DNA from: Candidatus Doudnabacteria bacterium RIFCSPHIGHO2_02_FULL_42_25
GTDB taxonomy: Bacteria; Patescibacteriota; Doudnabacteria; UBA920; O2-02-FULL-48-8
Assembly (NCBI GenBank): GCA_001777665.1
Contig: MFEQ01000004.1
Span: forward strand, 129,331-193,330
Direction of reading: 5' to 3'
Length of the DNA: 64,000 bases
In this document: positions 1-64,000 of the stretch, piece after piece
How positions within the stretch are numbered: the first letter of the stretch is position 1
How the letters are laid out: each line of letters begins with the position of its first letter
Made by a program: the position numbers and the translations under genes
Notes under the pieces: model-generated
What the model was told of the DNA's origin: nothing
The model's input: only the letters and a program-made list of their open reading frames with translations
Database searches by the model: none

Positions 1-1143
1 CTCCATCTAAAAACCCAAGAAGATAAACTGAAAAAACAACGTGCTGAATACCAAAAAACTTTTAGCCGCAAAGGAGTCGGTACTCCAAACATGCAGATTA
101 CTTCCGAAGATATCGGTCGTACCGTTTCAAACATCACGAAAATTCCATTGACCAAACTTCTCAAGTCCGAAAGCAAAAAACTGATTGGCCTCGAAAAAAT
201 CATGCAAGCACGAATCGTCGGTCAGGACGATGCCATCAAAATCATTGCTTCTGCCATCCGACGTTCCCGTGCAGGCATTACCTCTCCGAAACGTCCTATC
301 GCCTCTTTCCTATTCTTGGGCCCTACTGGAGTGGGGAAAACAGAAACCGCAAAAGTTTTAGCGGAAGAAGTGTTTGAAAACAAAGACGCCTTGATCCGCG
401 TCGATATGTCTGAATTCATGGAACGCCACAATGTCGCGAGACTGATCGGTGCACCTGCTGGATACGTAGGCTATGAAGAAGGCGGACGTCTGACCGAAGA
501 AATTCGCAAAAAACCGTATGCTGTGATTCTCTTCGATGAAATCGAAAAAGCTCATCCAGATGTGTTCAATATTCTGTTACAAATTCTCGAAGAAGGCGAA
601 CTGACTGATGCCGCAGGTAAACGAGTCAATTTCAGAAATACTTTAATTATCATGACGTCTAATATTGGGTTGAGTGATCTGACGAAACAAGCTGGTAGCA
701 TTGGATTTAGCTCTTCCGAAGATGCCAGGTCAAAGGCTGAAACTGAATACGATCGGGTCAAAGAACGAGTATTGGAATCACTACGACAAACGATGCGACC
801 AGAGTTGCTCAATCGAATTGATAAATCAGTGGTGTTTCGACCATTGGGTATCGAAGAAATCAAAAAAATTGTACTCCTGGAACTCAACAATCTCGTAGCT
901 AGAATCATGAAGCATCAAAGCATTTCCCTGTCATACGATAAAGATGTTCTGAAGTTTATCGCAGATAAAAGCTACGACCCCGCCCAAGGTGCTAGACTTA
1001 TTCGCCGCAACGTCCAAGAGTTGATCGAAGATGTCGTTGCCGAAAAAATCATTACTGGTGAAGTAGTAGAAATGTCGGAAGCTAAAATTGCTCTCGAAAA
1101 CGACAAGATCCAAATCAAAGTAGTGGAGTTAGCAAAAGTTTAG
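1..1143 (+). CDS. Hsp100/Clp-family AAA+ chaperone ATPase (ClpC/ClpB-like), C-terminal portion; 5' end lies outside the window
   Basis: Frame 1 is open from nt 1. It contains the second AAA+ module (Walker A GPTGVGKT, RVDMSEF...GYVGY, ILFDEIEKAHPDVFNILLQILEEG) and a C-terminal D2-small domain. Confidence 0.8.
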   Translation, partial: LHLKTQEDKLKKQRAEYQKTFSRKGVGTPNMQITSEDIGRTVSNITKIPLTKLLKSESKKLIGLEKIMQARIVGQDDAIKIIASAIRRSRAGITSPKRPIASFLFLGPTGVGKTETAKVLAEEVFENKDALIRVDMSEFMERHNVARLIGAPAGYVGYEEGGRLTEEIRKKPYAVILFDEIEKAHPDVFNILLQILEEGELTDAAGKRVNFRNTLIIMTSNIGLSDLTKQAGSIGFSSSEDARSKAETEYDRVKERVLESLRQTMRPELLNRIDKSVVFRPLGIEEIKKIVLLELNNLVARIMKHQSISLSYDKDVLKFIADKSYDPAQGARLIRRNVQELIEDVVAEKIITGEVVEMSEAKIALENDKIQIKVVELAKV

Positions 1144-1177
1144 AAATTAGGTCAATTAGGTTAATTAGAAAATTCAC

Positions 1178-1888
1178 ATGAGAGTAATAGAGGATCTTAA
1201 AAAGCTAGGCAGCAGCATAGTTGACCTAGTCTTTCCTGTTTCTTGCATTGTTTGTGGTAAAGATGGAAGCTACCTCTGTGAAGAAAGTAAAAATAAATTA
1301 ACGAGACTAGAATTCCAGCAATGTTTAGTCTGTCAGCAGCCGGCTCCATTTGGAAAAACCCATCCGCAATGCGTGACCAGGAATTCTGTGGATGGAGCGC
1401 TTTCAGCACTGACTCACAAAAATAAACATGTTCATAAAGTTATCGAAGTATTCAAGTATAATTTTGTTTCGAGTTTAGCTAATCCTCTTTCGGAATTGAT
1501 CGTGAAAACTATCAACAAACAAGGACTCGAAGGCTACTTCGAAGATTTTATTGTCGTACCAATTCCCCTACATCGACGACGTCACAATTGGCGAGGATTC
1601 AACCAAGCTCTCCTACTCGCCGAAACTCTTGCCTCTAAACTTGGGCTTAAAATAGACAACCGAATGGTCGTCAGATCAAAGTTCACCAAACCTCAAGTTA
1701 AACTCAAAGCTGATGAACGAAAACGTAATATCGAAAATGCTTTTTCATTAATTGGCGATGTTACAAACAAAAAAATTCTGTTAGTCGACGATGTCATCAC
1801 TTCAGGATCGACAGCGAATGAGTTAGCTAAATTACTTAAACGCGCTCATGCCAGCGAAGTCTGGATCGCCAGTGCTGCGCATGGATAA
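1178..1888 (+). CDS. comFC: ComF-family phosphoribosyltransferase (ComFC-like competence protein)
   Basis: N-terminal Cys-rich zinc-finger-like segment (CIVCG...C) followed by a PRTase fold with the LLVDDVITSGST motif. Confidence 0.7.
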   Translation: MRVIEDLKKLGSSIVDLVFPVSCIVCGKDGSYLCEESKNKLTRLEFQQCLVCQQPAPFGKTHPQCVTRNSVDGALSALTHKNKHVHKVIEVFKYNFVSSLANPLSELIVKTINKQGLEGYFEDFIVVPIPLHRRRHNWRGFNQALLLAETLASKLGLKIDNRMVVRSKFTKPQVKLKADERKRNIENAFSLIGDVTNKKILLVDDVITSGSTANELAKLLKRAHASEVWIASAAHG

Positions 1889-1916
1889 TCGCCTCCGGGG
1901 CGATTAATCATGATGC

Positions 1917-1944
1917 TTGACAAATTCTGCCAATTTGCTATTAT
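1917..1944 (+). promoter_or_regulatory. Promoter-like TTGACA-16nt-TATTAT in the convergent comFC/recQ gap
   Basis: Near-consensus -35 and -10 hexamers read directly from the sequence. Confidence 0.35.
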
Positions 1945-1950
1945 TGTTTT

Positions 1951-2058
1951 GTCCGAATACTTCCGTATGGTGGGTGCCTACTCCTTTTGACGGGTAGGAT
2001 AGGAACAGCCAACCTCTTTACAATGTTGGGTTGCCGAGCCATTGACAGCTCGGTTTTA
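1951..2058 (+). ncRNA. Candidate small RNA of about 105 nt (unassigned) between the promoter-like site and a stem-loop plus T-run
   Basis: Three hairpins: cctac...gtagg, ccaac...gttgg and ccgagc-N7-gctcgg followed by tttt. No ORF. Lies in a convergent gap. Confidence 0.2.
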
Positions 2059-2144
2059 AATTTCTCTGATGATGTTTCTTTTGCTGAATTTCTCAAATAT
2101 TATTTGAGCATACTCTTGATCTAAAGTTTTTGCATTTTATCAGG

Positions 2145-3929
2145 TTATTTTTGTAAAAAAATTCTAGCTAAACGCAACTCGTCAAAAGAGAACTCATCCC
2201 CTAGCAAATCTCTGGCGGGTGTCAAATTCCAGGTTTGAGACTTTTCGAAAGCCTCTTTAATTTTATCGAGACGTTTTAAATCAGGTCTTAGATACTCTAT
2301 ATCTAAATCTGGGTTTTTCTTTACAATTTTCTCTATATGATCAATGATTGTTCCAGGAACACAAGTGCGTCGGTTTGCGATTTCCTCGATACTCAACTTT
2401 TGATTCAACAAATCTAATGTTTGATAATGAGTCATGCCTAAATTCAACTCTCGCTTTGGCAATTCTTCTTTATACCCTTTGCGTAATGAATATTGTTTTA
2501 TCAAATCTAAAAATATTTGACCAAATTGCGCCAGCTTCTGATTGCCCACCCCTGTGATCCTTAGCAGGGTCGTTGAGCTTTGCGGAAAATAAGTCGACAT
2601 TTCTTGCAAGGTTTTATTACCAAAAATAACATAAGGTGGCATACCTAATTGATCAGCGATCTGTTTCCGTAGTTCTTTCAGTAAATCAAATAACTCGTGG
2701 TCGTATTTTTTGTCTTCTATGGCGGAAGCTAATTTCAAACATAAATCGCAAGCATTACAATTTTTATTCTGATAATTTTCTCCAAAATATTGTAATAGAT
2801 ACTTTCGGCGGCAATCTCTAAGCTCGCCAAACTTCAGAACTTGCTCCAATTTCTCCCAGGCTTTTTCCTGTTCTAATTCATCTTCCATCATATTAATAAA
2901 GTATTCATGCTTGCGCTGATCAGCCGGATCAAAAAATAAAACACACTCTGAAGGCAAACTATCTCGACCTGCCCTGCCGGTTTCCTGATAATAACTCTCG
3001 ATGGATCTCGGAAGATCGGTATGGACCACCATTCGCACATCTGGCTTATCTATCCCCATTCCAAACGCTATAGTAGCCGCAATAACATTAATCTTATCTT
3101 TGATAAATAAATCTTGAATTTGTGTTCGATCTGCAGATTCCATTCCGGCATGATAAGCTCTAGCCTTAAATCCTCTTATAGTCAAAACTTGTGCCATTTT
3201 TTCTGTGTCTTTGCGCGAAAAACAATAAATAATGACACTTTCATTTCGATGCTTCTCAAGTAAGTCAAAGAGTTGCCCATATAAATCCCGTTTATCTAAC
3301 ACACGATAAGTCAAGTTGGGACGATCGAAACTGGAGATAAATACTTTAGCATCTTCTAAAGATAATTGGCCTAGAATATCAGTTCGCACTTGCTCTGTAG
3401 CCGTTGCGGTCAAAGCAATCACAGGAATATCAGGAAACAGCTCTCGAAGAATAGTTAAATTTCTGTAGTCGGGACGGAAATCGTGCCCCCACTCCGAGAT
3501 GCAATGCGCCTCATCAATCGCGATTAGATTTACATTTATCAACTGCAGAAAATCAGTAAATCCAGGAAGCAATATTCTTTCTGGTGCTACATACAAAATT
3601 TTAACCACGCCACTAATCACCCTCTTTTCAATTTCAGAAATTTCTTGAGGAGCCAGGGAACTATTGATAAAATCTGCCGAAATCCCGTTCGCGCGCAATT
3701 GATCCACTTGGTCTTTCATCAAGGAAATTAACGGAGAAACAACAACTGTTAATCCTTCAAAAACTATGGCTGGTAGCTGGTAGCAAAGTGACTTACCTCC
3801 ACCAGTAGGCATAAGCACCAAGGAATTCTCTTTATTCAAAACACGCTTGATAATTTCTTCTTGCAGTGGTCTAAACTGCTCATATCCAAAATGTTTTTTA
3901 AGTAAATCTTGCATAAATAAAAGCGGCAA
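2145..3929 (-). CDS. recQ: ATP-dependent DNA helicase RecQ
   Basis: Helicase motifs (MPTGGGKSLCYQLP, DEAHCISEWGHDFR) plus the RecQ C-terminal and HRDC region. The true start is probably MQDLLKK, a few codons inside the ORF. Confidence 0.9.
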   Translation of the reverse strand: MPLLFMQDLLKKHFGYEQFRPLQEEIIKRVLNKENSLVLMPTGGGKSLCYQLPAIVFEGLTVVVSPLISLMKDQVDQLRANGISADFINSSLAPQEISEIEKRVISGVVKILYVAPERILLPGFTDFLQLINVNLIAIDEAHCISEWGHDFRPDYRNLTILRELFPDIPVIALTATATEQVRTDILGQLSLEDAKVFISSFDRPNLTYRVLDKRDLYGQLFDLLEKHRNESVIIYCFSRKDTEKMAQVLTIRGFKARAYHAGMESADRTQIQDLFIKDKINVIAATIAFGMGIDKPDVRMVVHTDLPRSIESYYQETGRAGRDSLPSECVLFFDPADQRKHEYFINMMEDELEQEKAWEKLEQVLKFGELRDCRRKYLLQYFGENYQNKNCNACDLCLKLASAIEDKKYDHELFDLLKELRKQIADQLGMPPYVIFGNKTLQEMSTYFPQSSTTLLRITGVGNQKLAQFGQIFLDLIKQYSLRKGYKEELPKRELNLGMTHYQTLDLLNQKLSIEEIANRRTCVPGTIIDHIEKIVKKNPDLDIEYLRPDLKRLDKIKEAFEKSQTWNLTPARDLLGDEFSFDELRLARIFLQK

Positions 3930-3956
3930 CGCCGCCTTAATAATATTTAGATATCT

Positions 3957-4268
3957 TTAAGTTGCTATGGGACGATTTAGTTTCAAATCTTTAACATCTT
4001 TTTCTAACTTGTCCACACGTCCACCCAACCCATCCATAACCATTTCAAAACCCTCATTCATATAATCCTTTAGGTCTGATTTCATATCCAAAAGCTCTTC
4101 TTTCTTCGCTAAAACAGCAGTTTGCTTATCCAAAAGATCAGCAATCGCTTGTAAACTTTCTTCATCTAAGTTAACTTTTGGCTTATCTAACATAAAATTA
4201 TTATAAATTTTTAAAAATAAAACGGCAAACAATTGCCGACTCAATGTTTTTCTTACTTTATTATCCAC
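3957..4268 (-). CDS. Hypothetical coiled-coil protein
   Basis: ORF only. Acidic/basic heptad-like sequence. Start uncertain. Confidence 0.3.
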   Translation of the reverse strand: MDNKVRKTLSRQLFAVLFLKIYNNFMLDKPKVNLDEESLQAIADLLDKQTAVLAKKEELLDMKSDLKDYMNEGFEMVMDGLGGRVDKLEKDVKDLKLNRPIAT

Positions 4269-4311
4269 ATCGTAAACCCTAGCAATTATTTTGTCAAGAT
4301 TGTCTGCTTGC

Positions 4312-4941
4312 CTAAATTTCTGTTTCTTGTCCTAACTGTAAAACTCGATATTTAATTCCAGTGCCTTCCAAAAATTTATCCATGGCATTATTCATGAATG
4401 CTGGAAAGAGCCAAACCCCGTCATGAACAGGAAAGCAAACCCGGGGTTTGATCTGGCGAGCATAATCTATGGCTTCAGATAATTTCAGCCACGGTCCAGA
4501 TGTTGGTACAGCCAAAATTTCCACTGGCTTATTTGGATTTGTAAAATTATCCCCCGGATAAAACAACTGGTTGTTTATAAAATATCCGGTGTTTTCAGTT
4601 TCAGGAAAATTTCCATAAACTGCACCATGTTTGGTCCCGATGCCTTCGATCAAAATTCCCTGCTCTGCTATTGATTGACCATTGCCGACGACTGATACTT
4701 TTATATCTTCCGTTAACTTCGCTACCGAAGAATTAGTTATAACTTTTGCCCGCGGATTGTTTTTGAGAATAACTTTCAGTGCATCGAGATGAAAATGATC
4801 CGGATGTTCGTGGGTTATCAAAACAATATCAATGTTAATCAAACTTTCGTAGCCTTTCGAAAACAATCCCGGATCAGTCAAAATCCGAACGCCTTTTACA
4901 TCAATCAGCAAACAACAATGCCCAAACTTTGTAATTTTCAT
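4312..4941 (-). CDS. MBL-fold metallo-hydrolase
   Basis: HxHxDH motif (ITHEHPDHF) with downstream His/Asp ligands. Confidence 0.7.
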   Translation of the reverse strand: MKITKFGHCCLLIDVKGVRILTDPGLFSKGYESLINIDIVLITHEHPDHFHLDALKVILKNNPRAKVITNSSVAKLTEDIKVSVVGNGQSIAEQGILIEGIGTKHGAVYGNFPETENTGYFINNQLFYPGDNFTNPNKPVEILAVPTSGPWLKLSEAIDYARQIKPRVCFPVHDGVWLFPAFMNNAMDKFLEGTGIKYRVLQLGQETEI

Positions 4942-4947
4942 ATGGGA

Positions 4948-5373
4948 TTATGATGGAAAATCAGAAAGTAATTGAACAGCTGGCGATCCAATTACTTTAG
5001 CTAATTTTTCGTCGGCCGTAACAAGTGTTGCGTCGGATAAGATGGCAAGAGCCACATAAATTGCGTCATAAACCGAGATGTGATTTTGATGCGCAATTCG
5101 GACTGCTTCTTCTAAAACAGTATGGATAACTTCGACCACTTGAAAGGGCAGATTTTCCAAAATTTGATGAGCATTTATAACTTCCTCAATTTCTGAACCC
5201 GACTTCATCGTCAGCACGTTGGCAACTTCATAAAACAAAAGAGGAGGTACTAGCGTTCGTACCTCTCCCTGAGCGATCTGTTCTTGTAATATTATGGCGC
5301 GATCAGTATCTTTTTCCTCGTGGAACCACTTTATCACTACTGACGCATCGAGAACAATTAGATTAGCGGGCAT
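4948..5373 (-). CDS. PIN-domain ribonuclease (VapC-like toxin)
   Basis: N-terminal LIVLDASVVIKW with conserved acidic residues of the PIN fold. A small overlapping ORF lies upstream. Confidence 0.7.
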   Translation of the reverse strand: MPANLIVLDASVVIKWFHEEKDTDRAIILQEQIAQGEVRTLVPPLLFYEVANVLTMKSGSEIEEVINAHQILENLPFQVVEVIHTVLEEAVRIAHQNHISVYDAIYVALAILSDATLVTADEKLAKVIGSPAVQLLSDFPS

Positions 5374-5530
5374 AACGTATATCTCGAAGCACTTTCACTC
5401 CGTCCCAATCGCCGGTATCTTTAGTAATCTTCTTTCTGATTTCTTGAGTTTTTTTTAAAATTTCAACAGACCGAATTTGGCGTCGGTTTTGGATACTTTC
5501 CTTGACTTGTTGCTGTTTGGATTCCTTCAT
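5366..5530 (-). CDS. Small (about 54 aa) putative antitoxin ORF overlapping the PIN gene start
   Basis: MKESKQQQVKESIQNRRQIRSVEIL... Its stop overlaps the PIN ATG by 8 nt, the usual VapBC arrangement. It is below the 60-aa cutoff of the ORF track. Confidence 0.4.
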
Positions 5531-5618
5531 TTTTTTATTATAACTTTAAGGATTATTAAGGTCAATGTTGCGTGTTGACAACATTTCTAAAACAAAATCG
5601 GCTCGAACCATATTTTAT

Positions 5619-5711
5619 TGGCGGAGGCGGCAGGATTCGAACCTGCGGACCACTTTTAAGGCGGTCAACTCATTAGCAGTGAGCTGCTTTCGGCCACTCA
5701 GCCACGCCTCC
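5619..5711 (-). tRNA. tRNA-Ser (anticodon GCT)
   Basis: Reverse-complement cloverleaf: acceptor GGAGGCG, anticodon loop CUGCUAA, long variable arm, T-loop GGTTCGAATCC, CCA encoded. Confidence 0.9.
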
Positions 5712-5807
5712 ACACAGCTCATTTTAGCCCAAATTTGGGTCTTTAGTCAATTATGTTACAATCAATTTGACATTGTAACAGTTTATTGGAATAATGCGTC
5801 TTAACTT

Positions 5808-6353
5808 ATGAAAGAAGAACTATTAAAAGACATATTCAAGAAAGCTCAAAGCGGTGACGACGAAGCCTTCGGGTTGATTTATGACCACTTTGCTGGTAAG
5901 ATTTATAAATTCATCTTCTTTCGGGTCAGCCATACCCAAGTAGCTGAAGATATTTTGGCTGACACTTTTATTAAAGGCTGGCAGAAATTAACGCAAGTTA
6001 ATTCCCCTGCTGCCCTCTCTGCCTGGCTATACCAAATAGCCAAAAATAATATCATCGATTACTACCGTATCAAGAAAGATTCCGTGGACCTAGCGGAAGT
6101 CGAAAACTTTCTGGAAGACGAAACTGATATTGTCGATGAAGCTAACTTAACCATTGACCAGCAGAAAATTTTAGTGCTGATCGAGGAACTACCGGAAGAA
6201 CAAAAGCAGATAATTAAATACAAATTTTTAGAAGAATTAGAAAACGAAGAGATCGCATACATCACTGGTAAAAGCGAAGGTGCGATTCGAGTCATTCAAC
6301 ACAGAGCAATCAGCAAACTGAAAGAGTTGCTAAATAAAAAATATGCCCAATAA
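5808..6353 (+). CDS. RNA polymerase sigma-70 family (ECF-type) sigma factor
   Basis: Region 2 (ADTFIKGWQKL) and region 4 helix-turn-helix (EIAYITGKSEGAIRVIQHRAISKL). Confidence 0.8.
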   Translation: MKEELLKDIFKKAQSGDDEAFGLIYDHFAGKIYKFIFFRVSHTQVAEDILADTFIKGWQKLTQVNSPAALSAWLYQIAKNNIIDYYRIKKDSVDLAEVENFLEDETDIVDEANLTIDQQKILVLIEELPEEQKQIIKYKFLEELENEEIAYITGKSEGAIRVIQHRAISKLKELLNKKYAQ

Positions 6354-6361
6354 TACAACTT

Positions 6362-7279
6362 ATGGCAATTGATGAACATCAAATTGAAAAGCTTCTAAAA
6401 TCTCTGCCGAAAAATCAGGTGCCGCTTTTTGATACTAAAAAAATCAGGACCTATGTTCTGGATCACATTGCCCTTCCTCAACCCGAACCTTCCAAGTCCT
6501 GGGGCTTTATGCCTATTCTTCGATTCGGAGCTGGAACGATTGCAGGCTTATTCATTGTCATGAGTTTGATGATGGGCACTGCGGTTGCCGCTTTAGAAAG
6601 TGTCCCTGGTTCTGCGATCTACCCTCTGAAAAGAGTGGTGGAAAACATTCAACTGAAACTCACGCCGAATGATCAGAAAACAAACCTTCAGCTGAAATTT
6701 GCTAACAACCGAATTGTAGAATTGCAAGAAGTTTTGGAACAGAAAGAGGAAGGAAAAATTTCGGACGAGCAGGCGTCCACAATTGTCGCCAATACTGTGA
6801 AAGATATTCAAAAAACCACTGCTGCTGCAGTAGCCAATTCCACTACAACCAAGTCGGCTTCCGTCGCGAATAAATTAGCTGATATTAGTAACAAACTCCT
6901 TGCCGCATCCGTTAAAAGTGAAGGACAAGTAAAAATTGAGCTGGAAAAAGCCATAGAATCAACACAGATTAGCCAAGCCGAAGCTATTGCAAATATAGAA
7001 AATGCCGGTTTAAAAGTTGAAAATTCCCCAATCGCTATTGAAGAGACTATAACAGCTTCAGGCAAGCTCACTGCGGTAACCACGGATTCAGTAAGCATCG
7101 GTACAGCCAAATTTTTACTCGATGATGAAACAAAATTTGTCGGCTTTACTCAAATTGAGTTGAAAGCTGGGTTGGTCGTTGACATTGTAGGAAAAATTGA
7201 AGATAATATTACTTACGCGACCGAAATTAAATTGGTAATCGAAATTCCAGAATCTGATACCACAGACGAAACTCAGTAA
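6362..7279 (+). CDS. Membrane-anchored DUF5667-like protein, putative anti-sigma partner
   Basis: Lies immediately after the sigma factor. Single TM segment (AGTIAGLFIVMSLMMGTAV) followed by a coiled-coil extracytoplasmic part. Confidence 0.45.
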   Translation: MAIDEHQIEKLLKSLPKNQVPLFDTKKIRTYVLDHIALPQPEPSKSWGFMPILRFGAGTIAGLFIVMSLMMGTAVAALESVPGSAIYPLKRVVENIQLKLTPNDQKTNLQLKFANNRIVELQEVLEQKEEGKISDEQASTIVANTVKDIQKTTAAAVANSTTTKSASVANKLADISNKLLAASVKSEGQVKIELEKAIESTQISQAEAIANIENAGLKVENSPIAIEETITASGKLTAVTTDSVSIGTAKFLLDDETKFVGFTQIELKAGLVVDIVGKIEDNITYATEIKLVIEIPESDTTDETQ

Positions 7280-7282
7280 GCG

Positions 7283-7316
7283 CCTGCCTGCCGGTAGGCA
7301 GGTATTCACTTTTATA
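7283..7316 (+). terminator. Rho-independent terminator hairpin CCTGCCTGCCGGTAGGCAGG plus a T-rich tail
   Basis: Perfect GC-rich stem directly after the stop codon. It is one copy of a recurring palindrome family also seen at 62678 and 63107. Confidence 0.6.
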
Positions 7317-7381
7317 ATTATGGTTTAATTCCATAATTAAAATCAGCCAAGAAATAAAGCTGAAAGTTCATATGCGGACAA

Positions 7382-7410
7382 AGACCGTAGCGAAAGCTAC
7401 GGTCTTTTCC
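7382..7410 (+). terminator. Terminator-like hairpin agaccgtagc-gaaa-gctacggtct followed by tttt
   Basis: 10-bp stem, GAAA loop, T-run. Confidence 0.5.
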
Positions 7411-7444
7411 GAGATTAAGAAAAATGCTAGAATAATAACATTGC

Positions 7445-7534
7445 GGAGAGGTGCGAGAGTGGTTTAATCGGACAGTCTTGAAAACTGTTGAGGATTCACG
7501 TCCTCCGTGGGTTCGAATCCCACCCTCTCCGCCA
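7445..7534 (+). tRNA. tRNA-Ser (anticodon TGA)
   Basis: Acceptor GGAGAGG / CCTCTCC-G-CCA, anticodon loop CUUGAAA, long variable arm, T-loop GGTTCGAATCC. Confidence 0.9.
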
Positions 7535-7648
7535 ATAAAAAAATATGGATCCCGTTAGAATTTGTGCATAGCAAACTTGTTCAAAAAATAATATCTGACG
7601 CGGAACTATAATTATTTAAACTATTAACTAATCATTAATTCTAACGGG

Positions 7649-8125
7649 ATGGACAAAAAAATTCCTGACACAATAACTTGGCAAGCTCCAAGTCATCAAG
7701 AGCACAAACGATCTCCAGCCTGGTATCTCTTTTTATTCTTAGTTGGATTTGGCTTAATCGCTTACGCTATTTATTCTCAAAGCATTCTTACAGGAATTAC
7801 CTTTGGTTTGATTATCCTGGTAATATTAGTAATTTCTACCCAAAAACCTCGAGCAGTTACTTACAAAATTACGAAGACTGGAATTGCGGCCGATAAACTT
7901 GTGTACCCGTTTAAAGTTATCAAGAAGTTTTGGATAATTTACGAACCGCCGCATGTCAAAACTTTAAATTTGGAAACCTCGGCCTATTTGAATAATCGTG
8001 TAATAATCCAATTGGGTAAAGAAGATCCGATGATTATAAAATTATTTTTAAGTCAATTTTTAAAAGAAGACCTGGATAAAGAAGAAACGTTTTCTGATAA
8101 ACTAGCTAGAAGTCTGAAAATCTGA
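7649..8125 (+). CDS. Hypothetical membrane protein (two TM helices)
   Basis: ORF with hydrophobic segments LFLFLVGFGLIAYAIY and ITFGLIILVILVI. Confidence 0.5.
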   Translation: MDKKIPDTITWQAPSHQEHKRSPAWYLFLFLVGFGLIAYAIYSQSILTGITFGLIILVILVISTQKPRAVTYKITKTGIAADKLVYPFKVIKKFWIIYEPPHVKTLNLETSAYLNNRVIIQLGKEDPMIIKLFLSQFLKEDLDKEETFSDKLARSLKI

Positions 8126-8243
8126 TATTATATATTGCAGTTTTCAAATCAAAATGCCAACGAAGTGCATTTTGATTTGAGAGGAGCAATAGATGTTCGC
8201 AGCAGCCGTCAGAACGGATGCGAAGATCAGCTAATTGCGACGA

Positions 8244-8318
8244 GCACCCGTCGTTCAATGGATAGGACACGAGATTGCGGATCTTGTAATCGAGGTTCGA
8301 TTCCTCGCGGGTGCACCA
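8244..8318 (+). tRNA. tRNA-Arg with the unusual anticodon GCG
   Basis: Cloverleaf GCACCCG...CGGGTGC-A-CCA, D-loop AATGGATA, anticodon stem CGAGA/TCTTG with loop TTGCGGA, T-arm CGAGGTTCGATTCCTCG. It closely resembles E. coli tRNA-Arg(ACG) but has G34. Confidence 0.75.
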
Positions 8319-8361
8319 AAAGAGCGGCAAGAATTTGCTGTTTTTTTGTTATAATAAGTCC

Positions 8362-10392
8362 ATGCTCAAAACACCTGTTGAACAACTATATCTAGTCGGG
8401 CCGGCTAGGGCTAAGCTATTCAAAAAGCTTGGAATTTTGACTTTGGAAGATTTGCTTTTTTACTTCCCTCGGGCCCATCACGATCTTTCTAAATTTTCCG
8501 AGATCAAAGATCTCAAAATGGGTGAAATGGTAAATATAAAAGCCAAAATTCTCGAAGTAAAAACTTTTCGGACAAAAGTCAGACGGTTTACGCTAACCCA
8601 AGCCCTCGTCGAAGATGGAACTGATAGCATTGTTTGTATTTGGTTTAACCAGCCCTTTCTGACCAAAATTCTGAAGCCCCATGAAGAATTCGTATTTAGC
8701 GGTAAAACCGTGGTGGCCAAAAACAAACTGCAGCTGCAAAACCCTGTTTATGAACCGGTAAAAACCGAGCAAATCCACACTTCGCGATTGGTCCCTTTAT
8801 ATTCTTTGACCTCGAGTTTGACGCAGAAGCAATTGCGATCAATTATAAAAACTTACTTGGACAAAGTCGTGCTTCCGGATTATTTACCATCTGATATTAT
8901 GCGAAAAGAAAAATTATTTAGCGAAGATCGGGCTGTAAAAACTTTTCATTTCCCCGATGATTATGCATCATTGAAAATGGCCCAGAATAGACTAGCCTTT
9001 GATGAAATATTTCAAACCCAACTCCGGGTTTTAAAATACAAATTCCAACGCCAACAAAAAAATAGTTTCCAGGTAAAAATTCCTGACAATTTAAATGAAA
9101 AAATCGCTTCCCTACCCTTTCAATTAACCGCCGGCCAAACACAAGCGCTAACAGTAATTCTCGAAGACTTTGATAAATCCTTTCCTGCCAACAGGTTATT
9201 AGAGGGCGATGTTGGCAGTGGCAAAACAATTGTCGCCGCACTAGCTTTATGGGTGTTGGCCAGAAACAATCTGCAATGCGTATTGCTCTCCCCGACTGAA
9301 GTTTTAGCCACCCAACACTACCAAACGCTGTTGAAATTTTTTGAAGAAGATGGTATTAACGTAGCCTTGCTTACCTCTACACAATCTCGTATAAATAATA
9401 ATCCGGTGACGAAAGCAACTCTGATATCCCAAATCAAATCAGGAACAATCCCGATAATCATCGGGACTCATGCCCTGCTAGAGAAACAAGTTAAATTTAA
9501 AAAACTGGCGATGATTGTGATAGACGAACAACATCGATTTGGAGTGGAGCAGCGGTCAATTCTTAAATCGATGAGTAACGCCCATTTACTTACCATGAGT
9601 GCCACCCCCATTCCTCGGACTTTGGCTCTGACTCTTTATGGTGATTTGGACTTATCAATTTTAAAAGAATTGCCTGCTGGTCGCCTTAAAATAGTTACTA
9701 AAATTGTCGCAGAAGAAAACCGAGCCAAGGCTTATAAATTTATTTCAGATCAGATCGAATCTGGCAGACAAGTGTTTGTGATATGTCCCCTAATTGAAGA
9801 GTCCGACAAGCTCGGTGTAAAATCGGCAACTTCAGAACATAAAAAGTTGTCTGACCTATTTCCACAATTTCAAATTGGTTTACTGCATGGCAAACTCAAA
9901 CCCGCCCAGAAGGAATCGGCCATGCAAGATTTTAAGGATAATAAATTGCAGATCCTGGTTGCTACTTCTGTGATCGAAGTCGGAGTCGATGTGCCGAATG
10001 CCAGTGTGATGATGATCGAAGGGGCGGAACGATTTGGGCTGGCCCAACTTCATCAATTTCGGGGACGCGTCGGGCGAGGTGAACATAAATCATATTGCTT
10101 CCTTTTTTCTGATGACCCACAAGCCTTAAGCAATCCGCGTCTGAAGGCTATTGAAGAAAACAGTAACGGGTTTGAATTGGCAGAAAAAGACCTGCAAATT
10201 CGAGGCAGTGGCGATCTCTATGGCACCAAGCAGAGCGGCTATGACTTCAAAATTGCCACTCTCAACAACTTAGACCTAGTCGAGCGGACTCGAGGCTATG
10301 CCGAGGAATTGCTGTACCAAGACCTAAATTTGAATCACTATCCCCTTTTGAAACAAAAAATCGAAGCAAAACCTCTGGTGCACTTGGAGTAG
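8362..10392 (+). CDS. recG: ATP-dependent DNA helicase RecG
   Basis: N-terminal wedge/OB domain, helicase motifs (GDVGSGKT, DEQHRFG, QFRGRVGRG). The start at MLKTPVEQ is chosen because the longer ORF overlaps tRNA-Arg. Confidence 0.9.
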   Translation: MLKTPVEQLYLVGPARAKLFKKLGILTLEDLLFYFPRAHHDLSKFSEIKDLKMGEMVNIKAKILEVKTFRTKVRRFTLTQALVEDGTDSIVCIWFNQPFLTKILKPHEEFVFSGKTVVAKNKLQLQNPVYEPVKTEQIHTSRLVPLYSLTSSLTQKQLRSIIKTYLDKVVLPDYLPSDIMRKEKLFSEDRAVKTFHFPDDYASLKMAQNRLAFDEIFQTQLRVLKYKFQRQQKNSFQVKIPDNLNEKIASLPFQLTAGQTQALTVILEDFDKSFPANRLLEGDVGSGKTIVAALALWVLARNNLQCVLLSPTEVLATQHYQTLLKFFEEDGINVALLTSTQSRINNNPVTKATLISQIKSGTIPIIIGTHALLEKQVKFKKLAMIVIDEQHRFGVEQRSILKSMSNAHLLTMSATPIPRTLALTLYGDLDLSILKELPAGRLKIVTKIVAEENRAKAYKFISDQIESGRQVFVICPLIEESDKLGVKSATSEHKKLSDLFPQFQIGLLHGKLKPAQKESAMQDFKDNKLQILVATSVIEVGVDVPNASVMMIEGAERFGLAQLHQFRGRVGRGEHKSYCFLFSDDPQALSNPRLKAIEENSNGFELAEKDLQIRGSGDLYGTKQSGYDFKIATLNNLDLVERTRGYAEELLYQDLNLNHYPLLKQKIEAKPLVHLE

Positions 10393-10421
10393 TTGACATT
10401 AGGCAATGCTGGCGGTAAAAT
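10393..10421 (+). promoter_or_regulatory. Near-consensus sigma70 promoter TTGACA-17nt-TAAAAT abutting the recG stop codon
   Basis: Read directly. A palindrome GGTCACG-ATCTC-CGTGACC follows at about 10434-10452, before the SD AAGGAGG. Confidence 0.6.
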
Positions 10422-10469
10422 TATCCTGATATAGGTCACGATCTCCGTGACCGCACCAAGGAGGTGCAT

Positions 10470-10658
10470 ATGCCCCAAGCGACTTCAGCGCCAGCAACAC
10501 GTCAGGATATCCACCAGGCAACAGTGTTTTTGTGCCTGAAGGGTCTTCGAACACGGCGACAAGCCGAACGCTGGATGAAGCGCAATCCCCACGACCCAAG
10601 TCACGCCACGGTCAGCCAGGCGAAAAAACTGGCATTCGATCGCAACCGCCGCGGGTAG
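10470..10658 (+). CDS. Small basic protein (62 aa), unknown function, in the GC-rich island
   Basis: SD AAGGAGG 5 nt upstream of ATG. GC3-rich codons unlike the flanking genes. MPQATSAPATRQDIHQATVFLCLKGLRTRRQAERWMKRNPH... Confidence 0.5.
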   Translation: MPQATSAPATRQDIHQATVFLCLKGLRTRRQAERWMKRNPHDPSHATVSQAKKLAFDRNRRG

Positions 10659-10747
10659 CAACAATGTCCCGGCGTCCGAGACCACCGCCTTGCTAGTCTC
10701 TGCAACGTCCACTCGATTTATCAATACGACGTCGTAGGAGAACAGCA

Positions 10748-10942
10748 ATGCGAGCATTTACTCTTCGTGAACCGATCACTGCCAGAGAAAAAGAAAACGG
10801 AAACCAGGTCTGCCTGACCAGGGCAACGGTCAACGGCAAACTGGTGCTTTCTCAAGGACACACGATATTCCGACCGATCGACCATTTCGAGCTCAGTCGG
10901 CGTGACCTAACTTCTTTGCAGATACAGGCGTCGAGCGCGTAA
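10748..10942 (+). CDS. Small protein (64 aa), unknown function, second ORF of the GC-rich island
   Basis: SD AGGAG 7 nt upstream of ATG. Same strand and composition as ORF A. MRAFTLREPITAREKENGNQVCLTRATVNGKLVLSQGHTIFRPIDHF... Confidence 0.5.
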   Translation: MRAFTLREPITAREKENGNQVCLTRATVNGKLVLSQGHTIFRPIDHFELSRRDLTSLQIQASSA

Positions 10943-11081
10943 CCTAGGTATTTCGGTGGTCAAAGTTAGGGATGTTTCCCACATCCAAGATGATGGACTT
11001 CCGAAGGACCAAAGGTCTCACGGGGCTGTTCACATAGCGGCAGACTAACTTCATCATTTTTCTGCGCCAGCAGCGAACAGT

Positions 11082-11120
11082 GGGATTGACGATCACCGCG
11101 ATCGTCAATCCCGTTTTTTT
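11082..11120 (+). terminator. Strong intrinsic terminator GGGATTGACGATC-accgc-GATCGTCAATCCC followed by T7
   Basis: Perfect 13-bp stem followed by TTTTTTT. Composition drops to AT-rich immediately after it. Confidence 0.85.
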
Positions 11121-11128
11121 ATGATAAA

Positions 11129-12118
11129 TTATTTACTTATTGAATAAAGTCTATTATTTGATTTGTCGACGAAGTAAACCGTGTTCCCTACCAAGAGCAT
11201 GATCTTAGTCTCAATCCTCTTACCAGGGTCGAAATAGATCTCGCTAGTATTAGTAGTCAGATCAATTTTTTTAAACAACCCACTGACATTAGCATAAATT
11301 AACTTTCCACTGCTATCTGCAACGAGTTGATCTAATGAAGTATTTAAATTCAAATTAGTTATTTGTTTTTTTGTCAGATCATAAAGGTAAATAGAAGTAT
11401 CCGTGGAGTATAAAAATTTATCAGCTGCAATCCATTTCGCGGATATATTTTTGCCCTGATCGACTAAGGTCGTTATCTGCCCAGTTTCCAAATTTACTGA
11501 ATAAATTTTGTTCGTGTCCCCCACAATATTTGACCTATAGATTAAAGCGGTCTTGCCGTCTGGATCGGGTTTTATAACCAAATCAGGCCAGAACACTGGA
11601 GTGATAGTTTTAAATCCCGACCCGTCAGCGTTGGCCATAGCCAATGAACTGGATTTATCTGTAGCTTCCCAAATATAAATAATTCTTTTGTTGTCTGGAA
11701 GCCATGATAAATATCGAATATTTTTTGGTAAATTGATATAAACCTTAAGCTTGCTATCGTAGTAGCTTTTTTGAATTTCCAGGTCTCCTGAAATCGTGAT
11801 AAAATCCGAACCTTCATTCGGCCACAAAACGGTACGCAAACTCTTTCCTGGTAAAATAGGAATTGAGGCTTCAGAGAGACCGGTCGATTTGACTTCAAAC
11901 AAATGACCATCTGAATTAAAGTACCAGATGACGTTATTCGCTCTGTCTGTTACTGGCGAAATTACTTCCTCTTCAGAAATTTGCTTAATTTGAAGCACCG
12001 GTACTATTTTTTCAACTTCCTTCTCTCGTTGTTTTTTTGTCGCATAATAAAGCACACCTCCAGCAACGAAAATTAACAAAATAATAATTGCGATTAAAAT
12101 AAAAAATCGTTTTCTCAT
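11129..12118 (-). CDS. Membrane-anchored TolB-like beta-propeller (PD40 repeat) protein; last gene of the secretion locus
   Basis: N-terminal TM segment (FFILIAIIILLIFVAGGVLYY). Repeated ADGSG/DPDGK motifs typical of PD40 propeller blades. Start set at MRKRFF to avoid overlap with the upstream gene. Confidence 0.5.
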   Translation of the reverse strand: MRKRFFILIAIIILLIFVAGGVLYYATKKQREKEVEKIVPVLQIKQISEEEVISPVTDRANNVIWYFNSDGHLFEVKSTGLSEASIPILPGKSLRTVLWPNEGSDFITISGDLEIQKSYYDSKLKVYINLPKNIRYLSWLPDNKRIIYIWEATDKSSSLAMANADGSGFKTITPVFWPDLVIKPDPDGKTALIYRSNIVGDTNKIYSVNLETGQITTLVDQGKNISAKWIAADKFLYSTDTSIYLYDLTKKQITNLNLNTSLDQLVADSSGKLIYANVSGLFKKIDLTTNTSEIYFDPGKRIETKIMLLVGNTVYFVDKSNNRLYSISK

Positions 12119-12119
12119 A

Positions 12120-13013
12120 TTATGCGCACCCCACAACAATATCCCAGTGATTTGATTCACGTGCATAAACTGCCCCAGAACTGTTCGTATATAGAGCTGC
12201 CCCATCACTAGCTCTAGCGCCACTGGGTTTGAAATTTGACGTTATATAAGTATTCACATTCGCTGTATCATCGATATCAATTTTAAAACCATTGGCATGA
12301 CTACAAGCCCCAGGTTCGTGTCCAGGTTCAGTGCCTCCTGTTACGACTATACTGCAGGAAGGACAAACAGTTTTCAGTGCTATAACTTCGTCAACGGTTG
12401 CGCGATTTATTCCCACCAGACATGTTTGTCCTGGAGGATTGGCAACCAATGTTGTTACATCAGTACAAACTTTATTTATCGGTATGCCAGCCACGCTGAA
12501 CAAATTTCTGGCTTCGAATTCAGTGAGTTTCCCAGTTACAGGAGGTGAGAAACCGCCACCGCCGCCACCGCCGCCGCTAGAAGAATCGCTAAGGTCGAAA
12601 GGTTCACAAAAATCTCCCAGGCCAGCAAGCCAACCAAGGTTGCTCAAAGTATTCACCGCGAACCCTTTTAATCCACCTTGGTTACAATAAGCTACTGTGG
12701 TGACTGCAATAAACATTAACAGTCCCATGAATAAGCCAATGCCTACTAAAACCGCAAGTGCTGTACCCCAATAAGGAGCAGTCGCCGCAATCGCACTTTT
12801 TGCAACCCCTTTTACGGCTTCCTTGCCAATCTGTTTCGCTTTGTCTTTAGCTGCATCGAGGATAGGATTACTAGGGCTGTTTTGATTTTGATTCTGCTGT
12901 TGTGAAGCCTCTTCTTCTGCTCTTCTTTCTTCCTCAAGTCGCTGTTGCTGATTGAAAGCATCTAAATCATCTTTAAACTCCTGGTCTTTATTTTCATCAA
13001 CTGCGTTGGCCAT
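12120..13013 (-). CDS. Membrane protein with Gly8 linker and Cys-rich C-terminal domain (possible cell-wall-active domain), secretion-locus associated
   Basis: TM segment ALAVLVGIGLFMGLLMFIAV, then GGGGGGGG (about 12553-12578), then a C-terminal domain with about 8 Cys. Confidence 0.45.
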   Translation of the reverse strand: MANAVDENKDQEFKDDLDAFNQQQRLEEERRAEEEASQQQNQNQNSPSNPILDAAKDKAKQIGKEAVKGVAKSAIAATAPYWGTALAVLVGIGLFMGLLMFIAVTTVAYCNQGGLKGFAVNTLSNLGWLAGLGDFCEPFDLSDSSSGGGGGGGGFSPPVTGKLTEFEARNLFSVAGIPINKVCTDVTTLVANPPGQTCLVGINRATVDEVIALKTVCPSCSIVVTGGTEPGHEPGACSHANGFKIDIDDTANVNTYITSNFKPSGARASDGAALYTNSSGAVYARESNHWDIVVGCA

Positions 13014-13016
13014 TTG

Positions 13017-14846
13017 TTATTGTCCTTGGGATTTCAGCTGCTTTTTGGCTTCTTCAATTGCCAAAGTTTGTTTCGGATCAGTGGTTATGATCTGATCTTC
13101 GATGTATGAAGCAATGATTTTTACTGCTACATGCTTCATACCGGCAAAGAAAATACCTTCTCCGACATCAGATTCCAACAGCAAATACTTTTCCCCATCA
13201 GTCAGATGGAAAGCCCGAGTAACTTCGTCGATTGCTGCTGGTGATTGCTTCAGTAATAATTGAATAGACGAGTTGTTCACGATTGGAGCACCATAGGGTG
13301 ATCGTAAAAAGTCGGAAACGTCTTGGGTGATCGTCGTCAATCCTAAATAGTATTTTCTGGCTCGTTTAGCCATGTTTGATAAAAACTGGCCAGAGTCTTC
13401 GTGCTGCATCATCCACCAGGCTTCGTCGATAACTAAAATACGTTTCTTCAAACTTGACCTGACCACATTCCAGATATAGTTCAAAATAACATAAATTGCG
13501 ATTGGGCGTAGAGTGTCTTCTAAGTCTCTGACTGAAAAGACCACACATTGATTATTTAAATTGATATTGGTGGGCTGATTGAAAATCCCAGAAAAAGTTC
13601 CAGCCGTATACTTGGTTAATCTTTGCGCTAAACTCTCCCCACCGACCATACCACCCAAAATCTCGACTAAATCCTGCATCAATGGTGGCTCTACATTGCT
13701 CAAATTTGAATTAGCACTGATATCTTTTTTGGCATAAGTTTCCCAAATCGCCCGATCCATGATCGCCTCTTCTGTGGGATCTAATTTCCCTAGCATCAAA
13801 TTCATGAGACCCAAAAGGTTAATCACTGCAGAGCGCAAAATATCTTCGTTCGACTCCCCTTCTACGCCTGGTGGCAAATCAAATGGATTAACTCTGGAAT
13901 CAGAATTTAGCGAAATATCCAGGAATGATCCGCCGACTGCGTCCGACAAATGCTTGTATTCATTTTCTGGATCGATAATGATGACATCGGTGCCAATCAT
14001 CATGGAACGCAAAATTTCCAATTTCACGGCATAACTTTTTCCACTTCCAGATTTCGCGAATACTACTGAATTGGCATTTTCCATTTGGAACCGATCAAAC
14101 AAAATCAAACCATTATTATGTCGATTGATGCCATACAATATCCCGTCGTTTGAAGTCAATTCAGAACTGACAAATGGAAAAGTCGTAGACAGTGGTTCAG
14201 TGTTCATGTTCGTAGCGACTGCCAGTTCGTCATTGCCCAGAGGCAGAGTAGAATTAAAACCTTGCTCCATTTGGAGTACTGCCGGTTTGGCTACGATTAA
14301 TTTCGAACCCAAAATAGATTCCAAGGTTGCAGTAACTTGGTCTAATTCTTTCTGGTCATTTCCATAAAGCGTAAAGTAGAGAGAAAAACGAAAGTAGCGC
14401 TCCGTCCCCTGCTGCAGACGATTCCGTAAACCCTCCACATCTTGAAACGCAGTTTCGAGCATCGGGTCACGGACATTGCCTTTTTCCTGACTCATGCGCA
14501 TCGATGATTCGAGCTGCCCAACTTTATTCCTTAATTTCTTCATAATCTCGCCAGTATCCATGGAATAAATAAACATCGACATATCCATCGGTACATCCAA
14601 ACTAATAATTGAGGACAGCCAATCGACAGAAAGAAATCTTGGGTAAGACAAAACAAAGAATGAACGGGCTAGTTTGCCGGAAACCTCCACAGAATTAGTG
14701 TTAACACGAAAGGCCGCCGGAGCAATTATATCCCGAAGTGTGTTTAACCCCTGCTTATACTCTTTTTCTTTCTGCAGAACTTCGCGCTGTAATTCCCGCT
14801 CCGGACTCGATCCTTTATTTGTCATTGGTAGTTTGAAGTTTGGCAT
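13017..14846 (-). CDS. VirB4/TrbE/TraC-family type IV secretion ATPase
   Basis: Walker A AKSGSGKS, Walker B ILVIDEAW, overall CagE/TrbE/VirB4 architecture, about 610 aa. Confidence 0.85.
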   Translation of the reverse strand: MPNFKLPMTNKGSSPERELQREVLQKEKEYKQGLNTLRDIIAPAAFRVNTNSVEVSGKLARSFFVLSYPRFLSVDWLSSIISLDVPMDMSMFIYSMDTGEIMKKLRNKVGQLESSMRMSQEKGNVRDPMLETAFQDVEGLRNRLQQGTERYFRFSLYFTLYGNDQKELDQVTATLESILGSKLIVAKPAVLQMEQGFNSTLPLGNDELAVATNMNTEPLSTTFPFVSSELTSNDGILYGINRHNNGLILFDRFQMENANSVVFAKSGSGKSYAVKLEILRSMMIGTDVIIIDPENEYKHLSDAVGGSFLDISLNSDSRVNPFDLPPGVEGESNEDILRSAVINLLGLMNLMLGKLDPTEEAIMDRAIWETYAKKDISANSNLSNVEPPLMQDLVEILGGMVGGESLAQRLTKYTAGTFSGIFNQPTNINLNNQCVVFSVRDLEDTLRPIAIYVILNYIWNVVRSSLKKRILVIDEAWWMMQHEDSGQFLSNMAKRARKYYLGLTTITQDVSDFLRSPYGAPIVNNSSIQLLLKQSPAAIDEVTRAFHLTDGEKYLLLESDVGEGIFFAGMKHVAVKIIASYIEDQIITTDPKQTLAIEEAKKQLKSQGQ

Positions 14847-14847
14847 T

Positions 14848-15540
14848 TTATTTGTTTATATCCAGTTCCTCGACACTTTTAATTTTTATTGGGGCCGCAC
14901 TATCCATATTGTAACTATTATAAACCAGCTCAATTAATTCTTCGGTGTTCAAGGCAATAGTTTTTAAACCCATAGAACCCAGGGTGTTCGTAACTTGACT
15001 GATCCGCTTCTGAAGTTCTTCGCGAGCCTTTTCAAATTCCCGACTTTTCACAGAAATCTCCCGCACCGGATTTAGTAAATTACTAATCTGTTGAAGAAAA
15101 CCAGTTTTCACTGCGGCAGTGCCGAGTGGGATAATGATGTAGAAGGTCTTGTTCATAATGCTGGCAAACTCAATAAGTTTACCGACGTATTCGATATATT
15201 CCTGCGTCTGCATACGTAACAGTTCGTTCGTCTGCTGCTGCATGATCCCATGCAAACGATCGAGATAGGTGTTGATCTCTAATTTTCTCGATTGCATCAA
15301 AATCTGAATTGGAAACTCTAATGCATTTAAGAAATTTTGATAACTTGCAATAATCGCATTTTGTTCATCAATGCTCTTCAAAGAAAAATTAGTCGAAGAA
15401 ACAACTACCACTGCGCGCAGTGAACCGTCGCGCATGATGATCGTGCCCTCTTTGATTTCGGAAATATCCAAATACGCCTGCGTGGACGCAGTTGGTTTAT
15501 TTCCAGAAAGCGAGCCTGATTGCATTTCGTTTTTAGCCAT
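14848..15540 (-). CDS. Hypothetical protein, secretion-locus associated
   Basis: ORF immediately upstream of virB4 with a 1-nt gap. No recognisable motifs. Confidence 0.4.
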   Translation of the reverse strand: MAKNEMQSGSLSGNKPTASTQAYLDISEIKEGTIIMRDGSLRAVVVVSSTNFSLKSIDEQNAIIASYQNFLNALEFPIQILMQSRKLEINTYLDRLHGIMQQQTNELLRMQTQEYIEYVGKLIEFASIMNKTFYIIIPLGTAAVKTGFLQQISNLLNPVREISVKSREFEKAREELQKRISQVTNTLGSMGLKTIALNTEELIELVYNSYNMDSAAPIKIKSVEELDINK

Positions 15541-15972
15541 CTATTCTTTGTTTAAAAGTTGCTTTTCTTCAGATGTCTTTTGATCTAACAAATAAGCTAA
15601 TTTTTTTAACCGACTTTCGCTGGCAACATCAGTTTTCGGGGCTACAGGCTCTTCTTTTTTTTCAACTTTAAACGTCATGTTGGTATTCAGTTCTTCTCGT
15701 TTGAAAACTCTGACTTGCGGCTTTAAATAAAAACTAATAAAAGCTGGAAAGTAGCTAAGCATGGGTAACCCGTTAAATTTCCCGAATGCCATAAGTAACC
15801 CGAGAAGACCTATTGGAATAGCAAAAAAGAAAAAGAACACTGACAGCTTAAGCAGAGAAAAAAACATCAAAATCAATCCACCAGTCACGAGCAGGACTAA
15901 AAATTGCTTCAATGTTAAAGGACCGATCAGTTTATCTTCAACGTCAGTGAATTGTGGGACTCCAAACTGCAT
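15541..15972 (-). CDS. Small two-TM membrane protein (VirB3/PrgI-like position)
   Basis: Two hydrophobic helices. Its position before the virB4-like gene matches VirB3-like proteins. Confidence 0.4.
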   Translation of the reverse strand: MQFGVPQFTDVEDKLIGPLTLKQFLVLLVTGGLILMFFSLLKLSVFFFFFAIPIGLLGLLMAFGKFNGLPMLSYFPAFISFYLKPQVRVFKREELNTNMTFKVEKKEEPVAPKTDVASESRLKKLAYLLDQKTSEEKQLLNKE

Positions 15973-15983
15973 AGTATGCGATC

Positions 15984-16024
15984 CGAATCTACGAATTCCA
16001 TGCGAATGACACGAATATGCGAAT
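15984..16024. promoter_or_regulatory. Five phased CGAAT copies (8-11 nt spacing) 12-52 nt upstream of the 15972 start codon
   Basis: tcCGAATc, taCGAATt, tgCGAATg, caCGAATa, tgCGAATt read directly from the sequence. Confidence 0.5.
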
Positions 16025-16129
16025 TTCTGTAGATTTTTTTGTTTCTAAATGATTAAACTTGATAATATTATAACACAAGTGGCACTGAAAGGCAAAATTT
16101 GTCCATTCTTTGTCACTGATGACAATGCG

Positions 16130-16567
16130 TTAGTGTATAAAATTCCGCAGCCATTTCGTCCAGCCTTCGCCTTCATCTTCCCAAATTGACCAAAATCGGG
16201 CAGGGGTCACAATCTTTACCCCTTTAAATTTCTCTACTTTCAATAGATGCTTATCCGACGTAACCAAAAAATCAGCTTCCGAAGCAACTGCTGATTCCAG
16301 AATTTTATTATCCTCTCTATCCTCTACAATATTTAGATGCACGGAATTCTCAATTGGCCTAACTAACTCAAAAAAATATTCTAGTTTTTTTTGAAAACCC
16401 TCATCAAGAATTTTTTTATCGGCCAGAAATTTATTTTCTCTCAAAGTTGCCTTATTCGCGTAAGCTTCTATCCGGCCTGCTATTACCAAATCTAAAATGC
16501 GGTTGGCATAATGGTAAAAATCTTCCGAGGCATCGATAAGCGCATTGGTATCTATAACAACTTTCAT
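16130..16567 (-). CDS. PIN-domain nuclease family protein
   Basis: N-terminal VVIDTNALIDA and C-terminal DFLVTSDKHLL, both PIN-type motifs. Confidence 0.6.
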   Translation of the reverse strand: MKVVIDTNALIDASEDFYHYANRILDLVIAGRIEAYANKATLRENKFLADKKILDEGFQKKLEYFFELVRPIENSVHLNIVEDREDNKILESAVASEADFLVTSDKHLLKVEKFKGVKIVTPARFWSIWEDEGEGWTKWLRNFIH

Positions 16568-17313
16568 AGAGTAACAGAATTCTTATCTTTCTTATCATCC
16601 CTATCGTCCTTATCATCCCTATCATTCTTATTGTTCTTATCATTCCTACTTAACCTATTATCCTTCAAAAATTGCTGCAACCATTTTTCTCCTTCATCAA
16701 TTTGTTTTTGTCTCTGTTTAATTTTGCTAGCTACCGTTACCTCGTCTGATTGGCTATAAGATTTTTCAACAGCACGTAGTTGTTGATCGACCAAAAAAGC
16801 AGCCTGATGAATCAAGCAAATCACACAATTCGCCGCTTTTTCCCGGTCATTTAAATAGGATAAATAAGGATAATAAGTCGGATAGGTCCGATAGGTCGGG
16901 GAGTTATCATCCTTATTGTCCCTATCATCTCTATTGTTCCTATTATCCCTATCATTCTTATCTTTCCTATCATCCTTATTATTCTTATTGTCCTTATAAT
17001 ATACAATCTTTCTCACTGCTATAGATTCGGGATGATTTTTGTCCCACTGATTCAAATTTCTCTGCCTCAAAAAGTCCTCATAATCCCCTAAAAGTTCGCC
17101 CAAGGAAAATCTTGATGCGCCAAGCAAATTAATTTTAATTTTTTCTGAGGTTTTATTTTCTGATGCCTCGACAATATTTTGTTTCCCGTCGCGAGCAGCG
17201 CCAATCATTTGGGTGGTAATTTTATGGTTGGTAATATATTTTTGACAAAATTCCACAGTGTAATCATAAACAATTGTTGCTTGCTGATAAGATTTTAAAT
17301 CTTTATAGGACAT
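16564..17313 (-). CDS. Four-helix-bundle protein (TIGR02436-like) with long low-complexity K/D/N/R extensions
   Basis: N-terminal 90 aa resemble the four-helix-bundle family (MSYKDLKSYQQA...QMIGAARDGKQNIVEASE...INLLGASRFSLGELLGDYEDF). Two K/D/N/R tracts are encoded by the 9-nt repeats. Confidence 0.5.
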   Translation of the reverse strand: MSYKDLKSYQQATIVYDYTVEFCQKYITNHKITTQMIGAARDGKQNIVEASENKTSEKIKINLLGASRFSLGELLGDYEDFLRQRNLNQWDKNHPESIAVRKIVYYKDNKNNKDDRKDKNDRDNRNNRDDRDNKDDNSPTYRTYPTYYPYLSYLNDREKAANCVICLIHQAAFLVDQQLRAVEKSYSQSDEVTVASKIKQRQKQIDEGEKWLQQFLKDNRLSRNDKNNKNDRDDKDDRDDKKDKNSVTL

Positions 17314-26318: not shown

Positions 26319-28347
26319 GGATTTGTAACAATTCCTCTGGAATGGCTTTTAAGAATCTAGAAGGAATAGAAATATTTCTGCTCCCAAATTGTTTGCGGGT
26401 CTGGGCGCATACAAGAAACAGCTGTTGCTTCGCTCTCGTAATCCCCACATAAGTCAGTCTCACTTCTTCGGCAATGTCTTTTGGATCCATCATTGATCTG
26501 GCATGTGGCAAGATCCCCTCTTCCAGTCCGACCAAAAATACTGTCTCGAATTCCAGACCTTTGGCCTGGTGCAGGGTCATCAGTGTTACTTTCGGAGAAT
26601 GTAAATCCATTTCATCTACTGATGTCATGAGCGCTACCTCTTCTAAAAATTTAGTCAGGCCTTCCTTCCAATTCATTTTACGGAAACTTCCAGCGACATT
26701 GAAAAGTTCCTGAATGTTTTCCCAACGTGTTTCTCCCTCTTCCGAACCATCACGCAGAAATGCTTCGTACCCAGTCAGCTTTAAAACTTGACGCAAGATA
26801 TCCAGTAGGTCTGCACTCTCATCTAAATTTTGAATCAAATTAACAGTTTCAAAAAAATGTTTAACAGATGGTTTGAGGTCCATCAATTTCGCTAATTCTT
26901 TCTCATCCTGTTCAATCAAAGCTTCCTTCAGCAGATCAAAACTTTTCGGCCCTATTCCCCGAGGTGGTACATTAATCACTCGTTTCAAACTTACCAAATC
27001 ATTTGGATTAATCAAAAGTCTTAGGTAACTTAAAATATCCTTGATTTCTTTGCGTTCATAGAACTTTAATCCGCCAACTATTTGATAAGGGATAGAGGCT
27101 TCAATCATAACTTCTTCCAAAACCCGGGATTGGGCATGAGTTCGATAAAGTATCGCGATATTGTTCAAACGCTGTCGATTTTTGAGTTTTGGGAGAATTT
27201 TTGACCGGGCACCTGCCCGCCACGCAAGCCAGCTTGCTGGCGTTGCAGGCGGGTGACGCATAATTCGGCCAAGAATCGTGTCGTCCGTATCCTCTATCTC
27301 ATATTGCAGCTCATTCGATTTACCATCCTGGATCTCGATAATTTTGGAAGCAACAAAATAGGCTTCTGCTAATTCATCCGGGGCAGAATAAAACATCGGA
27401 ATCATGCCTTTTTCATTTTCGGTCCACAAAGTTTTTTTGTGCTGTCTCGGACTAAGTTCAATAACTTTCTGGGCGATGGATAAAATCGGTTGAGTCGATC
27501 GGTAATTTTGCTCTAACCGAATAATTTTGGTTTCCGGATAATCTTTTTCAAAATCTAAAATATTTTGGAGGTTCGCCCCTCGAAAACCATAAATAGCTTG
27601 CGCATCGTCCCCCACCACAAAAATATTCTGATGATTGGCAACCAACATTTTCGTGAAAATATACTGGACGTGATTCGTATCCTGATATTCGTCGACCAAA
27701 ACATACTGCCAAAGATTTTGGTATTTCAAAAGCACGTCATCATGTTCTTGAAAAATTCTCACTGGTAACACCAAAAGATCTCCGAAATCGACGGCATTGT
27801 TTTTTCGAAGTTCAGTCTGATACATTTCGTAAACTTTTTTTACATTCAAATCAAAAGTAGTTTGGGTTGGTAAATCATCCGGCTCTTCTAAATTATTTTT
27901 GGCTCGATCTATAAGATGCGCAAACAATGATGGCTTAAATTTCGTCGGATCAATTCTTAAACGTAACAAAATATCTTTCAGCAAACTTTCTTGGTCATCA
28001 CTGTCATAAATGAGGAAATCCCTATCCAAACCAACTAAGGCACATTCTTGCCTTAGAATTCGGACACCTATTGAATGAAAAGTTCCCATCGTAGGGAGTT
28101 CCGATTTTCCGATCAATCCGATTATCCGAGTTTTCATTTCCCCAGCCGCCTTATTAGTAAAAGTTACAGCTAAAATACTATGTGGTTTTAACCCCAATTT
28201 TTTAATCAAATATACTATGCGCATAGTCAAAGCCCTAGTTTTACCACTGCCCGCACCAGCCAAAATTAACACCGGCCCTAGCGGCGCCTTTACAGCTTCT
28301 AATTGAGCTTGATTTAAACCGATTTGTTCAGCAGAATTTTTAGTCAT
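26305..28347 (-). CDS. uvrD: ATP-dependent DNA helicase UvrD/PcrA, carrying an in-frame GC-rich insertion
   Basis: Walker A AGAGSGKT, DEYQDT, motif IV ILYRTHAQSR, motif VI. The extra segment MRHPPATPASWLAWRAGARS is encoded by the element at 27205-27254. Confidence 0.9.
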   Translation of the reverse strand: MTKNSAEQIGLNQAQLEAVKAPLGPVLILAGAGSGKTRALTMRIVYLIKKLGLKPHSILAVTFTNKAAGEMKTRIIGLIGKSELPTMGTFHSIGVRILRQECALVGLDRDFLIYDSDDQESLLKDILLRLRIDPTKFKPSLFAHLIDRAKNNLEEPDDLPTQTTFDLNVKKVYEMYQTELRKNNAVDFGDLLVLPVRIFQEHDDVLLKYQNLWQYVLVDEYQDTNHVQYIFTKMLVANHQNIFVVGDDAQAIYGFRGANLQNILDFEKDYPETKIIRLEQNYRSTQPILSIAQKVIELSPRQHKKTLWTENEKGMIPMFYSAPDELAEAYFVASKIIEIQDGKSNELQYEIEDTDDTILGRIMRHPPATPASWLAWRAGARSKILPKLKNRQRLNNIAILYRTHAQSRVLEEVMIEASIPYQIVGGLKFYERKEIKDILSYLRLLINPNDLVSLKRVINVPPRGIGPKSFDLLKEALIEQDEKELAKLMDLKPSVKHFFETVNLIQNLDESADLLDILRQVLKLTGYEAFLRDGSEEGETRWENIQELFNVAGSFRKMNWKEGLTKFLEEVALMTSVDEMDLHSPKVTLMTLHQAKGLEFETVFLVGLEEGILPHARSMMDPKDIAEEVRLTYVGITRAKQQLFLVCAQTRKQFGSRNISIPSRFLKAIPEELLQIHEDF
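27205..27254. repeat. GC-rich palindromic element, family 1, in frame inside uvrD
   Basis: Its reverse complement shares 32 identical nt with the 24667 copy. The CDS reads through it without a stop. Confidence 0.7.
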
Positions 28348-28370
28348 GCAATGTATTATCGCACAGTATC

Positions 28371-28448
28371 TACGAACTTACGAAATTATTACGAAAATAC
28401 GAAAAAAATTATCCCTTTCGTACTTTCGTAGGCTTTCGTATTTCGTAG
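28371..28448. promoter_or_regulatory. Palindromic array of four TACGAA(A) repeats followed by four TTCGTA repeats, 24-100 nt upstream of the uvrD start
   Basis: TACGAAc tTACGAAa ttatTACGAAaaTACGAAa aaaattatccc TTTCGTAc TTTCGTAggc TTTCGTAt TTCGTAg, read directly. Confidence 0.6.
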
Positions 28449-28864
28449 ATTGAACTTGTGGATATTCCCACAAATAATCTCCTTTAAAAATAGACTTTTT
28501 TGAACTTATATACAAATGTCAGGGTTAAGAGTGTTGACGAGATAACTCAATTTTGGTAACATACGGACTATCGGTTGAAATGATAGTCGAACGAATATTA
28601 GCCCAAAAATTGATTAATTTTTCAAAAAATCCTCCCGCTAGTTTTCTGAAAAATCTGACCAAAAATTGGAGTTTATAAGGAGTTCTTATTTCCCCCCTTT
28701 CTTCCTTCAAGCGAAAGTTCTCTAAGTCCACGAAAGAAATTTCCTCTACGTGGAAATCAAACAGTAAGTTTACAATCCACCCCTTCAAGTCTTTACACTC
28801 AAGACATCTTCTTCCCCTCTCCCTTTCAGACTATTTCGCCAGATTTAGTTTTGAATTCATTGTC

Positions 28865-29968
28865 TTGGGCGTAGCTTGTTTAGCGGTATTCATGAATCTC
28901 TCCCTAAATCGCACCAACCTCATCTCCACCTCGGATGAAAGTGTGATTTTTTCATTCCTCAAAAATAATCCAAACCTCAACCACGCCCTTCTGGCGACTT
29001 CTGACACCACGACTATTTTGGCTAAGTCAGATCAATTGGTTTCCAGAGCCTTGGCTTCTACCTCTGGAATCCTTCTGACTTCTTCGAGAGCTAGTGCTTC
29101 TTCTTCGGCGGTAGTAGACCCGACGACCATCCAAGAAGACGTAATAGTCAAAACTAACCCCGCCGACACTGACAATTTTTATCGACATGGTCTGACACAA
29201 TATACTGTGCAACCCGGCGACACTTTGAGCACTATTGCTTCAAACTTTGGAATTTCTCCTTCCACGATCATGACTGAAAATAAGTTGACGACAAGTTCAA
29301 CGCTGCGAGCTGGAGCGGTGCTCACCATTCTTCCAACGACTGGAATCACATATACAATTAAAGATGGCGATACCATGGAGGCCCTTATCAAAAAATACAA
29401 AGTTACAGAAGATGATTTCTTGGACGCCAACAATTTAGAATCTTTTGAAGATTTGTCATCTGGCGCTGTAGTTGTCGTTCCGATGATCAATGTCGCGGTA
29501 CCACAGGCTCCAAGAACATCAACATTCGTAAAAAGTGAAGCTGGCAAAGTGGCTCTTAGAACTGCTTCAGCTCCAACTGACTTAGTAAATAGTGCTGTGA
29601 GCTTCATCTGGCCAACTGCTGTTAGAACAATTACTCAAGGTTATTCCAAACGTCACAGTGGTTTGGATATCTCCAACAGCCAAAAAGTCCCGATCTATGC
29701 AGCATCTGACGGATTCGTCGAAATCTCCGGATATCAATCCAATGGTTACGGTAACACTATAGTGATTAACCATGGTAACGGCTACAAAACCCGATATGCC
29801 CATGCTTCTACATTAAATGTTTCAGCAGGAGATTATGTGAAACAAGGGCAAGAAATCGCTAAACAGGGCAATACCGGCCGTGTCCGAGGTGCCACTGGTA
29901 TTCACTTACACTTTGAAATAACTAAGAATGGCGCCAAGGTCAACCCTCTCTCTTACGTCAGACCGTAA
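28865..29968 (+). CDS. Secreted LysM-domain / M23-family peptidoglycan metalloendopeptidase
   Basis: Two LysM repeats (YTVQPGDTLSTIA, YTIKDGDTMEALI) and an M23 domain (HSGLDI...HLHFEI). Confidence 0.8.
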   Translation: MGVACLAVFMNLSLNRTNLISTSDESVIFSFLKNNPNLNHALLATSDTTTILAKSDQLVSRALASTSGILLTSSRASASSSAVVDPTTIQEDVIVKTNPADTDNFYRHGLTQYTVQPGDTLSTIASNFGISPSTIMTENKLTTSSTLRAGAVLTILPTTGITYTIKDGDTMEALIKKYKVTEDDFLDANNLESFEDLSSGAVVVVPMINVAVPQAPRTSTFVKSEAGKVALRTASAPTDLVNSAVSFIWPTAVRTITQGYSKRHSGLDISNSQKVPIYAASDGFVEISGYQSNGYGNTIVINHGNGYKTRYAHASTLNVSAGDYVKQGQEIAKQGNTGRVRGATGIHLHFEITKNGAKVNPLSYVRP

Positions 29969-30014
29969 GTCAAAGAACAAAGATCAGTTAACAGTTAACA
30001 TAACCCGAAATAAC

Positions 30015-30041
30015 AAAACCCAGAGTGTCTGGGTTTTTTTG
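30015..30041 (+). terminator. Intrinsic terminator cccag-agtgt-ctggg followed by T7
   Basis: Hairpin plus T-run, 47 nt after the stop codon. Confidence 0.7.
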
Positions 30042-30063
30042 TTATCTGATAGCTGTTATCTGA

Positions 30064-31836
30064 TTACTGAACAGTACCGCCACCCCGACTATCTAGAACA
30101 TCATCATTAATTGTCGATGTCGTGACTTCGTTGACAGTATTGGTTTCTATTAATTGAGAAGTGAAGACATCTGTTCCCATGGCTTTTATATTTGAAAGTA
30201 AGTTCATGGCTTTGTTTCGATCGACTTCACTTGGTGTCACGGCTATTTGAAATGAAACTCGTGCCACTGGAATAAATTTTCCTGTAAACGCTGGAATGTC
30301 TCCGATGTTCCATGTTATTTTTCCAGAATTCGGATCGTACGTTAGTCGATTTTTTTCTGCATCTGGGACGACAACATTTTTCCAAGATTGAGATGGTAGT
30401 GGCAATGACGCAACTACTTTTGTATTTGATAAATCATTACTGCCGTTGGAAAGCATTAGGGTCATGTTAAATAATGTTGTTTTTCCAACTTGCAGCGGAG
30501 CAGCACCTGAAACGTAATCACCGTGGACGTTCAAAGTCAACTCTGATCCCAATTTCAAAACCACATCACCGGCTCTGGTTGGTTTCTGGATTTCATCGGA
30601 AGAAATTTGTGCAGTAGCTTTAATAGTTTGATTTTTTAGATTAGTACTATAACTGTCCACAATTGGAATGCGAAAATCAATTTCACCACGCTCCATTGGT
30701 GATAAAACACTTAATCCTGGAAGGGTGGCTGCTTTCCACGTCAGAGTTCGATCAGACAGAATGGCATTGTCAGCTTGCAATCTGGGTATATCCAACGAAG
30801 CACCTTCCAAATTGACGACAACAACAATATTATTCAAACCGATAGATCCTTGATTCGCATAGTTGAGAGTAAAACTAATTGTTTGATCGAGATTTACAAT
30901 ACCATCCTCTACGTCTGAACTAAGTGTTAATGCCAAAGCAGAAGGCATAATTTGAAAAGTCCCAGTAGAAATTAGCTGTGAAGCAAAAATGTTATTTATA
31001 ATTTGACCCAGCTCTGCTTTCACTAATTTAACCTCGGAATTTTCTCCAGTAAAACTCCCGGTGATTTCTAAAGATAACGAGCTTCCCGTAGCAATTTTGG
31101 GTAATTTCCAATAATTGTTATCTTTGGTCACAGGAATATTACTGCTCGTGTAATTAAATCCTTCAGGATAAGTCATGATTAATACCAAATTATCAAAATC
31201 CTGACTCGTGACGTTAGTAAAATTGACTGAAAAAGTCGTATCCTGTCCCCCGACGACATCTATCGGACCGTTGATTTCCATGGTCAGATTTGGAGGCAAA
31301 ATACTAGTCTGGATAGTTGTTTCAGCTGCGAATTCTGAATTAAAGTTCGACAATCGATAATGCATGACAGCTTTGATCTGTTTGCTCTCGCCTGTCCCGC
31401 CAGTTAATTTCCCGCGAATAATTATCTCGGCTTCCTTGCCTTCTTTCAAAACCGGTAAATTAAATATATTCCCTACCGATGAAGTCGCCTGCGGTGTTGA
31501 TGATTTAAATTTAAATCCGGTTGGGTAAAACAATTGCAGCGAAATATTAGTCAAGTCAGCGTTTTCGTCATTTTTATAAACTACTCGATATTCAGCTTCA
31601 TTACCTGAAACCAGTTGATCCGGTCCTTCGATGACTAGGGACACGCTATCTGGTGTCTGGACTGCTGGTTGTTTATTTCCAAAAATAACGTAGGCTCCCA
31701 CGCCCAGCAACAGTAAAACACAACCGATGGCGACATATATCAATCCCTTGCCTTTAAAAAAGCTCGGCTGTTGGGGTTGAGTAATTTCCATCGGTAACTC
31801 TGACCGAGTATTGGGGTCTAAAATTTGGTCGTCCAT
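30064..31836 (-). CDS. Membrane-anchored surface protein with repeated beta-sandwich domains
   Basis: N-terminal TM segment (LIYVAIGCVLLLLGVGAYVIF). Large Thr/Ser/Asn-rich ectodomain with internal repeats. Confidence 0.45.
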   Translation of the reverse strand: MDDQILDPNTRSELPMEITQPQQPSFFKGKGLIYVAIGCVLLLLGVGAYVIFGNKQPAVQTPDSVSLVIEGPDQLVSGNEAEYRVVYKNDENADLTNISLQLFYPTGFKFKSSTPQATSSVGNIFNLPVLKEGKEAEIIIRGKLTGGTGESKQIKAVMHYRLSNFNSEFAAETTIQTSILPPNLTMEINGPIDVVGGQDTTFSVNFTNVTSQDFDNLVLIMTYPEGFNYTSSNIPVTKDNNYWKLPKIATGSSLSLEITGSFTGENSEVKLVKAELGQIINNIFASQLISTGTFQIMPSALALTLSSDVEDGIVNLDQTISFTLNYANQGSIGLNNIVVVVNLEGASLDIPRLQADNAILSDRTLTWKAATLPGLSVLSPMERGEIDFRIPIVDSYSTNLKNQTIKATAQISSDEIQKPTRAGDVVLKLGSELTLNVHGDYVSGAAPLQVGKTTLFNMTLMLSNGSNDLSNTKVVASLPLPSQSWKNVVVPDAEKNRLTYDPNSGKITWNIGDIPAFTGKFIPVARVSFQIAVTPSEVDRNKAMNLLSNIKAMGTDVFTSQLIETNTVNEVTTSTINDDVLDSRGGGTVQ

Positions 31837-32354
31837 ACGGGCCTTTCTAATATATATTCAATAAATTTATTAATGGTGGTGTGATCAACCTCTTTCTCTT
31901 CTGGAAACCTGAACCCGAGTGTATCTAATAAATCCAAAGAAAATTTATCTAAGATCTTATAGTCAGCTGGGTAATAATCAGGATGGTTCAAGTTATGCAA
32001 AAAATCGATCAGTAAATCAAAAGCAACAGAATTTGGATGTTCATCAGCAGTCATTTTCAGCATCAATTCTGCTCCATAAAGCCCGATCGCCATTTTCTGC
32101 AAGTCTTGATGAATACTGTTGTATTGTTTGACAGGTTTGGCTCCAATCAGAACTGGGAAATTCCCACCGGCGACATCAACTTCACAAAGCGATAGATCCT
32201 GTAAAGCAAACGCCAGTTTACTTTTGGGTAAACGAATAGACTTAGCCAAAATCCGTACTTTACCTAAATCTTTAGTCCATAATGTCAGGATCTGGTCCGC
32301 TTCTTTATAGTTTTGTTTTTTGAGGATTACTCCGGTGTGTTTGCGATATTTCAT
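31818..32354 (-). CDS. recO: DNA repair protein RecO (short form, 178 aa)
   Basis: The N-terminal OB-fold segment resembles RecO (GVILKKQNYKEADQILTLWTKDLGKVRILAKSIR). It lacks the usual C-terminal zinc finger. Confidence 0.55.
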   Translation of the reverse strand: MKYRKHTGVILKKQNYKEADQILTLWTKDLGKVRILAKSIRLPKSKLAFALQDLSLCEVDVAGGNFPVLIGAKPVKQYNSIHQDLQKMAIGLYGAELMLKMTADEHPNSVAFDLLIDFLHNLNHPDYYPADYKILDKFSLDLLDTLGFRFPEEKEVDHTTINKFIEYILERPVWTTKF

Positions 32355-35300
32355 TCTAATTTTATGGAGATTTTTTTACCTTCTATTTCCACTTCCTGCC
32401 CACCCTGACCCTTTTGTATTTCTTTCACATATGTCTTTTTACGATCAAATAACTCAAAGGCAACACTTAGTTCACCATCATTAGTATCATAAGTCAAATT
32501 TATGACTTCGCCAACCTTTAATCCTGATTTTTTGCGCATATCTTGGACCAATCGTTCTAATTCCGCTGCCAAGCCTTCTTTCTTGAGTTCAGGAGATATA
32601 GTCGAATCAAACTTTACAGTGTACGCATCTTTAACATTATCAAACTCAGCTTGTTTGAAATTCAACTCATCTAGTAAAATCTGTTCGAGCTCAGGAGTGA
32701 GTTGATTTTTCCCAACCGTTGAATATTTAAGAACGCCCAATGGTTGACGAAGCTTTATATTTGCAGCTTTTCTAGCACTCAATCCTTCGACAACTAATGT
32801 TCTCACCTGCTCCATAAAGTACAAAACGCTTGGCTGTGAAATTTGGTCTTTAGTTTCAGGCCAACTTGCTAAGTGTACTGATTCTTTATCTCCCTCAGCT
32901 TTTAACTCCTGCCACAATGACTCGGCCACGAAAGGGACAAATGGTGCAAGTAAAATGCTTAAAGTTTTTAAAACTTTATTTAGCGTCTGATAAAAAGCCG
33001 GGCCTTTACGATCTCTTGAACGTCGAACATACCAAGTCGACAGTTCGTTTATAAATACTTCAATTTCCCGAGAAGCATGGAAAGCATCATAAGCCTGAAG
33101 ATACTCCGTGACCTGGTTCACCAACTTCTGTGTTCGCGTTAACATCCACTGATCTAAAATATCTAATTCTTTAACTTCTTTACTTGCATCCCACTGGTCA
33201 TGGTTAGCATAAGTAACGAAAAACGAAAGTACATTCCAAAGAATTACGAAATTTTTTCGCAAGACTAATTCAGCATCCCTTTCTCCAAATCGTTTATCAT
33301 CACCTGGTTGATTCACTGAATACATATACCAACGTAGAGAATCAACACCATATTTGTTAATCACAGACCAAGGATCGATGACGTTCCCTTTAGACTTGCT
33401 CATCTTTTGACCCTTTGAGTCTAATAAGAATCCTAAGCTAATAACATTTTTATAAGATGGCCCTTTATCAAGTAATGTCGAAACTGCAAGTAATGTATAA
33501 AACCAACCACGGGTTTGATCAATGGCTTCTGAAATAAAATCGGCAGGAAATTGTTCTTTGTTCTCAATCTTCTCTTTATTCTCCATCGGATAATGCCACT
33601 GGGCAAAAGGCATAGATCCGGAGTCAAACCAGACATCCATAACTGCTGGGACTCTTTTAGCATCCTTATTACATTCTTTGCATTTTAAAACTACCTCATC
33701 GATATAAGGTCTATGAATATCAATAATAGCAACGTTCATTTCAAATGCTTGACCTTTGTGTGGATATGAGCGATCAGATCCAAAGTGTTTCTGCAAAGAA
33801 TACAAAGGATCCCCATGGCTAACTATGAGAATATTTTTTCCCTGATGTTTTTCATTCAAATCATTTATTAAACTAAGCATTCTGTCTCTTGCCTGAGTCC
33901 AAGTTTCTCCGCCTTTTGGAGCATCAGACCAGCGAATAGCATGCGGAAAATCGCGGTCGAACTCATCGTAGGTTCGACCATCATATTCACCACAATTCAG
34001 CTCATTTAAGCGTGGATCGATAATTAGTTCGACTTTGAGTTTTTTGTTAACAATTTCCGCAGTCTGCATCGTTCGGTTAAATTCAGAGCAGACGATCAAA
34101 TCGAATTTATCTAGCTTAGCTAATTCATCAGCTGTTGCTTGAACCAGCTTTTGACCTTTTTCAGTTAGCTGATCCATTTCGCTACCTGGTTTGGAACTAC
34201 AAACTCGTTTAACATTTGTATAAGCCTCGCCGTGTCGTAGGAAATAAAAATTATTTTTGGCGAGCCCTAAGTCCTTAATGCTACCTGGAACCGTAAGATG
34301 CTCTTGATCACATGTCCAGATTGGTAAAGGTGTCCCCCAATATCGTTCTCTAGAAATAGCCCAATCTTTCACCCCATCCAACCATTCTCCGAATCGTCCA
34401 TGTTTGATATAGTCGGGTGTCCAATTTATTTGTTCGTTATTTGCCTTTAGTTGATCTCGCAATTTACTCATAGCAATAAACCATGAATCTCTAGCGTAAT
34501 ACAGAAGTGGTGTGCCACATCGCCAACAATGAGGATATTCGTGTTTATATTTTTCAATCTTAAGCACCCGGTCCCCTAACAATTCAAAAATCTTTTGATC
34601 AGTTTTGTGATCTTTAACATACATTCCTGCCAAACCTGCGACTTCAGGAGTAAATCTTCCAGTTTCGTCCACCGTGTGATGCTTGGGTAATCCTAACTCT
34701 TCACCTAATTGATAGTCATCCTCACCATACATAACTGCTGTATGCACAACACCTGTTCCATCTTCAGTATTTACAAAATCTGCAGCATAAACTTTATAGG
34801 ATTTATCCGATTTGAGTTCAGGAATATCAAATAGTGGTTCGTATTCCAAACCTACAAGATCCTTACCCTTATATTGCTGTTTTGTGCGATCGTCAATTTT
34901 AGTAATATCCGAAAAAGTAGAATTCACTCGGTCTTTCGCAACAATATAAAATTCTCCATCCTTTTCGACTTTGAAATAATCAATATCTCCCCCCACTGCT
35001 AACGCAACATTCCCAGGCAGAGTCCAAGGAGTTGTGGTCCAAGACAAAATATAAGTGTTGGGTTCACTCCTTAACTTAAACTTAACGTAAACAGATTGAT
35101 CAGAGACAGTTTGATAACCCTGTGCAACTTCATGCGAAGAAAGTGCTGTGCCACATCTTGGGCAATAAGGCACGACTTTGTGGCCTAGATAAATTAATTT
35201 TTTATCGTTAATCTCCTTTACTATCGACCACACGGATTCGATATAGGAATTAGAGTAAGTAATATAGGGATTATCCAAATCAACCCAAAAGCCCATTCGC

Positions 35301-35725
35301 TTAGTGAGTTTTTCCCAATCCTCTTTGTATTGCCACACAGATTCTCTGCAAAGTCGATTAAATTCAATAATGCTGTCACGCACATTTGGTTTAATCGATT
35401 CGATTTGTTTTTTTCCCGAAATTCCAAGTTTTTTTTCAACTTCTAATTCGACTGGGAGTCCGTGTGTGTCCCAACCACCTTTACGAGAAACGAATTTCCC
35501 AAGCATTGTCTGGAATCTTGGAAATAAATCTTTAAATGCTCTTGCTTCTACGTGGTGAATGCCTGGTTTGCCATTTGCTGTGGGAGGACCTTCAAAAAAC
35601 ACAAACCTTTCACCGTTTTTGGTTTGCTCCAAAGATTTGGCAAAAATTTGGTTCTCTTCCCAAAATTTTAAAATCTCTTCCTCTAGCTCTGGAAACTTTG
35701 GTTTGGGCTCTATAGGCTTAAACAT
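32351..35725 (-). CDS. ileS: Isoleucine--tRNA ligase with an inserted histidine-phosphatase (PGAM-like) domain
   Basis: Catalytic signatures (PPTANGKPGIHHV, KMSKS), CP1 editing domain, WCxxC...HRPYID zinc region. Residues about 491-661 (nt about 33745-34255) carry the RHGE and SHGD motifs of histidine phosphatases. Confidence 0.9.
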   Translation of the reverse strand: MFKPIEPKPKFPELEEEILKFWEENQIFAKSLEQTKNGERFVFFEGPPTANGKPGIHHVEARAFKDLFPRFQTMLGKFVSRKGGWDTHGLPVELEVEKKLGISGKKQIESIKPNVRDSIIEFNRLCRESVWQYKEDWEKLTKRMGFWVDLDNPYITYSNSYIESVWSIVKEINDKKLIYLGHKVVPYCPRCGTALSSHEVAQGYQTVSDQSVYVKFKLRSEPNTYILSWTTTPWTLPGNVALAVGGDIDYFKVEKDGEFYIVAKDRVNSTFSDITKIDDRTKQQYKGKDLVGLEYEPLFDIPELKSDKSYKVYAADFVNTEDGTGVVHTAVMYGEDDYQLGEELGLPKHHTVDETGRFTPEVAGLAGMYVKDHKTDQKIFELLGDRVLKIEKYKHEYPHCWRCGTPLLYYARDSWFIAMSKLRDQLKANNEQINWTPDYIKHGRFGEWLDGVKDWAISRERYWGTPLPIWTCDQEHLTVPGSIKDLGLAKNNFYFLRHGEAYTNVKRVCSSKPGSEMDQLTEKGQKLVQATADELAKLDKFDLIVCSEFNRTMQTAEIVNKKLKVELIIDPRLNELNCGEYDGRTYDEFDRDFPHAIRWSDAPKGGETWTQARDRMLSLINDLNEKHQGKNILIVSHGDPLYSLQKHFGSDRSYPHKGQAFEMNVAIIDIHRPYIDEVVLKCKECNKDAKRVPAVMDVWFDSGSMPFAQWHYPMENKEKIENKEQFPADFISEAIDQTRGWFYTLLAVSTLLDKGPSYKNVISLGFLLDSKGQKMSKSKGNVIDPWSVINKYGVDSLRWYMYSVNQPGDDKRFGERDAELVLRKNFVILWNVLSFFVTYANHDQWDASKEVKELDILDQWMLTRTQKLVNQVTEYLQAYDAFHASREIEVFINELSTWYVRRSRDRKGPAFYQTLNKVLKTLSILLAPFVPFVAESLWQELKAEGDKESVHLASWPETKDQISQPSVLYFMEQVRTLVVEGLSARKAANIKLRQPLGVLKYSTVGKNQLTPELEQILLDELNFKQAEFDNVKDAYTVKFDSTISPELKKEGLAAELERLVQDMRKKSGLKVGEVINLTYDTNDGELSVAFELFDRKKTYVKEIQKGQGGQEVEIEGKKISIKLE

Positions 35726-35742
35726 CTATATGATCCTAATAT

Positions 35743-35774
35743 GCGAATTAATGCTAATCAGCGAATTTGCGAAT
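35743..35774. promoter_or_regulatory. Three GCGAAT copies 18-50 nt upstream of the ileS start
   Basis: atGCGAATta ... caGCGAATttGCGAATct. Same motif family as the 28371 and 15984 arrays. Confidence 0.4.
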
Positions 35775-36170
35775 CTAATCTTTTCCCTGAGAGTTTAGAA
35801 CTCTTTTTGCTTTTAAATATTGATCTCTAAAATTTACAAGCAATCCCAATCTTTTGTTATATGCAACTAAATATCTTTTAACTTGATAATACTCTTCTCT
35901 CCCAAGAACTCTTGTACACTTAATCTCTAAAATTATTTTATCTTCGATAATGAAATCTACTTTATTTCTCCCGGGCATTTCACCGGCAAAACTCGGTGGC
36001 AACAATTTTTCTCGCTCGTATTTAATAGAAGCATTTTTAAATTTCGCTTCAATTGCATCAGCATATTGCTTCTCATTACACGATCTTCCAAGCTCGTTGT
36101 GAACCGTAAACAAAATACCCGTTATTTTATATGACAGTTCAGGATATATTAATCCAGTACTTATTGGCAT
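35775..36170 (-). CDS. GxxExxY-family protein
   Basis: ELSYKITGILFTVHNELG...GEMPGRNKVDFIIEDKIILEIKC...GLLVNF matches the GxxExxY (TIGR04256-like) pattern. Confidence 0.65.
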   Translation of the reverse strand: MPISTGLIYPELSYKITGILFTVHNELGRSCNEKQYADAIEAKFKNASIKYEREKLLPPSFAGEMPGRNKVDFIIEDKIILEIKCTRVLGREEYYQVKRYLVAYNKRLGLLVNFRDQYLKAKRVLNSQGKD

Positions 36171-36453
36171 ATTAGTAGATTAGCATATCATTCGTAGATT
36201 TGGATCATGTTAAAAATAAAAAGCAGATTCTTGCGACTCCTCGCGGAGGGTACCATCGCAATTCTCTTGCTCTCAATTATGCCTGTTACGTTAGGCTTAC
36301 GGACAGTTCTAGTTTTACCCCATCTCGAACGGATGTGAGAGATCCCTCTTAAGAGCGATTTCTCGCTGTGCTCGAAATGGTTATTAAATTTTTCTGTCAG
36401 CTTCACACCCGGCTTGATTTGCCGGTATCGCTTTCACTTATTATACCATAAAA

Positions 36454-38133
36454 TCACATTTCCTCTAAGGGATCAATGCCGAGTAGCTGGAGTCCTTTGG
36501 AAAGCGTGTTTTTTGATAGATTTATCAGAGCCAATCGGGAATTTTTTATTTGTTCATCCGGTTCCGCTATTACTGGGCTCTCATGATAAAACTTGTTAAT
36601 CAGACCGGCTAAGTCATAGAGATAGTTAGCCAACACATTCGGCATGTATTCTTTCATAGCATCAACCACGACCTCATCAAAGGTCGAGATCTTGAACAAA
36701 ATCTCTCTCTCTGTTGGAGTTAAGGATGTAGAATGTAGTACGTAGGATGTAGGGCCAACCTTGCGGAGAATACTTGCCAATCGTGCGTATGAATATTGAA
36801 TATACGGACCGCTGTTTCCTTCGAAGTCCAGTGCTTTGTCCCAATCAAACTCTATATCACTGTGTCGGTTGTGTGATAAATCAAAATATTTAATCGCTCC
36901 GATGGCCACAGCATTCACGACATCTTTCGCTTTTGCTAATTCTGGATTTTTATCTGCAATAATTTTTGCGACTTTTTCTTTCGCTGCCGCCAGCACTTCC
37001 TCTACCAGAACCATGTTACCCTTTCTAGTAGACAGCGCTTGGCCTTTGAAACTCATAAATCCATAATCCACATGCACGCCCTCATCATCTTTCATGTATC
37101 CTAGTTTATGCAGAATGGCGAACAGTTGTTTGAACGCATGAGACTGCCTGACATCCACGACATATAATTGTTTGGTAAACCCTTGGCTTTGACGAAAAAT
37201 AAAAGTCGCCAAATCGCGCAACAAATATGTGGTGCCACGATCCGACTTCACTATCAACCCTATCCCCAATCCTTCTGGTTCCAAATCTACAATTTGCGCG
37301 CCTTGAGATTCTTTCAAAAGATTTTTTGATTTGAGATCCATCAGAACTTTGGGCATTTTGTCGTGATAGAAACTTTCGGGCCAATGGTTATCGAACGGTT
37401 CTATGTTCATCAATTCGTTGATAGTCAAAAATTTCTTCATACTCAAATCCACAAACTTTGTCCAAAGTGCGTGGTTCTGAGTATCACCATGTTCTAATTT
37501 GACAAACTCTTGTTTTGCCTCTTCTCGAAGTTTAGGGTCTGCTTCAGCTTCTTCATTAATCTTTACATATAATTTATTTAACTCACCGATTGGATCATTT
37601 TCCAGTAATCCTTCATTGCCATATTTTTTGTAAGCCAGCAAAATCAATCCGAACTGCGTACCCCAATCTCCCATATGAGTATCGGATTGAACTTGATAAC
37701 CTAAATATCGGAGCATCCGCAAAATAGCGTCACCGATGATAGCAGTGCGCAAATGCCCAATATGCAAAGGCTTCGCAATATTTGGCTGGAAATATTCGAC
37801 TAACACGCGTTCTTTTGTTACGTGTTCCATGTTACGTGCCACATGTTCAACCAAATAATCATTCTTCAAAGTAAAGTTAATAAAACCAGGGGCAGCGACT
37901 TCTACTTTTTCAAACTCTTGGCTTTTTAATTTTTCCGCCAAAGTCCGCGCTAAGTCCATTGGCTTTAAGTCCGCGTTTTTTGCTAAAATCAAAGCCGCGT
38001 TGGTGGCATAGTCCCCCAACCTCGATTCGGCAACAGAAACTGTAATTTTCGATTTCTGATCCTCACCAACTGTAATACCCGCAGATTGCACTGCGCTTAT
38101 AATCATTTCTAGTATCTTATCTTTCATTAGCAT
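36454..38133 (-). CDS. argS: Arginine--tRNA ligase
   Basis: Class I HIGH (PLHIGHLR) and MSTR (KMSK-like) motifs, N-terminal add-1 domain, C-terminal DALR anticodon-binding domain. Confidence 0.9.
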   Translation of the reverse strand: MLMKDKILEMIISAVQSAGITVGEDQKSKITVSVAESRLGDYATNAALILAKNADLKPMDLARTLAEKLKSQEFEKVEVAAPGFINFTLKNDYLVEHVARNMEHVTKERVLVEYFQPNIAKPLHIGHLRTAIIGDAILRMLRYLGYQVQSDTHMGDWGTQFGLILLAYKKYGNEGLLENDPIGELNKLYVKINEEAEADPKLREEAKQEFVKLEHGDTQNHALWTKFVDLSMKKFLTINELMNIEPFDNHWPESFYHDKMPKVLMDLKSKNLLKESQGAQIVDLEPEGLGIGLIVKSDRGTTYLLRDLATFIFRQSQGFTKQLYVVDVRQSHAFKQLFAILHKLGYMKDDEGVHVDYGFMSFKGQALSTRKGNMVLVEEVLAAAKEKVAKIIADKNPELAKAKDVVNAVAIGAIKYFDLSHNRHSDIEFDWDKALDFEGNSGPYIQYSYARLASILRKVGPTSYVLHSTSLTPTEREILFKISTFDEVVVDAMKEYMPNVLANYLYDLAGLINKFYHESPVIAEPDEQIKNSRLALINLSKNTLSKGLQLLGIDPLEEM

Positions 38134-38195
38134 ACGGCTATTTTATCAGATATAATAAGCTAGAACAATAAAAAAACTGAACCACCCAAAGCGAT

Positions 38196-38378
38196 TCAGC
38201 GATGACCAGCCAAGCGGAAAGAATTCAGAAACAACACAGCCGCTCCGGCCCAGCTCAGTAGGCCCGCAATTGCGGACACCAGAAGAGAAAATCCTCCATG
38301 AACATGCCAGTCACCGAATGAGAGCAGGCCCACCAAGGCGCCTGATGTGATCGACTCACGGATGAAAACTCTGTTCAT
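38196..38378 (-). CDS. GC-rich small membrane peptide (60 aa) with strong SD and its own terminator
   Basis: GGAGGTGGTT-ATG start context. MNRVFIRESITSGALVGLLSF... Downstream hairpin ctgaa...ttcag followed by T7 at about 38165-38195. About 55% GC in an AT-rich setting. Confidence 0.4.
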   Translation of the reverse strand: MNRVFIRESITSGALVGLLSFGDWHVHGGFSLLVSAIAGLLSWAGAAVLFLNSFRLAGHR

Positions 38379-38406
38379 AACCACCTCCATACTATTTTAT
38401 CCAAAT

Positions 38407-38859
38407 ATGCCGACACTTGCAAACAACAGAAAAGCACTACACAACTACTCGATTGAAGACTCAATCGAGGCCGGTTTGGTATTGCTCGGCCACGAGGTCA
38501 AAAGTATCAGAAACGGCCAGGCTAGCTTGGACGGCGCTTTTGTTTCTGTACGCGGTGGCGAAGCTTGGCTGAAAAATGCTTACATCGGGAAATACAAACA
38601 AGCTTCTAATCTCGAAGGTCATAACGAATCCAGAGAACGAAAGTTGCTGCTGAATAAAAAAGAGCTACTACAGCTGGAAAATCAAACCAAAGAAAAGGGA
38701 CTAACTCTAGTTCCTCTCCAACTCTATACTGCCAAGCATAACATCAAATTGAAAATCGGCCTGGCTCGCGGCAAGAAACGTTTCGACAAACGCGAGACTA
38801 TCAAGAAAAAAGAGATGAAACGCAAACTGGACCGAACAATCAGGACTAGGGTTAAATAG
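38407..38859 (+). CDS. smpB: SsrA-binding protein SmpB
   Basis: LANNRKALHNYSIED...GLVLLGHEVKS...GKKRFDKRE conserved SmpB sequence. Start set at MPTLANN. Confidence 0.85.
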   Translation: MPTLANNRKALHNYSIEDSIEAGLVLLGHEVKSIRNGQASLDGAFVSVRGGEAWLKNAYIGKYKQASNLEGHNESRERKLLLNKKELLQLENQTKEKGLTLVPLQLYTAKHNIKLKIGLARGKKRFDKRETIKKKEMKRKLDRTIRTRVK

Positions 38860-38903
38860 ATATTACTATTTTGGACGATCGTCAATTTTAGTAAGCATAG
38901 CTC

Positions 38904-38932
38904 TTGCGAAAGATTCAATTTTCGTATATAAT
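38904..38932 (+). promoter_or_regulatory. Promoter TTGCGA-17nt-TATAAT for ssrA
   Basis: The hexamers sit 10 nt upstream of the mature tmRNA 5' end. Confidence 0.5.
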
Positions 38933-38941
38933 ATTCGTCCT

Positions 38942-39335
38942 GGGGCTGATTGATTCGACAAGTGTTCTTTCAAATTTACTGCAAGTCCGATTAGCCTACT
39001 CTTTCGGTTAAAAAGAAAAGGTAAATCATAATTGCCACCTCATTGGTAAACAAAGTTAAAACAGCTTTTGCTGCTTTCAGCTTTGCTCCAGCTCTCGCTT
39101 AACTGTGAGGCTGCACCGACCCCTCGTCGTCTGCTAGAGGACCTCCGGTGTTATATTTGTAGACTTACTTTGACTGACGCTCGACATTCAAAGGACATCC
39201 GCCAGTTGGCGGAAGAGCAAACTTAAACCGTTTTGGTCCTGCTTCTATGGTTTAAGCCAAACAAGCAGGTCTAAACTTGTAGATGTGGATTTGAAAAATA
39301 TTTGGACGGGAGTTCACTACTCCCCAGCTCCACCA
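38942..39335 (+). ncRNA. ssrA: tmRNA (SsrA)
   Basis: 5' GGGGCTGATTGATTCGACA pairs with 3' GGACGGGAGTTCACTACTCCCCAGCTCCACCA, giving a tRNA-Ala-like acceptor with the G3:U pair. Internal tag reading frame ends ...GCT CCA GCT CTC GCT TAA (..APALA*). Adjacent to smpB. Confidence 0.85.
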
Positions 39336-39369
39336 ATAAAACATTTAGGCAATCAAATTAAACAAATAA

Positions 39370-39600
39370 ATGCAAATAAAGTCCATATATGCAGCTGCTA
39401 AAGATACTCAAACCAGGCCGGTTTTGAAGACCTTTTCTTGGAGGATTCTAGCCACAATTATTACTGGAATAGTTGTATATTTATATACAGGCAAAATCGG
39501 CGAATCTAGTAAGATTACTTTAACCGCAGCCGTGATACTAACCGTTTCTTACTACTTACACGAAAGATTGTGGATTTGGATACGGGGTCGGAGAAATTAG
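39370..39600 (+). CDS. Small two-TM membrane protein
   Basis: ORF with hydrophobic helices. Confidence 0.4.
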   Translation: MQIKSIYAAAKDTQTRPVLKTFSWRILATIITGIVVYLYTGKIGESSKITLTAAVILTVSYYLHERLWIWIRGRRN

Positions 39601-39690
39601 AATACTGTAAATTTGGCTCACTAGAGCCAAAGCAGTTTGCCACCAGTTGACCAAACAGGGAAAAATCATTATAATTAGTTTGCTTCTAAC

Positions 39691-40224
39691 ATTAAATAAA
39701 CTGCGATAGCACAGAAAACTCGCATCAACAACCAAATACGTGTTCCTGAAGTTCGGGTCATCGATGACGGCGGCAAAATGGTCGGCATCATGAAAATCGA
39801 GGACGCTTTGGCTCTAGCCAAAGAAAGAGAAGTCGATTTAGTCGAAATCTCCCCTCAAGCCCGCCCTCCAGTAGTCAAACTTCTGAACTACGACAAATAC
39901 CGCTACCAACAGGAAAAATTGGCCCAGGATGCCAAAAAAAAGGCCAAAAAGATCATGGTTAAAGGGATCCGACTTTCGGTCCGGATTGGCGAACACGATT
40001 TGAACTTCAAATCCAAGCAAACTATCGAGTTTATCGGTGAAGGTAATAAAGTCAAAGTAGATGTAGTGATGCGCGGCCGCGAACAGGCCCACCCTGAATT
40101 AGCCTTTGAATTAATTAAGAAATTTCAATCATTAATCAGTGTCCCCTTTATCACGGAAACTGGACCCACTAGAATGGGCAACACCGTCTCGATCATTGTC
40201 GGACCACAGACGAAAGGCGTCTAG
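39691..40224 (+). CDS. infC: Translation initiation factor IF-3, probably starting at a non-AUG (ATT/ATA) codon
   Basis: The frame is open upstream of the first ATG and encodes conserved IF-3 N-terminal sequence (...TRINNQIRVPEVRVIDDGGKMVGIMKIEDA...). C-terminal domain present. The exact start is uncertain. Confidence 0.75.
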
Positions 40225-40228
40225 CGTT

Positions 40229-40283
40229 AAACGGCAGCGCAACGCGTATCGGTAAACGTGAGACGATACGCGCGGCGCCGACG
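40229..40283. repeat. GC-rich palindromic element, family 2, intergenic copy (infC-rpmI)
   Basis: aacggcagcgcaacgcgtatcggtaaacgtgagacgatacgcgcggcgccgacg. Related to the in-frame copy inside rsmA. Confidence 0.6.
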
Positions 40284-40306
40284 AATAACGACTAACGCAT
40301 AAATAC

Positions 40307-40498
40307 ATGCCCAAGCAGAAAACCAATAAAAGAGTGGCCAAAACTTTCTGGAGAACGGGAAGCGGCAAAATCATGCACCGCAAATCCGGCCAGGCTCATT
40401 TTAATTCTAGAGAATCCGGTAAAACCACCAAGAATAAACGTCGAGATTTAGTAATGCACAAGACCAACATAAAGCTTGGTCTAATCATGGGAAAATAG
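40307..40498 (+). CDS. rpmI: 50S ribosomal protein L35
   Basis: MPKQKTNKRVAKTF...KIMHRKSG pattern; 63 aa. Confidence 0.9.
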   Translation: MPKQKTNKRVAKTFWRTGSGKIMHRKSGQAHFNSRESGKTTKNKRRDLVMHKTNIKLGLIMGK

Positions 40499-40560
40499 AT
40501 TTACGAAATACGAATCAGTACGAATATACTAATGGTTTACCGATTCGTATATTAGTAACA
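40497..40560. promoter_or_regulatory. TACGAA x3 plus an inverted TTCGTA in the rpmI-rplT spacer
   Basis: tTTACGAAATACGAAtcagTACGAAtatactaatggtttaccgaTTCGTAtatt, read directly. Confidence 0.45.
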
Positions 40561-40580
40561 ATTAGTAATTAGTAAAATTT

Positions 40581-40925
40581 ATGACGAGAATAAAAAGAGG
40601 CGTCGCTGCTTCAAAGAGACGCAAATACATCTTAAAAAGAACCAAGGGTTTCACTAACCGCCGACGCACCAATGCGATCGCGGCAAAAGAAGCTCTACTT
40701 CACGCTGACTCATATGCATATGCTCATCGTAGACTTCGCAAACGAGACTTCCGAAAACTCTGGACCATCCGTATCAACGCTGTTGCTCACGAACAAGGAT
40801 TGTCTTACAGCAAGCTCATGAATAAACTTCACAAAAATAAAGTTGGCATCAACCGCAAGATGCTCGCTGAATTAGCAGTCCGCAATCCTAAGGCATTTGA
40901 AAAAATCGTTGCTGCGATAAAGTAG
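40581..40925 (+). CDS. rplT: 50S ribosomal protein L20
   Basis: MTRIKRGVAASKRRK...RRLRKRDFRKLWI conserved L20 sequence. Confidence 0.9.
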   Translation: MTRIKRGVAASKRRKYILKRTKGFTNRRRTNAIAAKEALLHADSYAYAHRRLRKRDFRKLWTIRINAVAHEQGLSYSKLMNKLHKNKVGINRKMLAELAVRNPKAFEKIVAAIK

Positions 40926-40926
40926 C

Positions 40927-41613
40927 ATGGATAAAGTTCGAGCAATCACAAAGGGCTCCCAGATCATAGACCAAATCTACTGGGAGCTTTTAAATATCCT
41001 GAAATCAAAATCAGTTCAGACAGAAATTTCTCTCGCGAACTTCATCAAACGACGAGCAAAAAAATTAGGAGCACAAGGCATGGCCTTCCCCCCCATCGTC
41101 TCCTTCGGAGTGAGCGCAGTTGAAATTCATCATAAGCCTTCCAATAAAAAAATTAACAAAAATAATTTCCTAATGTTAGACTTCGGTGTCAAGGTTTCAC
41201 AATACTGTTCTGATTTCACACGCACGCTTTTTTTAGGCCGACCAAATTCTTTTCATGAAAAAATTTACAATATTGTATTGAATGCGCAGAGAAAAAGTAT
41301 CCGCCTAGTTGCCATTGGAAAATTCGGAGATGAAATAGATTTTGCAGCGAGACACATCATCAACCAAGCTGGTTACGGAAAGTTTTACATCCATGGAACA
41401 GGACATGGAGTGGGTAAAAAAATTCACGAACTCCCCAACTTCAAACCAAACTCGGGTGATGTCGTTAAGAAAAACGATATAGTCACAGTCGAACCTGGAA
41501 TTTACCTCCCTAAAAAATTCGGGATCAGAATCGAAGATATGGTCTGGGTCAAAAACAAACCAAAAATACTTTCAAAAATTCCGACAGATTTCAAATCAAT
41601 GATTATCAAATAG
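40927..41613 (+). CDS. M24-family metallopeptidase (Xaa-Pro/Met aminopeptidase-like catalytic domain)
   Basis: Pita-bread fold motifs: HGTGHGVG, EPGIYLP, RIEDMV. Confidence 0.7.
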   Translation: MDKVRAITKGSQIIDQIYWELLNILKSKSVQTEISLANFIKRRAKKLGAQGMAFPPIVSFGVSAVEIHHKPSNKKINKNNFLMLDFGVKVSQYCSDFTRTLFLGRPNSFHEKIYNIVLNAQRKSIRLVAIGKFGDEIDFAARHIINQAGYGKFYIHGTGHGVGKKIHELPNFKPNSGDVVKKNDIVTVEPGIYLPKKFGIRIEDMVWVKNKPKILSKIPTDFKSMIIK

Positions 41614-41648
41614 AAAAAACTAGGTGAGAGAGCCTAGTTTTTTCTTTT
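41614..41648 (+). terminator. Terminator ctagg-tgagagag-cctag followed by a T-run (an A-run precedes it, so it may act in both directions)
   Basis: Hairpin directly after the stop codon. Confidence 0.6.
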
Positions 41649-42306
41649 GTCTCTTACGAGACGATCAGTCTGTCAGTATTTTGATAAGGCTAATCACGAT
41701 TTTAGTGACGCCCTACGAACTGGCAAACTGGATTCTATCCCCTGTCCAGAACAAATCTTCGGTGGTTAAGCCTAGTGATTGTGTTCCAGGCCGGAAATAA
41801 GCAACGTTTAAATATCTTTCTATCGATACAACATTAAACCATCCTTCATATGCTAGGATTGTTTAACCTCCTAAACTCGCTGCTTATTTGTCATTTATTT
41901 TTGTTTCTTGAAGCCTTGATATATCGCTGGTTTGATCCGTTTGGACCGGATGCTATGCGAAACTCAACTCTCTACATATATTATAGCATATATTACTCCG
42001 ACGCGCAAGAGCTTCAGTGGATTTTCATTCCAAATCTTGCGGTCGGAGCCCCGACTTCAATAAAAAATTAATTACAGACGTCGGGGTAGCAAATTTTTCG
42101 AGATTTGTCTAGTACTTGACACTCGTTTCTTGTAAGAATAGTATTAGCTTACGATCTTTAAAGTTTTTAACTAATCATTTCTAGTGCAAGCAGGGTGGAA
42201 TTCCCTCACTGTGCCGCAACCGTAAAGTCGGGACCGAAAAATGATTATCAACGCTTTACACACTCCCGAGCAGGGGTGGGCGGATTTTTTGTTCAAAAAA
42301 AATTCT

Positions 42307-42340
42307 ACCCTCTTCTGTTCGGAAGAGGGTTTTCTTTTTT
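42307..42340 (+). terminator. Terminator ccctcttc-tgttcg-gaagaggg followed by ttttctttttt
   Basis: 8-bp stem plus T-run, immediately before the SD of the Tat-signal gene. Confidence 0.6.
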
Positions 42341-42367
42341 CCGTACATGAGTTCCAAGGAGGACACC

Positions 42368-42685
42368 GTGAATCGACGTCAGTTCGTCAAAATCGGCGTG
42401 GCTGCTGGTGTTACAGTTGCCACTGCATCGTGTGGGAGTTCCGTCACCGGACCGATCGCGGCCAGCACTGTTCCGTTGCTAACCAGGCTAAAGCAGCTGG
42501 GCCACACCTCTGCAAAAACAGTGCAATACAAGAACACTAACGCGTACATGATCGAGATCGGTGGCACTGTCAACAAAACCTTCAAGGTCGGCAATGTGCT
42601 GCTTGGCGAAGGCCCTGTCGTCTCACCTACTCTGGACATGGCGAGATTCGAGGTTCCTATCGACGCCGAAGTAATCGTCTCTTAG
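42368..42685 (+). CDS. GC-rich gene for a small Tat-signal (twin-arginine) secreted protein of about 105 aa, unknown function
   Basis: SD AAGGAGG 5 nt before GTG. NRRQFVKIGVAAGVTVATA-S matches the Tat motif plus an AxA cleavage site. About 55% GC. Terminators on both sides. Confidence 0.5.
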   Translation: MNRRQFVKIGVAAGVTVATASCGSSVTGPIAASTVPLLTRLKQLGHTSAKTVQYKNTNAYMIEIGGTVNKTFKVGNVLLGEGPVVSPTLDMARFEVPIDAEVIVS

Positions 42686-42716
42686 GGGGAGCCTGTCTTC
42701 CCCATTTTCTTTTTTA
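42685..42716 (+). terminator. Terminator gggggag-cctgt-cttcccc followed by a T-run
   Basis: Overlaps the stop codon of the Tat-signal gene. Confidence 0.7.
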
Positions 42717-42729
42717 AAATTATAATTCC

Positions 42730-44016
42730 ATGAAAAAAATATTTATCCCTATCGTTTCTGGTTTGGTCGTAGCAATTCTAGTTACGACGAATTTAGTTAG
42801 TGCTGCCAATTTATCGCAAGCGATTTCCACTCTACCATCAGACGAAGAATGGTCGATCATGGCGAGAGCTGTAGTCGGACAAAATTCTGGTGCTACGTAT
42901 TTGCGTTCCCCTATTTCAGATGGAGTGGCAACTGATTATGAAAAACGAATTTTGGCGATCACAGCGATCGGAGAAAACCCATCAACTTTTGGTTCGGAAA
43001 ATTTTGTAGCGAAACTTGAAGGTTTTTTTGATGGCAATCAAATAGGAGATGCGCAACTGCTGAACGATGATATCTTCGGAGTTCTCGCACTAGCTTCAGC
43101 TGGAATTTCCGACAATGCCGTTTCCAAATCAAGACAATTTATTTTGTCCCATCAAAATTCTGATGGTGGTTGGGGCTATGCCACTGGCATAGGTTCTGAT
43201 TCAAACATGACCGCGATGGCAATAGCTGCACTTTCACATACTGGTAGCGTTCCGTCGAATGCATTTAATTATTTAAGCAGCACGCAGCATTCATCTGGTG
43301 GTTACGGATTTATTCCAGGACAAACTCCAGATGGAGCATCCACAGCCTGGGTAGTGATGGGTTTGAATTCTGCGAATCGCACAGTTCCTTCAAATGCGAT
43401 CCAGTTTCTCGATAGTCTTCAAACTTCCAATGGTTCTTTCAAATGGAAGCCTACCGACGCCACAGGATCCGGCCTTGTCACAGCTTATGCGGTCATCGCA
43501 CTTTCAGGACACGGGATACCGGTCAAAATTACCACAAATCCAACCCCTCCACCACCACCTATACCAACGCCTTCTCCAGCTCCCAATCCCGCCCCAACAC
43601 CAGCACCGTCTCCTGCACCCTCTCCAACACCTAGTCCGAGCCCTAGTCCAGCTCCAAGCCCATCCCCATCTCCTGCCCCTTCACCTACTCCGCCACCAAT
43701 TTCCAATCAAGTCCACATCACGATTACTTTTCCAGGAAATTATATTATTAACAGCAATATACCTTATAGCTCTAACCTTTCCGTTCTTCAATCATTGGTT
43801 GCAGCCAGCGATCAAATCAATTTGCTCTATGAAATAAAACAGACTGGACTAGGCCAGTTTGTATATAGTATCGATGGTTATAAACCAACAGGAACTTCCG
43901 GTTGGCAGTACGCTGTAAACGGATCAGCCCCCGATGTCGGAGCTGCTGATTATATATTATCCAATCAAGATCATGTCCAATGGTTCTTCGGCTCCCCCGG
44001 CAGTACCCCTTATTAA
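42730..44016 (+). CDS. Secreted protein with prenyltransferase/terpene-cyclase-like repeats, Pro/Ser/Ala-rich linker and C-terminal DUF4430-like domain
   Basis: Signal peptide. SDGGWGY and SSGGYGF repeats. Linker (PSPAPSPT)n. C-terminal YSIDGYKPTG...WQYAVNG. Confidence 0.55.
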   Translation: MKKIFIPIVSGLVVAILVTTNLVSAANLSQAISTLPSDEEWSIMARAVVGQNSGATYLRSPISDGVATDYEKRILAITAIGENPSTFGSENFVAKLEGFFDGNQIGDAQLLNDDIFGVLALASAGISDNAVSKSRQFILSHQNSDGGWGYATGIGSDSNMTAMAIAALSHTGSVPSNAFNYLSSTQHSSGGYGFIPGQTPDGASTAWVVMGLNSANRTVPSNAIQFLDSLQTSNGSFKWKPTDATGSGLVTAYAVIALSGHGIPVKITTNPTPPPPPIPTPSPAPNPAPTPAPSPAPSPTPSPSPSPAPSPSPSPAPSPTPPPISNQVHITITFPGNYIINSNIPYSSNLSVLQSLVAASDQINLLYEIKQTGLGQFVYSIDGYKPTGTSGWQYAVNGSAPDVGAADYILSNQDHVQWFFGSPGSTPY

Positions 44017-44300
44017 ACTCGGAGCGAGGACTGATTTTTTGGACGCTTTGCGGATTTCCTCAGAAATCGCAACGCGAATAAAAATCCACTTCAAAGGCAA
44101 TTTGCAATAGAGATTTTTATGTTCACAAAAAATCCGGTCCGAGCGATATTCCGGATAAAGGTCTAGTCTAGTATTGGTAATCCTCAACCAAACTAAACCT
44201 AAATCCATCTGTTATTAATCTATCCTTTAGCAATTTAAAACAGAACTAGCATTATATACAAATAAAACCAAAAATTCTTGTAAATTTTTGGCACCAACTC

Positions 44301-44333
44301 AAAACCCCGTGATAAACGGGGTTTTGCTCTTTT
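44301..44333. terminator. Hairpin aaaaccccgt-gataa-acggggtttt (likely bidirectional)
   Basis: Inside a 600-nt non-coding stretch. Confidence 0.45.
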
Positions 44334-44621
44334 CATCCTGATCTGAGATTTCAGATTTTTTCCGTCCCGATAAATCGGAACCGAAATACTAGCCACTCGT
44401 AGTCATCTTTATAAGCCCACTATAATTCTTAACGAAGATGACTATTAAATTTTATGTCCCTCACTCCTTTCCTCTGAAATCTTATTCGCTTCCCCAAACG
44501 GACAAGATTTTTAATGGAGTGACTTTATTCTGTCTTATTGACCTTTTTTCCGCAATGTACAAACTCAACAATTTTAGTTAGGTTATAAACACAATAATTT
44601 GACAAACTATGCACATTGGGC

Positions 44622-45962
44622 TCAAGTAACATGTGTAAACGCAATTGCATCGGGAGCAAAGTCAGAAGTTTTCGTCAGTAATCCAGAGCGAATAGCAAAT
44701 TCTCCGTATTTATTATTAATGGAATCCAGGACTGGGGTTAATGTCGCATTTCTATCGACAAAGAGAGACAACTGCTTGACTTTTGGAGATAAATATGTGA
44801 ATCCTACGGCGATATGCATAACTTCACTAGGAAACTTCCATGCATCCCAAACTTTCAATGATTGTTCATACAACTCGAATCCGGTTTCTATAAATCCCTT
44901 TATTTTTCTGGATTTATGAAAATAACTACCCCGCCCGCCATCGCAAGCCTGATTACAAACATGCCCCGTGCTCAGGCGTTGCGGGCAGGCATCAGTCAAC
45001 GATACCGATAAATAAATACCAGAAGCCATCAACCCCTCTCTCCGCATCCTGCGCGATGCTTTTTCAGCTAATCGCAGTATAACTGATTTTAATTTCTCTT
45101 TGTCAGTGGTGCGAAAGTTCAAAACCCAAGAATTCCCAAAGGATTTCTGAGATGTCTCTTTCAGATTGTCCCTCTCCCCTTGCGGGAGAGGGTGGCGCGA
45201 AGCGCCGGGTGAGGGGTAACCCAAGAACCCACCCTCATCTGTCACTAACGTGACATCTTCTCCCGTCAAGGGAGAAGATTCTATAGAATCAATCTCTAAC
45301 CCATTTACGCGCTGCCATATATCAAATCCGGGTTTGCCAAACAAACTAATTAAATTTTGCACGGGATAATCCAACAACTGCAATGGGCTGGTGATATTCA
45401 ATTTTGCCAATCTTTTTTGCCAGCCTCGCGCAATACCCCATAAATCTGAAAGCTGCTTGTGTTTATAAATTTCTGGTAACTGATCGCGCCAGATCACGGT
45501 GAGTCCATCGGGTTTTTGCATGGCTCCGGCTAATTTAGCCAGGAATTTATTTTCTCCTATCCCGATGGAGCAAGTCAACCATTCCCCTATCTCTGATTTA
45601 ATCCGTCTTTTAATTTCAGCAGCTATCAACAATCCTTTGTCATCTGGAATTTCTAAAAAAGATTCATCAATACTATAAGGCTCGACTGACGGACTATAAT
45701 CCCGAAAAATTCTATTCATCTGATCATTCACTTCTCGATATTTATCGGGATCTGACCTAGTTACGATAATATTTGGATAAATTCTTTTGGCTTTATAAAT
45801 CGAGGTCCCTGTCCCTATCCCCAGTTTCTTGGCTTCTTTCGAAGTTCCGATCAGACAACTGGTTTCATGCAAAGAATTTCCCACACCTAAAGGACGGCCT
45901 CGCCAGAGCGGATTTGCTTGCTGCTCTACTGAAGCAAAAAAAGAATTCATATCGATAAGCAT
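44622..45962 (-). CDS. dinB: Y-family DNA polymerase IV (DinB-like) with two in-frame GC-rich insertions
   Basis: MLIDMNSFFASVEQ start, Y-family palm/fingers motifs, little-finger domain. Extra segments LTDACPQRLSTGHVCNQACDGGRGSY and PSPGASRHPLPQGERDNLKE are encoded by GC-rich palindromes. The ORF track's longer N-terminal extension is judged spurious. Confidence 0.8.
   Translation of the reverse strand: MLIDMNSFFASVEQQANPLWRGRPLGVGNSLHETSCLIGTSKEAKKLGIGTGTSIYKAKRIYPNIIVTRSDPDKYREVNDQMNRIFRDYSPSVEPYSIDESFLEIPDDKGLLIAAEIKRRIKSEIGEWLTCSIGIGENKFLAKLAGAMQKPDGLTVIWRDQLPEIYKHKQLSDLWGIARGWQKRLAKLNITSPLQLLDYPVQNLISLFGKPGFDIWQRVNGLEIDSIESSPLTGEDVTLVTDEGGFLGYPSPGASRHPLPQGERDNLKETSQKSFGNSWVLNFRTTDKEKLKSVILRLAEKASRRMRREGLMASGIYLSVSLTDACPQRLSTGHVCNQACDGGRGSYFHKSRKIKGFIETGFELYEQSLKVWDAWKFPSEVMHIAVGFTYLSPKVKQLSLFVDRNATLTPVLDSINNKYGEFAIRSGLLTKTSDFAPDAIAFTHVT
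44929..44992. repeat. GC-rich palindromic element (family 1-related) in frame inside dinB
   Basis: ccccgcccgccatcgcaagcctg...caggcgttgcgggcagg. The arm matches the reverse complement of the family-1 arm. Confidence 0.6.
45170..45222. repeat. Second GC-rich hairpin element in frame inside dinB (a different family)
   Basis: ccctctcccc-ttgc-gggagaggg and ggcgcgaagcgcc hairpins, then ggtgaggggtaaccc. Confidence 0.55.
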
Positions 45963-45975
45963 GGTGCGAGGAAGT

Positions 45976-46221
45976 CTAGTCGGCATAGGATTCGAGTAGT
46001 GTCCAAGATAAATTATCCGAGTTAAATTGGAGTTTAAAGTAATTAGTGTTATCGGAAACTGCGAAAAAATAGTACTTACTCCGACCTTCGAAGTTGGACC
46101 ACGATAAATTAATCTTTTTGATAGGAATTTCCCGGCCATGCCAAAGAAACTTGAGTGGCAAAGTTTGATTCTCGCCGAATTTAACGATTACTTCGATTGG
46201 TTCATTAATTTCTTCCAACAT
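45976..46221 (-). CDS. Small protein (81 aa) 14 nt upstream of dinB, possibly YolD-like
   Basis: ORF with a convincing hydrophobic core. Its position upstream of a Y-family polymerase is as in the B. subtilis yqjX-yqjW pair (inference). Confidence 0.35.
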   Translation of the reverse strand: MLEEINEPIEVIVKFGENQTLPLKFLWHGREIPIKKINLSWSNFEGRSKYYFFAVSDNTNYFKLQFNSDNLSWTLLESYAD

Positions 46222-46256
46222 AAAAAGCGGCTTTCAGCCGCCTTAAATATTGTTTA

Positions 46257-46550
46257 CTATTTCGGGAACACTACTAAATTGCCTAATTCTTTAATGTCAT
46301 TATCAGAAATCACATCTTTCTCTCTTAAAATCTCAGCCAACTTATTGACCTTCTCATCTTCCTTGCGAAGTTTGGTAATTAAACCGCCTTCCATGTCCGC
46401 CACTTTATCTGTTAAAAAGGTCTTAGTAACCATCTGGGTTTGGATCTGATTTAAAACCGGCTCCAAATTATTTTCCCAAACTTGTCCAAAACCTCCTATA
46501 ACCTCTTCTCTTACTACTTGTTTTATTTGTTCTAAGTCTTTTTTGTCCAT
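46257..46550 (-). CDS. Hypothetical protein (97 aa)
   Basis: ORF only. Confidence 0.4.
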   Translation of the reverse strand: MDKKDLEQIKQVVREEVIGGFGQVWENNLEPVLNQIQTQMVTKTFLTDKVADMEGGLITKLRKEDEKVNKLAEILREKDVISDNDIKELGNLVVFPK

Positions 46551-46759
46551 ATTGTTCTTTCTGCCGCCGAAATTAGTGTCTTTTAATTCTAAAACTTAGT
46601 TACTTCAACGTCAAGTTATTAAAAAGCAGCTCTTGCGAGCCGCCTTTCGTTGCGTCCCGACTTTCGTCGAGGACAAGTATTTATTTTAGTGTCCCAACAT
46701 TGTTGAAGACCCTTTCATTAATACATTTCTATTCTAAAAGGCCGGAAATCTTTTGTCAA

Positions 46760-46788
46760 TAAAAAAACCCAATAGCAAGCTACTGGGT
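46760..46788 (-). terminator. Minus-strand terminator accca-atagcaagctact-tgggt followed by T7
   Basis: Starts 8 nt after the stop of the 36-aa ORF. Confidence 0.55.
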
Positions 46789-46796
46789 CACGATTT

Positions 46797-46907
46797 TTAG
46801 TCGCCAGCGAGGGTTTCCCAAAGAATGTCAATGTCTTCCTTGCTCCAGGGCTTCGGAGTCTTCGGCTTTTCCGCGCCTTTTTTCGGACGTCCTTGCTTCT
46901 TTTCCAT
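46797..46907 (-). CDS. Small lysine-rich protein (36 aa) with GGAGG SD and its own terminator
   Basis: MEKKQGRPKKGAEKPKTPKPWSKEDIDILWETLAGD. The overlapping 66-aa ORF (46718-46918) reads through the terminator and lacks an SD. Confidence 0.35.
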   Translation of the reverse strand: MEKKQGRPKKGAEKPKTPKPWSKEDIDILWETLAGD

Positions 46908-47140
46908 ATTTCCTCCATTCGTAATTCGTTAAATTCGTAGTTTGTAGAAGATTGCCAACCATGGATCTGTTCTCGGCAATCAAAAAACCGCCTTTTCTAT
47001 AGCGGCAGTGGAAACTTCTACAAACTCGAAACTACCGCTTTAGGTGGTAAGGCGGCTAAGCAACAAACCTGAATTTGTCACATATTTCGTGTTCATAAAA
47101 AGATTATATAATGTTCTGTTTTAATGGTCAAGAGTTAGGA

Positions 47141-47254
47141 TTCCTCCCCTGGAACAGGGGAGGTTAGGTGGGGTAGATACTAGAATTAGATAGCAGTTTT
47201 TATTCTCAAACCGTACCTCCCCTAACCCCTCCTATCCTAGGAGGGGAATAACTG
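47141..47254. repeat. GC-rich multi-hairpin element directly 3' of msrB
   Basis: cctcccctg-gaa-caggggagg and cccctccta-tc-ctaggagggg perfect stems, plus ggaggttaggtgggg with its near-complement. Confidence 0.55.
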
Positions 47255-47258
47255 CGGA

Positions 47259-47681
47259 CTAACCCTTCTTCAGCATTAAACACGCAGAATTAATACAGTA
47301 CCTTTTGCCTCCCTGATCCTTAGGGCCGTCGTCGAAGACGTGACCCAAATGCGAGCCACAGTTTTTACAAGTGACTTCGATCCGATGCACCTGCCCGCCA
47401 ATGCCTGCGGCATCAGGCGTTGGCAGGCGGGTCCCATGATCATCATCATCGCGAAGTTCGATATTTTTTAAATTAGCTGGCTCGGTAAATGATGGCCAGC
47501 CAGTTCCTGAATCAAATTTCGTATCAGATGAAAACAACTCATTATTACACACAGCGCAAACATACATACCTTTATCTTTGGTATGCACGTACTGGCCGCT
47601 GAAAGGAGCTTCAGTCCCCTTCTTCCTCATAATCTCGTACTGTTCTGGCGTGAGTTTTTTCTTTAGTTCTTCATCATTCAT
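47259..47681 (-). CDS. msrB: Peptide-methionine (R)-S-oxide reductase MsrB with an in-frame GC-rich insertion
   Basis: CxxC...CxxC zinc site and catalytic GHVF/RYCINS motifs. The extra segment TRLPTPDAAGIGGQV is encoded by the element at 47388-47433. Confidence 0.85.
   Translation of the reverse strand: MNDEELKKKLTPEQYEIMRKKGTEAPFSGQYVHTKDKGMYVCAVCNNELFSSDTKFDSGTGWPSFTEPANLKNIELRDDDDHGTRLPTPDAAGIGGQVHRIEVTCKNCGSHLGHVFDDGPKDQGGKRYCINSACLMLKKG
47388..47433. repeat. GC-rich palindromic element, family 1, in frame inside msrB
   Basis: cacctgcccgccaatgcctgcggcatcaggcgttggcaggcgggtccc. Confidence 0.65.
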
Positions 47682-48658
47682 ATATTTTTTAGTCCTAACT
47701 TCTTAATTCTACCATTCTGAATCCAATTATCAATGCTGTATTTGCCGCCATTATTAATAATTAAATACAAAGCTAACGCGAGTAATATATAGTGTGGCCA
47801 TACTGCTTCTTTGAAATAAATTATAGATAATATATACAAAATCAAAGTCAAAAAGGCATTAAATCTAGTAGCAAATCCGAAAATTATGGCTAATCCTACT
47901 ACCACTTGCATAGCTCCAGTCCCGAGGGAAATCAATAGAGGATCAGACGGAAATAACCATCGAATCTCGGTTAAATTATATCTTTCCACAATCTCGATCA
48001 TGATAACAGGATGAAGAATCTTGATCGTAATCGCGGGATATAAGACAGAAATTCCATATGTGATTCGAATAAGGGGAATTTCCCAATCTTTAATTGAATT
48101 AACCCAACCATTAGCCTTGCGTAACAACCCATCTAAAGACATAAATTTTGAACCCCAAAAAATCAAAACCAACAATTCTCCGAAATAGTTAAAATAAGTA
48201 ACAATGTAATCTTTATAAATAAGTGTGGTAAGAATTAAAATAATTAAGCCGATGACGCTAGCTATTTCTGTAAATAGGCCTAACAAAATTAAACTACCGA
48301 TTATATATAATACGGGCTTTAAAACTTCACCTAGGGGAATTGAAGTTAAAGAAATTTCAGGCCCTAAAAAAGAATTAAAATATGCTGAAGCTAAAAATGA
48401 TAAGGCCAGAGCAACTCGTAGTATTACGTGTCCAAATGGCTCAAGACGCTCGAGCTTACGATTAAATATAATCCCGGTCTTCGATACAGCAAATAAATAA
48501 TAAAGTCCTATAACTGCAAAAAAGCTTAGAATAACAACCAGACTTAAGAAAAGATTGTGAGGATTTTTTATTGCATCAAAAACATTTATGCTCCAATCAC
48601 GCATGCCACTATCTATTACTTGAGGTGGCACTACGTAATTTTCATGAGCTATCCGCAT
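47678..48658 (-). CDS. Polytopic membrane protein (about 9 TM), unknown function
   Basis: ORF with many hydrophobic helices. Confidence 0.5.
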   Translation of the reverse strand: MRIAHENYVVPPQVIDSGMRDWSINVFDAIKNPHNLFLSLVVILSFFAVIGLYYLFAVSKTGIIFNRKLERLEPFGHVILRVALALSFLASAYFNSFLGPEISLTSIPLGEVLKPVLYIIGSLILLGLFTEIASVIGLIILILTTLIYKDYIVTYFNYFGELLVLIFWGSKFMSLDGLLRKANGWVNSIKDWEIPLIRITYGISVLYPAITIKILHPVIMIEIVERYNLTEIRWLFPSDPLLISLGTGAMQVVVGLAIIFGFATRFNAFLTLILYILSIIYFKEAVWPHYILLALALYLIINNGGKYSIDNWIQNGRIKKLGLKNI

Positions 48659-50299
48659 TTATTTAAAATCCAAATGCTTCATGGAGTAGTCAAATGATGC
48701 ATTGGCTTTCTTGTGAGGATTAAAAATTCCTTCTGAGTCAAAAATCTTTTTGGTTTGCTTAAATAAATGATAAACTTCCGCTCCAAACATTTGTTCAAGA
48801 TAAGGTCCTCTGACCATACCGTCGTTGTGTTCCCCCGTCATCGAGCCTTCGTACTCAAACACCAAATCATAAACTTCTTTGCCTAACTTTTTGATTATGC
48901 CCGCAACTTTGGGATCGCCGACTTTCATCAGTGGGATGATATGGAAATTACCATCTCCGACGTGTCCAGCCACTGTATATAATAGATTATACTTATCTAG
49001 AATTTTGTAAAGCTTAGGGAGAAATTCGCCCAAGACTTCTGGCCTGACCACAAAGTCATCGATAAACGGAGCTGTGCGCATGCCCTGGACGTGATGCCGA
49101 AGCATACTGAAACTTTCACGCCTTATGACCCAGTATTTTTCTGCACCGCTATCTGACAAAATCAATTTCGTCTTTAAATTAAACTCTTGCAAGCTTTTCT
49201 GGGCATCGCGAGCTAATTTAATCGCTTCAGCGTCTTTGTCAGAAGAAAACTCGACCAACATGACTAATTTCGGAATCCCACCTGTGAGCACCATCCAGGC
49301 TTCTGGAATGAAACTCAAAAATAATTTAATCGCATTGCCTTTGAGTTTAGCGATAATATCTGGAAGTAATTTCAAAGCGACTTTAAAGGTATGATCATCA
49401 TACGATTCGATGCTTTGCGGTTTAAATTTCAATAAATGATTTACAATTCCTGGCAACTGGTGCATGTCATTTAGAAACACCACTAATAAATGTTCACGGG
49501 TCTTTGGTTTAACAAGCTTTAATTTAAATTCTGTCATCAAACCCAAAGTTCCTTGCGATCCTACGATCAATTTTGTCAGGTCAAAAATTCCTTTGGCTTT
49601 ATCATAGACATTCCACAAATAATAACCTGCCGAATTTTTCGAAACCTTAGGCTTGGCTGATTGAAGCAACGCATAATTCTGATCAATCAAATCAAACATT
49701 TTAGTATAAATCTCACCTTCCAATCCTGCCGCATGTTTTTTCTTTTCTAATTCGGCCATTGTCAGAGGTTTAAATGTGGTTTCCTGGCCATCAGCTAAAA
49801 CCATTTTTACTTCTTGAATATAGCGTTCGGTTTTACCATATAACAAATTTAATTCCCCACCAGAATTATTGGCCACGATTCCGCCTAGCGCTGCTAAATC
49901 TTTCGACGCCGGATAACTAGGCAAAAGCAATTTTTTCTTCTTTGCTGCTTTTTCAAAATCACGATAATACACTCCCGGTTCGACGACTGCATAATCTTTG
50001 CCGATTTTTCTGATGTGATTAAAATATTTGGTAAATGAAACGACGATTGATTCGCTTAAATCCCCACCACTCATGTCAGTGCCAGCAGCTCTCGGAGTGA
50101 GCGACAAATTAAAACCGTGGCTGACTTTTTCCGCAACAAAATTCACCAAAGCTTGGACGTCTTTGGAATCTTTGGGAAAAACAACTACCTGAGGTGAAAC
50201 TTTATAGACGCTGGCGTCTTTGCTAAAAGTGTCGAGGGTTTGCCGGTCAGTTTTAACCTCTCCTTTTATTATATTTTGTATTTGTTTCTTTAGATCCAT
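48659..50299 (-). CDS. FAD-binding oxidoreductase (GlcD / D-lactate dehydrogenase family)
   Basis: FAD_binding_4-type N-terminal domain (VVFPKDSKDVQALVNF, AAGTDMSGG) and FAD-oxidase C-terminal domain. Confidence 0.75.
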   Translation of the reverse strand: MDLKKQIQNIIKGEVKTDRQTLDTFSKDASVYKVSPQVVVFPKDSKDVQALVNFVAEKVSHGFNLSLTPRAAGTDMSGGDLSESIVVSFTKYFNHIRKIGKDYAVVEPGVYYRDFEKAAKKKKLLLPSYPASKDLAALGGIVANNSGGELNLLYGKTERYIQEVKMVLADGQETTFKPLTMAELEKKKHAAGLEGEIYTKMFDLIDQNYALLQSAKPKVSKNSAGYYLWNVYDKAKGIFDLTKLIVGSQGTLGLMTEFKLKLVKPKTREHLLVVFLNDMHQLPGIVNHLLKFKPQSIESYDDHTFKVALKLLPDIIAKLKGNAIKLFLSFIPEAWMVLTGGIPKLVMLVEFSSDKDAEAIKLARDAQKSLQEFNLKTKLILSDSGAEKYWVIRRESFSMLRHHVQGMRTAPFIDDFVVRPEVLGEFLPKLYKILDKYNLLYTVAGHVGDGNFHIIPLMKVGDPKVAGIIKKLGKEVYDLVFEYEGSMTGEHNDGMVRGPYLEQMFGAEVYHLFKQTKKIFDSEGIFNPHKKANASFDYSMKHLDFK

Positions 50300-50363
50300 T
50301 TATGTTCTAATTATACCATAAATGATAAAAATAGTGGTATAATAACCCTATTCGTAAGCCCTA

Positions 50364-51146
50364 ATGAAACTAAATTTCGAATTATTTAATCCCAAGGGAT
50401 TTATCTCTGAACAACAGACAGATTTGATTATCACTGTCGTGGCTTTATTGCTGATTGCAGTCATCCCAGCCCTAGTCTTAACTTTTACCTTTGCCTGGAA
50501 ATACCGTGCTAGCAAGCAGTCAAAATTCACACCCAATGTCTCCGGTAATACGAAGTTACAACTAGGCTGGTTAGGGTTTCTCATTCTCATCATCATATCG
50601 GTCGGCACTCTTGCTTTCAAAAATAGTCACGCTCTGGATCCTCGAAAACCGATTCAGTCTGAAAAACAGGCAATCACAATCCAAGTCGTAGCGCTGGAAT
50701 GGAAATGGTTGTTTATATATCCGAACTCAAGTATCGCTAGTGTAAACTTTTTACAATTCCCTGAAGATACCCCGATCAATTTGGAGATTACGGCTGATGC
50801 CCCGATGAATTCGTTTTTGATTCCACAGCTAGGAGGCCAGATGTATGCAATGAACGGGATGAAAACTTCACTCCATATCATGGCCAATGAAGTTGGCGAT
50901 TATCGAGGGTTTTCATCCAACATTAGTGGGGAGGGATTTTCTGGGATGAAATTTACCGCCAGGGCTAGTTCAGACCGAGATTTCAATGCTTGGGTAGAAA
51001 CAGCTAGAATTAGCAGTGGTAGTTTAAATTACAATGAACTGGCTAAACCAAGTAAAAATAATTTACCTACTACTTATCTGGTGGCACAAACCGATTTATT
51101 TGATTCAATTGTTATGAAATATGGGGAGCCAATACATGTTCGGTAG
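50364..51146 (+). CDS. cyoA: Cytochrome bo3 ubiquinol oxidase subunit II (CyoA-like)
   Basis: Two N-terminal TM helices, then the cupredoxin-like domain (VALEWKWLFIYPN, IPQLGGQMYAMNGM). Confidence 0.8.
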   Translation: MKLNFELFNPKGFISEQQTDLIITVVALLLIAVIPALVLTFTFAWKYRASKQSKFTPNVSGNTKLQLGWLGFLILIIISVGTLAFKNSHALDPRKPIQSEKQAITIQVVALEWKWLFIYPNSSIASVNFLQFPEDTPINLEITADAPMNSFLIPQLGGQMYAMNGMKTSLHIMANEVGDYRGFSSNISGEGFSGMKFTARASSDRDFNAWVETARISSGSLNYNELAKPSKNNLPTTYLVAQTDLFDSIVMKYGEPIHVR

Positions 51147-53004
51147 ACTAAGCCTAGAAGCTCTACCCCACGAATGGTATACGCTGGGAGCAGTGGTCTC
51201 TTTAGGGCTTGGTGGTTTAGTTGCGGCAATTTTTCTGTCCAAAAAAAAGCTATGGGGTTGGTTATGGAATGAATGGTTGACTAGTACTGATCCGAAAAAA
51301 ATCGGCATCATGTATATCATCGTTGCCCTACTAATGTTATTCCGAGGATTCTTAGATGCTGCTATGCTCTGGTTCCAGCAAGCAGTTCTCAATGGAACAT
51401 CGTATGGATTAAGCGCTGATCATTTCCAGGAAATTTTCACTGCGCACGGTGTGATCATGGTGATTTTCGTCACTATGGGGTTGATGTTTGGCCTCATGAA
51501 CTATATTATCCCACTCCAAATCGGAGCCAGAGATGTCGCGTTTCCTTTTATCAATTCTTTGAGTTTTTGGCTCTATGTCGCTGGGGCGATTTTCCTCAAT
51601 CTATTTTTCGTCCTAGGCGGAGATTTTTCTTCCGCTGGGTGGCTGGCTTATCCCCCATTATCTGGATTGGAATATAGTCCCGGGGTCGGGGTGGATTATT
51701 GGATTTGGAGTTTACAAATTTCAGGACTAGGTACGCTTCTCGGGGGCATCAACATTTTGGTGACTATTCTCAAAATGCGAGCGCCAGGTATGACACTGAT
51801 GAAAATGCCAATGTTTACCTGGGCCACACTTTGCAGCATGGTTTTGATTGTTTCGACTTTCCCTCTCCTCACAGCTACTCTTGTCTTATTATCGCTGGAT
51901 CGATTGATCGGGACGCATTTTTTCACTTCTACCATGGGAGGTAACCCCATGATGTACGTCAATTTAATCTGGATGTGGGGGCATCCGGAAGTCTATATCA
52001 TCATGATCCCGTCATTTGGAATTTTTGCCCAAGTTGTTAGCACGTTTAGCCGAAAAAAATTATTTGGGTATAGCTGGACCGTGGCAAGTTTGATCGCAGT
52101 GACTCTTCTCTCGATGTTGGTTTGGCTCCACCACTTCTTTACCATGGGAGCAGGTGCTAACGTCAATGCATTCTTTGGAATTATGACTATGATCATCGCG
52201 ATCCCGACTGGAATTATTGTTTTTAATTCGATCATGACTATGTACCAGGGTAGGATTACATTCGGAACCCCCATGCTTTGGTTTTTGGGATTTGTCAGTA
52301 CCTTTTCTTTTGGCGGGATGGCTGGGGTCATGCTGTCAGTACCAGCGATAGATTTTCAGGTTCATAACAGTTTGTTTCTAGTCGCTCACTTCCATACTAT
52401 GGCTATAGGTGGAGCGTTATTCGGGATCTTCGCTGGATTTAGTTTCTGGTTTTCCAAAATTACTGGATTCAAACTGAATGAAAAAATTGGTAAAGCGGCA
52501 TTCTGGTGCTGGATAGTTGGATTTTTTGTTAGCTTCGTCCCCCTTTACGTCTTAGGCTTTATGGGTGCAACTCGTCGATTAGATCAGTATGACCCATCGA
52601 CTGGTTGGCAATCCTTATTTATTATTTCCTTCGTTGGGTTATTAATTATTGCAACCGGAGCCTTCCTCCAAGTTCTACAACTCATCCATGGGTTTCTGAA
52701 ACGAAATGAAAATAAAGATCTCACTGGTAATCCCTGGGAAGCAGAAGGCCTAGAATGGTCAACCTCTTCCCCGCCGCCTGATTACAATTTTGCTGTAATT
52801 CCAGGAACGAATAAAATCGAAGAATTTCACATGCCGAAAAATACCCCAATTGGAATTTACGTCTCTGGATTTGTGTTTTTGGTTGGATTTGGTGCAGTGT
52901 GGCATATATATTGGCTCACTGCATTAGGAATTATCGGAGCAATTATTTGTGTCATCATTCGAGCACTCGATGAAGATACAGAATACAAGGTTATACTCAA
53001 ATGA
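51121..53004 (+). CDS. cyoB: Cytochrome bo3 ubiquinol oxidase subunit I (CyoB-like)
   Basis: Heme-copper oxidase subunit I signatures (WAHHMF-like HHFFTMG, 12+ TM helices, His ligands). Confidence 0.9.
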   Translation: MGSQYMFGRLSLEALPHEWYTLGAVVSLGLGGLVAAIFLSKKKLWGWLWNEWLTSTDPKKIGIMYIIVALLMLFRGFLDAAMLWFQQAVLNGTSYGLSADHFQEIFTAHGVIMVIFVTMGLMFGLMNYIIPLQIGARDVAFPFINSLSFWLYVAGAIFLNLFFVLGGDFSSAGWLAYPPLSGLEYSPGVGVDYWIWSLQISGLGTLLGGINILVTILKMRAPGMTLMKMPMFTWATLCSMVLIVSTFPLLTATLVLLSLDRLIGTHFFTSTMGGNPMMYVNLIWMWGHPEVYIIMIPSFGIFAQVVSTFSRKKLFGYSWTVASLIAVTLLSMLVWLHHFFTMGAGANVNAFFGIMTMIIAIPTGIIVFNSIMTMYQGRITFGTPMLWFLGFVSTFSFGGMAGVMLSVPAIDFQVHNSLFLVAHFHTMAIGGALFGIFAGFSFWFSKITGFKLNEKIGKAAFWCWIVGFFVSFVPLYVLGFMGATRRLDQYDPSTGWQSLFIISFVGLLIIATGAFLQVLQLIHGFLKRNENKDLTGNPWEAEGLEWSTSSPPPDYNFAVIPGTNKIEEFHMPKNTPIGIYVSGFVFLVGFGAVWHIYWLTALGIIGAIICVIIRALDEDTEYKVILK

Positions 53005-53570
53005 GTCATACTGAAACTCACGAAAGATCACTACTAGGATTCTGGATTTACCTCATGACAGATCTGTTGTCATTTGGAGTTTTGTTCGCGACTTACGCTG
53101 TGCTCTCTCCAAATACCGCAGGTGGGCCAAATGCCAAAGAACTTTTCAGTTTACCGTTTGTATTGATTGAAACTTTAATCTTACTGACGAGTAGTTTTAC
53201 TGTGGGGTTAGCGATGCTGGCTGTTTTCAAACAAGCCAAACAACAAGCATTGATTTGGTTTGGTGTCACATTTCTTTTAGGACTCACTTTCCTAGGCATG
53301 GAATTGTATGAGTTTAACAATCTCATTGCTGAAGGTGCGTCTTGGGAACGCAGCGCTTTTCTGTCTTCCTTCTTCACTTTAGTCGGAACTCACGGCTTGC
53401 ATATTTCCGTGGGCTTACTTTGGATGGCAGTTTCAATGGTCATGATTTGGAAAAGGGGGCTGACGCCGTTTATCAATTCCAAATTAACCAGACTCGCTCT
53501 GTTCTGGCATTTCTTGGACATCGTCTGGATTTTTATTTTTACAATTGTCTATCTTCTCTCTTATGTTTAA
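53001..53570 (+). CDS. cyoC: Cytochrome o ubiquinol oxidase subunit III
   Basis: Five-TM subunit III pattern (FWHFLDIVWIFIF). Confidence 0.85.
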   Translation: MSHTETHERSLLGFWIYLMTDLLSFGVLFATYAVLSPNTAGGPNAKELFSLPFVLIETLILLTSSFTVGLAMLAVFKQAKQQALIWFGVTFLLGLTFLGMELYEFNNLIAEGASWERSAFLSSFFTLVGTHGLHISVGLLWMAVSMVMIWKRGLTPFINSKLTRLALFWHFLDIVWIFIFTIVYLLSYV

Positions 53571-53892
53571 ATCATACTTATTAGGATTTATACTTTCGAT
53601 CCTCCTGACAGTCGCAGCTTATTTATTAGTAGTGAACAACATGCTGTCGCAGGGGGTTCTGATCATCGTCATTCTGGCCCTAGCTGTCATCCAATTATGG
53701 GTGCAACTAATTATGTTTTTACATTTAGGCCAGGAAACTGGCCCGCGATGGAAATTGATTAGTTGGATCTCGACTGCCTCCGTCCTTTTGATTGTCGTTA
53801 TCGGTTCCATAGTGATTATGAACAATTTAAATTATCACGTGCCATCAGACCAAGAAATTATTGAAAATGAAGGAATACATCAATCTCACTAA
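53545..53892 (+). CDS. cyoD: Cytochrome o ubiquinol oxidase subunit IV
   Basis: Three-TM small subunit in the cyoD position. Confidence 0.7.
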   Translation: MSIFSLMFKSYLLGFILSILLTVAAYLLVVNNMLSQGVLIIVILALAVIQLWVQLIMFLHLGQETGPRWKLISWISTASVLLIVVIGSIVIMNNLNYHVPSDQEIIENEGIHQSH

Positions 53893-54718
53893 ACCTGGAA
53901 TAATTCTAGGCAACGCTGTCACCGCTGTTGGCGGATTTTTTCTTGCTTCTAAAGGAGATGTTGATTTTATTTTACTGATTTCAATGCTAGTCGGGTTATC
54001 GCTGGTCATCGCCTCTGCTTGTGTCCTGAACAACGTGTTTGATCGCGAGATCGACTCGAGGATGGAACGAACTAAAAACCGAGCAATTGTTACAGGATCG
54101 ATTTCCAAACCTAAAGCTTTAATTTTTGGAATCATCCTTTTGCTGCCTGGGCTAGCCCTTTTGTTTCTACATACTACATACTACACACTACTTGCTGCTT
54201 TGTTAGCTTGGTTTGTTTACGTCGCGATTTACACACCTCTCAAACCCAAAACGAGCCATGCTACACTGATTGGCAGTATTGCAGGAGCAAGTCCAGTTGT
54301 GGCCGGGTATGTGGCTGTAACGAACAAATTTGACCTCGGTGCTATTCTATTATTTGTCATCCTCGTCTCGTGGCAGATGCCCCACTTTTATGCGATTGCT
54401 CTCTATAGGTTACATGAATACAAAGCCGCGGGAATTCCTGTGCTCCCGATAGTTAAGGGTTTGTTTACGACCAAACTAGCTATGACGATCTATATTATAT
54501 TTTTCATCCTCGCCCTAAGCCTATTGACTGTCTTTAACTATACAGGTTACGTATATTTCGGGATTATGCTACTTCTGGGCCTGACCTGGCTTCGGAAAAG
54601 CATTCGGGGATTTTCACCTCAAATCGATACCACAATTTGGGCCAGGAATATGTTTAAATTTTCACTGATGGTTCTGTTGGCGTTTAGTATTATGATTTCT
54701 TTAAATCCTGTTGTATAA
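53861..54718 (+). CDS. cyoE: Protoheme IX farnesyltransferase (heme O synthase)
   Basis: UbiA-family motifs (NxxxDxxxD: LNNVFDREIDSR) and polytopic topology. Confidence 0.85.
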   Translation: MKMKEYINLTKPGIILGNAVTAVGGFFLASKGDVDFILLISMLVGLSLVIASACVLNNVFDREIDSRMERTKNRAIVTGSISKPKALIFGIILLLPGLALLFLHTTYYTLLAALLAWFVYVAIYTPLKPKTSHATLIGSIAGASPVVAGYVAVTNKFDLGAILLFVILVSWQMPHFYAIALYRLHEYKAAGIPVLPIVKGLFTTKLAMTIYIIFFILALSLLTVFNYTGYVYFGIMLLLGLTWLRKSIRGFSPQIDTTIWARNMFKFSLMVLLAFSIMISLNPVV

Positions 54719-55016
54719 TTTATTCATGGCATTATTCACACACATTTCAATAGCAATACTAAGCCTGGTCTATACGGGATATCTTTATTATTCCCCGTCA
54801 AAAACGAAATTTTATATTACTTATATCCTGACAACGCTAGGTTTCATCACTGGTTTTTATTTAGTCTGGGGCAAGCCAGCTTATTTAATCAAGGCTTGTC
54901 TGGTAGGATTTGTTTATTTTGCAATTATTTTAGTAGGTATACTCGCAGCTAAGCATAAACAAAAACAAGCAGAAAAAAATCCTGACTTGATCGTCACTCC
55001 GACGATCAAGCAATAG
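54711..55016 (+). CDS. Small membrane protein (3 TM)
   Basis: ORF with hydrophobic helices. Confidence 0.4.
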   Translation: MYNLFMALFTHISIAILSLVYTGYLYYSPSKTKFYITYILTTLGFITGFYLVWGKPAYLIKACLVGFVYFAIILVGILAAKHKQKQAEKNPDLIVTPTIKQ

Positions 55017-55026
55017 TCAGGATTTT

Positions 55027-55701
55027 TTAAAGACTATTTAAAACACTCCTTGTTTTCGGTCCAATCCGGCCATAGCCTGTGGTGGCCTCATCACCACTAC
55101 AAACTATTTCTTTCGCACATTGAAATTTCCGCACCGCTTCCCGAGTCAGTGACCCGAAATACCTCGTTTCACTTCCTGGTGAGCCAGGACCAGAAACACT
55201 AATCGTAAATCCGGTTTTGTTTAAAATTTGTTGCAAAGTTAAAACTTGCGAACTGGTCATGCCCATACGCAAAATTGTCGTAATCGATCCTGTTACTGCC
55301 ACTGGAATAGGGCTCGGCGTGGAAACTTTGGGCAGGCAACCTTTCCAAGGATTGGTGCCACTATTCTCATACAAGTATCGGGTATAACGTAAATTACCAT
55401 CAATCGTCCTGACATCGAAACCCATCGCAGTTGCTTTCGGTGAATGAATCCTTTCTGCAATCTGAAAAATCCCGACATACGTTCCAGTTGGATCATAGAC
55501 TGGTGATCCATCTGCTTTGTATTGTCGAAATCCAGTTTCGCATCTGGCGATATCAATCATGATCGGCGCATCAGCAAAATAAAAACGCACCGCGTCTTCC
55601 ACGATAGCGTTGGGGTTGGTTTGAGCACTTACAGAAATAGGAGCGAAGATAGCAACTAAAACTATATATTTGATAAATTTCATGCTCCGAAATTCTATCA
55701 A
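55027..55701 (-). CDS. Secreted transglycosylase-like protein with C-terminal peptidoglycan-binding domain
   Basis: Signal peptide, IARCETGF transglycosylase-like motif, PG_binding_1-like C-terminus (LQQILNKTGF...REAVRKFQ). Confidence 0.55.
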   Translation of the reverse strand: MIEFRSMKFIKYIVLVAIFAPISVSAQTNPNAIVEDAVRFYFADAPIMIDIARCETGFRQYKADGSPVYDPTGTYVGIFQIAERIHSPKATAMGFDVRTIDGNLRYTRYLYENSGTNPWKGCLPKVSTPSPIPVAVTGSITTILRMGMTSSQVLTLQQILNKTGFTISVSGPGSPGSETRYFGSLTREAVRKFQCAKEIVCSGDEATTGYGRIGPKTRSVLNSL

Positions 55702-55813
55702 ATTTAAACTCCGAACGGAAGCATTGACGATTCGGCGCTAATTTGGTAAACTAGTTGGAATATCCGGACACTCGCAACTCACGAACGAAAAAGTTTCAAG
55801 GAGGCCAATCGAA

Positions 55814-56509
55814 ATGCTGCTTCAGCAAATCGTCTATGACATGATGGGTTGGGGTATTACCATCGACATCGGAGTCCCCCTCTACATCAGCATCTGGACA
55901 CTGTTGCTCGCCCTGTTTCTGTTCTACGAAGCCAAGCGGTACATCTACCAACAACTCAAACCTCTCCGTACAGCTGTGTTCTTCAGTGAGAAAGGCATGA
56001 TCATCGGAGCAATCGTCGGATCCGTCCTGATGATTCTCTCGATCGCGGCTCACGAAGCCGGGCACGCCGTCGCGGCCAGCGCCTTCAACTTCCCTATTAC
56101 TGGCGCGGGGGTAACTGGCTGGGGTGCCTATGTTTCCTTGCCAGACGGGTATGCGAAGGGCACGCCGTGGGCAATGATTATTGTCTCCTTCGCCGGACCT
56201 ATCACGAATATTCTCCTCGCTCTGGTCTGCTACGTCATCGTGCGCTTGATGGATGAGTCGCTGGCGGAAAATACGATTCAGTTCGTGGCTCACATGAACT
56301 ACCGACTAGGGGTCTTCAACTTTGCACCGTTCATTGTTCTGGACGGAGGCAAGTTCGTCCTCGGAGTAATGCGACTGTTCTTCAGTGAGGACTTGGCCTT
56401 CACCATCACGATGACGATTTCGGGAGTGATGCTGGGTTGGTTCCTGTTCTTCCGCAAATCCGAAAAGGATTCCCGAAATTTCATCGAACGTGAGCTCGAG
56501 AAAGCCTAA
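55814..56509 (+). CDS. GC-rich gene for an M50-family (site-2-protease-like) membrane metalloprotease
   Basis: SD AAGGAGG 9 nt upstream. HEAGH zinc motif in a TM helix. FNFAPFIVLDGG matches the LDG motif. About 55% GC. Confidence 0.6.
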   Translation: MLLQQIVYDMMGWGITIDIGVPLYISIWTLLLALFLFYEAKRYIYQQLKPLRTAVFFSEKGMIIGAIVGSVLMILSIAAHEAGHAVAASAFNFPITGAGVTGWGAYVSLPDGYAKGTPWAMIIVSFAGPITNILLALVCYVIVRLMDESLAENTIQFVAHMNYRLGVFNFAPFIVLDGGKFVLGVMRLFFSEDLAFTITMTISGVMLGWFLFFRKSEKDSRNFIERELEKA

Positions 56510-56538
56510 ACTCCCACCCCGACTAGTGGGTGTTCATG

Positions 56539-56568
56539 AGCGAATGGTTCTACCTTCGCTCTTTTTTT
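56539..56568 (+). terminator. Terminator agcgaa-N10-ttcgct followed by T7
   Basis: Hairpin plus T-run 30 nt after the stop codon. Confidence 0.6.
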
Positions 56569-56584
56569 ATTACCTTAACAATTA

Positions 56585-57100
56585 TTAACTGTTGAAAGCT
56601 TTTTCCAAATCAGAGATTACTAATTTCTTCATTTGGAGCATGGCTTGCATCGCTTTATCAGCTTTTTCTTTATTTGGATCAGTCAATAACTCTCCTAACC
56701 GTTTCGGTACTACTTGCCAGGAAAAACCGTATTTATCCTGGAGCCAGCCACATTGTTGAGCATTTGGATCACCGCCCTCACTCAATTTGGTCCAAAAATG
56801 ATCAACCTCTTCTTGAGTATCACAGCTTATTTCAAATGAGATAGCAGCGTTGGGTTTAAAAATAGGTCCGCCATCTAGTGCCATGAACTTTTGACCTTCC
56901 AGTTCAAAGATTGCTGTCAAAATTTTCCCTTCCAAACCATTCATGGGAAGATTTGGAACTGGTTTATCAGAATATCTTTGGATTAAAATAATTTTCGATT
57001 CGGACTTTTTCGCAGGATTAGTGTTGTAAATATTAATCCAATAATTAATTGCTTCCTCACACTTATTCTCGAACCATAAACATGGGGTTATTTTTTGCAT
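56585..57100 (-). CDS. VOC-family (PhnB-like glyoxalase-fold) protein
   Basis: MQKITPCLWFE...ALDGGP...QCGW..DKYG.SWQ matches the PhnB pattern. Confidence 0.65.
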   Translation of the reverse strand: MQKITPCLWFENKCEEAINYWINIYNTNPAKKSESKIILIQRYSDKPVPNLPMNGLEGKILTAIFELEGQKFMALDGGPIFKPNAAISFEISCDTQEEVDHFWTKLSEGGDPNAQQCGWLQDKYGFSWQVVPKRLGELLTDPNKEKADKAMQAMLQMKKLVISDLEKAFNS

Positions 57101-57171
57101 AAAGTCCTTAATTTAATCATCTCAATAAATAATACATGAACTCAACGACGTTAGCAATTGTTTAAATAAAT

Positions 57172-57212
57172 AAAAAAGAAACCTGCGCTACTTGTTAAGA
57201 ACTTTCGCGCAG
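57172..57212 (-). terminator. Minus-strand terminator ctgcgc-N18-gcgcag followed by T6
   Basis: Downstream of the deoxyhypusine-synthase-like gene. Confidence 0.5.
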
Positions 57213-57228
57213 ATTTCAGGAGTCTGAC

Positions 57229-58356
57229 CTACTTTCGCAACACCAATGCGGCGATGTCGGGAAAGTGTTCGGTAAAGTCGCCGAAGATCTGGACGCCGAA
57301 CGCGTTCTCTGCGAACTTCCCCCAAGTGATCTTTTCTTTGAACCCGGCTCCAGAGTAGGAACCAAAGCTCATGGGAGAAGAATGGATCTCGACGAATCCC
57401 GCCCAGGGTTGAATCAGCCGCTCCTGTTCCCCGAGTGACTCCTCGAACAGATAATCCTTCTTCAGGTGTGGGACGACGCAGATCGGAAAATCAGCAGCAA
57501 TTCCGCCGCCAAGCTGCAGAAAGGCCAGCGGAGTTTGTTCGGCATTGTCCATGTACCACTCAGCCAGTCGGTGCATGTATCCAGCGCCATGCTGAACCAC
57601 GCCCATACTGATCGGCTCATCCTGCCGGTATTGCTTCAAGAACGGATGATCGCCGCGGTAGCAGTAATAGGTGAAGATATTCCCCATCGTGGAATCTTCC
57701 CATCCAGGGACAAAGACCTCAACGTTGTTTCGCATGGCGGTAAGCAGCCAGCAGTCATCCGGATTCGCACCCGGATCGTTGACGACGTCCCTTCGCTTCA
57801 GCACTCGAAAGAAAAATTCGTGCCACAAAAGCGATTCGCCTTTTTTCTGAGCTGCCCGCCATTCTGCCTCGAGCAATGGCAGAATTACACGGACTGATTC
57901 GTCTTCCGGAAGGAACGTATCCGTAATCCTGCGAAGGCCAGCATCGTCGAGTTCCTTCTCCTGCGCCCGAGTCAGTTCAGTGTAGTCCGGAATGTAGGCG
58001 TAGTTGGAATGAGCAAGTAGCCGGTAAAGGCTTTCTTCCAGATTCGCACCAGTCACGGAAATCCCAGTGATGAGGCCTGCTCGGATCATCTCACTGATCA
58101 TGATCCCCATCTGAAATGATGAGCCAGCGCCGGACATGGTCAGAAAGATCTTGCCGCCGTCGTCGCAATGCTGGCGCAACCACAGACCGGCATCGATCGT
58201 TTTACCACCGTTGCAGTGACGCTTGTTGTGTACCAAAAAGTTAGAGACGGGAGTCAGTGGATCGGGTTCATACTTACGTTCGCTCGTGATGATTTGCGCG
58301 CGCAATGCCGAACTTAAGGATGCGAGCTTCTCGACAAAAGTCGGGGTTTCAGACAT
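57229..58356 (-). CDS. Deoxyhypusine synthase-like protein (DHS/homospermidine synthase family), GC-rich
   Basis: IFLTMSGAGSSF...SVTGANLEESL and C-terminal ITWGKF align with DHS signatures. SD AAGAGGA before MSETPTF. About 52% GC. Confidence 0.7.
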   Translation of the reverse strand: MSETPTFVEKLASLSSALRAQIITSERKYEPDPLTPVSNFLVHNKRHCNGGKTIDAGLWLRQHCDDGGKIFLTMSGAGSSFQMGIMISEMIRAGLITGISVTGANLEESLYRLLAHSNYAYIPDYTELTRAQEKELDDAGLRRITDTFLPEDESVRVILPLLEAEWRAAQKKGESLLWHEFFFRVLKRRDVVNDPGANPDDCWLLTAMRNNVEVFVPGWEDSTMGNIFTYYCYRGDHPFLKQYRQDEPISMGVVQHGAGYMHRLAEWYMDNAEQTPLAFLQLGGGIAADFPICVVPHLKKDYLFEESLGEQERLIQPWAGFVEIHSSPMSFGSYSGAGFKEKITWGKFAENAFGVQIFGDFTEHFPDIAALVLRK

Positions 58357-58472
58357 TGTATGGTCCTCTTGTAAGTTGTAACAGTATGAAGAGTATAACA
58401 AAAAAACATTACATATTAAAACGATAATAATATATTGACAAACGATAGACTATAAGTTACTATGACCGCTCA

Positions 58473-59912
58473 ATGCAAAAAGCTTTATATATAATTTTAG
58501 TAAGTTTGGGTCTGGGTTTAATTTTCAATTTCTTATTTTTCGAGAAATTGATTGGAGTTTCTTTAATTATTTTCACTCTTATTCTGTTGGGTGCAGCAGC
58601 TTTACTCAGCTGGCAGCAATTGCAATTCCGAAAAATCTGGTGGATAATTACACTCATTGGCTTCTTTGCTCTGATGCCTAGTATTCGGACGAATGAATTT
58701 CTGACTTTCTTAAATGTCTGTGCCACTTTGGGTTTATTGATATTATTGGCTCATGAAGTGGCCGGGACCCCAACACTTTTGATGAAGTTGTGGGATTATA
58801 TTTTGATGATGGTTTTAGTCCCACTCGGAATGCTCCGAAGTGCCCTATCTACTATCAATCTGGCGAGCAAGATCCAGAGCAGTGATAAACAACATGAGAT
58901 GTGGCTTCGAGTGTTCAAAGGTGTGCTTATGGCAATACCTGCCTTGATTATCTTCGGAGCCCTGTTTTCCCAAGCTGATTTGGCTTTCTCTAAATTTCTT
59001 AGAAGTATTGTTGATATAAATATTTCGGAAAGAACAATCCAGTACTTAGTTCTACTCGCTTTTTCTTCAGTAGCATCCTTAAGTTTTCTGTCTTATGTTT
59101 TTACCGACAAACGAGATAAAGTTGAGTCACTGCAAACACAATCTGAATCAGCACCTGCAGGGAGAAATATCGAGATCATGGTCTTTTTGGGTCTCATCGC
59201 CACTCTATTTTTGGTGTTTATCGGATTCCAAGTCACTTACCTCTTTGGTGGTGAATCCAACATCGTGAACGCTGGATTCACTTACGCTGAATATGCCAGA
59301 CGAGGTTTCTTTGAACTACTGGCAGTAGCAATACTATCATTGGTCGTACTCCTAGCTTCCGAAAAATATTCCCACGCTGAATCTAAAAAAGATAAACGAT
59401 TTCTCATCACTGCCCTGATACTCATCGTCGAAGTTGGAGTAGTAATTTTTTCCGCATGCAAACGCCTGTCACTTTACATCGATGCCTATGGTATGACCTT
59501 ACTCCGCTTTTACGTCACTGGATTCATCATCTTGCTCTCAGTATTGTTTATCCTGCTTGCTATTAAATTTGTAAAATCAAAACGGGAACAGTTCTTCGTT
59601 TTTGGTATGTTGCTTTCTATCATCGGATTTTTAGTTACCATAAACTTGATCAATCCTGATACTTATATCGCCAAATCAAATATTGATCAATTCAACCGGA
59701 CCGGCAAAATCGACGTCAGCTACTTTCGAGAACTCTCCGCTGACGCAACGCCTTTAAAAATTGAACTCTATAACAAATTGACAGGTGAAGACAAAGCAGT
59801 CTTACAAGAATTACTCCTGAAAGAAAAAGATAAATTACGAAAAACTAGCACTGACTGGCAATCAGCAAACTTTTCTCGTGCTCGGGCTTTGAAAATATTA
59901 CAGGGATTTTAA
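58473..59912 (+). CDS. Large polytopic membrane protein, unknown function
   Basis: About 12 TM helices. Confidence 0.5.
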   Translation: MQKALYIILVSLGLGLIFNFLFFEKLIGVSLIIFTLILLGAAALLSWQQLQFRKIWWIITLIGFFALMPSIRTNEFLTFLNVCATLGLLILLAHEVAGTPTLLMKLWDYILMMVLVPLGMLRSALSTINLASKIQSSDKQHEMWLRVFKGVLMAIPALIIFGALFSQADLAFSKFLRSIVDINISERTIQYLVLLAFSSVASLSFLSYVFTDKRDKVESLQTQSESAPAGRNIEIMVFLGLIATLFLVFIGFQVTYLFGGESNIVNAGFTYAEYARRGFFELLAVAILSLVVLLASEKYSHAESKKDKRFLITALILIVEVGVVIFSACKRLSLYIDAYGMTLLRFYVTGFIILLSVLFILLAIKFVKSKREQFFVFGMLLSIIGFLVTINLINPDTYIAKSNIDQFNRTGKIDVSYFRELSADATPLKIELYNKLTGEDKAVLQELLLKEKDKLRKTSTDWQSANFSRARALKILQGF

Positions 59913-59970
59913 GGAGACCTAACTTAGATTAATTGCTAATTTGAGCGATCGTCAAATTTAGCAAGTATTT

Positions 59971-60279
59971 TTATTTCAATTTTGATCGTCTAGCAAGTAC
60001 GGCTTGCACCGAGGGGCTTACTAGTTTATCTTTGCGATGAGAACAGCCATACCAACAGCAAGGTCTTCTCATCCCCTCTTTGAGTTCACTGCGAACCCGT
60101 TTGACATGATCTCTTCTGGTTTCTTCCCAAGTAACTGAAATCACCCAACAAATCCATTCGTTCCGGGCAAGTGGAGTTAGATCCTCCCATTTGGCCAAGG
60201 CTTTCGAATCAGAAGTCAGTTCCTTTCGTAAATCCGGAGGAACTTTGTGTACCGTACCGCTAGAAATCTGTTTAGTCAT
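59971..60279 (-). CDS. YdeI/OmpD-associated family protein
   Basis: C-terminal LTPLARNEWICWV...RRPCCW pattern. Confidence 0.5.
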   Translation of the reverse strand: MTKQISSGTVHKVPPDLRKELTSDSKALAKWEDLTPLARNEWICWVISVTWEETRRDHVKRVRSELKEGMRRPCCWYGCSHRKDKLVSPSVQAVLARRSKLK

Positions 60280-60283
60280 AATT

Positions 60284-60925
60284 TTATTTGTCCTTTAAGA
60301 TAGCCTCCCCTTTTACGAACCAAGAGATACCAAATAGGATGATAGCCAAAGATTCTAGCCAAAATACTGGTTGCCAATTAAAAATTAGTGAATCAACAGG
60401 CAAAAACGCAGTTAGAATAATCAGGGCGATACAAGTTAATATTCCGTAGCCGCACACTGTGTAAACCATATTGCGCTGGATTTTCTGTAGCGTTGGCTGT
60501 TGTTTGGGATTAGTTTTGCGAAATAACTTCAATGAATAAAAAGCCAGAGTCAAAAACAGACCCATGGCGAATACATAATGGAGTTGACCGATAAAAATTC
60601 GCAAAGTGTCGGCGTGCTGTGGACTAGTCGGAAATAAAGCTGTGCCGATGGCAAAAATAGTGCCAATTTTCCCCGCGACTTCATCTATCCATTCATAGCC
60701 ACGGTAAGACATCAGAAAAATACCAATCGCACAAAGACTTCCGACAAACACATCTCGCATTACAGTATAGTAATAAGCACTGATTGAAGACTCAATACCA
60801 GAATCCACTAGTATCGTTTTTCCAATAACCAAAACAAACGGAAGTAATATTCCGATCACTCCAATCGCTTTTCTTAAGCCCAGATAAGAAAGCACTAATG
60901 AATCATTTTGCGTCGAATGGCTCAT
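60284..60925 (-). CDS. Membrane protein (6 TM), unknown function
   Basis: ORF with many hydrophobic helices. Confidence 0.45.
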   Translation of the reverse strand: MSHSTQNDSLVLSYLGLRKAIGVIGILLPFVLVIGKTILVDSGIESSISAYYYTVMRDVFVGSLCAIGIFLMSYRGYEWIDEVAGKIGTIFAIGTALFPTSPQHADTLRIFIGQLHYVFAMGLFLTLAFYSLKLFRKTNPKQQPTLQKIQRNMVYTVCGYGILTCIALIILTAFLPVDSLIFNWQPVFWLESLAIILFGISWFVKGEAILKDK

Positions 60926-61119
60926 TCTTAAATTTTAGCACAAAAAAAGACTAAGAGTTTAAACTTAATCTCTTGAGGTCTTTCTATAGGGCAGCAACAT
61001 TCTGCCACAACCACAGTTATCTCGATGATCCTCTCTCCACTTGGTTTTTTCTTCTTCAGAAGCATTTTCCGGAAAAGAATTTTTACTATGCCATTCTTTA
61101 TTCATACTACCAATAATTC

Positions 61120-61476
61120 TTATTTGTTGAGCTCGTCGAGTTTAACTGCAGCTTCTGGAGTCGAAACATCTTTGCCCATAAAGAATAGTTTGACGATAGC
61201 TAGAGCGATCAGCCAGTAAACGAACATAGCCAGTAGTGTTGTCCACTCCATGATGCTGCCTTGAATCTTAGTCATGTGAAATACACTCAAGAAAGGTGCG
61301 ACAAACGGTTGCGTGACTGTATAAATCGCATTCGTAAATCCAGCAGTAGGATTCGCTGCTAAAAACTTTAAAACAAATCGAAAAGCAAGAAGCACTTCAA
61401 GCAGACCTAAAACATACCAAACGACTTGAGTCCCTCGATAGAGGGGTTTGGTTCGAACAGAGTTAGATGATTCCAT
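61120..61476 (-). CDS. YggT-family membrane protein
   Basis: YggT/Ycf19-like pattern: two TM segments, LEVLLAFRFVLKFL. Confidence 0.55.
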   Translation of the reverse strand: MESSNSVRTKPLYRGTQVVWYVLGLLEVLLAFRFVLKFLAANPTAGFTNAIYTVTQPFVAPFLSVFHMTKIQGSIMEWTTLLAMFVYWLIALAIVKLFFMGKDVSTPEAAVKLDELNK

Positions 61477-61835
61477 AAATTTTTCCTATATTAATTATTT
61501 TTCAATTCCGGCCTTTGACTAAAAAAACGACTCTAATTTTATAGACTCGTTCATAGGCACCCATATGGTTGATTCTCTCCTGCCCTATAGTTCTATAATA
61601 ATAGGACCAATAAGAGAATTACATGTTTCTGCGGTTCTACCTATAACCAGTATGGACCCTATTGGTACTCTTGTCAACACTGTGAGTTTGTCCATATCAC
61701 AACTTATCATTTAAGAATATGCTGAACTAAGGTCGGAACTCGATATTAAATAGAAAGACAAAATACCATGGATGATGTAAAAAAAGAAGATACGAAATCT
61801 AACCCCGCTACAGACTCGGTTACTAAATAGCGGAT

Positions 61836-61870
61836 AGAAAAAATCCTGACCATCAGTCAGGATTTTTTCT
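61836..61870. terminator. Bidirectional terminator atcctgac-catca-gtcaggat flanked by an A-run and a T-run
   Basis: 8-bp perfect stem between A5 and T6. Confidence 0.6.
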
Positions 61871-61883
61871 TATTTTGCATACG

Positions 61884-62651
61884 TTAGCGCTTACGTTTTA
61901 GCTCTGCCAATATTTCTTCGTGCAAAAATCCGTTTGATGCGAGGATATTTGTTGTATTTTTCTTAATTGGGTTTCCATCAAAGTCTGTAACTTTTCCTCC
62001 TGCCTCGGTGACTATAAGCGATGGTGCAGCTATATCCCAAATATTAGTTTTTGCTTCCATGATAACTTCTAATTTTCCTTGTGCGAGTAGATGGTACATC
62101 CAACAATCACCCGATCCACGTCTGCCTCGAGCTTTTCTTGTAATGTTACTCAAGTTATCAAGATAGCCTTTATCTACAAAATAATTAAAATTACCAAATG
62201 TCACATAGGATTCTTCAAGGTTTCTTACTTTAGAGACTGAAACTGGTTTTCTATTGACGAATGCACCTTTGCCTTTCTCTGCATACATCAACTCTTTCAT
62301 TAAGGGTAAGTTACTTACTCCAAGTATAACTTCGTTATTATGAAATAAAGATATTAAGGTACCAAAAAGAGGAATACCCCGAGAATAATCTTTGGTTCCA
62401 TCGATCGGATCAATTATCCAAGTATATTCCGTGTTATTATTTTGTTGTCCTAATTCCTCCCCTAAAAAGGAATGGTCAGGAAATATTTTCTTAATTGTTT
62501 CAACAATAGTTTTTTCTGCAAGCTGATCTGCAATTGTAACAGGGCTGTTATCAGATTTTAGAGAAATTTTAATATCAGGAGAGAGGTATTCTAAAATTAT
62601 CTTTTCTGCGTTTTTTGCTGCTTCAATTCCGACTTCTAAATATTTACTCAT
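61884..62651 (-). CDS. Inositol monophosphatase family protein (SuhB/CysQ-like)
   Basis: Metal-binding motifs WIIDPIDGT and DGTKDY, and GGK...DFDG. Start set at MSKYLEVG. The longer upstream extension has no homology. Confidence 0.8.
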   Translation of the reverse strand: MSKYLEVGIEAAKNAEKIILEYLSPDIKISLKSDNSPVTIADQLAEKTIVETIKKIFPDHSFLGEELGQQNNNTEYTWIIDPIDGTKDYSRGIPLFGTLISLFHNNEVILGVSNLPLMKELMYAEKGKGAFVNRKPVSVSKVRNLEESYVTFGNFNYFVDKGYLDNLSNITRKARGRRGSGDCWMYHLLAQGKLEVIMEAKTNIWDIAAPSLIVTEAGGKVTDFDGNPIKKNTTNILASNGFLHEEILAELKRKR

Positions 62652-62677
62652 GGTATTAATATAACAAAAAACACCAG

Positions 62678-62698
62678 CCTTGCCTACCGGCAGGCAGG
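62678..62698. repeat. Palindrome family 3 copy (reverse complement CCTGCCTGCCGGTAGGCAAGG)
   Basis: Near-identical to the terminator hairpin at 7283-7302. Confidence 0.6.
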
Positions 62699-62778
62699 CT
62701 TTCGCTAATGTGCTTCTGAAATTTTGAGCATAAAAATAACCTGTGCTACTCGTCCGTTGGGACTTCACGCAGGTTAAT

Positions 62779-63018
62779 TCAATCGTAGTCGTTCGGTTTG
62801 AACACACCTGCACCGAACGAGGACAACTCGTCGTCCTCCTTTGTTCGACCACGGTCTTCCCGTTCCGAGGAATCGCTCTCGACCTTGGCATCGTCATCAA
62901 ACGAATGCGGTCTCAGAATACTTCCGCCGAGAGACGAGGGATCCCAGTCGTCTGCCTTATCGGTTTTTCGTCTTCTACGCACAAACCCTCCAATCAAAAA
63001 TATAATAACAAAAAACAC
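62779..63018 (-). CDS. Small protein with N-terminal TM helix and acidic tail (GTG start)
   Basis: ORF only; richer in GC than the flanks. Confidence 0.3.
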   Translation of the reverse strand: MFFVIIFLIGGFVRRRRKTDKADDWDPSSLGGSILRPHSFDDDAKVESDSSEREDRGRTKEDDELSSFGAGVFKPNDYD

Positions 63019-63106
63019 TAGCTTTCGCTAATTTTTTCTTTGCTAGCCACTAATTTTCCCAAATCTATACATATGTGAAAATTTGGGAAATTGCCTTTCT
63101 CGCTTC

Positions 63107-63127
63107 CCGCCTGCCGGCGAGGCAGGC
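63107..63127. repeat. Palindrome family 3 variant GCCTGCC-GGCGA-GGCAGGC
   Basis: Read directly. Confidence 0.5.
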
Positions 63128-63194
63128 AACCCGTTCGAATCCTACGCTCAAAGAAATAGAAAAAATCCCGACCGAATGGTCAGGAATTTTTCTT

Positions 63195-63269
63195 TGGCTC
63201 CGACGGTAGGATTCGAACCTACGACCTGGGGATTAACAGTCCCTCGCTCTACCGCTGAGCTACGTCGGA
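63195..63269 (-). tRNA. tRNA-Asn (anticodon GTT)
   Basis: Reverse complement: acceptor TCCGACG...CGTCGGA-G-CCA, D-arm GCTCAGCGGTAGAGC, anticodon loop CUGUUAA, T-arm GTAGGTTCGAATCCTAC. Confidence 0.85.
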
Positions 63270-63515
63270 ACGTGGTGTAAATTTTTTCACAAACAATCTG
63301 CCTTGATAACTTTTTAATTGCTTTTCTCGTTTCAAAGCTTCTTGGCGTGTGCCAACCGTTTCAGAATAGATAAGTTGCCACTCGCCGTCAAACCTTGAAG
63401 TATAACCCTTAAAAGTTTTTGAATTATGGAGATTTAATCGCACTTCGAGATTTATGGTTTGACCGATATAGATTTTACTAGCAGATTTATTATAAATTGC
63501 GTAAACAGTATACAT
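63249..63515 (-). CDS. GIY-YIG nuclease family protein (88 aa)
   Basis: VYAIYNK...IYIGQT...LHNS GIY-YIG core. The 3' end overlaps the tRNA-Asn 5' end by about 20 nt. Flanked by a duplicated tRNA segment. Confidence 0.65.
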   Translation of the reverse strand: MYTVYAIYNKSASKIYIGQTINLEVRLNLHNSKTFKGYTSRFDGEWQLIYSETVGTRQEALKREKQLKSYQGRLFVKKFTPRSDVAQR

Positions 63516-63518
63516 AAG

Positions 63519-63575
63519 TCCCTCGCTCTACCTCCGCCAGCTGGCGGAGAGCTACGTCGGAATAATAAACGAATA
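63519..63575 (-). pseudogene. Partial duplicate (pseudo-tRNA) of the tRNA-Asn 5' half, interrupted by an 18-nt perfect palindrome
   Basis: agtccctcgctctacc + tccgccagctggcgga + gagctacgtcgga, against the intact copy agtccctcgctctaccgctgagctacgtcgga at 63238-63269. Confidence 0.6.
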
Positions 63576-63705
63576 CTGAACAATTTTAACAATTTTTTCT
63601 AAAATTATCAAGTAGCTAAACATGCTGATTTTTTCATTGTTTTTGGGCTGGACTCCCAATCAAGTTTTTGCTAAAATTGCTAGACAACTTCAAGGAGATA
63701 ATGCC

Positions 63706-64000
63706 GTGAACCGAGTGCTCGAACCCGAGGAATTGATGGATGAAGTAGCCCAGGCGGAGGCATACGCCACATCGGATTTCGCCGAACCCCACGAGGCGTT
63801 TGTCACGCGCTTCGCCGAAACCTTTCCAGATTTCAGTAGCGGTAAAGTAGCCGACCTGTGCTGCGGACCCGCGGATCCGACGATCCGGTTTGCTCGCAGG
63901 TACCCTGATACTTGTGTCGTGGGTTACGATGGCGCAGAGTCCATGCTCACTTTTGGGAGAAAGGCTGTGACGCAAGCGGGACTCGATTTTCGGATCAGCT
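63706..64000 (+). CDS. Class I SAM-dependent methyltransferase (GC-rich), 3' end outside the window
   Basis: SD AAGGAGA 7 nt before GTG. Motif I VADLCCGPADP. Open to the window edge, so it is absent from the ORF track. Confidence 0.5.
   Translation, partial: MNRVLEPEELMDEVAQAEAYATSDFAEPHEAFVTRFAETFPDFSSGKVADLCCGPADPTIRFARRYPDTCVVGYDGAESMLTFGRKAVTQAGLDFRIS

What the first reader, a model, noticed from the sequence alone, without database searches (positions are those of the whole stretch)
10393..11120. Compositionally foreign 0.73-kb expression module between recG and the secretion locus, carrying two small unknown proteins
Directly after the recG stop codon (TAG) lies a near-consensus sigma70 promoter, TTGACA-17-TAAAAT. 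It is followed by a perfect 7-bp inverted repeat with a 5-nt spacer (GGTCACG-ATCTC-CGTGACC) placed like an operator or 5' hairpin. Then comes AAGGAGG-N5-ATG and a 62-aa very basic ORF. After an 89-nt spacer there is AGGAG-N7-ATG and a 64-aa ORF. A 140-nt hairpin-rich tail follows, ending in a textbook intrinsic terminator (13-bp perfect stem plus T7). The segment is about 55-60% GC with GC3-rich codons (CAG, GCC, CGC, CTG), against roughly 38% GC and AAA/GAA/ATT-type codons in the flanks. Composition switches within a few nucleotides at both borders. Neither protein resembles a family I can name, and there are no PIN, HTH or AbrB signatures. The layout of promoter, palindrome, two short co-directional ORFs and terminator is what one expects of a self-contained addiction, regulatory or defence cassette acquired horizontally. 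One possible source is a high-GC host, given that the genome looks like an epibiont.
Basis: partly seen in the sequence, partly recalled or inferred. Interest (0 to 1): 0.85.

Follow-up and report, generated by a model that had tools for sequence, protein, structure and literature searches.

The report
Orphan small-protein operon after recG
The G+C-rich 0.73-kb stretch after recG is a real, self-contained and probably strongly expressed mini-operon for two tiny proteins with no detectable relatives outside one bacterial lineage. It is an old but very fast-evolving resident of that lineage (Candidatus Doudnabacteria), not a recent foreign insert, and its function is still unknown.

Summary
G+C is 53%, not 55-60%, and other genes in the window are equally G+C-rich. 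The same kind of module lies directly after recG in 8 of 11 Doudnabacteria-type genomes. It therefore looks native and ancestral, with several losses, and the high-GC-host origin is not supported.

The coding evidence comes from sibling genomes. ORF1 of L007 and L009 differs mostly at third codon positions. The window's ORF2 resembles the L007 and L009 ORF2s (z 5-6). The window's ORF1 shares only its MPQ start with the others.

Searches of 5.8 and 1.8 billion proteins found no relatives. Pfam, NCBIfam, PHROGs, PADLOC, Rfam, phage, plasmid and viral collections also gave nothing.

The transcript is unusually structured (z -3.2; controls -1.7 to +0.8). A mini-ORF with an Arg-Pro-Pro motif sits between the two ORFs. 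The RNA just after it pairs with the ORF2 ribosome site in four modules, which suggests relay translational coupling. Three siblings share a new 3' RNA motif with covarying kissing loops.

Low-confidence fold models suggest a basic three-helix protein and an SH3/KOW-like barrel. The function is unresolved; a toxin-antitoxin role is possible but untested.

The parts
10393..10421 (+). Sigma-70-type promoter TTGACA-17-TAAAAT, starting on the base after the recG stop codon. No terminator separates it from recG.
   Evidence: 11 of 12 matches; one of two perfect sites in 64 kb; 13 sites with at most 1 mismatch against 3.6 expected, so this is the host's own promoter type. GTAAAAT(T/A)A is conserved in the sibling modules.
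10434..10452 (+). Perfect 7-bp inverted repeat with a 5-nt spacer, about 5-8 nt after the inferred transcription start. It could be a 5'-terminal RNA hairpin (stabiliser) or a DNA operator; this is not resolved.
   Evidence: paired in the MFE structure. Four siblings have a hairpin of different sequence at the same place (L007, L013, L015 by eye). The transcription start is inferred, not measured.
10453..10467 (+). Hairpin GCACC-AAGGA-GGTGC that half-buries the ORF1 Shine-Dalgarno sequence (AAGGAGG, 10458-10464).
10470..10658 (+). ORF1, 62 aa, pI 11.7, starting MPQ. It is predicted to be a three-helix bundle.
10647..10674 (+). Hairpin whose 5' arm is the last codons and stop codon of ORF1. Its loop and 3' arm hold the AUG of the mini-ORF.
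   Evidence: MFE structure of the inter-ORF region.
10664..10696 (+). Mini-ORF MSRRPRPPPC*, starting 5 nt after the ORF1 stop codon. It has no Shine-Dalgarno sequence of its own.
   Evidence: Read (it is the C-terminal part of the 10532-10696 frame). Mini-ORFs with R-P-P lie at the same place in L007 (VDIRPP*), L013 (MRRCRPP*) and L009 (MGHARPPPQ...). Translation has not been shown.
10686..10752 (+). Long-range helix that buries the ORF2 ribosome site. The 5' arm (10686-10709) covers the end of the mini-ORF and the following bases. The 3' arm (10728-10752) covers AGGAG (10736-10740), the spacer and the AUG (10748). An ATCAAT motif lies at 10720-10725.
   Evidence: MFE; duplex -18.9 kcal/mol; 3 of 1000 shuffles do as well; 0 of 98 other windows of the module do as well. 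The same arrangement with different sequences is found in L007, L009 and L013. ATCAA(C/T) lies 9-25 nt before the ribosome site that follows it in 7 of 8 modules.
10748..10942 (+). ORF2, 64 aa, pI 10.0. It is predicted to be a small SH3/KOW-like beta-barrel with a C-terminal helix.
10943..11081 (+). Structured 3' untranslated tail with two composite hairpins (10943-11015 and 11025-11081).
   Evidence: MFE. On its own the tail scores z -1.7. It has no homology to the sibling tails or to the RNA-A model.
11082..11120 (+). Intrinsic terminator: perfect 13-bp stem, 5-nt loop, then G and T7. It lies 9 nt before the stop codon of the convergent 345-364-aa gene (11129-12223, minus strand).
   Evidence: (repeat I2).

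Best explanation
This is a native, lineage-restricted micro-operon of Candidatus Doudnabacteria that evolves very fast. One strong host-type promoter makes a G+C-rich, heavily folded mRNA of about 0.7 kb.

Inferred expression relay:
1. ORF1 (a basic three-helix protein) is translated from a partly buried ribosome site.
2. A ribosome finishing ORF1 melts a hairpin that holds the AUG of a 10-codon mini-ORF (MSRRPRPPPC).
3. A ribosome pausing or terminating on the Pro-rich end of that mini-ORF melts the helix that buries the ORF2 ribosome site.
4. ORF2 (an SH3/KOW-like barrel) is therefore made only when the upstream frames are being translated.

The high G+C is kept because the RNA has to fold, not because the DNA is foreign.

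The products are most likely small nucleic-acid-binding regulators, probably RNA-binding, that act on their own structured transcript or on a target not yet identified.

Shown: the anatomy, the conservation of place and layout, the coding signature in siblings, the excess RNA structure, and the conserved anti-ribosome-site pairing.
Inferred: transcription, the relay mechanism, any stalling at Arg-Pro-Pro, and the function of the proteins.
For: Synteny and age:
- A module with the same layout follows recG in the window, L007, L008, L009, L011, L013, L014 and L015. It is absent from L010, L012 and L016.
- The recG tree places carriers on both deep and crown branches.

Coding:
- ORF1 of L007 and L009 is 56% identical. 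Differences by codon position are 21/12/36, and 14 of 34 identical residues use different codons.
- Sibling-module ORFs show GC1/2/3 of about 0.6/0.4/0.7; the window's own ORFs are flatter (0.65/0.53/0.60 and 0.56/0.45/0.56).
- Window ORF2 resembles L007 ORF2 (z 6.1) and L009 ORF2 (z 4.9).

Expression signals:
- The combination of consensus promoter plus strong ribosome site is unique in the 64-kb window and marks the modules of four siblings (L007, L008, L013, L015).

RNA structure:
- The module without its terminator scores z -3.2. Six control coding segments, three of them equally G+C-rich, score -1.7 to +0.8.
- Sibling modules score -1.6 to -4.2.

Relay:
- In all four modules that have an R-P-P mini-ORF, the 36 nt starting at the Pro codons are the best partner of the ORF2 ribosome site in the whole module.
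- Duplex energies are -14.6 to -20 kcal/mol. None of about 100 other windows per module does as well, and 0-21 of 1000 shuffles do.
- The paired sequences differ between species.

Structured RNA:
- L007, L009 and L011 share a 145-153-nt 3' RNA. It has 42 consensus pairs, 8 of them compensatory, plus covarying loop-loop complementarity: GGAACUGUC/GACAGUUCC, GACAGUC/GACUGUC and GUGUGA/UCACAC.

Folds:
- The best matches for both models include RNA-binding domains (FinO/RocC for ORF1; KOW, L24 and OapB for ORF2), but all are weak.
Against: - No transcription or translation data exist.
- The window's own ORF1 and tail have no detectable homologue in any sibling, so nothing comparative supports them directly.
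- ORF2 similarity beyond the window, L007 and L009 is not significant. One 'ORF2 family' across all 8 modules therefore rests on position and layout only.
- The R-P-P codons could be conserved as C-rich RNA that pairs with G-rich segments, rather than as peptide. The window mini-ORF lacks a Shine-Dalgarno sequence.
- The minus strand folds at least as well (z -5.6), as expected for hairpin-rich DNA. Structure alone does not identify the functional strand.
- Other genes of this genome are equally G+C-rich.
Confidence: 0.45

Rival explanations
1. Toxin-antitoxin or other addiction/defence cassette. ORF1 would be a small DNA-binding antitoxin that represses the promoter through the palindrome, and ORF2 a translationally coupled toxin (or the reverse).
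For: - Two short co-directional genes have their own promoter, with a palindrome just downstream of the -10 box.
- ORF2 translation is tied to upstream translation, which would fix the ratio of the two products.
- The proteins evolve very fast, and the module is present in some species and absent from others.
Against: - Neither ORF, nor any sibling ORF, matches anything in Pfam, NCBIfam, PADLOC or PHROGs.
- The genes are 89 nt apart, with a mini-ORF between them.
- ORF1 is lost in L011 and L014 while a downstream ORF remains.
- The position is fixed across a lineage whose recG is only 62-79% identical. Mobile TA loci do not usually behave this way.
- A 140-320-nt structured 3' tail is not a feature of TA operons.
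Confidence: 0.2
2. A partner of the neighbouring type IV secretion-like locus. The module would be either a FinOP/RocC-RocR-like RNA-plus-chaperone regulator of that locus, or a source of small fast-evolving proteins exported by it.
For: - The module is always convergent with the same 345-364-aa gene, which is followed by a VirB4/TraC-type ATPase (PF19044, E 1.4e-25).
- Several products end in Arg-rich tails: window ORF1 ...DRNRRG and L007 ORF2 ...VVRRRPNMQRVW.
Against: - L010, L012 and L016 keep the downstream locus without the module.
- No complementarity to the neighbouring genes was examined or found.
- No signal peptide or membrane segment is apparent by eye.
Confidence: 0.12
3. Recently acquired foreign DNA (mobile-element remnant, or a transfer from a high-GC host).
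For: - G+C is 53% against 40%, and GC3 is 0.56-0.60 against 0.36-0.44 in the neighbouring genes.
- The content is mosaic. The window's ORF1 and tail are unrelated to those of its closest relative L007 (recG 79% identical), which suggests segment replacement.
- L013 has an extra gene inserted next to the module, flanked by a duplicated promoter segment.
Against: - The site and layout are the same in 8 of 11 related genomes.
- There is no integrase, transposase or flanking repeat.
- Plasmid, phage and viral collections give no match, and two protein collections of billions of sequences hold no relatives outside these genomes.
- The promoter is the host consensus type.
Confidence: 0.08
4. A pure structured non-coding RNA of about 0.7 kb whose ORFs are accidental.
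For: - G+C-rich islands in A+T-rich genomes are often structured RNAs.
- The module scores z -3.2.
- A conserved pseudoknotted RNA domain exists in the tails of three siblings.
- The window ORF1 has an atypical GC1/2/3 of 0.65/0.53/0.60 and no homologues.
Against: - There are no Rfam hits, even at E up to 10.
- L007 and L009 ORF1 differ mainly at third codon positions.
- Every main ORF has AGGAGG or AGGAG at 5-7 nt before its start.
- ORF2 protein similarity reaches z 5-6.
- Codon-position G+C periodicity is seen in the sibling-module ORFs and is weaker in the window's own two ORFs.
Confidence: 0.07

Closest known systems
Leader-peptide / translational-coupling control of a downstream cistron (ermC-type attenuation, secM-secA, RAPP-type arrest peptides ApdA/ApdP; PMC7897499, PMC10951233, PMC12992588)
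   Same: A very short upstream ORF ends in a Pro-rich, Arg-containing motif. The RNA just after it pairs with the ribosome site of the next gene, so a ribosome sitting there would free that site. Arg-x-Pro-Pro motifs near the C-terminus of small proteins are described as stalling devices (PMC12992588).
   Different: The motif here is R-P-P(-P), not R-A/G-P-P. The mini-ORFs have 6-10 codons, apart from the L009 frame, which runs on into a 62-aa ORF, so they are far shorter than known arrest peptides. The downstream gene is an orphan, not a Sec/YidC component. Stalling has not been tested. In the window the mini-ORF has no ribosome site and would need re-initiation after ORF1.
Type II toxin-antitoxin operons
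   Same: Two small co-directional genes, their own promoter with an adjacent palindrome, coupled translation, fast evolution and patchy presence.
   Different: No homology or fold match to any toxin or antitoxin family. The genes are 89 nt apart. The locus is fixed in the chromosome across a whole lineage. The upstream gene is dispensable in two genomes. There is a long structured 3' tail.
FinO/ProQ-family chaperone with its structured RNA (FinOP of F plasmids, RocC-RocR of Legionella)
   Same: A small basic helical protein whose best fold match is the RocC FinO domain, a strongly structured RNA ending in a terminator hairpin, and a position next to a type IV secretion-like locus.
OLE RNA with OapA/OapB (a large structured RNA plus a small KOW-like RNA-binding protein)
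   Different: There is no sequence or covariance-model similarity to OLE. The RNA here is an mRNA. No membrane partner is present. The match is near noise.

Membership tests
Type II toxin-antitoxin system | One product belongs to a known toxin superfamily (RelE/ParE, MazF/CcdB, PIN, HicA, Doc, Fic, GNAT and others) | tested here: not met
Type II toxin-antitoxin system | The partner is a DNA-binding antitoxin (RHH, HTH, AbrB or Phd type) that binds an operator in its own promoter | tested here: inconclusive
   ORF1 is predicted to be a three-helix bundle (pLDDT 75) with no family hit. A palindrome lies at 10434-10452. Binding cannot be tested here.
Type II toxin-antitoxin system | The two genes are kept together as a pair wherever the system occurs | tested here: not met
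   ORF1 is reduced to 4 codons in L011 and is absent in L014, while a downstream ORF remains. L008 has three ORFs.
Type II toxin-antitoxin system | Growth arrest by one product that the other relieves | not testable with these tools
   Needs expression experiments.
Any described structured RNA family (Rfam 15: RNase P, 6S, OLE, GOLLD, ROOL, HEARO, riboswitches, ribozymes and others) | A covariance-model match at or near the family threshold | tested here: not met
   No match at gathering scores in the window. The only match at E up to 10 in 10200-11300 is chance (sR41, 11.8 bits against 54). Nothing was found in six sibling modules at E up to 1.
RNA-A (the 3' RNA motif defined here from L007, L009 and L011) | A match to covariance model R1 (146 positions, 42 pairs) | tested here: not met
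   R1 finds only its three source sequences. Nothing was found in the window, L008, L013, L014 or L015 at E up to 10.
RAPP-type ribosome arrest peptides | A C-terminal Arg-Ala/Gly-Pro-Pro motif in a small upstream ORF | tested here: not met
   The motifs are R-P-P or R-P-P-P (window MSRRPRPPPC*, L007 VDIRPP*, L013 MRRCRPP*, L009 ..ARPPPQ). The Ala/Gly position is missing. The definition comes from PMC12992588 and PMC10951233.
RAPP-type ribosome arrest peptides | The upstream ORF is placed so that a stalled ribosome frees the downstream ribosome site | tested here: met
   MFE structures and duplex energies in four modules support this placement. The segment after the Pro codons is the best partner of the ORF2 ribosome site in each. 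This is computational only.
RAPP-type ribosome arrest peptides | Demonstrated translation arrest | not testable with these tools
   Needs toeprinting or an in-vitro translation assay.
FinO/ProQ RNA chaperones | A FinO domain recognisable by sequence profile or by a full-domain fold match | tested here: not met
KOW / SH3-like small beta-barrels | A five-stranded barrel with a significant fold or profile match | tested here: inconclusive
Mobile element or genomic island | An integrase or transposase, flanking repeats, or copies on phages, plasmids or unrelated genomes | tested here: not met
   No such ORFs are present and there are no flanking repeats. Plasmid, phage and IMG/VR searches give no match. 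One metagenome pattern scan returned only a second copy of L007.
Ribosomal protein bS21 | Sequence-profile similarity to S21 | tested here: not met
   There is no Pfam hit.

The most novel reading that the evidence does not exclude
The module is a previously undescribed self-contained ribonucleoprotein system of CPR bacteria. A stable, G+C-rich, pseudoknotted RNA domain (RNA-A in L007, L009 and L011; an analogous but unrelated tail in the window) would be made together with two tiny RNA-binding proteins that assemble on it. The particle would act in trans, for example on the adjacent type IV secretion-like locus or in the interaction with the host cell. The extreme divergence would then reflect an arms race.
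Probability: 0.15. Interest if true: 0.75.

Novelty: new variant of a known kind. Interest (0 to 1): 0.45.

Why it matters
CPR bacteria have tiny genomes, and a large share of their genes have no known function. This module is kept at one chromosomal site across a whole candidate phylum-level lineage. It carries the strongest expression signals in the 64-kb window and stays G+C-rich in A+T-rich genomes. Its proteins and RNA nevertheless change almost beyond recognition between species whose recG is 62-79% identical.

That combination points to a function under both strong selection and rapid change, and to control exerted mainly through RNA folding. The work gives three concrete, testable objects:
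- a relay of hairpins with an Arg-Pro-Pro mini-ORF
- a new kissing-loop RNA motif
- two small proteins with no detectable relatives outside these genomes.

If the proteins prove to bind their own transcript, this would be a compact model for RNA-protein co-evolution. If they are toxic, it would be a new toxin-antitoxin type. At present it is an interesting orphan, not a discovery of function.

Tried and rejected
- Known RNA family: Rfam at gathering scores and at lenient E-values, on the window and on six sibling loci, gave nothing in the modules.
- Protein homologues of ORF1 and ORF2: single-sequence searches found only the query proteins themselves.
- Profile of six concatenated ORF1+ORF2 pairs against 5.8 billion proteins: it found only three proteins that were already in the profile.
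- Full HMMER profile search of ORF2 against 1.84 billion representatives: only its own input sequences.
- Pfam, PHROGs, PADLOC and NCBIfam: no credible hit. The L007 ORF2 hit to the YacP NYN domain (20.6 bits, below the 24.6 cut-off) covers only a third of the model and is not shared by the other ORF2s, so I treated it as chance.
- bS21 idea (MP.. start, basic, helical): rejected by Pfam and hhalign.
- Viral origin: two pattern scans of IMG/VR gave no hits and 12 chance hits without the flanking motif. The BFVD fold search gave no E below 0.1.
- Plasmid or phage origin: blastn found no match.
- More family members from metagenomes: the pattern TAAAATWA-N30-60-AGGAGG-N4-7-ATGCCCCA returned 43 loci, of which only L116 (identical to L007) is a module.
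- Homology of the window tail to the sibling RNA: blastn with word size 7, nhmmer and covariance model R1 all failed.
- Within-species polymorphism, to look for compensatory changes: the six other contigs of this species are identical in the module.
- AFDB fold search: the library was not available.
- Long-range repeats inside the module (for example TAGGTCACG at 10432 against CGTGACCTA at 10901): about as many as chance predicts, so not used.
Full report

Yes. recG ends with TAG at 10390-10392. On the next base begins TTGACA, then 17 nt, then TAAAAT (10393-10421). This site matches 11 of 12 consensus positions and is the best in a 2-kb scan. It is one of only two perfect TTGAC-N18-TAAAAT sites in the 64-kb window.

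- the 7-bp inverted repeat with a 5-nt spacer (10434-10452)
- AAGGAGG, 5 nt, then ATG
- the 62-aa ORF1 (10470-10658, pI 11.7)
- the 89-nt spacer
- AGGAG, 7 nt, then ATG
- the 64-aa ORF2 (10748-10942)
- the 139-nt tail
- the terminator with a perfect 13-bp stem, then G and T7 (11082-11120).

Composition needs correcting. G+C is 53.4% over 10422-11120, with a peak 300-nt window of 57%, against a window mean of 40.4%. Only the 3' border is abrupt. Several ordinary genes in the window are as G+C-rich, for example the deoxyhypusine synthase gene at 57232-58401 (GC3 0.63) and the gene at 55814-56509 (GC3 0.70).

The segment is not a chimera. All six independently assembled contigs that were read match the window exactly across the module.

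**2. Where the window comes from, and what relatives show**

ORF2 is on record as a hypothetical protein of a Candidatus Doudnabacteria genome from the Rifle aquifer. A scan of one genome per species with the recG protein returned ten loci with 62-79% recG identity, L007-L016.

In seven of these, as in the window, a G+C-rich module begins within 1-15 nt of the recG stop codon. In L013 it begins after an extra inserted gene. In each case the module ends just before the same convergent gene.

All modules share this layout:
- TTGAC-N17-TAAAAT, usually as GTAAAAT(T/A)A
- a 5' leader that often contains a hairpin
- a strong AGGAGG
- a first small ORF (starting MPQ in four modules, MPD in one)
- an ATCAA(C/T) motif 9-25 nt before a second ribosome site
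- a second ORF of 64-105 aa
- a structured tail of about 90-320 nt, ending in a strong terminator in the modules read to their 3' end (L014's 3' end was not examined).

L010, L012 and L016 have no module. In these genomes recG is followed directly by the convergent gene. On a recG tree the carriers include the deepest branches (L013, L014, L015), and the non-carriers are scattered. Ancestral presence with at least three losses is therefore the simplest history.

This contradicts a recent acquisition from a high-GC host. So does the absence of any similar DNA or protein in phage, plasmid and viral collections and in two protein collections of billions of sequences.

**3. Coding or non-coding?**

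The sibling data show real genes.
- ORF1 of L007 and L009 is 56% identical. Nucleotide differences fall 21, 12 and 36 on codon positions 1, 2 and 3. Fourteen of the 34 identical residues use different codons.
- The sibling-module ORFs have the GC1 > GC2 < GC3 pattern of coding DNA, about 0.6/0.4/0.7. The window's own ORF1 (0.65/0.53/0.60) and ORF2 (0.56/0.45/0.56) show it only weakly.
- Each main ORF has a near-optimal ribosome site.
- The window's ORF2 is significantly similar to the ORF2 of L007 (z 6.1) and L009 (z 4.9).

Beyond these three, ORF2 similarity is not significant. The window's ORF1 shares only its first three residues with the others.

The closest relative, L007 (recG 79% identical), has a different ORF1 and an unrelated tail. 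The module is therefore a mosaic: a conserved frame whose inner segments diverge or are replaced far faster than the flanking genes. ORF1 is not essential to the unit. It is cut down to four codons in L011 and is missing in L014.

**4. The RNA**

The predicted transcript folds much better than its composition predicts. The window module without its terminator scores z -3.2. Six control coding segments of the same length, three of them equally G+C-rich, score -1.7 to +0.8. The six sibling modules tested score -1.6 to -4.2.

This consistent excess, together with G+C-richness that persists while the sequence itself turns over, points to selection on RNA folding rather than foreign origin. That step is inference.

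Two structural features have comparative support.

(a) A relay between the ORFs.
- In the window, the last ORF1 codons pair with the region that holds the AUG of a 10-codon mini-ORF, MSRRPRPPPC* (10664-10696), 5 nt after the ORF1 stop.
- The end of this mini-ORF and the following bases (10686-10709) pair with the ORF2 ribosome site, spacer and AUG (10728-10752).
- L007 (VDIRPP*), L013 (MRRCRPP*) and L009 (MGHARPPPQ...) have an R-P-P mini-ORF in the same place. There it is driven by the ATCAACG...CGGAGG site.
- In all four modules, the 36 nt starting at the Pro codons are the best pairing partner of the ORF2 ribosome site in the whole module. Energies are -14.6 to -20 kcal/mol, none of about 100 other windows does as well, and 0-21 of 1000 shuffles do.
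- The paired sequences differ between species, so the arrangement, not the sequence, is conserved.

(b) A new 3' RNA motif in three siblings, which I call RNA-A.
- L007, L009 and L011 share a 145-153-nt 3' RNA. RNAalifold gives 42 pairs, 8 of them with compensatory changes.
- The apical loops of two hairpins are complementary in each species through different sequences: GGAACUGUC/GACAGUUCC, GACAGUC/GACUGUC and GUGUGA/UCACAC. Against shuffled loops these score z -2.5 to -4.5.
- RNA-A has no Rfam match.
- A covariance model of it finds nothing in the window. The window's tail is a different structured sequence without comparative support (z -1.7 alone).

**5. How it most likely works**

Shown: the anatomy, the synteny, the coding signal, the excess structure and the conserved pairing against the ribosome site.

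Inferred:
- A strong promoter fires just after recG. No terminator separates the two, so recG read-through also enters the module.
- The 5' hairpin protects the RNA or serves as an operator.
- ORF1 is translated.
- Termination at the ORF1 stop opens the first hairpin and allows initiation on the mini-ORF.
- A ribosome pausing or terminating on the Pro-rich end of the mini-ORF covers the 5' arm of the second helix and exposes the ORF2 ribosome site.

Consecutive prolines are slow to translate without EF-P. Arg-x-Pro-Pro motifs near the C-terminus of small ORFs are known stalling devices (PMC12992588, PMC10951233, PMC7897499). The motif here lacks the Ala/Gly position, and the ORFs are much shorter. 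So this unit works like those systems at most; it is not a member. The C-rich codons may also be conserved simply as RNA.

**6. What the proteins do**

This remains open. AlphaFold models built from 2-3 sequences give two results.

The only PDB sequence hits are uL24 KOW domains at E 2.7. All of this is weak. It is compatible with small nucleic-acid-binding proteins and with little else that I can name.

I therefore favour self-regulated RNA-binding regulators made from, and perhaps acting on, a structured transcript. My confidence in this functional part is low.

The rivals are these.
- Toxin-antitoxin module: the layout fits, but nothing else does, and the pair is not obligatory.
- Functional link to the neighbouring VirB4-type secretion locus: position and a weak FinO-like fold only.
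- Recent foreign DNA: largely refuted.
- Pure non-coding RNA: contradicted by the coding signals.

**7. Novelty and verdict**

The regulatory logic is of a known kind: hairpins that occlude ribosome sites and are relieved by upstream translation. The two proteins and the sibling RNA motif belong to no described family. The persistence of a G+C-rich, hyper-variable module at one site across a CPR lineage is unusual.

I rate it a new variant of a known kind, of moderate interest (0.45). There is about a 15% chance that it is a new RNA-protein system, which would deserve much more attention.

Noticed in passing
L007:6706-6858, L009:6649-6797, L011:6363-6507: RNA-A is a conserved RNA domain of about 150 nt in the 3' tail of three sibling modules. 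It has a long P1 hairpin, an enclosing P2 helix (GUGUURCC/GGYRAC, compensatory) and covarying loop-loop (kissing) complementarity. It has no Rfam match and is absent from the window.
   Followed up: yes
L013:6058-7090: A 256-277-aa ORF is inserted between recG and the module. It has a weak glycosyltransferase-2-like hit (24.8 bits, below the Pfam cut-off). The segment TTGACGCGCRATGCTTGACG is present on both sides, which looks like a duplicated promoter or target site.
   Followed up: partly
L014:6035-6590: A reduced module lies in a 54% G+C genome. It has the promoter, a leftover AAGGAGG with no ORF1 behind it, the ATCAACG motif and a single 105-aa ORF. This shows that ORF1 is dispensable.
   Followed up: partly
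L011:6040-6372: ORF1 is cut down to 4 codons (ATG TGC AGC CCG TAA). The second ORF is a different 94-aa protein that begins with CPFCHC (possibly a zinc ribbon). It is followed by the same RNA-A as in L007 and L009.
   Followed up: no
L008, L011, L014 (record titles): These genomes are labelled Methylomirabilota (L008) and Saccharibacteria (L011, L014). Their recG is 65-76% identical to the window's, and they share the same flanking genes and module. The bins are probably mislabelled Doudnabacteria-type genomes.
   Followed up: partly
window 10432-10440 and 10901-10909: TAGGTCACG, the 5' arm of the leader palindrome, has a perfect 9-nt complement (CGTGACCTA) near the end of ORF2. This could be a long-range 5'-3' pairing or a third operator half-site. 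About one such match is expected by chance in this region.
   Followed up: partly
window 10987-10997 and 11050-11060: By eye, AAGAUGAUGGA in the first tail hairpin is complementary over 11 pairs (2 of them G-U) to UUCAUCAUUUU in the loop of the second tail hairpin. This would be a possible loop-loop contact like that of RNA-A. It has no comparative support and may be chance.
   Followed up: no
window 11082-11128: The module's terminator lies 9 nt from the stop codon of the convergent gene (11129-12223, minus strand). On the minus strand the hairpin has no U-tract after it, so transcripts of the secretion-locus operon may read through, antisense, into the module.
   Followed up: no
window 55814-56509 and 57232-58401 (also 42347-44016): Ordinary protein-coding genes, including deoxyhypusine synthase (Pfam E 5.9e-26), have 53-57% G+C and GC3 of 0.63-0.70 in a 40% G+C window. 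G+C heterogeneity is therefore a property of this genome, not only of the module.
   Followed up: partly
window 25405-25433 (minus strand): This is the only other perfect TTGACA-N17-TAAAAT promoter-like site in the 64-kb window. The gene it may drive was not examined.
   Followed up: no
window 38942-39335; 5622-5711, 7445-7531, 8244-8315, 63198-63269: A tmRNA gene (Rfam 87 bits) and four tRNA genes are present. One tRNA (8244-8315) lies immediately upstream of recG.
   Followed up: no
window 12123-13013 (minus strand): A 297-aa protein between the convergent gene and the VirB4-like ATPase has a run of nine glycines and no Pfam match. A longer relative (433 aa) with a Glu/Ala/Gly-rich low-complexity region occupies the same place in L014.
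   Followed up: no

What the first reader, a model, noticed from the sequence alone, without database searches (positions are those of the whole stretch)
15984..16024. Recurring CGAAT/TACGAA motif arrays 10-90 nt upstream of unrelated start codons
Five CGAAT copies at 8-11-nt phasing lie 12-52 nt before the VirB3-like start at 15972. Three GCGAAT copies lie 18-50 nt before ileS (35743-35774). TACGAA x3 plus an inverted copy lie before rplT (40497-40560). ATTCGT x2 lies before the 36-aa ORF (about 46921-46945). One copy lies before the GxxExxY gene (about 36188). With the uvrD array, this looks like a lineage-specific promoter-proximal element, such as a UP-like element, a global regulator site, or an unconventional core promoter. 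Helical phasing of about 10 nt in the secretion-locus copy supports protein binding on one DNA face.
Basis: seen in the sequence. Interest (0 to 1): 0.55.

Follow-up and report, generated by a model that had tools for sequence, protein, structure and literature searches.

The report
Heptamer-array intergenic repeat element family
The CGAAT clusters are real and far beyond chance, but they are copies of a short repeated DNA element (arms of about four WTTCGTA heptamers, often in inverted pairs) that fills the gaps between genes in a scattered subset of ultra-small Patescibacteria, and they are not a promoter or regulator signal.

Summary
Clusters of this kind are about 100 times more frequent than in shuffles. 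The true unit is the heptamer WTTCGTA (reverse complement TACGAAW).

The window comes from a Candidatus Doudnabacteria genome (Patescibacteria). Across this window, three other Patescibacteria genomes and 30 metagenome contigs, the heptamers form arms of about 33 nt. Copy spacing within an arm is fixed at 8 / 10-11 / 7-8 nt. Arms are usually in inverted pairs with the same end facing outward.

Outer ends abut stop codons as often as start codons. Arms also lie between convergent genes and between ribosomal-protein genes. They occur in both orientations relative to transcription. Within a genome they share spacer sequences.

Four sister Doudnabacteria keep the prgI promoter but lack the array. 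In the window the array sits downstream of that promoter, at about +36 to +76 of the leader.

My best reading (about 0.55) is a new REP/BIME- or MITE-like dispersed repeat that depends on an unidentified heptamer-recognising protein. The UP-element, regulon-operator and core-promoter readings are not supported.

The parts
15984..16024 (-). Solo arm of the repeat family. Five copies on the prgI strand read ATTCGCA, ATTCGTG, ATTCGCA, ATTCGTA, ATTCGGA. Spacing is 8, 9, 11, 8 nt and the outer end lies 11 nt from the prgI ATG.
   Evidence: The alignment shows it as a 49-58 nt insertion relative to four sister genomes.
16067..16095 (-). Sigma-70-type promoter of the prgI operon (TTGCCT-17-TG-TATAAT). 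It places the array at about +36 to +76 of the leader.
   Evidence: 10 of 12 matches plus TG. The -10 region is conserved in L206-L209.
15541..15972 (-). prgI (PrgI family, VirB3-like), the first gene after the array. It is followed by TraC-like and VirB4-like type IV secretion genes.
28371..28404 (+). Left arm of a full inverted-pair unit. TACGAA x4 on the + strand, which reads TTCGTA x4 toward uvrD.
28416..28448 (+). Right arm of the same unit (TTTCGTA x4, then G). The two arms are 11-13 nt apart and are predicted to fold as an imperfect hairpin of about 35 bp.
   Evidence: One search gives a fold energy of -40.4 kcal/mol, z = -8.05.
28355..28360 (-). -10-like GATAAT, 7 nt before the uvrD ATG. 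It lies downstream of the unit, so at this locus the unit is upstream of the core promoter.
   Evidence: Sequence, and alignment with L207.
35743..35774 (-). Solo arm between the PD-(D/E)XK_3 stop codon and the ileS start. ATTCGC x3 on the gene strand with spacing 8 and 18, so one copy has been lost.
   Evidence: L002 has an array at the corresponding place.
36190..36196 (+). Single heptamer copy (ATTCGTA) 17 nt upstream of the PD-(D/E)XK_3 gene.
38921..38938 (+). Two copies (TTCGTA and ATTCGT) flanking the TATAAT -10 of the tmRNA promoter (TTGCGA-17-TATAAT).
40502..40525 (+). Arm of three TACGAAW copies that starts 3 nt after the rpmI stop codon. Its outer end faces rpmI.
   Evidence: L020 has the same placement between rpmI and rplT.
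40543..40549 (+). Single inverted copy (ATTCGTA) 31 nt before the rplT ATG. It is the remnant partner arm.
46917..46939 (+). Arm of three copies (ATTCGTA, ATTCGTT, ATTCGTA, then G). Its inner side touches the Shine-Dalgarno sequence of the 36-aa ORF on the - strand.
50350..50356 (+). Single copy (ATTCGTA) between a TATAAT and the start of the COX2-like gene.

Best explanation
The arrays are copies, half-copies and decayed copies of a dispersed intergenic DNA repeat family.

**Anatomy (shown).** Each arm is about 33 nt. It holds four WTTCGTA heptamers at start-to-start spacings of 8, 10-11 and 7-8 nt, usually followed by G. Complete units are two arms in inverted orientation, with the same end facing outward, around a variable loop of 1-85 nt. 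Units occupy the short spacers between genes, running from stop codon to start codon.

**How it spreads and persists (inferred).** The family spreads or is homogenised at the DNA level. It depends on an unidentified protein that recognises the heptamers, such as a transposase-like or recombinase-like mobiliser or a host DNA-binding factor.

**Consequences (inferred).**
- Because the units lie inside transcription units, paired arms would give mRNAs an imperfect hairpin of about 30 bp between cistrons. As with REP/BIME or Correia elements, this could secondarily affect mRNA processing or stability.
- The prgI copy is a solo arm that entered the 5' leader of the type IV secretion operon in this species only. 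It is probably neutral or mildly modulatory there.
For: **The arm architecture is highly regular.**
- 49 four-copy arms share the 8 / 10-11 / 7-8 spacing. They come from the window, L020, L064 and 30 of 119 metagenome loci.
- The base after the last copy is G in 31 of 49 arms.
- None of 120 viral contigs matched by a similar pattern has this architecture.

**Position shows no link to promoters.**
- Outer ends lie within 15 nt of a stop codon in 19 arms and of a start codon in 17 arms.
- Units fill four intercistronic spacers of a ribosomal-protein operon in L288.
- Solo arms point downstream 12 times and upstream 10 times, and 6 lie between convergent genes.

**The repeat behaves as a DNA-level element.**
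- Three L288 units share arm spacers but have different loops.
- Two L269 units are the same two-module element in opposite orientations relative to the genes.
- Variable positions are more alike within a contig than between contigs: 0.41 against 0.32, permutation p < 0.0005.
- L271 and L270 carry near-identical copies.
- Sense and antisense strands fold equally well: 11 against 12 units, p = 0.49.

**The arrays are recent and the distribution is patchy.**
- L206-L209 (PrgI 62-78% identical) have no array in about 75 kb. They keep the prgI promoter, and the window carries a 49-58 nt insertion.
- At uvrD, the 77-nt unit sits between a palindrome conserved with L207 and the -10 element.
- Only about 4 of 80 Patescibacteria ileS loci carry arrays.

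**Decay series.** Arms with one-base-changed heptamers (TACAAAT, TACTAAT, ATTAGTA) and with 1-2 surviving copies exist in L288, at window ileS and at window rplT.
Against: - No target-site duplication was found beyond TA, which is part of the heptamer itself.
- No autonomous element was found, meaning an ORF flanked by outward-facing arms. No candidate mobilising or binding protein was identified.
- Between genomes the spacers differ completely while heptamers and spacing are kept. That pattern needs continuing selection by a trans-acting factor, and would also fit pure binding-site arrays.
- Some genes recur next to arrays in distant genomes: prgI in the window and L297, rpmI/rplT in the window and L020, ileS in the window and L002, L16 twice, and a VirD4-like gene twice. 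This hints at functional preference rather than random insertion.
- Arm detection required intact TTCG[TC] cores, which inflates the apparent conservation of the heptamers.
- Only fragments of genomes were examined, never a whole genome.
Confidence: 0.55

Rival explanations
1. The arrays are operators for a global DNA-binding regulator. An oligomer, for example a ribbon-helix-helix protein of the omega or MetJ type, would bind four direct heptad repeats and repress or activate the adjacent genes.
For: - The heptamer and its spacing are strictly kept while spacers vary between genomes.
- Genomes show their own preference at the W position, TTTCGTA or ATTCGTA.
- Copies flank the -10 of the tmRNA promoter and overlap the -35 region of uvrD.
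- prgI, rpmI/rplT, ileS, L16 and a VirD4-like gene recur next to arrays in distant genomes.
Against: - Arms abut stop codons as often as start codons.
- Arms lie between convergent genes and between ribosomal-protein cistrons.
- Position relative to the promoter is inconsistent: downstream of the promoter at prgI, upstream of the -10 at uvrD.
- The arrays are absent at orthologous promoters in four sister genomes.
- Arms within a genome share their spacers.
- No regulator gene was found in the window apart from an ECF sigma/anti-sigma pair.
Confidence: 0.15
2. The arrays are an RNA-level cis-element under direct selection. Paired arms would form an intercistronic hairpin that brings stop and start codons together. 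The hairpin would serve as an RNase III-type processing site, a stability element or a translational-coupling device. Solo AUUCGUA arrays would bind an RNA-binding protein near the ribosome-binding site.
For: - The arrays lie inside leaders and intercistronic spacers, so they are transcribed.
- The arms are in exact register and fold strongly: z = -8.05 and -7.47.
- The base of the hairpin lies 2-10 nt from both the stop and the start codon.
Against: - There is no sense-over-antisense folding advantage: 11 against 12 units, p = 0.49.
- Solo arms occur in both orientations relative to transcription, 12 against 10.
- The same unit occurs in both orientations in L269.
- A structural hairpin would not need a fixed primary sequence, and the spacers are kept non-complementary.
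- Solo arms such as prgI and ileS cannot fold on their own.
Confidence: 0.15
3. The arrays are an unconventional core promoter or UP-like element, read by the housekeeping RNA polymerase or by an alternative sigma factor. In this reading TTCGTA acts as a -35-like hexamer and the TAnATT junction between copies acts as a -10-like hexamer.
For: - The TTCGTA of the first copy lies 17 nt upstream of the junction between the third and fourth copies.
- Start codons often lie 2-9 nt after the arm.
- At uvrD, TTCGTA sits 18 nt upstream of GATAAT.
- An ECF sigma factor is encoded in the window.
Against: - Orientation relative to genes is random, and arms face stop codons and convergent genes.
- tRNA and tmRNA promoters in the window are ordinary sigma-70 type.
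- The prgI array is downstream of a conserved strong promoter.
- No -10-like hexamer sits at a fixed offset from the arm.
- The sequence is not an A/T tract of the UP-element type.
Confidence: 0.03
4. The arrays are chance clusters or products of simple tandem-repeat slippage, with no common origin.
For: - Many hits of the pattern scan are plain (TACGAAT)n tandem repeats.
- Heptamer tandem repeats are common in these genomes.
Against: - The arrays exceed shuffle expectation 17- to 100-fold.
- The spacing is non-periodic yet conserved, and the spacers vary in sequence.
- Arms occur as inverted pairs in register.
- The same architecture is seen in distant lineages.
Confidence: 0.02

Closest known systems
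REP / BIME / REPIN elements (Enterobacteria, Pseudomonas, Stenotrophomonas)
   Same: - Short extragenic repeats found singly or as inverted pairs.
- They sit between genes, often just after stop codons.
- Each lineage has its own family, and distribution is patchy.
- Copies are co-transcribed and can form hairpins.
- The outer copy here ends in ...CGTAG, which recalls the GTAG of some REPs (review PMC3184786).
   Different: - A REP unit is itself a G+C-rich imperfect palindrome. Here each arm is an A+T-rich array of four direct heptamers that cannot self-pair.
- No RAYT transposase was seen.
- The GTAG here lies at the 3' outer end of the arm, not 5' of a palindrome.
Bacterial MITEs, for example Correia/NEMIS elements of Neisseria
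   Same: - Non-autonomous units of 60-150 bp with terminal inverted repeats.
- Multiple homologous copies per genome, in both orientations.
- Copies lie in intergenic and co-transcribed positions.
- The RNA is predicted to form a long stem-loop (PMC3184786).
   Different: - No target-site duplication could be shown, only TA, which is part of the motif.
- The internal region is variable rather than conserved.
- The inverted repeats are built from iterated heptamers.
- No parent insertion sequence is known.
Foldback-type transposons and transposon ends with iterated subterminal binding sites (my own knowledge, not tested here)
   Same: Long inverted arms made of short repeated motifs that serve as multiple binding sites for the mobilising protein.
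   Different: These are known mainly from eukaryotes (FB, hAT, CACTA) or as larger sites of about 22 bp (Tn7, Mu). No transposase is linked to the element here.
Heptad operator arrays of the omega repressor (inc18 plasmids) and MetJ met-boxes (my own knowledge)
   Same: Arrays of 7-8 bp units in direct and inverted orientation, bound cooperatively by small dimers. This is the closest known model for how a protein could read such arrays.
   Different: - Those arrays are contiguous and confined to promoters of a defined regulon.
- Here the spacing is 8 / 10-11 / 7-8 nt and the positions are not promoter-specific.

Membership tests
UP element (alpha-CTD site) | A+T-rich tract located at about -40 to -60, upstream of the -35 of the promoter it serves. 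| tested here: not met
   The prgI array lies downstream of the promoter at 16095..16067. The motif has a CG core.
Regulon operator of a global transcription factor | Sites are confined to promoter or 5' regions and hold a consistent position relative to the core promoter. | tested here: not met
   19 arms abut stop codons and 17 abut start codons. 6 solo arms lie between convergent genes. The array is downstream of the promoter at prgI and upstream of the -10 at uvrD.
Regulon operator of a global transcription factor | Sites are conserved at orthologous promoters in related genomes. | tested here: not met
   L206-L209 lack arrays at prgI, and L207 lacks one at uvrD. There is partial recurrence in distant genomes: L002 ileS, L020 rpmI/rplT and L297 prgI.
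Helically phased direct-repeat sites (OmpR/PhoB type) | Repeats spaced at 10-11 bp, so that they lie on one face of the DNA. | tested here: not met
   Spacing is 8, 9, 11, 8 nt at prgI. The family pattern is 8 / 10-11 / 7-8.
Core promoter | Fixed orientation and distance relative to the transcribed gene. | tested here: not met
   12 solo arms point downstream and 10 upstream. The same unit occurs in both orientations in L269. No transcription-start data are available.
MITE | Terminal inverted repeats flanking a short core that encodes no transposase. | tested here: met
   Paired arms with outward-facing ends, giving units of 60-150 nt.
MITE | Flanking target-site duplications (direct repeats). 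| tested here: inconclusive
   Only TA is shared on both sides, in 15 of 17 units, and TA belongs to the heptamer. No longer duplication was found.
MITE | Multiple homologous copies per genome. | tested here: met
   L288, L269, L271, L270 and L020 carry copies that share spacers and flanks.
MITE | A related autonomous element with the same ends. | tested here: inconclusive
   None was found in the fetched fragments. Whole genomes were not available.
REP/BIME | Each unit is a G+C-rich imperfect palindrome of 20-40 nt that forms its own stem-loop. | tested here: not met
   Arms are direct heptamer arrays, A+T-rich and not self-complementary.
REP/BIME | Extragenic copies, single or in clusters of alternating orientation. 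| tested here: met
REP/BIME | An associated RAYT (Y1 transposase) in the genome. | not testable with these tools
   No whole genome was accessible. Pfam scans of 50 of the window's ORFs found none.

The most novel reading that the evidence does not exclude
The heptamer arrays are the recognition sites of a dedicated, still unknown sequence-specific protein. Together they would form either a new class of mobile element that thrives in streamlined Patescibacteria genomes, or a gene-boundary 'punctuation' system. In the second case the system would mark stop-start junctions inside operons for transcript processing or insulation.
Probability: 0.2. Interest if true: 0.75.

Novelty: new variant of a known kind. 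Interest (0 to 1): 0.5.

Why it matters
Patescibacteria have tiny, tightly packed genomes and are usually thought to carry little repetitive or selfish DNA. They have few regulators, and almost nothing is known about how they control gene expression.

- A dispersed repeat with such a regular heptamer architecture sits at gene boundaries, even inside ribosomal-protein operons and in front of type IV secretion genes. This implies an unknown trans-acting protein and a source of rapid, lineage-specific change in leaders and intercistronic regions.
- The result is also a practical warning. Motif enrichment 'upstream of start codons' in compact genomes can come from intergenic repeats rather than from promoters.

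Tried and rejected
1. **LexA/SOS box.** I considered this because uvrD and a Y-family polymerase are in the window. The targets are not SOS-like, the motif is not a palindromic box, and the key paper on the Patescibacteria SOS network was not held in the library.
2. **ECF-sigma or T7-like promoter.** Rejected on orientation and position.
3. **A fixed -10 hexamer just upstream of the first copy.** None found; TANNNT reaches at most 10% at any offset.
4. **RNA-specific selection.** Sense and antisense fold energies show no difference.
5. **Target-site duplications.** None beyond TA.
6. **Autonomous element flanked by arms.** None found.
7. **Heptamer in the literature.** Searches for TACGAAT/ATTCGTA, and for repeat elements in Patescibacteria, found nothing relevant.
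8. **Viral contigs.** The pattern scan returned tandem repeats or chance hits only, and served as a negative control.
9. **The 249-aa gene next to the locus as a candidate factor.** It looks like a four-helix-bundle protein with low-complexity inserts, not a DNA binder.
10. **A tRNA directly after one L269 arm.** ARAGORN did not confirm it.

Full report
**1. The observation**

The sequence at 15984-16024 reads CGAATctaCGAATtccatgCGAATgacaCGAATatgCGAAT, which is five copies at spacings of 8, 11, 9 and 8 nt. The gene to its left (15541..15972, - strand) is a PrgI-family protein. It is followed by TraC-like and VirB4-like genes of a monoderm-type type IV secretion system.

- ileS, with GCGAAT x3 at 35743-35774.
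- rplT, with TACGAA x3 plus one inverted copy.
- The 36-aa ORF, with three copies rather than two at 46917-46939.
- The PD-(D/E)XK_3 gene, with one copy at 36190.
- uvrD, with 4 + 4 inverted copies at 28371-28448.

These arrays are far beyond chance:
- TACGAA is the most enriched intergenic 6-mer, at 19 observed against 3.2 expected.
- Clusters of at least three copies occur 6 times, against 0.06 in shuffles.
- A three-copy pattern matches 9 times, against 0.53 expected.

Aligning 48 copies shows that the unit is the heptamer T[A/G]CGAA[T/A], which reads WTTCG[T/C]A on the other strand.

**2. Source organism**

The window is 100% identical to contig MFEH01000005.1 of GCA_001779895.1 and to Rifle aquifer metagenome contigs. 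Its closest relatives by IleRS and PrgI are Candidatus Doudnabacteria and other Patescibacteria.

**3. The finding's own locus**

A strong sigma-70-type promoter, TTGCCT-17-TG-TATAAT, lies at 16095..16067 on the prgI strand. Four sister Doudnabacteria (PrgI 62-78% identical, same gene order) conserve this -10 region and the start of the leader. They go straight from ...agaaaccaaaagaaat to the ATG. The window has an extra 49-58 nt there, and that extra sequence is the array.

The array is therefore a species-specific insertion at about +36 to +76 of the transcribed leader. No array was found anywhere in the roughly 75 kb fetched from the four sister genomes.

At uvrD, a palindrome (TTGTGG-N6-CCACAA, 28457-28474) is conserved with L207. 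It is separated from the -10-like GATAAT and the ATG by the 77-nt double array. L207 has no array at that place.

**4. The same motif elsewhere**

Among 80 Patescibacteria ileS loci, arrays were found in only a few genomes.
- L002 (Doudnabacteria): arrays lie between a leader terminator and the ileS ATG.
- L020 (Harrisonbacteria): the layout is infC-arm-85 nt-arm-rpmI-arm-rplT.
- L064 (Liptonbacteria): an arm ends 3 nt before an RNase J-like gene.
- All other loci combined are close to the shuffle expectation.

A pattern scan of metagenome contigs returned 119 loci. Thirty of them carry arms with one fixed architecture. Including L020, L064 and the window, I collected 49 such four-copy arms.

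In these arms the copy starts are spaced 8, 10-11 and 7-8 nt apart. Spacer sequences vary, and the next base is G in 31 of 49. The prgI array fits this pattern at 9, 11 and 8 nt, with one extra copy upstream. A similar pattern scan of viral contigs gave 120 loci, and none has this architecture. The architecture is therefore not an artefact of the search pattern.

**5. Anatomy and position**

Arms usually come as inverted pairs. The fourth copy faces outward, and the loop between the arms is 1-85 nt long. A complete unit fills a whole intergenic spacer.

The L288 ribosomal-protein operon shows this clearly. A typical spacer reads: stop codon, 4-9 nt, arm, loop, arm, 5-8 nt, ATG. Four of its spacers are filled in this way, one of them by a heavily decayed copy.

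Across 90 non-tandem arms, the positions are as follows:
- The outer end lies within 15 nt of a start codon in 17 arms and of the preceding gene's stop codon in 19 arms.
- Solo arms between co-directional genes point downstream 12 times and upstream 10 times.
- Six solo arms lie between convergent genes.
- No -10-like hexamer sits at a fixed offset from the arm.

These facts explain the apparent 'upstream of start codons' enrichment. It is a by-product of an element that occupies short intergenic spacers in a compact genome.

**6. DNA-level or RNA-level?**

Paired arms are in exact register and fold strongly as RNA, with z = -8.05 for the uvrD unit and -7.47 for L020. However, the sense and antisense strands fold equally well across 23 units whose transcription direction is known (11 against 12, p = 0.49).

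In L269, two units are the same two-module element in opposite orientations relative to the genes. In L288, three units share arm spacers but not loops. Variable positions are more alike within a contig than between contigs (0.41 against 0.32, permutation p < 0.0005). Decayed copies are common.

Together these point to a repeat that is copied or homogenised as DNA. Its heptamers and spacing are kept over long evolutionary distances, and that implies a trans-acting protein that reads them. I could not identify that protein. No target-site duplication was found beyond TA, and no ORF bracketed by arms was found.

**7. Genes next to the arms**

The adjacent genes are mostly housekeeping genes. They include L35, L16 (twice), L24, L6, S3, S1, RNase J, MreB, GAPDH, pyruvate kinase, Pol III alpha, RNase H, NusB, UvrA and UvrD. 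There is also a second PrgI and two VirD4-like genes. The recurrence of prgI, rpmI/rplT and ileS across distant genomes is the main observation that keeps a functional reading alive, whether as a regulator site or an RNA element.

**8. Verdict**

The promoter, UP-element and regulon-operator interpretations are not supported.

The best-supported explanation (about 0.55) is a previously undescribed dispersed repeat family in Patescibacteria, REP/BIME- or MITE-like, with heptamer-array arms. It meets some but not all of the defining features of MITEs and REPs as summarised in PMC3184786. I therefore rate it a new variant of a known kind. Searches of the held literature found no description of it.

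Noticed in passing
window 36195-36445 (- strand); L001 3690-3912; L002 9640-9892: A leader of about 230 nt upstream of ileS is conserved in three genomes. In the window it lies upstream of an inserted PD-(D/E)XK_3 gene plus ileS. It has its own TATAAT, a conserved AUC at one position, a CGATGGTACC block and a terminator. It looks like a divergent Ile T-box, but Rfam reports nothing even at E <= 10.
   Followed up: partly
window 32351-35725 (- strand), IleRS residues 493-649: The isoleucyl-tRNA synthetase carries a histidine-phosphatase (His_Phos_1) domain inserted inside the catalytic domain (Pfam E = 3.7e-35).
   Followed up: no
L013 3126-3157, L008 7743-7771, L035 5499-5529, L064 12748-12779, L070 (three sites), L039, L033, L062, L041; window 36723-36753 (argS) and 54167-54191: Tandem heptanucleotide repeats of 3-5 copies, with a different heptamer in each genome, are inserted in frame in surface-loop positions of aminoacyl-tRNA synthetase genes of many Patescibacteria. 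They encode K/Q/N/S-rich peptides. They are reminiscent of the cyanobacterial STRR heptamer repeats.
   Followed up: partly
L214 702-729, 2850-2877, 3297-3324; L251; L237; L232; L314 3050-3070 and 4281-4301: Perfect (TACGAAT)n tandem arrays occur at several sites in single high-GC (55-67%) metagenome contigs, some inside long ORFs. I do not know whether they are related to the Patescibacteria arms.
   Followed up: partly
window 28457-28474: The palindrome TTGTGG-ATATTC-CCACAA upstream of uvrD is conserved in the sister genome L207, where it overlaps the -35 region. It is a candidate genuine operator, displaced about 83 nt by the repeat unit in the window.
   Followed up: partly
window 63195-63560: A GIY-YIG nuclease gene (63249..63515, - strand) sits directly upstream of tRNA-Asn. 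It is preceded by a 14-nt duplicate of the tRNA 5' end (ttccgacgtagctc), which looks like the scar of an insertion at the tRNA gene.
   Followed up: no
window 50364-54718 and 42159-42288: A haem-copper oxidase operon (COX2-like, COX1, COX3, UbiA-family prenyltransferase) is present, which is unusual for a Patescibacteria genome. An AdoCbl riboswitch match falls just under the gathering score (49.3 against 50 bits).
   Followed up: no
window 16564-17313 (- strand), tandem repeats at 16579-16997: A 249-aa four-helix-bundle-like protein carries long D/N/K/R-rich inserts encoded by 9/18/27-nt tandem repeats. The gene is absent from the syntenic position in sister genomes L206-L209.
   Followed up: partly
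window, many gene starts (for example 36454..38133 argS, 60284..60925, 26305..28347 uvrD): -10-like hexamers end 6-8 nt before the ATG and there is no Shine-Dalgarno sequence. This suggests that leaderless or very short-leader mRNAs are common in this organism.
   Followed up: no
window 46797-46907 (- strand) and 46939-47026: A 36-aa ORF has a strong Shine-Dalgarno sequence, a GRPKK (AT-hook-like) motif and its own terminator. Next to it is a perfect 11-nt inverted repeat (gtttgtagaag / cttctacaaac) enclosing 66 nt, possibly a small structured RNA.
   Followed up: no

What the first reader, a model, noticed from the sequence alone, without database searches (positions are those of the whole stretch)
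27205..27254. Family of GC-rich palindromic elements (32-nt identical core) inserted in frame into uvrD and msrB and present intergenically
The 50-nt element inside uvrD encodes MRHPPATPASWLAWRAGARS in the variable 2B region. Its reverse complement is identical over 32 nt (gcaacgccagcaagctggcttgcgtggcgggc) to an intergenic copy at 24667-24713 that sits just upstream of the first secretion-locus gene. Related imperfect palindromes with arms CCTGCCCGC(C/A)A(C/T)GCCTG occur in frame in msrB (47388-47433, adding about 15 aa to an otherwise canonical MsrB) and in dinB (44929-44992). All copies are about 65-70% GC in a roughly 38% GC genome, are themselves palindromic, and never introduce a stop codon. 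This is the behaviour described for Rickettsia palindromic elements, which are selfish palindromes tolerated inside protein-coding genes. It is not, to my knowledge, a described feature of CPR genomes.
Basis: partly seen in the sequence, partly recalled or inferred. Interest (0 to 1): 0.75.

Follow-up and report, generated by a model that had tools for sequence, protein, structure and literature searches.

The report
Tiny GC-rich palindromes inserted into genes
A family of roughly 42-base GC-rich hairpin-forming DNA repeats has inserted itself, precisely and in frame, into conserved genes (uvrD, msrB, dinB) of a Candidatus Doudnabacteria genome, and the same repeats turn up in many other candidate-phyla-radiation bacteria, a lineage where I found no earlier report of them.

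Summary
Four imperfect palindromes with shared ends (5'-CCTGCCCGCMA ... TKGCRGGCGGG-3') lie in the 64-kb window, where none are expected by chance. Three are 42 nt and one is 60 nt; they are 67-76% GC against 40% for the window.

Three sit in frame in uvrD, msrB and dinB. One sits 16 nt upstream of the first gene of a secretion-like locus.

All four are derived insertions:
- 111 UvrD orthologs lack exactly the 14 inserted residues.
- A syntenic relative lacks the 42 nt in uvrD and the intergenic copy.
- Another relative has the empty msrB site (GGC A^TG CAT).
- Only a 96%-identical DinB shares the dinB copy.

Insertion is exact, with no target-site duplication and no target motif.

The same ends occur in at least 13 named CPR lineages, and in Desulfobacteria and low-GC Gammaproteobacteria MAGs. 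One 42-mer is identical in three CPR lineages and differs by one base in two more.

No transposase could be tied to the family. The closest knowns are intragenic REP and RPE elements, which also favour DNA-repair genes, but the family lacks their defining tags. I class it as a new variant of a known kind, of moderate to good interest.

The parts
27212..27253 (+). Copy B: 42-nt palindromic element inside uvrD, antisense to the gene. It encodes PPATPASWLAWRAG.
   Evidence: Pattern match. Absent from 111 orthologs. An exact 42-nt gap in the syntenic relative L121. Removing it restores CAT GCC CGG (H-A-R). It lies in a pLDDT<50 segment of the UvrD model.
24672..24713 (+). Copy A: 42-nt intergenic element, 16 nt upstream of the ATG (24655) of the first gene of the secretion-like locus.
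   Evidence: The 69 nt that contain it are missing in L121. The identical 42-mer occurs in L034 (Levyibacteriota) and L084 (Falkowbacteria).
47390..47431 (+). Copy C: 42-nt element inside msrB, antisense to the gene. It encodes TRLPTPDAAGIGGQ.
   Evidence: An exact 14-aa gap against solved MsrB structures. DNA-level empty site in L208, GGC A^TG CAT.
44930..44989 (-). Copy D: 60-nt element with the same ends and a longer centre, inside dinB in sense orientation. It encodes ACPQRLSTGHVCNQACDGGR.
   Evidence: Present only in the window and in the 96%-identical P0121, out of 104 aligned DinB sequences.
26305..28347 (-). Host gene uvrD/pcrA (680 aa).
   Evidence: Pfam UvrD-helicase and UvrD_C. Orthologs are named Candidatus Doudnabacteria.
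47259..47681 (-). Host gene msrB (140 aa).
   Evidence: Pfam SelR, E = 2.6e-47. PDB matches.
44622..45989 (-). Host gene dinB (Y-family polymerase). The listed ORF runs up to 46139, but homology starts near residue 60 of that ORF.
   Evidence: Pfam IMS and IMS_C. PDB DNA polymerase IV. Ortholog alignment.
25978..26046 (.). Second, unrelated palindrome family: a 69-nt in-frame insert in ksgA/rsmA.
   Evidence: Inverted repeat I6. Fold z = -3.6. An exact 69-nt gap in L121, whose KsgA is 265 aa against 292 aa here.
40225..40290 (.). Second-family copy, intergenic just downstream of infC (upstream of rplT).
   Evidence: Inverted repeat I3. Fold. Shares the GCGTATCG(n12)CGATACGC core.
45159..45272 (-). 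Third, composite multi-hairpin element: 114 nt, 60% GC, in frame in dinB. It encodes PLTGEDV...HPLPQGERDNLK.
   Evidence: Shared only with a subset of DinB orthologs. In L084 its middle hairpin is replaced by a main-family 42-mer.

Best explanation
These are copies of a non-autonomous, selfish palindromic repeat family of the REP/RPE type.

**Anatomy.** Each copy has a constant stem base of about 9-11 bp, (CCYG)2CCA...TGG(CRGG)2, closing a more variable inner stem and loop. Total length is usually 40-45 nt, with a mode of 42.

**Shown here.**
- A whole palindrome is added at a single phosphodiester bond.
- Nothing is duplicated or lost at the target.
- There is no recognisable target motif.
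- Either orientation is used.

**What survives.** Copies landing between genes persist. Copies landing in genes persist only if they keep the reading frame and fall in a permissive loop or linker. They are then simply translated into a 14-20-residue peptide.

**Inferred, not shown.** The element moves as a single-stranded DNA hairpin. A trans-acting enzyme encoded elsewhere handles it; an HUH/Y1 (RAYT- or IS200-like) transposase is the most plausible candidate. The family passes between lineages on some vector, because identical 42-mers sit at unrelated sites in different CPR lineages.
For: **A real multi-copy family.** 4 copies against 0 expected in the window. At least 120 loci in a capped scan of species-representative genomes.

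**Derived, exact insertions without duplication.** Filled and empty sites are compared at DNA level for two genes of the window and one gene elsewhere:
- uvrD against L121
- msrB against L208
- a RAYT gene in L072 against L128

Protein-level gaps agree. Flanks of 102 copies show no direct repeat, no extension of the palindrome and only a weak purine preference at position -1.

**Both orientations.** Relative to host ORFs, 20 copies are in the same sense and 12 antisense.

**Frame kept inside conserved genes.** Pfam domains lie on both sides of the insert in UvrB, UvrC, ThrRS, ArgRS, TsaD, RNase J and histidine kinases.

**Permissive site.** The uvrD insert falls in a pLDDT<50 linker.

**Repeated independent hits on one gene.** Other Doudnabacteria DinB proteins carry family-type peptides at other sites (RLPGPDAAGQGGQA, PARHASQGEAGGE).

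**The same 42-mer at unrelated sites.** It is identical in Doudnabacteria, Levyibacteriota and Falkowbacteria, and differs by one base in Shapirobacteria and Saccharibacteria.

**Y1/RAYT-like genes exist in element-bearing genomes**.

**Precedent.** REPs and RPEs inside uvrA, uvrB, uvrD, polymerase and aaRS genes are described in PMC3733652.
Against: **No mobilising enzyme was linked to the family.**
- The four RAYT-like genes found near copies are flanked by their own, different palindromes.
- In L072 the element is an insertion that disrupts the RAYT gene.
- 80 relatives of that RAYT have no copy nearby.
- No gene family recurs next to copies.

**No strand signal.** Hairpin stability shows no asymmetry that would point to one single-stranded intermediate.

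**No vector found.** The viral collection gave only 5 atypical matches and plasmids none.

**Conserved ends could mean host-level function.** The stem base is invariant across very distant phyla, which could instead reflect selection for a function.

**No evidence of current activity.** No filled/empty polymorphism within a single population was seen, so present-day mobility is not shown.
Confidence: 0.72

Rival explanations
1. The palindromes are host-selected functional hairpins, for example 3'-end mRNA stabilisers or terminators, or binding sites for a conserved DNA- or RNA-binding protein. They would be kept by selection, and the intragenic copies would be by-products.
For: - The 9-11-nt ends are the same across CPR, Desulfobacteria and Gammaproteobacteria while the centres vary.
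- Copies sit at the same place, the 3' end of fpg, in three CPR genomes, with different centres.
- 11 of 129 copies lie within 200 nt of a tRNA gene.
- About a third of copies are clearly intergenic.
- REPs are reported mostly downstream of ORFs and are thought to act as RNA elements.
Against: - There is no T-run after the stem.
- Orientation relative to transcription is mixed, 20 against 12.
- Insertion in the middle of uvrD, msrB, uvrB and aaRS genes makes no sense for a terminator.
- Close relatives do without the copies.
- No Rfam family matches.
- Density is about 1 per 16 kb in the window, and no isolated half-sites are seen.
Confidence: 0.12
2. The intragenic copies are not translated. 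They are removed from, or skipped in, the mRNA, as with intron-like excision or programmed translational bypassing of GC-cluster-derived inserts in some yeast mitochondria.
For: - The msrB insert lies directly before the conserved MHR(I/V)E motif, where 14 extra residues might be harmful.
- The elements form strong hairpins.
Against: - All four in-window intragenic inserts (42, 42, 60 and 69 nt) are multiples of three with no stop codon.
- Of 11 deeply internal copies in other genomes, all sit in ORFs that continue in the same frame, with Pfam domains on both sides. This set was selected for a spanning ORF, so it shows that such cases exist, not how common they are.
- A 41-nt copy in a dispensable RAYT gene does break the frame, as expected if nothing removes the element.
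Confidence: 0.05
3. The copies are classical MITEs: deletion derivatives of an insertion sequence, moved by a DDE transposase that recognises the terminal inverted repeats.
For: The two ends are 9-11-nt inverted repeats, and the copies are short, non-coding and dispersed.
Against: - No target-site duplication in three filled/empty comparisons or in the flanks of 102 copies.
- The whole unit is a single hairpin of about 42 nt, below usual MITE sizes.
- No longer element with the same ends and no recurrent neighbouring transposase.
Confidence: 0.06
4. The inserts are assembly or binning artefacts of metagenome-assembled genomes.
For: All carriers are MAGs. Some short contigs labelled Gammaproteobacteria or Actinomycetota could be mis-binned.
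Against: - The inserts keep the reading frame of conserved genes.
- The dinB copy is shared with a 96%-identical but not identical protein, which shows inheritance with divergence.
- Copies occur in assemblies from many unrelated projects, on contigs of 200-600 kb and on closed chromosomes.
Confidence: 0.02

Closest known systems
REP sequences (repetitive extragenic palindromes), including the GTAG- and CGTC-tagged superfamilies and their intragenic members (Di Nocera et al. 2013, PMC3733652)
   Same: - Short GC-rich imperfect palindromes, dispersed in many copies, mostly intergenic but also inside ORFs where they are read in frame.
- Intragenic copies favour DNA-repair and replication genes (uvrA/B/D, error-prone polymerases) and aaRS genes, as seen here for uvrD, dinB, uvrB, uvrC, fpg, ThrRS and ArgRS.
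- CGTC REPs likewise have no associated transposase.
   Different: - No unpaired GTAG or CGTC tag at either end.
- A longer stem, up to about 18 bp in individual copies, against 5-13 bp.
- No head-to-head dimers were seen among the loci fetched.
- No RAYT gene is flanked by the family.
- Hosts are CPR bacteria, and the same ends are shared across phyla.
Rickettsia palindromic elements (RPE-1 to RPE-10)
   Same: Palindromic repeats inserted in frame into conserved protein genes and tolerated as extra surface peptides. They are also found between genes, and several families coexist in one small AT-rich genome. The window holds three unrelated palindrome families, in uvrD/msrB/dinB, in ksgA and in dinB.
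   Different: - RPE-1 is about 100-150 bp (my own knowledge); these are 40-60 nt and much more GC-rich than the genome.
- The host lineage differs. Sequence similarity to RPE consensus sequences was not tested.
- RPE-4 and RPE-6 are CGTC-tagged REPs, a tag absent here.
GC clusters of yeast mitochondrial genomes
   Same: From my own knowledge: 30-60-bp GC-rich palindromes scattered in a very AT-rich genome. They are polymorphic between strains, occasionally in frame inside a protein gene (var1), and their mobilising activity is unknown.
   Different: These are organellar and eukaryotic. Some classes show short target duplications. There is no sequence relationship.
MITEs (for example Correia, Nezha, the Coxiella QMITEs)
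   Same: Short non-autonomous repeats with inverted ends that can land in or next to genes and add peptides.
   Different: MITEs make target-site duplications and derive from an identifiable IS. Neither holds here.

Membership tests
Rickettsia palindromic elements (RPE) | Repeat able to form a stable hairpin | tested here: met
   Single-strand folds of -14 to -21 kcal/mol. z = -3.4 for the intergenic copy and about -1.9 to -2.2 for the three intragenic copies.
Rickettsia palindromic elements (RPE) | Inserted in frame in conserved protein genes with the host ORF kept | tested here: met
   uvrD, msrB and dinB.
Rickettsia palindromic elements (RPE) | Size of about 100-150 bp for the classical RPE-1, and sequence similarity to an RPE consensus | tested here: not met
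   Units are 40-60 nt. Sequence comparison with RPE consensus sequences was not possible with the material at hand. The host is Candidatus Doudnabacteria.
REP, GTAG/CGTC-tagged superfamilies (PMC3733652) | Small palindromic unit of 20-40 bp, stem 5-13 bp | tested here: inconclusive
   Units are 40-45 nt (mode 42). Individual copies pair over up to about 18 bp. This sits at or just above the published range.
REP, GTAG/CGTC-tagged superfamilies (PMC3733652) | Unpaired GTAG or CGTC motif at one end | tested here: not met
   Ends are CCTG...CGGG. Flank positions -10 to +10 of 102 copies show no such consensus.
REP, GTAG/CGTC-tagged superfamilies (PMC3733652) | Cognate RAYT gene flanked by the repeats (a REPtron; holds for GTAG REPs only) | tested here: not met
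   RAYT-like genes in L009, L082 and L110 are flanked by other palindromes. In L072 the element interrupts the gene. 80 relatives have no copy nearby. Whole genomes could not be searched.
REP, GTAG/CGTC-tagged superfamilies (PMC3733652) | Intragenic members read in frame, often in repair or replication genes | tested here: met
   uvrD, dinB, uvrB, uvrC and fpg, plus ThrRS and ArgRS. Compare.
MITE | Terminal inverted repeats | tested here: met
   Inverted ends of 9-11 nt.
MITE | Target-site duplication | tested here: not met
   None in three filled/empty pairs. Flank statistics show none.
MITE | Parent insertion sequence with the same ends | tested here: not met
   No recurrent neighbouring gene and no long element bounded by the ends in about 100 loci. 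This is limited to 8-kb blocks.
IS200/IS605-derived elements (PATE) | Insertion 3' of a fixed tetra- or pentanucleotide | tested here: not met
   No conserved flank.
DNA uptake sequences | A 10-12-mer present singly at about one per kb throughout the genome | tested here: not met
   Only the 8 half-sites of the 4 palindromes, plus 2 weak matches, in 64 kb.
Any curated RNA family (Rfam 15) | Match at the gathering score | tested here: not met
   None at the elements. Only sub-threshold generic hairpin hits.

The most novel reading that the evidence does not exclude
A single ultra-short (about 42 nt) palindromic mobile element, with a stem base that is the same in every copy recovered, is spreading horizontally across many CPR lineages and into unrelated bacteria (Desulfobacteria, low-GC Gammaproteobacteria). 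It inserts at a single bond without duplication or target preference, and it has no linked transposase. This would imply a mobilisation route not yet described: a widely shared trans-acting enzyme, or a vector with a very broad host range.
Probability: 0.25. Interest if true: 0.8.

Novelty: new variant of a known kind. Interest (0 to 1): 0.58.

Why it matters
- **Genome economy.** CPR bacteria have very small, streamlined genomes, yet this one tolerates at least three families of selfish palindromes inside core genes. Its DinB orthologs are peppered with such inserts at about ten sites. That bears on how reduced genomes gain new peptide segments.
- **Annotation and phylogeny.** The inserts create lineage-specific "insertions" in marker proteins, which matters for how these proteins are annotated and aligned.
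- **An open question made testable.** Exact, duplication-free insertion and ends shared across phyla offer a clean system for asking how REP- and RPE-like elements move, which remains unresolved.
- **A repeated bias.** The preference for DNA-repair genes and aaRS genes repeats a pattern reported for REPs in Proteobacteria, Opitutus and Rickettsia. It therefore looks general and still lacks an explanation.

Tried and rejected
- **RAYT as the cognate transposase.** Four Y1_Tnp genes lie in element-bearing loci, but each has its own flanking palindrome. The L072 adjacency is an insertion into the gene. 80 relatives carry no copy.
- **Elements interrupting tRNA genes.** Flanks in L029, L068 and L118 looked tRNA-like. 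Deleting the element never uncovers a new tRNA; copies only lie next to tRNAs.
- **Elements built to avoid stop codons.** Open-frame counts equal those of shuffled controls.
- **Strand-specific hairpin.** Top and bottom strands fold equally well.
- **Target motif CA^TG.** This is seen at uvrD and msrB but does not hold across 100 copies.
- **Covariation in the inner stem.** A gapless alignment of the 42-mers supports only the terminal stem and two inner pairs. The centres differ in register, so this was not informative.
- **Phage or plasmid vector.** 5 atypical viral matches and no plasmid match.
- **Known RNA family.** None.
- **Recurrent neighbouring gene.** None beyond common families.
- **uvrA-uvrC loci as an orthologous site.** The copies are at different positions.
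- **Literature.** Searches by sequence and by keywords gave no report for CPR.
Full report

Yes. They share the same ends. The pattern CCTGCCCGCMA-N(18-40)-TKGCRGGCGGG matches at:
- 24672-24713 (+)
- 27212-27253 (+)
- 47390-47431 (+)
- 44930-44989 (-)

That is four matches against a mean of 0.00 in 100 dinucleotide-preserving shuffles. A relaxed version allowing a mismatch in each end finds the same four and no others; Markov shuffles give a mean of 0.02.

Copy A and the reverse complement of the uvrD copy differ at only 3 of 42 positions, which includes the 32-nt identical core.

Each copy folds as a single hairpin. The fold is clearly stronger than shuffles for the intergenic copy (z = -3.4). 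It is weaker for the three intragenic copies (z about -1.9 to -2.2).

The copies are 67-76% GC in a window of 40.4% GC.

**2. Are the intragenic copies insertions?**

Yes, and the boundaries are exact.

*uvrD.* The UvrD protein (Pfam UvrD-helicase and UvrD_C) has close orthologs annotated as Candidatus Doudnabacteria. In an alignment of 112 sequences, every one of the 111 orthologs reads RIMR(H/N)-ARSK, where the window reads RIMRH-PPATPASWLAWRAG-ARSK. A syntenic contig from a relative (L121, UvrD 87% identical) lacks exactly 42 nt there. Deleting 27212-27253 restores CAT GCC CGG.

*msrB.* MsrB aligns to solved MsrB structures with one gap of exactly 14 residues, TRLPTPDAAGIGGQ. A Doudnabacteria contig with the same msrB-dinB arrangement (L208, MsrB 126 aa) shows the empty site at DNA level. 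It reads GGC A^TG CAT, where the window has GGG A[42 nt]TG CAT. The element split the Met codon of the conserved G-M-H-R motif.

*dinB.* The 60-nt copy encodes 20 residues. They are present only in the window and in a 96%-identical protein, out of 104 aligned sequences.

*Copy A.* It lies in a 69-nt stretch that L121 lacks, 16 nt upstream of the ATG of the first gene of a locus. In L121 that locus continues into PrgI-, TraC- and VirB4-like genes.

*Elsewhere.* A third filled/empty pair exists in another lineage. A 41-nt copy sits in the N-terminal coding part of a RAYT-like gene of a Desulfobacterales MAG (L072), and a 90%-identical gene (L128) is empty at that point.

None of the three DNA-level pairs shows a target-site duplication.

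**3. How wide is the family?**

Matches in genomes above about 60% GC look like chance; they have no inner symmetry. About 100 matches in genomes of 31-52% GC are clearly the same kind of object: 40-57 nt, mode 42, palindromic.

Named carriers are:
- Saccharibacteria, Doudnabacteria, Levyibacteriota, Curtissbacteria, Shapirobacteria
- Woesebacteria, Collierbacteria, Nomurabacteria, Yanofskybacteria, Jacksonbacteria
- Buchananbacteria, Wildermuthbacteria, Liptonbacteria, Magasanikbacteria, Falkowbacteria

The same ends also occur in non-CPR genomes:
- Desulfobacteria and related, including closed 3.6-5.6-Mb chromosomes
- low-GC Gammaproteobacteria MAGs, on contigs of 400-450 kb
- a few others

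The exact 42-mer of copy A recurs at unrelated sites in a Levyibacteriota and a Falkowbacteria genome. With one mismatch it also recurs in Shapirobacteria and in a closed Saccharibacteria chromosome.

A further DinB insert (P0162) has related ends, CCCGCCT...AGGCGGG. The superfamily is therefore broader than my pattern.

**4. Behaviour of the copies.**

| Property | Result |
|---|---|
| Location of 103 low-GC copies | 32 in ORFs of at least 150 codons; 32 clearly non-coding; 39 ambiguous |
| Orientation relative to the ORF | 20 same sense, 12 antisense |
| Direct repeat at flanks | none |
| Extension of the palindrome into flanks | none |
| Target motif | none; only a purine preference at position -1 |
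| Stop-codon depletion beyond composition | none |
| Difference in fold stability between strands | none |
| Proximity to tRNA genes | 11 of 129 copies within 200 nt; none interrupts a tRNA |

Host genes of deeply internal or C-terminal copies in other genomes are:
- UvrB, UvrC and UvrD (the last in two Nomurabacteria, near the C terminus)
- Fpg (three CPR genomes, at the C terminus)
- ThrRS and ArgRS
- TsaD and RNase J
- two histidine kinases, a methyltransferase and a glycosyltransferase

Pfam domains lie on both sides of the insert in the same frame.

In the AlphaFold model of the window's UvrD (mean pLDDT 82), the inserted residues 365-378 fall inside a segment with pLDDT below 50, spanning 364-381. 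That is a flexible linker.

Other Doudnabacteria DinB proteins carry peptides that are translations of the same family at other positions (RLPGPDAAGQGGQA, PARHASQGEAGGE). They also carry at least four other palindrome-derived peptide types, spread over about ten sites.

**5. Who moves it?**

This is not resolved.

Clustering all ORFs of the element-bearing loci found no strongly recurrent neighbour. The only relevant cluster is a set of four RAYT-like genes, identified by Pfam Y1_Tnp and by the HUH and catalytic-Tyr motifs visible in the sequences.
- Three of them are bracketed by their own, different palindromes (AAGGACGTCnGACGTCCTT in L009, TGTGGAGGGCGCCCCTCCACA in L082, CACCTTAGAGGTG in L110).
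- In the fourth, the element is an insertion into the gene.
- None of 80 relatives of that gene fetched from metagenomes has a copy nearby.

The viral collection gave five atypical matches, and plasmids gave none.

What is shown is therefore the outcome: exact, duplication-free, orientation-free insertion of a whole hairpin. The single-stranded hairpin intermediate and an HUH-type enzyme are inferred by analogy with REP/RAYT and IS200/IS605 biology. This analogy rests on my own knowledge and on PMC3733652.

**6. Comparison with what is known.**

Di Nocera et al. 2013 (PMC3733652) define REPs as 20-40-bp palindromes. Most carry an unpaired GTAG or CGTC tag. That paper reports several things relevant here:
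- REPs occur inside ORFs in several species.
- Many intragenic REPs lie in uvrA, uvrB, uvrD/rep, polA, recBCD and dnaE2, and in aaRS genes.
- RPE-4 and RPE-6 of Rickettsia are CGTC REPs.
- CGTC REPs have no associated transposase.

The present family behaves the same way. It differs in these respects:
- It has no tag.
- It has a longer stem.
- No dimers were seen among the loci fetched.
- It lives in CPR genomes.
- It shares its ends across phyla.

It is not a MITE, because there is no target duplication and no parent IS. It matches no Rfam family.

Five literature searches found no description for CPR. That library excludes most subscription journals, so an earlier report cannot be ruled out.

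**7. Verdict.**

The RPE-like reading is supported as a description of behaviour. It is not supported as family membership.

The finding is a new variant of a known kind of element. The points most worth following are:
- the cross-phylum conservation, including identical 42-mers
- the exact, duplication-free insertion
- the repeated bias towards DNA-repair genes

The mechanism of movement remains an inference.

Noticed in passing
window 25978-26046 and 40225-40290: A second, unrelated palindrome family of about 66-69 nt and 59% GC, with core GCGTATCG-n12-CGATACGC. One copy is an in-frame 23-aa insert in ksgA that the relative L121 lacks (KsgA 265 aa there, 292 aa here). The other lies between infC and rplT.
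   Followed up: partly
window 45159-45272; L084 (reverse strand, about position 1804-1881): A third, composite multi-hairpin element of 114 nt sits in frame in dinB (38 aa, PLTGEDV...HPLPQGER) and is shared by only some DinB orthologs. In a Falkowbacteria contig the same CCCTCTCC..GGAGAGGG / GGTGAGGGG frame has a main-family 42-mer in place of its middle hairpin, so the palindromes nest or swap modules. E. coli genomes hold a weakly similar intergenic repeat (76% identity over 50 nt, E = 0.2, not significant).
   Followed up: partly
window 24802-25464: About 650 nt with three small ORFs lie between ksgA and the secretion-like locus: a 55-aa product whose sequence looks cysteine-pair rich to my eye, and two short hydrophobic ones of 69 and 36 aa. 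The syntenic relative L121 has only 55 nt between the two genes.
   Followed up: no
DinB orthologs P0121-P0223 (alignment): DinB of Doudnabacteria is a hotspot for inserts. The base length is about 388-397 aa, but many orthologs are 410-561 aa. The lineage-specific inserts fall at about ten positions and look like translations of several different GC-rich palindrome families (for example FDGSAAR...RYAQ and SPSGRGW...SPPKGE).
   Followed up: partly
L025, L036, L039 (3' end of fpg/mutM): In three CPR genomes, the last zinc-finger codons of Fpg (F-C-P-A-C-Q, TGC CCC GCC TGC CAG) are themselves one arm of a family palindrome. The stop codon lies in the loop and the other arm lies downstream. The centres differ between the genomes. 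This is either an old conserved copy or repeated capture at a site that resembles the arm.
   Followed up: partly
L009 5119-5880; L082 781-1425; L110 1760-2555: RAYT-like Y1 transposase genes occur in Saccharibacteria MAGs (L009, L082) and a Gammaproteobacteria-labelled MAG (L110). Each is bracketed by its own short palindrome, a REPtron-like layout. I found no report of this layout for CPR.
   Followed up: partly
loci L008, L040, L055, L075, L016, L041 and window uvrD, dinB: Host genes of intragenic copies are enriched for DNA repair (UvrB, UvrC, UvrD, DinB, Fpg) and aminoacyl-tRNA synthetases. This mirrors the bias reported for REPs in other phyla. By my rough estimate, 4 of 14 unbiased host genes are repair genes, against a few per cent expected.
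   Followed up: partly
window 63133-63218: A 41-nt inverted repeat, 78% complementary, pairs the 3' part of tRNA-Asn (63195-63269, minus strand) with a partial copy of its T-arm on the other side of a terminator-like hairpin. A short GC-rich hairpin (CCCGCCTGCCGGCGAGGCAGGC, 63106-63127) lies just upstream. This may be the remnant of an integration site. No tRNA is called there.
   Followed up: partly
window 44622-46139: The dinB ORF as listed is 505 aa. Homology to DNA polymerase IV begins at about residue 60, and most orthologs start there, so the first 50 or so codons are probably not part of the protein.
   Followed up: no

Follow-up and report, generated by a model that had tools for sequence, protein, structure and literature searches.

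Eight TACGAA repeats in front of uvrD in a Candidatus Doudnabacteria genome appear to be a gene-less copy of a widespread palindromic repeat whose full-length copies carry a predicted nuclease gene

Short palindromic repeats scattered between bacterial genes are of several kinds. Miniature inverted-repeat transposable elements (MITEs), such as Correia/NEMIS, RUP and ERIC, are short, non-coding, multi-copy intergenic sequences with continuous terminal inverted repeats; they vary in presence between relatives, and a longer version with the same ends carries a transposase gene. REP/BIME elements are dispersed extragenic palindromes, 20-40-nt single GC-rich hairpins with a 5' GTAG, found between co-directional genes and probably domesticated or selfish; their cognate RAYT (TnpA-REP) gene, itself flanked by copies of the repeat, encodes a Y1 HUH transposase. 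Rickettsia palindromic elements (RPEs) are reported to sit between genes of a reduced genome and to be carried in frame inside essential protein genes (Ogata et al. 2000). The 23S rRNA intervening sequence (IVS) of Coxiella, removed by RNase III, encloses a small S23p/four-helix-bundle ORF of unknown function between inverted repeats and is regarded as selfish (PMC4990558). Arrays of 6-8-bp units in direct and inverted orientation with 7-8-bp spacing form the operators and centromeres read cooperatively by oligomeric ribbon-helix-helix proteins (omega heptads, ParG ACTC boxes, MetJ metboxes), which lie next to their regulator gene on one replicon. Integron attC sites, finally, are imperfect palindromes made of helix, unpaired spacer, helix and variable loop, conserved in design but variable in sequence.

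The locus studied here lies in a 64-kb stretch of DNA, referred to as the window, from a Candidatus Doudnabacteria genome (Patescibacteria/CPR; GCA_001779895.1, contig MFEH01000005.1). A preliminary description had pointed to four direct TACGAA(A) repeats followed by four TTCGTA repeats next to uvrD, and this observation is confirmed. The features concerned are the following.

28371-28447, no strand assigned: gene-less 4+4 palindromic element; left arm 28371-28403 with TACGAA at 28371, 28379, 28390 and 28398 (starts spaced 8, 11, 8), centre 28404-28416, right arm 28417-28447 with TTCGTA at 28417, 28425, 28435 and 28442 (spaced 8, 10, 7); complementary ATC/GAT flanks extend it to 28368-28450.
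26305-28347, minus strand: uvrD/pcrA-type helicase gene (Pfam UvrD-helicase and UvrD_C, and homologues), only the neighbour of the element.
28355-28363, minus strand: putative extended -10 of uvrD (TGcGATAAT), 7 nt from the ATG; the element starts 7 nt upstream of it and covers the -35 position.
40502-40574, no strand assigned: second full 4+4 element, filling the rpmI-rplT spacer; TACGAA x3 plus TACTAA, an 11-nt centre, then TTCGTA plus TTAGTA x3, spaced 7, 10, 8 and 8, 10, 7; it starts 3 nt after the rpmI stop and ends 6 nt before the rplT ATG.
15973-16024, no strand assigned: one-armed array of five one-mismatch units (TnCGAAT), directly upstream of the ATG of a PrgI-like gene and downstream of a conserved TGTTATAAT.
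46918-46946, no strand assigned: one-armed array of borderline cluster score, reading TACAAA-TACGAA-AACGAA-TACGAA on the minus strand and abutting the Shine-Dalgarno sequence of a 36-aa ORF (46797-46907).
35730-36208, minus strand: full-length, gene-bearing element; arms of five TRCNAAT units at 35734-35774 and 36163-36204, spaced 8, 10/11, 8, 8 from outside to inside, with termini ATGATCC...GGATCAT.
35775-36170, minus strand: GxxExxY protein gene (131 aa) enclosed by these arms, with a predicted PD-(D/E)XK nuclease fold.

The dyad at uvrD measures 77 nt, or 83 nt with its flanks, contains no ORF, and is separated from the uvrD ATG (28347) by 23 nt. Its centre is the 13-nt AAAAATTATCCCT; the ATAATTTTT given in the preliminary description is part of the reverse complement, GGGATAATTTTT. 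Seven of the eight units are followed by A and the other by C. TACGAA has the most close pairs of all 4096 hexamers in the window, and cluster scores reach 10 at uvrD and 8.5 at the second array, against at most 5.5 in 30 shuffles, although the total count of the hexamer is only mildly high (43 against 31 +/- 5). The segment folds far better than shuffled sequences, both as RNA (z = -7.7) and as DNA (z = -6.3), and is identical in four independent assemblies. The spacers are not complementary between the arms, so that the hexamers themselves are what is kept.

The interpretation offered in the preliminary description, in which the array was placed in the uvrD leader as a possible regulator-binding site, cruciform, set of iterons or RNA hairpin, is only partly supported. 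It was right in recognizing an organized dyad, in excluding a LexA or Cheo box (no GAAC-N4-GTTC palindrome is present) and in noting that the unit recurs near other genes; the combination of conserved hexamers with non-conserved spacers indeed points to protein recognition of the units rather than to a simple hairpin. However, conservation in related genomes, which had been set beforehand as a test, was not found. We examined the orthologous locus in five related species (six loci, L005 to L010, of which L005 and L006 carry the same UvrD protein), where UvrD is 72-87% identical and gene order is the same: none has TACGAA clusters anywhere in 13-22 kb. Alignment with the closest relative shows a ~75-nt insertion at uvrD and a clean 49-nt insertion at prgI. 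Two relatives (L005 and L008) carry a different palindromic array at the same place as the uvrD copy, with TAGGT/ACCTA units. A -10-like hexamer lies 9 nt from the uvrD ATG in L005, L007, L008, L009 and L010 and 7 nt from it here, and no Shine-Dalgarno sequence is present in any of the six species. From this we infer a leaderless mRNA, although a promoter scan did not call the -10; the array would then lie upstream of the transcription start and probably not in a leader. A terminator scan found no intrinsic terminator at the array, and no T run follows it, which together with its position upstream of the inferred -10 led us to reject a leader hairpin or attenuator.

The uvrD array belongs to a dispersed family. 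The pattern TACGAAN{1,5}TACGAAN{5,30}TTCGTANNTTCGTA, which demands two direct and two inverted hexamers and by our calculation should occur about 0.5 times by chance in 596 Gb, matched at least 119 loci. Of the 80 loci with a title, 46 are from Patescibacteria of many candidate phyla, 24 from Bacteroidota, 6 from "Gammaproteobacteria" metagenome-assembled genomes and 2 from Omnitrophota; such figures do not give true abundance or taxonomic frequencies, and most of the data come from metagenome-assembled genomes. In 41 copies all eight hexamers are exact, the arms are spaced 7/8, 10/11, 8 from outside inward, and the centres measure 0-35 nt. Spacers and centres differ between genomes but are nearly identical among copies within a genome, of which up to 3 can lie within 8 kb; the window itself holds two full and two partial copies plus the gene-bearing one. 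Copies sit in short spacers, mostly between co-directional genes (83 of 106), often only a few nucleotides from the stop and start codons. Their neighbors share no function: they are uvrD, rplT, a PrgI-like gene and a 36-aa ORF in the window, and diverse housekeeping genes elsewhere, some of which, by our reading of the sequences, look like genes for ribosomal proteins L15, L16 and S5. Searches of viral contigs with direct-triplet patterns returned mostly perfect tandem repeats. Rfam gave no match at the gathering threshold and only chance-level miRNA-like hairpin hits in E-value mode.

The same arm design brackets genes of the GxxExxY family (PF13366/TIGR04256). The 479-bp element in the window, 7.4 kb from the uvrD array, is inserted between the terminator of a T-box-like ileS leader and the ileS ATG, and is absent from this site in L005, L007 and L008. 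Three further GxxExxY genes, at loci L246, L276 and L190 of those retrieved, lie between inverted arrays, two of them with different units (GCGGAT and CGCAAAG). We then retrieved 80 metagenomic loci encoding proteins 52-73% identical to that of the window. In the 62 distinct ones, upstream flanks hold 2.98 forward units per 100 nt (reverse 0.10) and downstream flanks 3.05 reverse units (forward 0.27), against a background of 0.29. Arm spacing is 8-11-8/9-7, and the units include TGCGAAT, TACGAAT, TGCTAAT, TACTAAT, TGCCAAT and similar sequences; one locus, L372, has seven TACGAAT units. Unit composition tracks protein distance (Mantel r = 0.33, 0 of 2000 permutations). The gene is co-directional with its upstream neighbor in 46 of 60 cases and with its downstream neighbor in 49 of 56; the upstream stop codon is often the TGA/TAA fused to the first unit, and the downstream ATG follows the last unit directly. 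There is no room for an own promoter. In complete sequences from isolates, distant homologues in Bacteroides finegoldii and Bernardetia show the same design with CACAGAG(G)A units, whereas Treponema has a simple 12-bp inverted repeat and Persicobacter showed nothing obvious. No GxxExxY relatives were found in viral contigs.

The protein matches Pfam PF13366 and TIGR04256 (3.9e-26). Its AF2 model is confident (pLDDT 89.8) and has a PD-(D/E)XK core in which D72, E82 and K84 are invariant in the alignment; its nearest solved folds in a Foldseek search are Cas4, lambda-exonuclease-like nucleases and Hjc, at TM about 0.5. Judged from sequence and model alone, the nuclease looks active. There was no sequence match in the PDB, no defence-system match and only a PHROG of unknown function. 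The family has 6,114 clusters at 50% identity, and a survey of PD-(D/E)XK proteins lists PF13366 as "Unknown", with multiple transfers (PMC3424549).

We consider it likely that the uvrD array is a gene-less, non-autonomous, MITE-like copy of a selfish element, each arm of which holds four (in full copies five) TRCNAAW heptamers in fixed short-long-short spacing, the two arms being inverted around a variable centre that in full-length members is a ~125-aa GxxExxY gene. What the analysis establishes is the existence of the family in many genomes of Patescibacteria and Bacteroidota, the architecture shared by gene-less and gene-bearing copies, the status of the uvrD, prgI and ileS copies as insertions relative to close relatives, and the location of copies in short spacers right next to start codons. 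The rest is inference: that the units are binding sites for an oligomeric protein, most likely the element's own nuclease acting in trans; that this protein binds or cuts the units and pairs or cuts the arms, as duplex or as an interrupted hairpin or cruciform, to move or copy the element; and that at uvrD the element merely replaced the -35 region of a promoter with an extended -10, any effect on uvrD expression being a by-product rather than a dedicated regulatory design. Binding by the GxxExxY protein, which has no separate DNA-binding domain, is pure inference, resting only on co-location, co-variation of unit composition with protein distance and an intact catalytic motif. That units are selected as such is suggested by the mismatches in gene-less copies, which concentrate at unit position 4 (18 of 37), the same free position as in gene-bearing arms; by the lack of mirrored covariation between arms (0.71 against 0.68-0.78 at other registers; a stricter anchored version had only 4 usable elements); and by the rpmI-rplT copy, which keeps unit variants common in gene-bearing arms but no longer folds (z = -1.15). 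On the other hand, outer and inner spacers and the 6-nt flanks are complementary more often than shuffled partners (about 0.5 against 0.33) while the middle spacer is not (0.26 against 0.34), suggesting that a folded state, possibly of RNA, also matters; the arms would form helix, internal loop, helix. We therefore favor a protein that reads the units on duplex or folded DNA. A further complication is that a second, unrelated family of small proteins (four-helix-bundle/23S rRNA IVS type) is bracketed, in the window and in L008, by similar arrays with other units, so that the arms might be a carrier and the ORFs cargo, with mobility supplied by something else. Apart from three GxxExxY genes, no cargo-carrying TACGAA copy was adjacent to gene-less copies in the 119 loci, and when these were searched for arms separated by cargo, almost all apparently solo arms had a degenerate partner nearby. 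No target-site duplication or excision footprint could be defined: the flanks at uvrD are complementary, not direct repeats, and the sequence next to the insertion has diverged from L009.

Other readings appear less satisfactory. An operator array for a host transcription factor, for example an SOS-like or ribbon-helix-helix regulator serving a small regulon, would account for the conserved hexamers, the two-fold symmetry, the overlap with the -35 position, the proximity of arrays to four start codons and a spacing of 7-11 bp resembling that of omega, ParG and MetJ operators. It is nevertheless very unlikely, as the array is absent at uvrD from all five related species and at prgI from the closest one, the same element occurs in over 100 loci from distant phyla next to unrelated genes, copies within a genome share centre and spacer sequences as repeats do and operators do not, and the arms bracket a nuclease gene. 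A Y-family polymerase operon lies near one array, but this array precedes the separate 36-aa ORF, which is bounded by a terminator, and an SOS-like regulon of uvrD and the polymerase was rejected on this ground and for lack of conservation. The only regulator gene found in the window is an ECF sigma factor, in a sigma/anti-sigma pair at 5808-7279; the distances between GAAA and CGTA elements are 18/26/34 nt, not about 21-23 nt, and the region upstream of the sigma gene has no such motif. An ECF-sigma promoter made of these elements was rejected.

A role exerted mainly at the RNA level is unlikely, but it is compatible with mobility at the DNA level and does not exclude the favored explanation. 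In this view, the transcribed arms would pair into a long interrupted stem of helix, 4-5-nt internal loop, helix and variable loop or ORF, which would be processed, for example by RNase III as in 23S rRNA intervening sequences, or would keep neighboring stop and start codons coupled, making the insertion harmless, with an RNA-binding partner accounting for unit conservation. The strong predicted fold, the co-directional neighbors, the tight fit to stop and start codons, the non-complementary middle spacer between partly complementary ones and a design like that of the Coxiella IVS speak for it; yet the uvrD copy has eight perfect units although it lies upstream of the inferred transcription start, helices are conserved in sequence and not by covariation, the rpmI-rplT copy has lost its fold, and no Rfam family matches. 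The possibility of a folded single-strand recombination site analogous to attC, used by a site-specific recombinase to capture or move gene cassettes, is remote. The geometry matches, with two short helices separated by an unpaired spacer plus a variable terminal structure of 0-35 nt or more, and several copies lie between small co-directional ORFs in some loci, but there is no GTTRRRY/RYYYAAC core, no integrase was seen next to copies in the loci read, the associated gene is a predicted PD-(D/E)XK nuclease, and the neighbors are housekeeping genes in conserved order, which also led us to reject a gene-cassette arrangement.

Full-text literature searches by motif, family names and element type, which did not cover subscription literature, found no description of the element; the TACGAA/TTCGTA hits are loxP sequences. 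Dispersed palindromic repeats with a cognate gene are known, but the present one departs from each of the systems considered above. It resembles MITEs in its size of about 80 bp, its inverted arms, its intergenic multi-copy distribution, its empty sites in relatives and the existence of a longer gene-carrying version, but its arms are arrays of 4-5 short direct repeats with fixed spacing, and the associated gene encodes a minimal predicted nuclease and not a known transposase, transposition itself being inferred. As with REP/RAYT, the candidate partner gene is flanked by the repeat, but the repeat is AT-rich, with 8-10 units, and the gene belongs to PF13366. RPEs are not known to have an associated gene or a unit-array architecture and occur in a different phylum; PF13366 domains, however, sit inside RecG, GatB, FolD and glycosyltransferase ORFs, and a related array type lies inside the four-helix-bundle gene of the window. 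The rRNA intervening sequences share the enclosed small ORF, while the present copies lie in promoters, operon spacers and ORFs. Ribbon-helix-helix operators offer the best analogy for how the units might be bound, but they are not dispersed repeats, and no such regulator gene was found in the window.

It is tempting to speculate, though this remains a tentative and less likely than not proposition, that GxxExxY genes and their heptamer-array arms are a previously unrecognized class of selfish element. A minimal PD-(D/E)XK nuclease would read arrays of 4-5 short units on two inverted arms, and the element would land precisely at start codons or stop-start junctions of operons, and even in frame inside essential genes (RecG, GatB, FolD), being made harmless by its arms through restored translational coupling or an RNA-level cut-and-rejoin resembling archaeal bulge-helix-bulge splicing. 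The eightfold TACGAA arrays would then be its vacant or non-autonomous form.

These findings assign a concrete genomic behavior to a large protein family with no known function and identify a stereotyped repeat that punctuates the small genomes of Patescibacteria and many Bacteroidota, including ribosomal-protein operons and promoters. In annotation, such arrays should not be read as operators, riboswitches or leader hairpins of the adjacent gene. The 131-aa predicted nuclease and its putative 77-bp substrate form a testable pair that may reveal a new way of moving DNA or of neutralizing insertions. For the biology of the CPR, they show that promoters such as that of uvrD are being remodeled by insertions between close species.

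A conserved promoter (TTGACG-17-TGgTAACAT) and a conserved leader of ~300 nt lie upstream of the LysM-M23 peptidase gene (window 28534-28864, + strand) and are shared by several relatives, with equivalents in L005, L007, L009 and L010 (orthologous loci from related Doudnabacteria). An Rfam search gave no match for this leader, which may be an undescribed cis-regulatory RNA. Between the peptidase gene and uvrD, a DNA stretch at window 28455-28466 (CTTGTGGATATT; reverse complement AATATCCACAAG) is conserved in all six species and matches the DnaA-box consensus TTATCCACA at 8 of 9 positions. In the window and in L009 this stretch is part of an inverted repeat, TTGTGG...CCACAA. At the same place upstream of the uvrD -10 box, two relatives carry a different palindromic array (L005 9920-9995 and L008 9930-9995) made of AGGT/TAGG units, a centre, and then four ACCTA heptads. 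The site appears to attract such elements. A type IV secretion/conjugation-like cluster (PrgI, TraC-like, VirB4-like ATPase, TrbL_3, PIN; window 12120-25395, minus strand, and relatives) is conserved next to uvrD-ksgA in all the Doudnabacteria loci read.

Inverted arrays are also found around genes of the four-helix-bundle (23S rRNA IVS-type) family. In the window, a second kind of inverted array, with units ATAGGA/TAAGGA and TCCTAT, occupies positions 16590-16660, 16854-16990 and 17318-17625 and flanks the four-helix-bundle gene at 16564-17313; one copy lies in frame inside the gene, giving the low-complexity stretch KDNKNNKDDRKDKNDRDNRNNRDD. In the relative represented by L008 (19990-20560), a four-helix-bundle (PF05635) gene is bracketed by GGGAAT/AGGAAT units upstream and ATTCCT/ATTCTA units downstream, and the ATG of the next gene follows directly. 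The GxxExxY domain occurs in frame in the middle of long housekeeping proteins, namely P0299, P0388 (RecG), P0343 (GatB), P0262 (FolD), and P0285 and P0292 (glycosyltransferases), where it is flanked by short repetitive linkers that look like translated arms. The GatB protein also contains what looks like a translated gene-less array (SRMNSNESRIFEKDSIKLEKDSR). No Hint/intein domain was reported.

The leader upstream of ileS (window 36209-36453, minus strand) has a GGTACC T-box-like motif and a terminator hairpin with a U run, conserved in relatives. Rfam reported no T-box match even at E <= 1. The GxxExxY element sits between this leader and the ileS ATG. Elsewhere in the window, a stand-alone 36-aa ORF (46797-46907, minus strand; MEKKQGRPKKGAEKPKTPKPWSKEDIDILWETLAGD) has an AT-hook-like GRPKK, a strong Shine-Dalgarno sequence and its own terminator; it was called as a gene in public annotation but gave no family match. 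At 44622-46550 (minus strand), a 97-aa coiled-coil ORF, a DUF6504 protein and a 505-aa Y-family (IMS) polymerase are arranged in a row, an organization resembling an ImuB-type mutagenesis cassette without an adjacent DnaE2.

High-GC viral contigs (viral loci L018, L025, L071, L127, L134 and others; also L024 and L132) share a non-tandem array of GTACGAAA units, in three direct plus inverted copies with variable spacers, which looks like a phage operator or iteron set with a similar unit. In L189, a locus carrying copies of the 4+4 element at 4534-4623 and 5316-5405, these copies are flanked, about 20 nt out, by further inverted repeats that differ between copies (ccgtgctgcac/gtgcagcacgg; cctcacataag/cttatgtgagg), and it looks as if the element had landed in the loop of pre-existing hairpins. 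Finally, comparison of loci L323 and L328 with L325 showed that otherwise identical loci differ by a gene-less array nested in the right arm of a gene-bearing element, a presence/absence polymorphism within one population.
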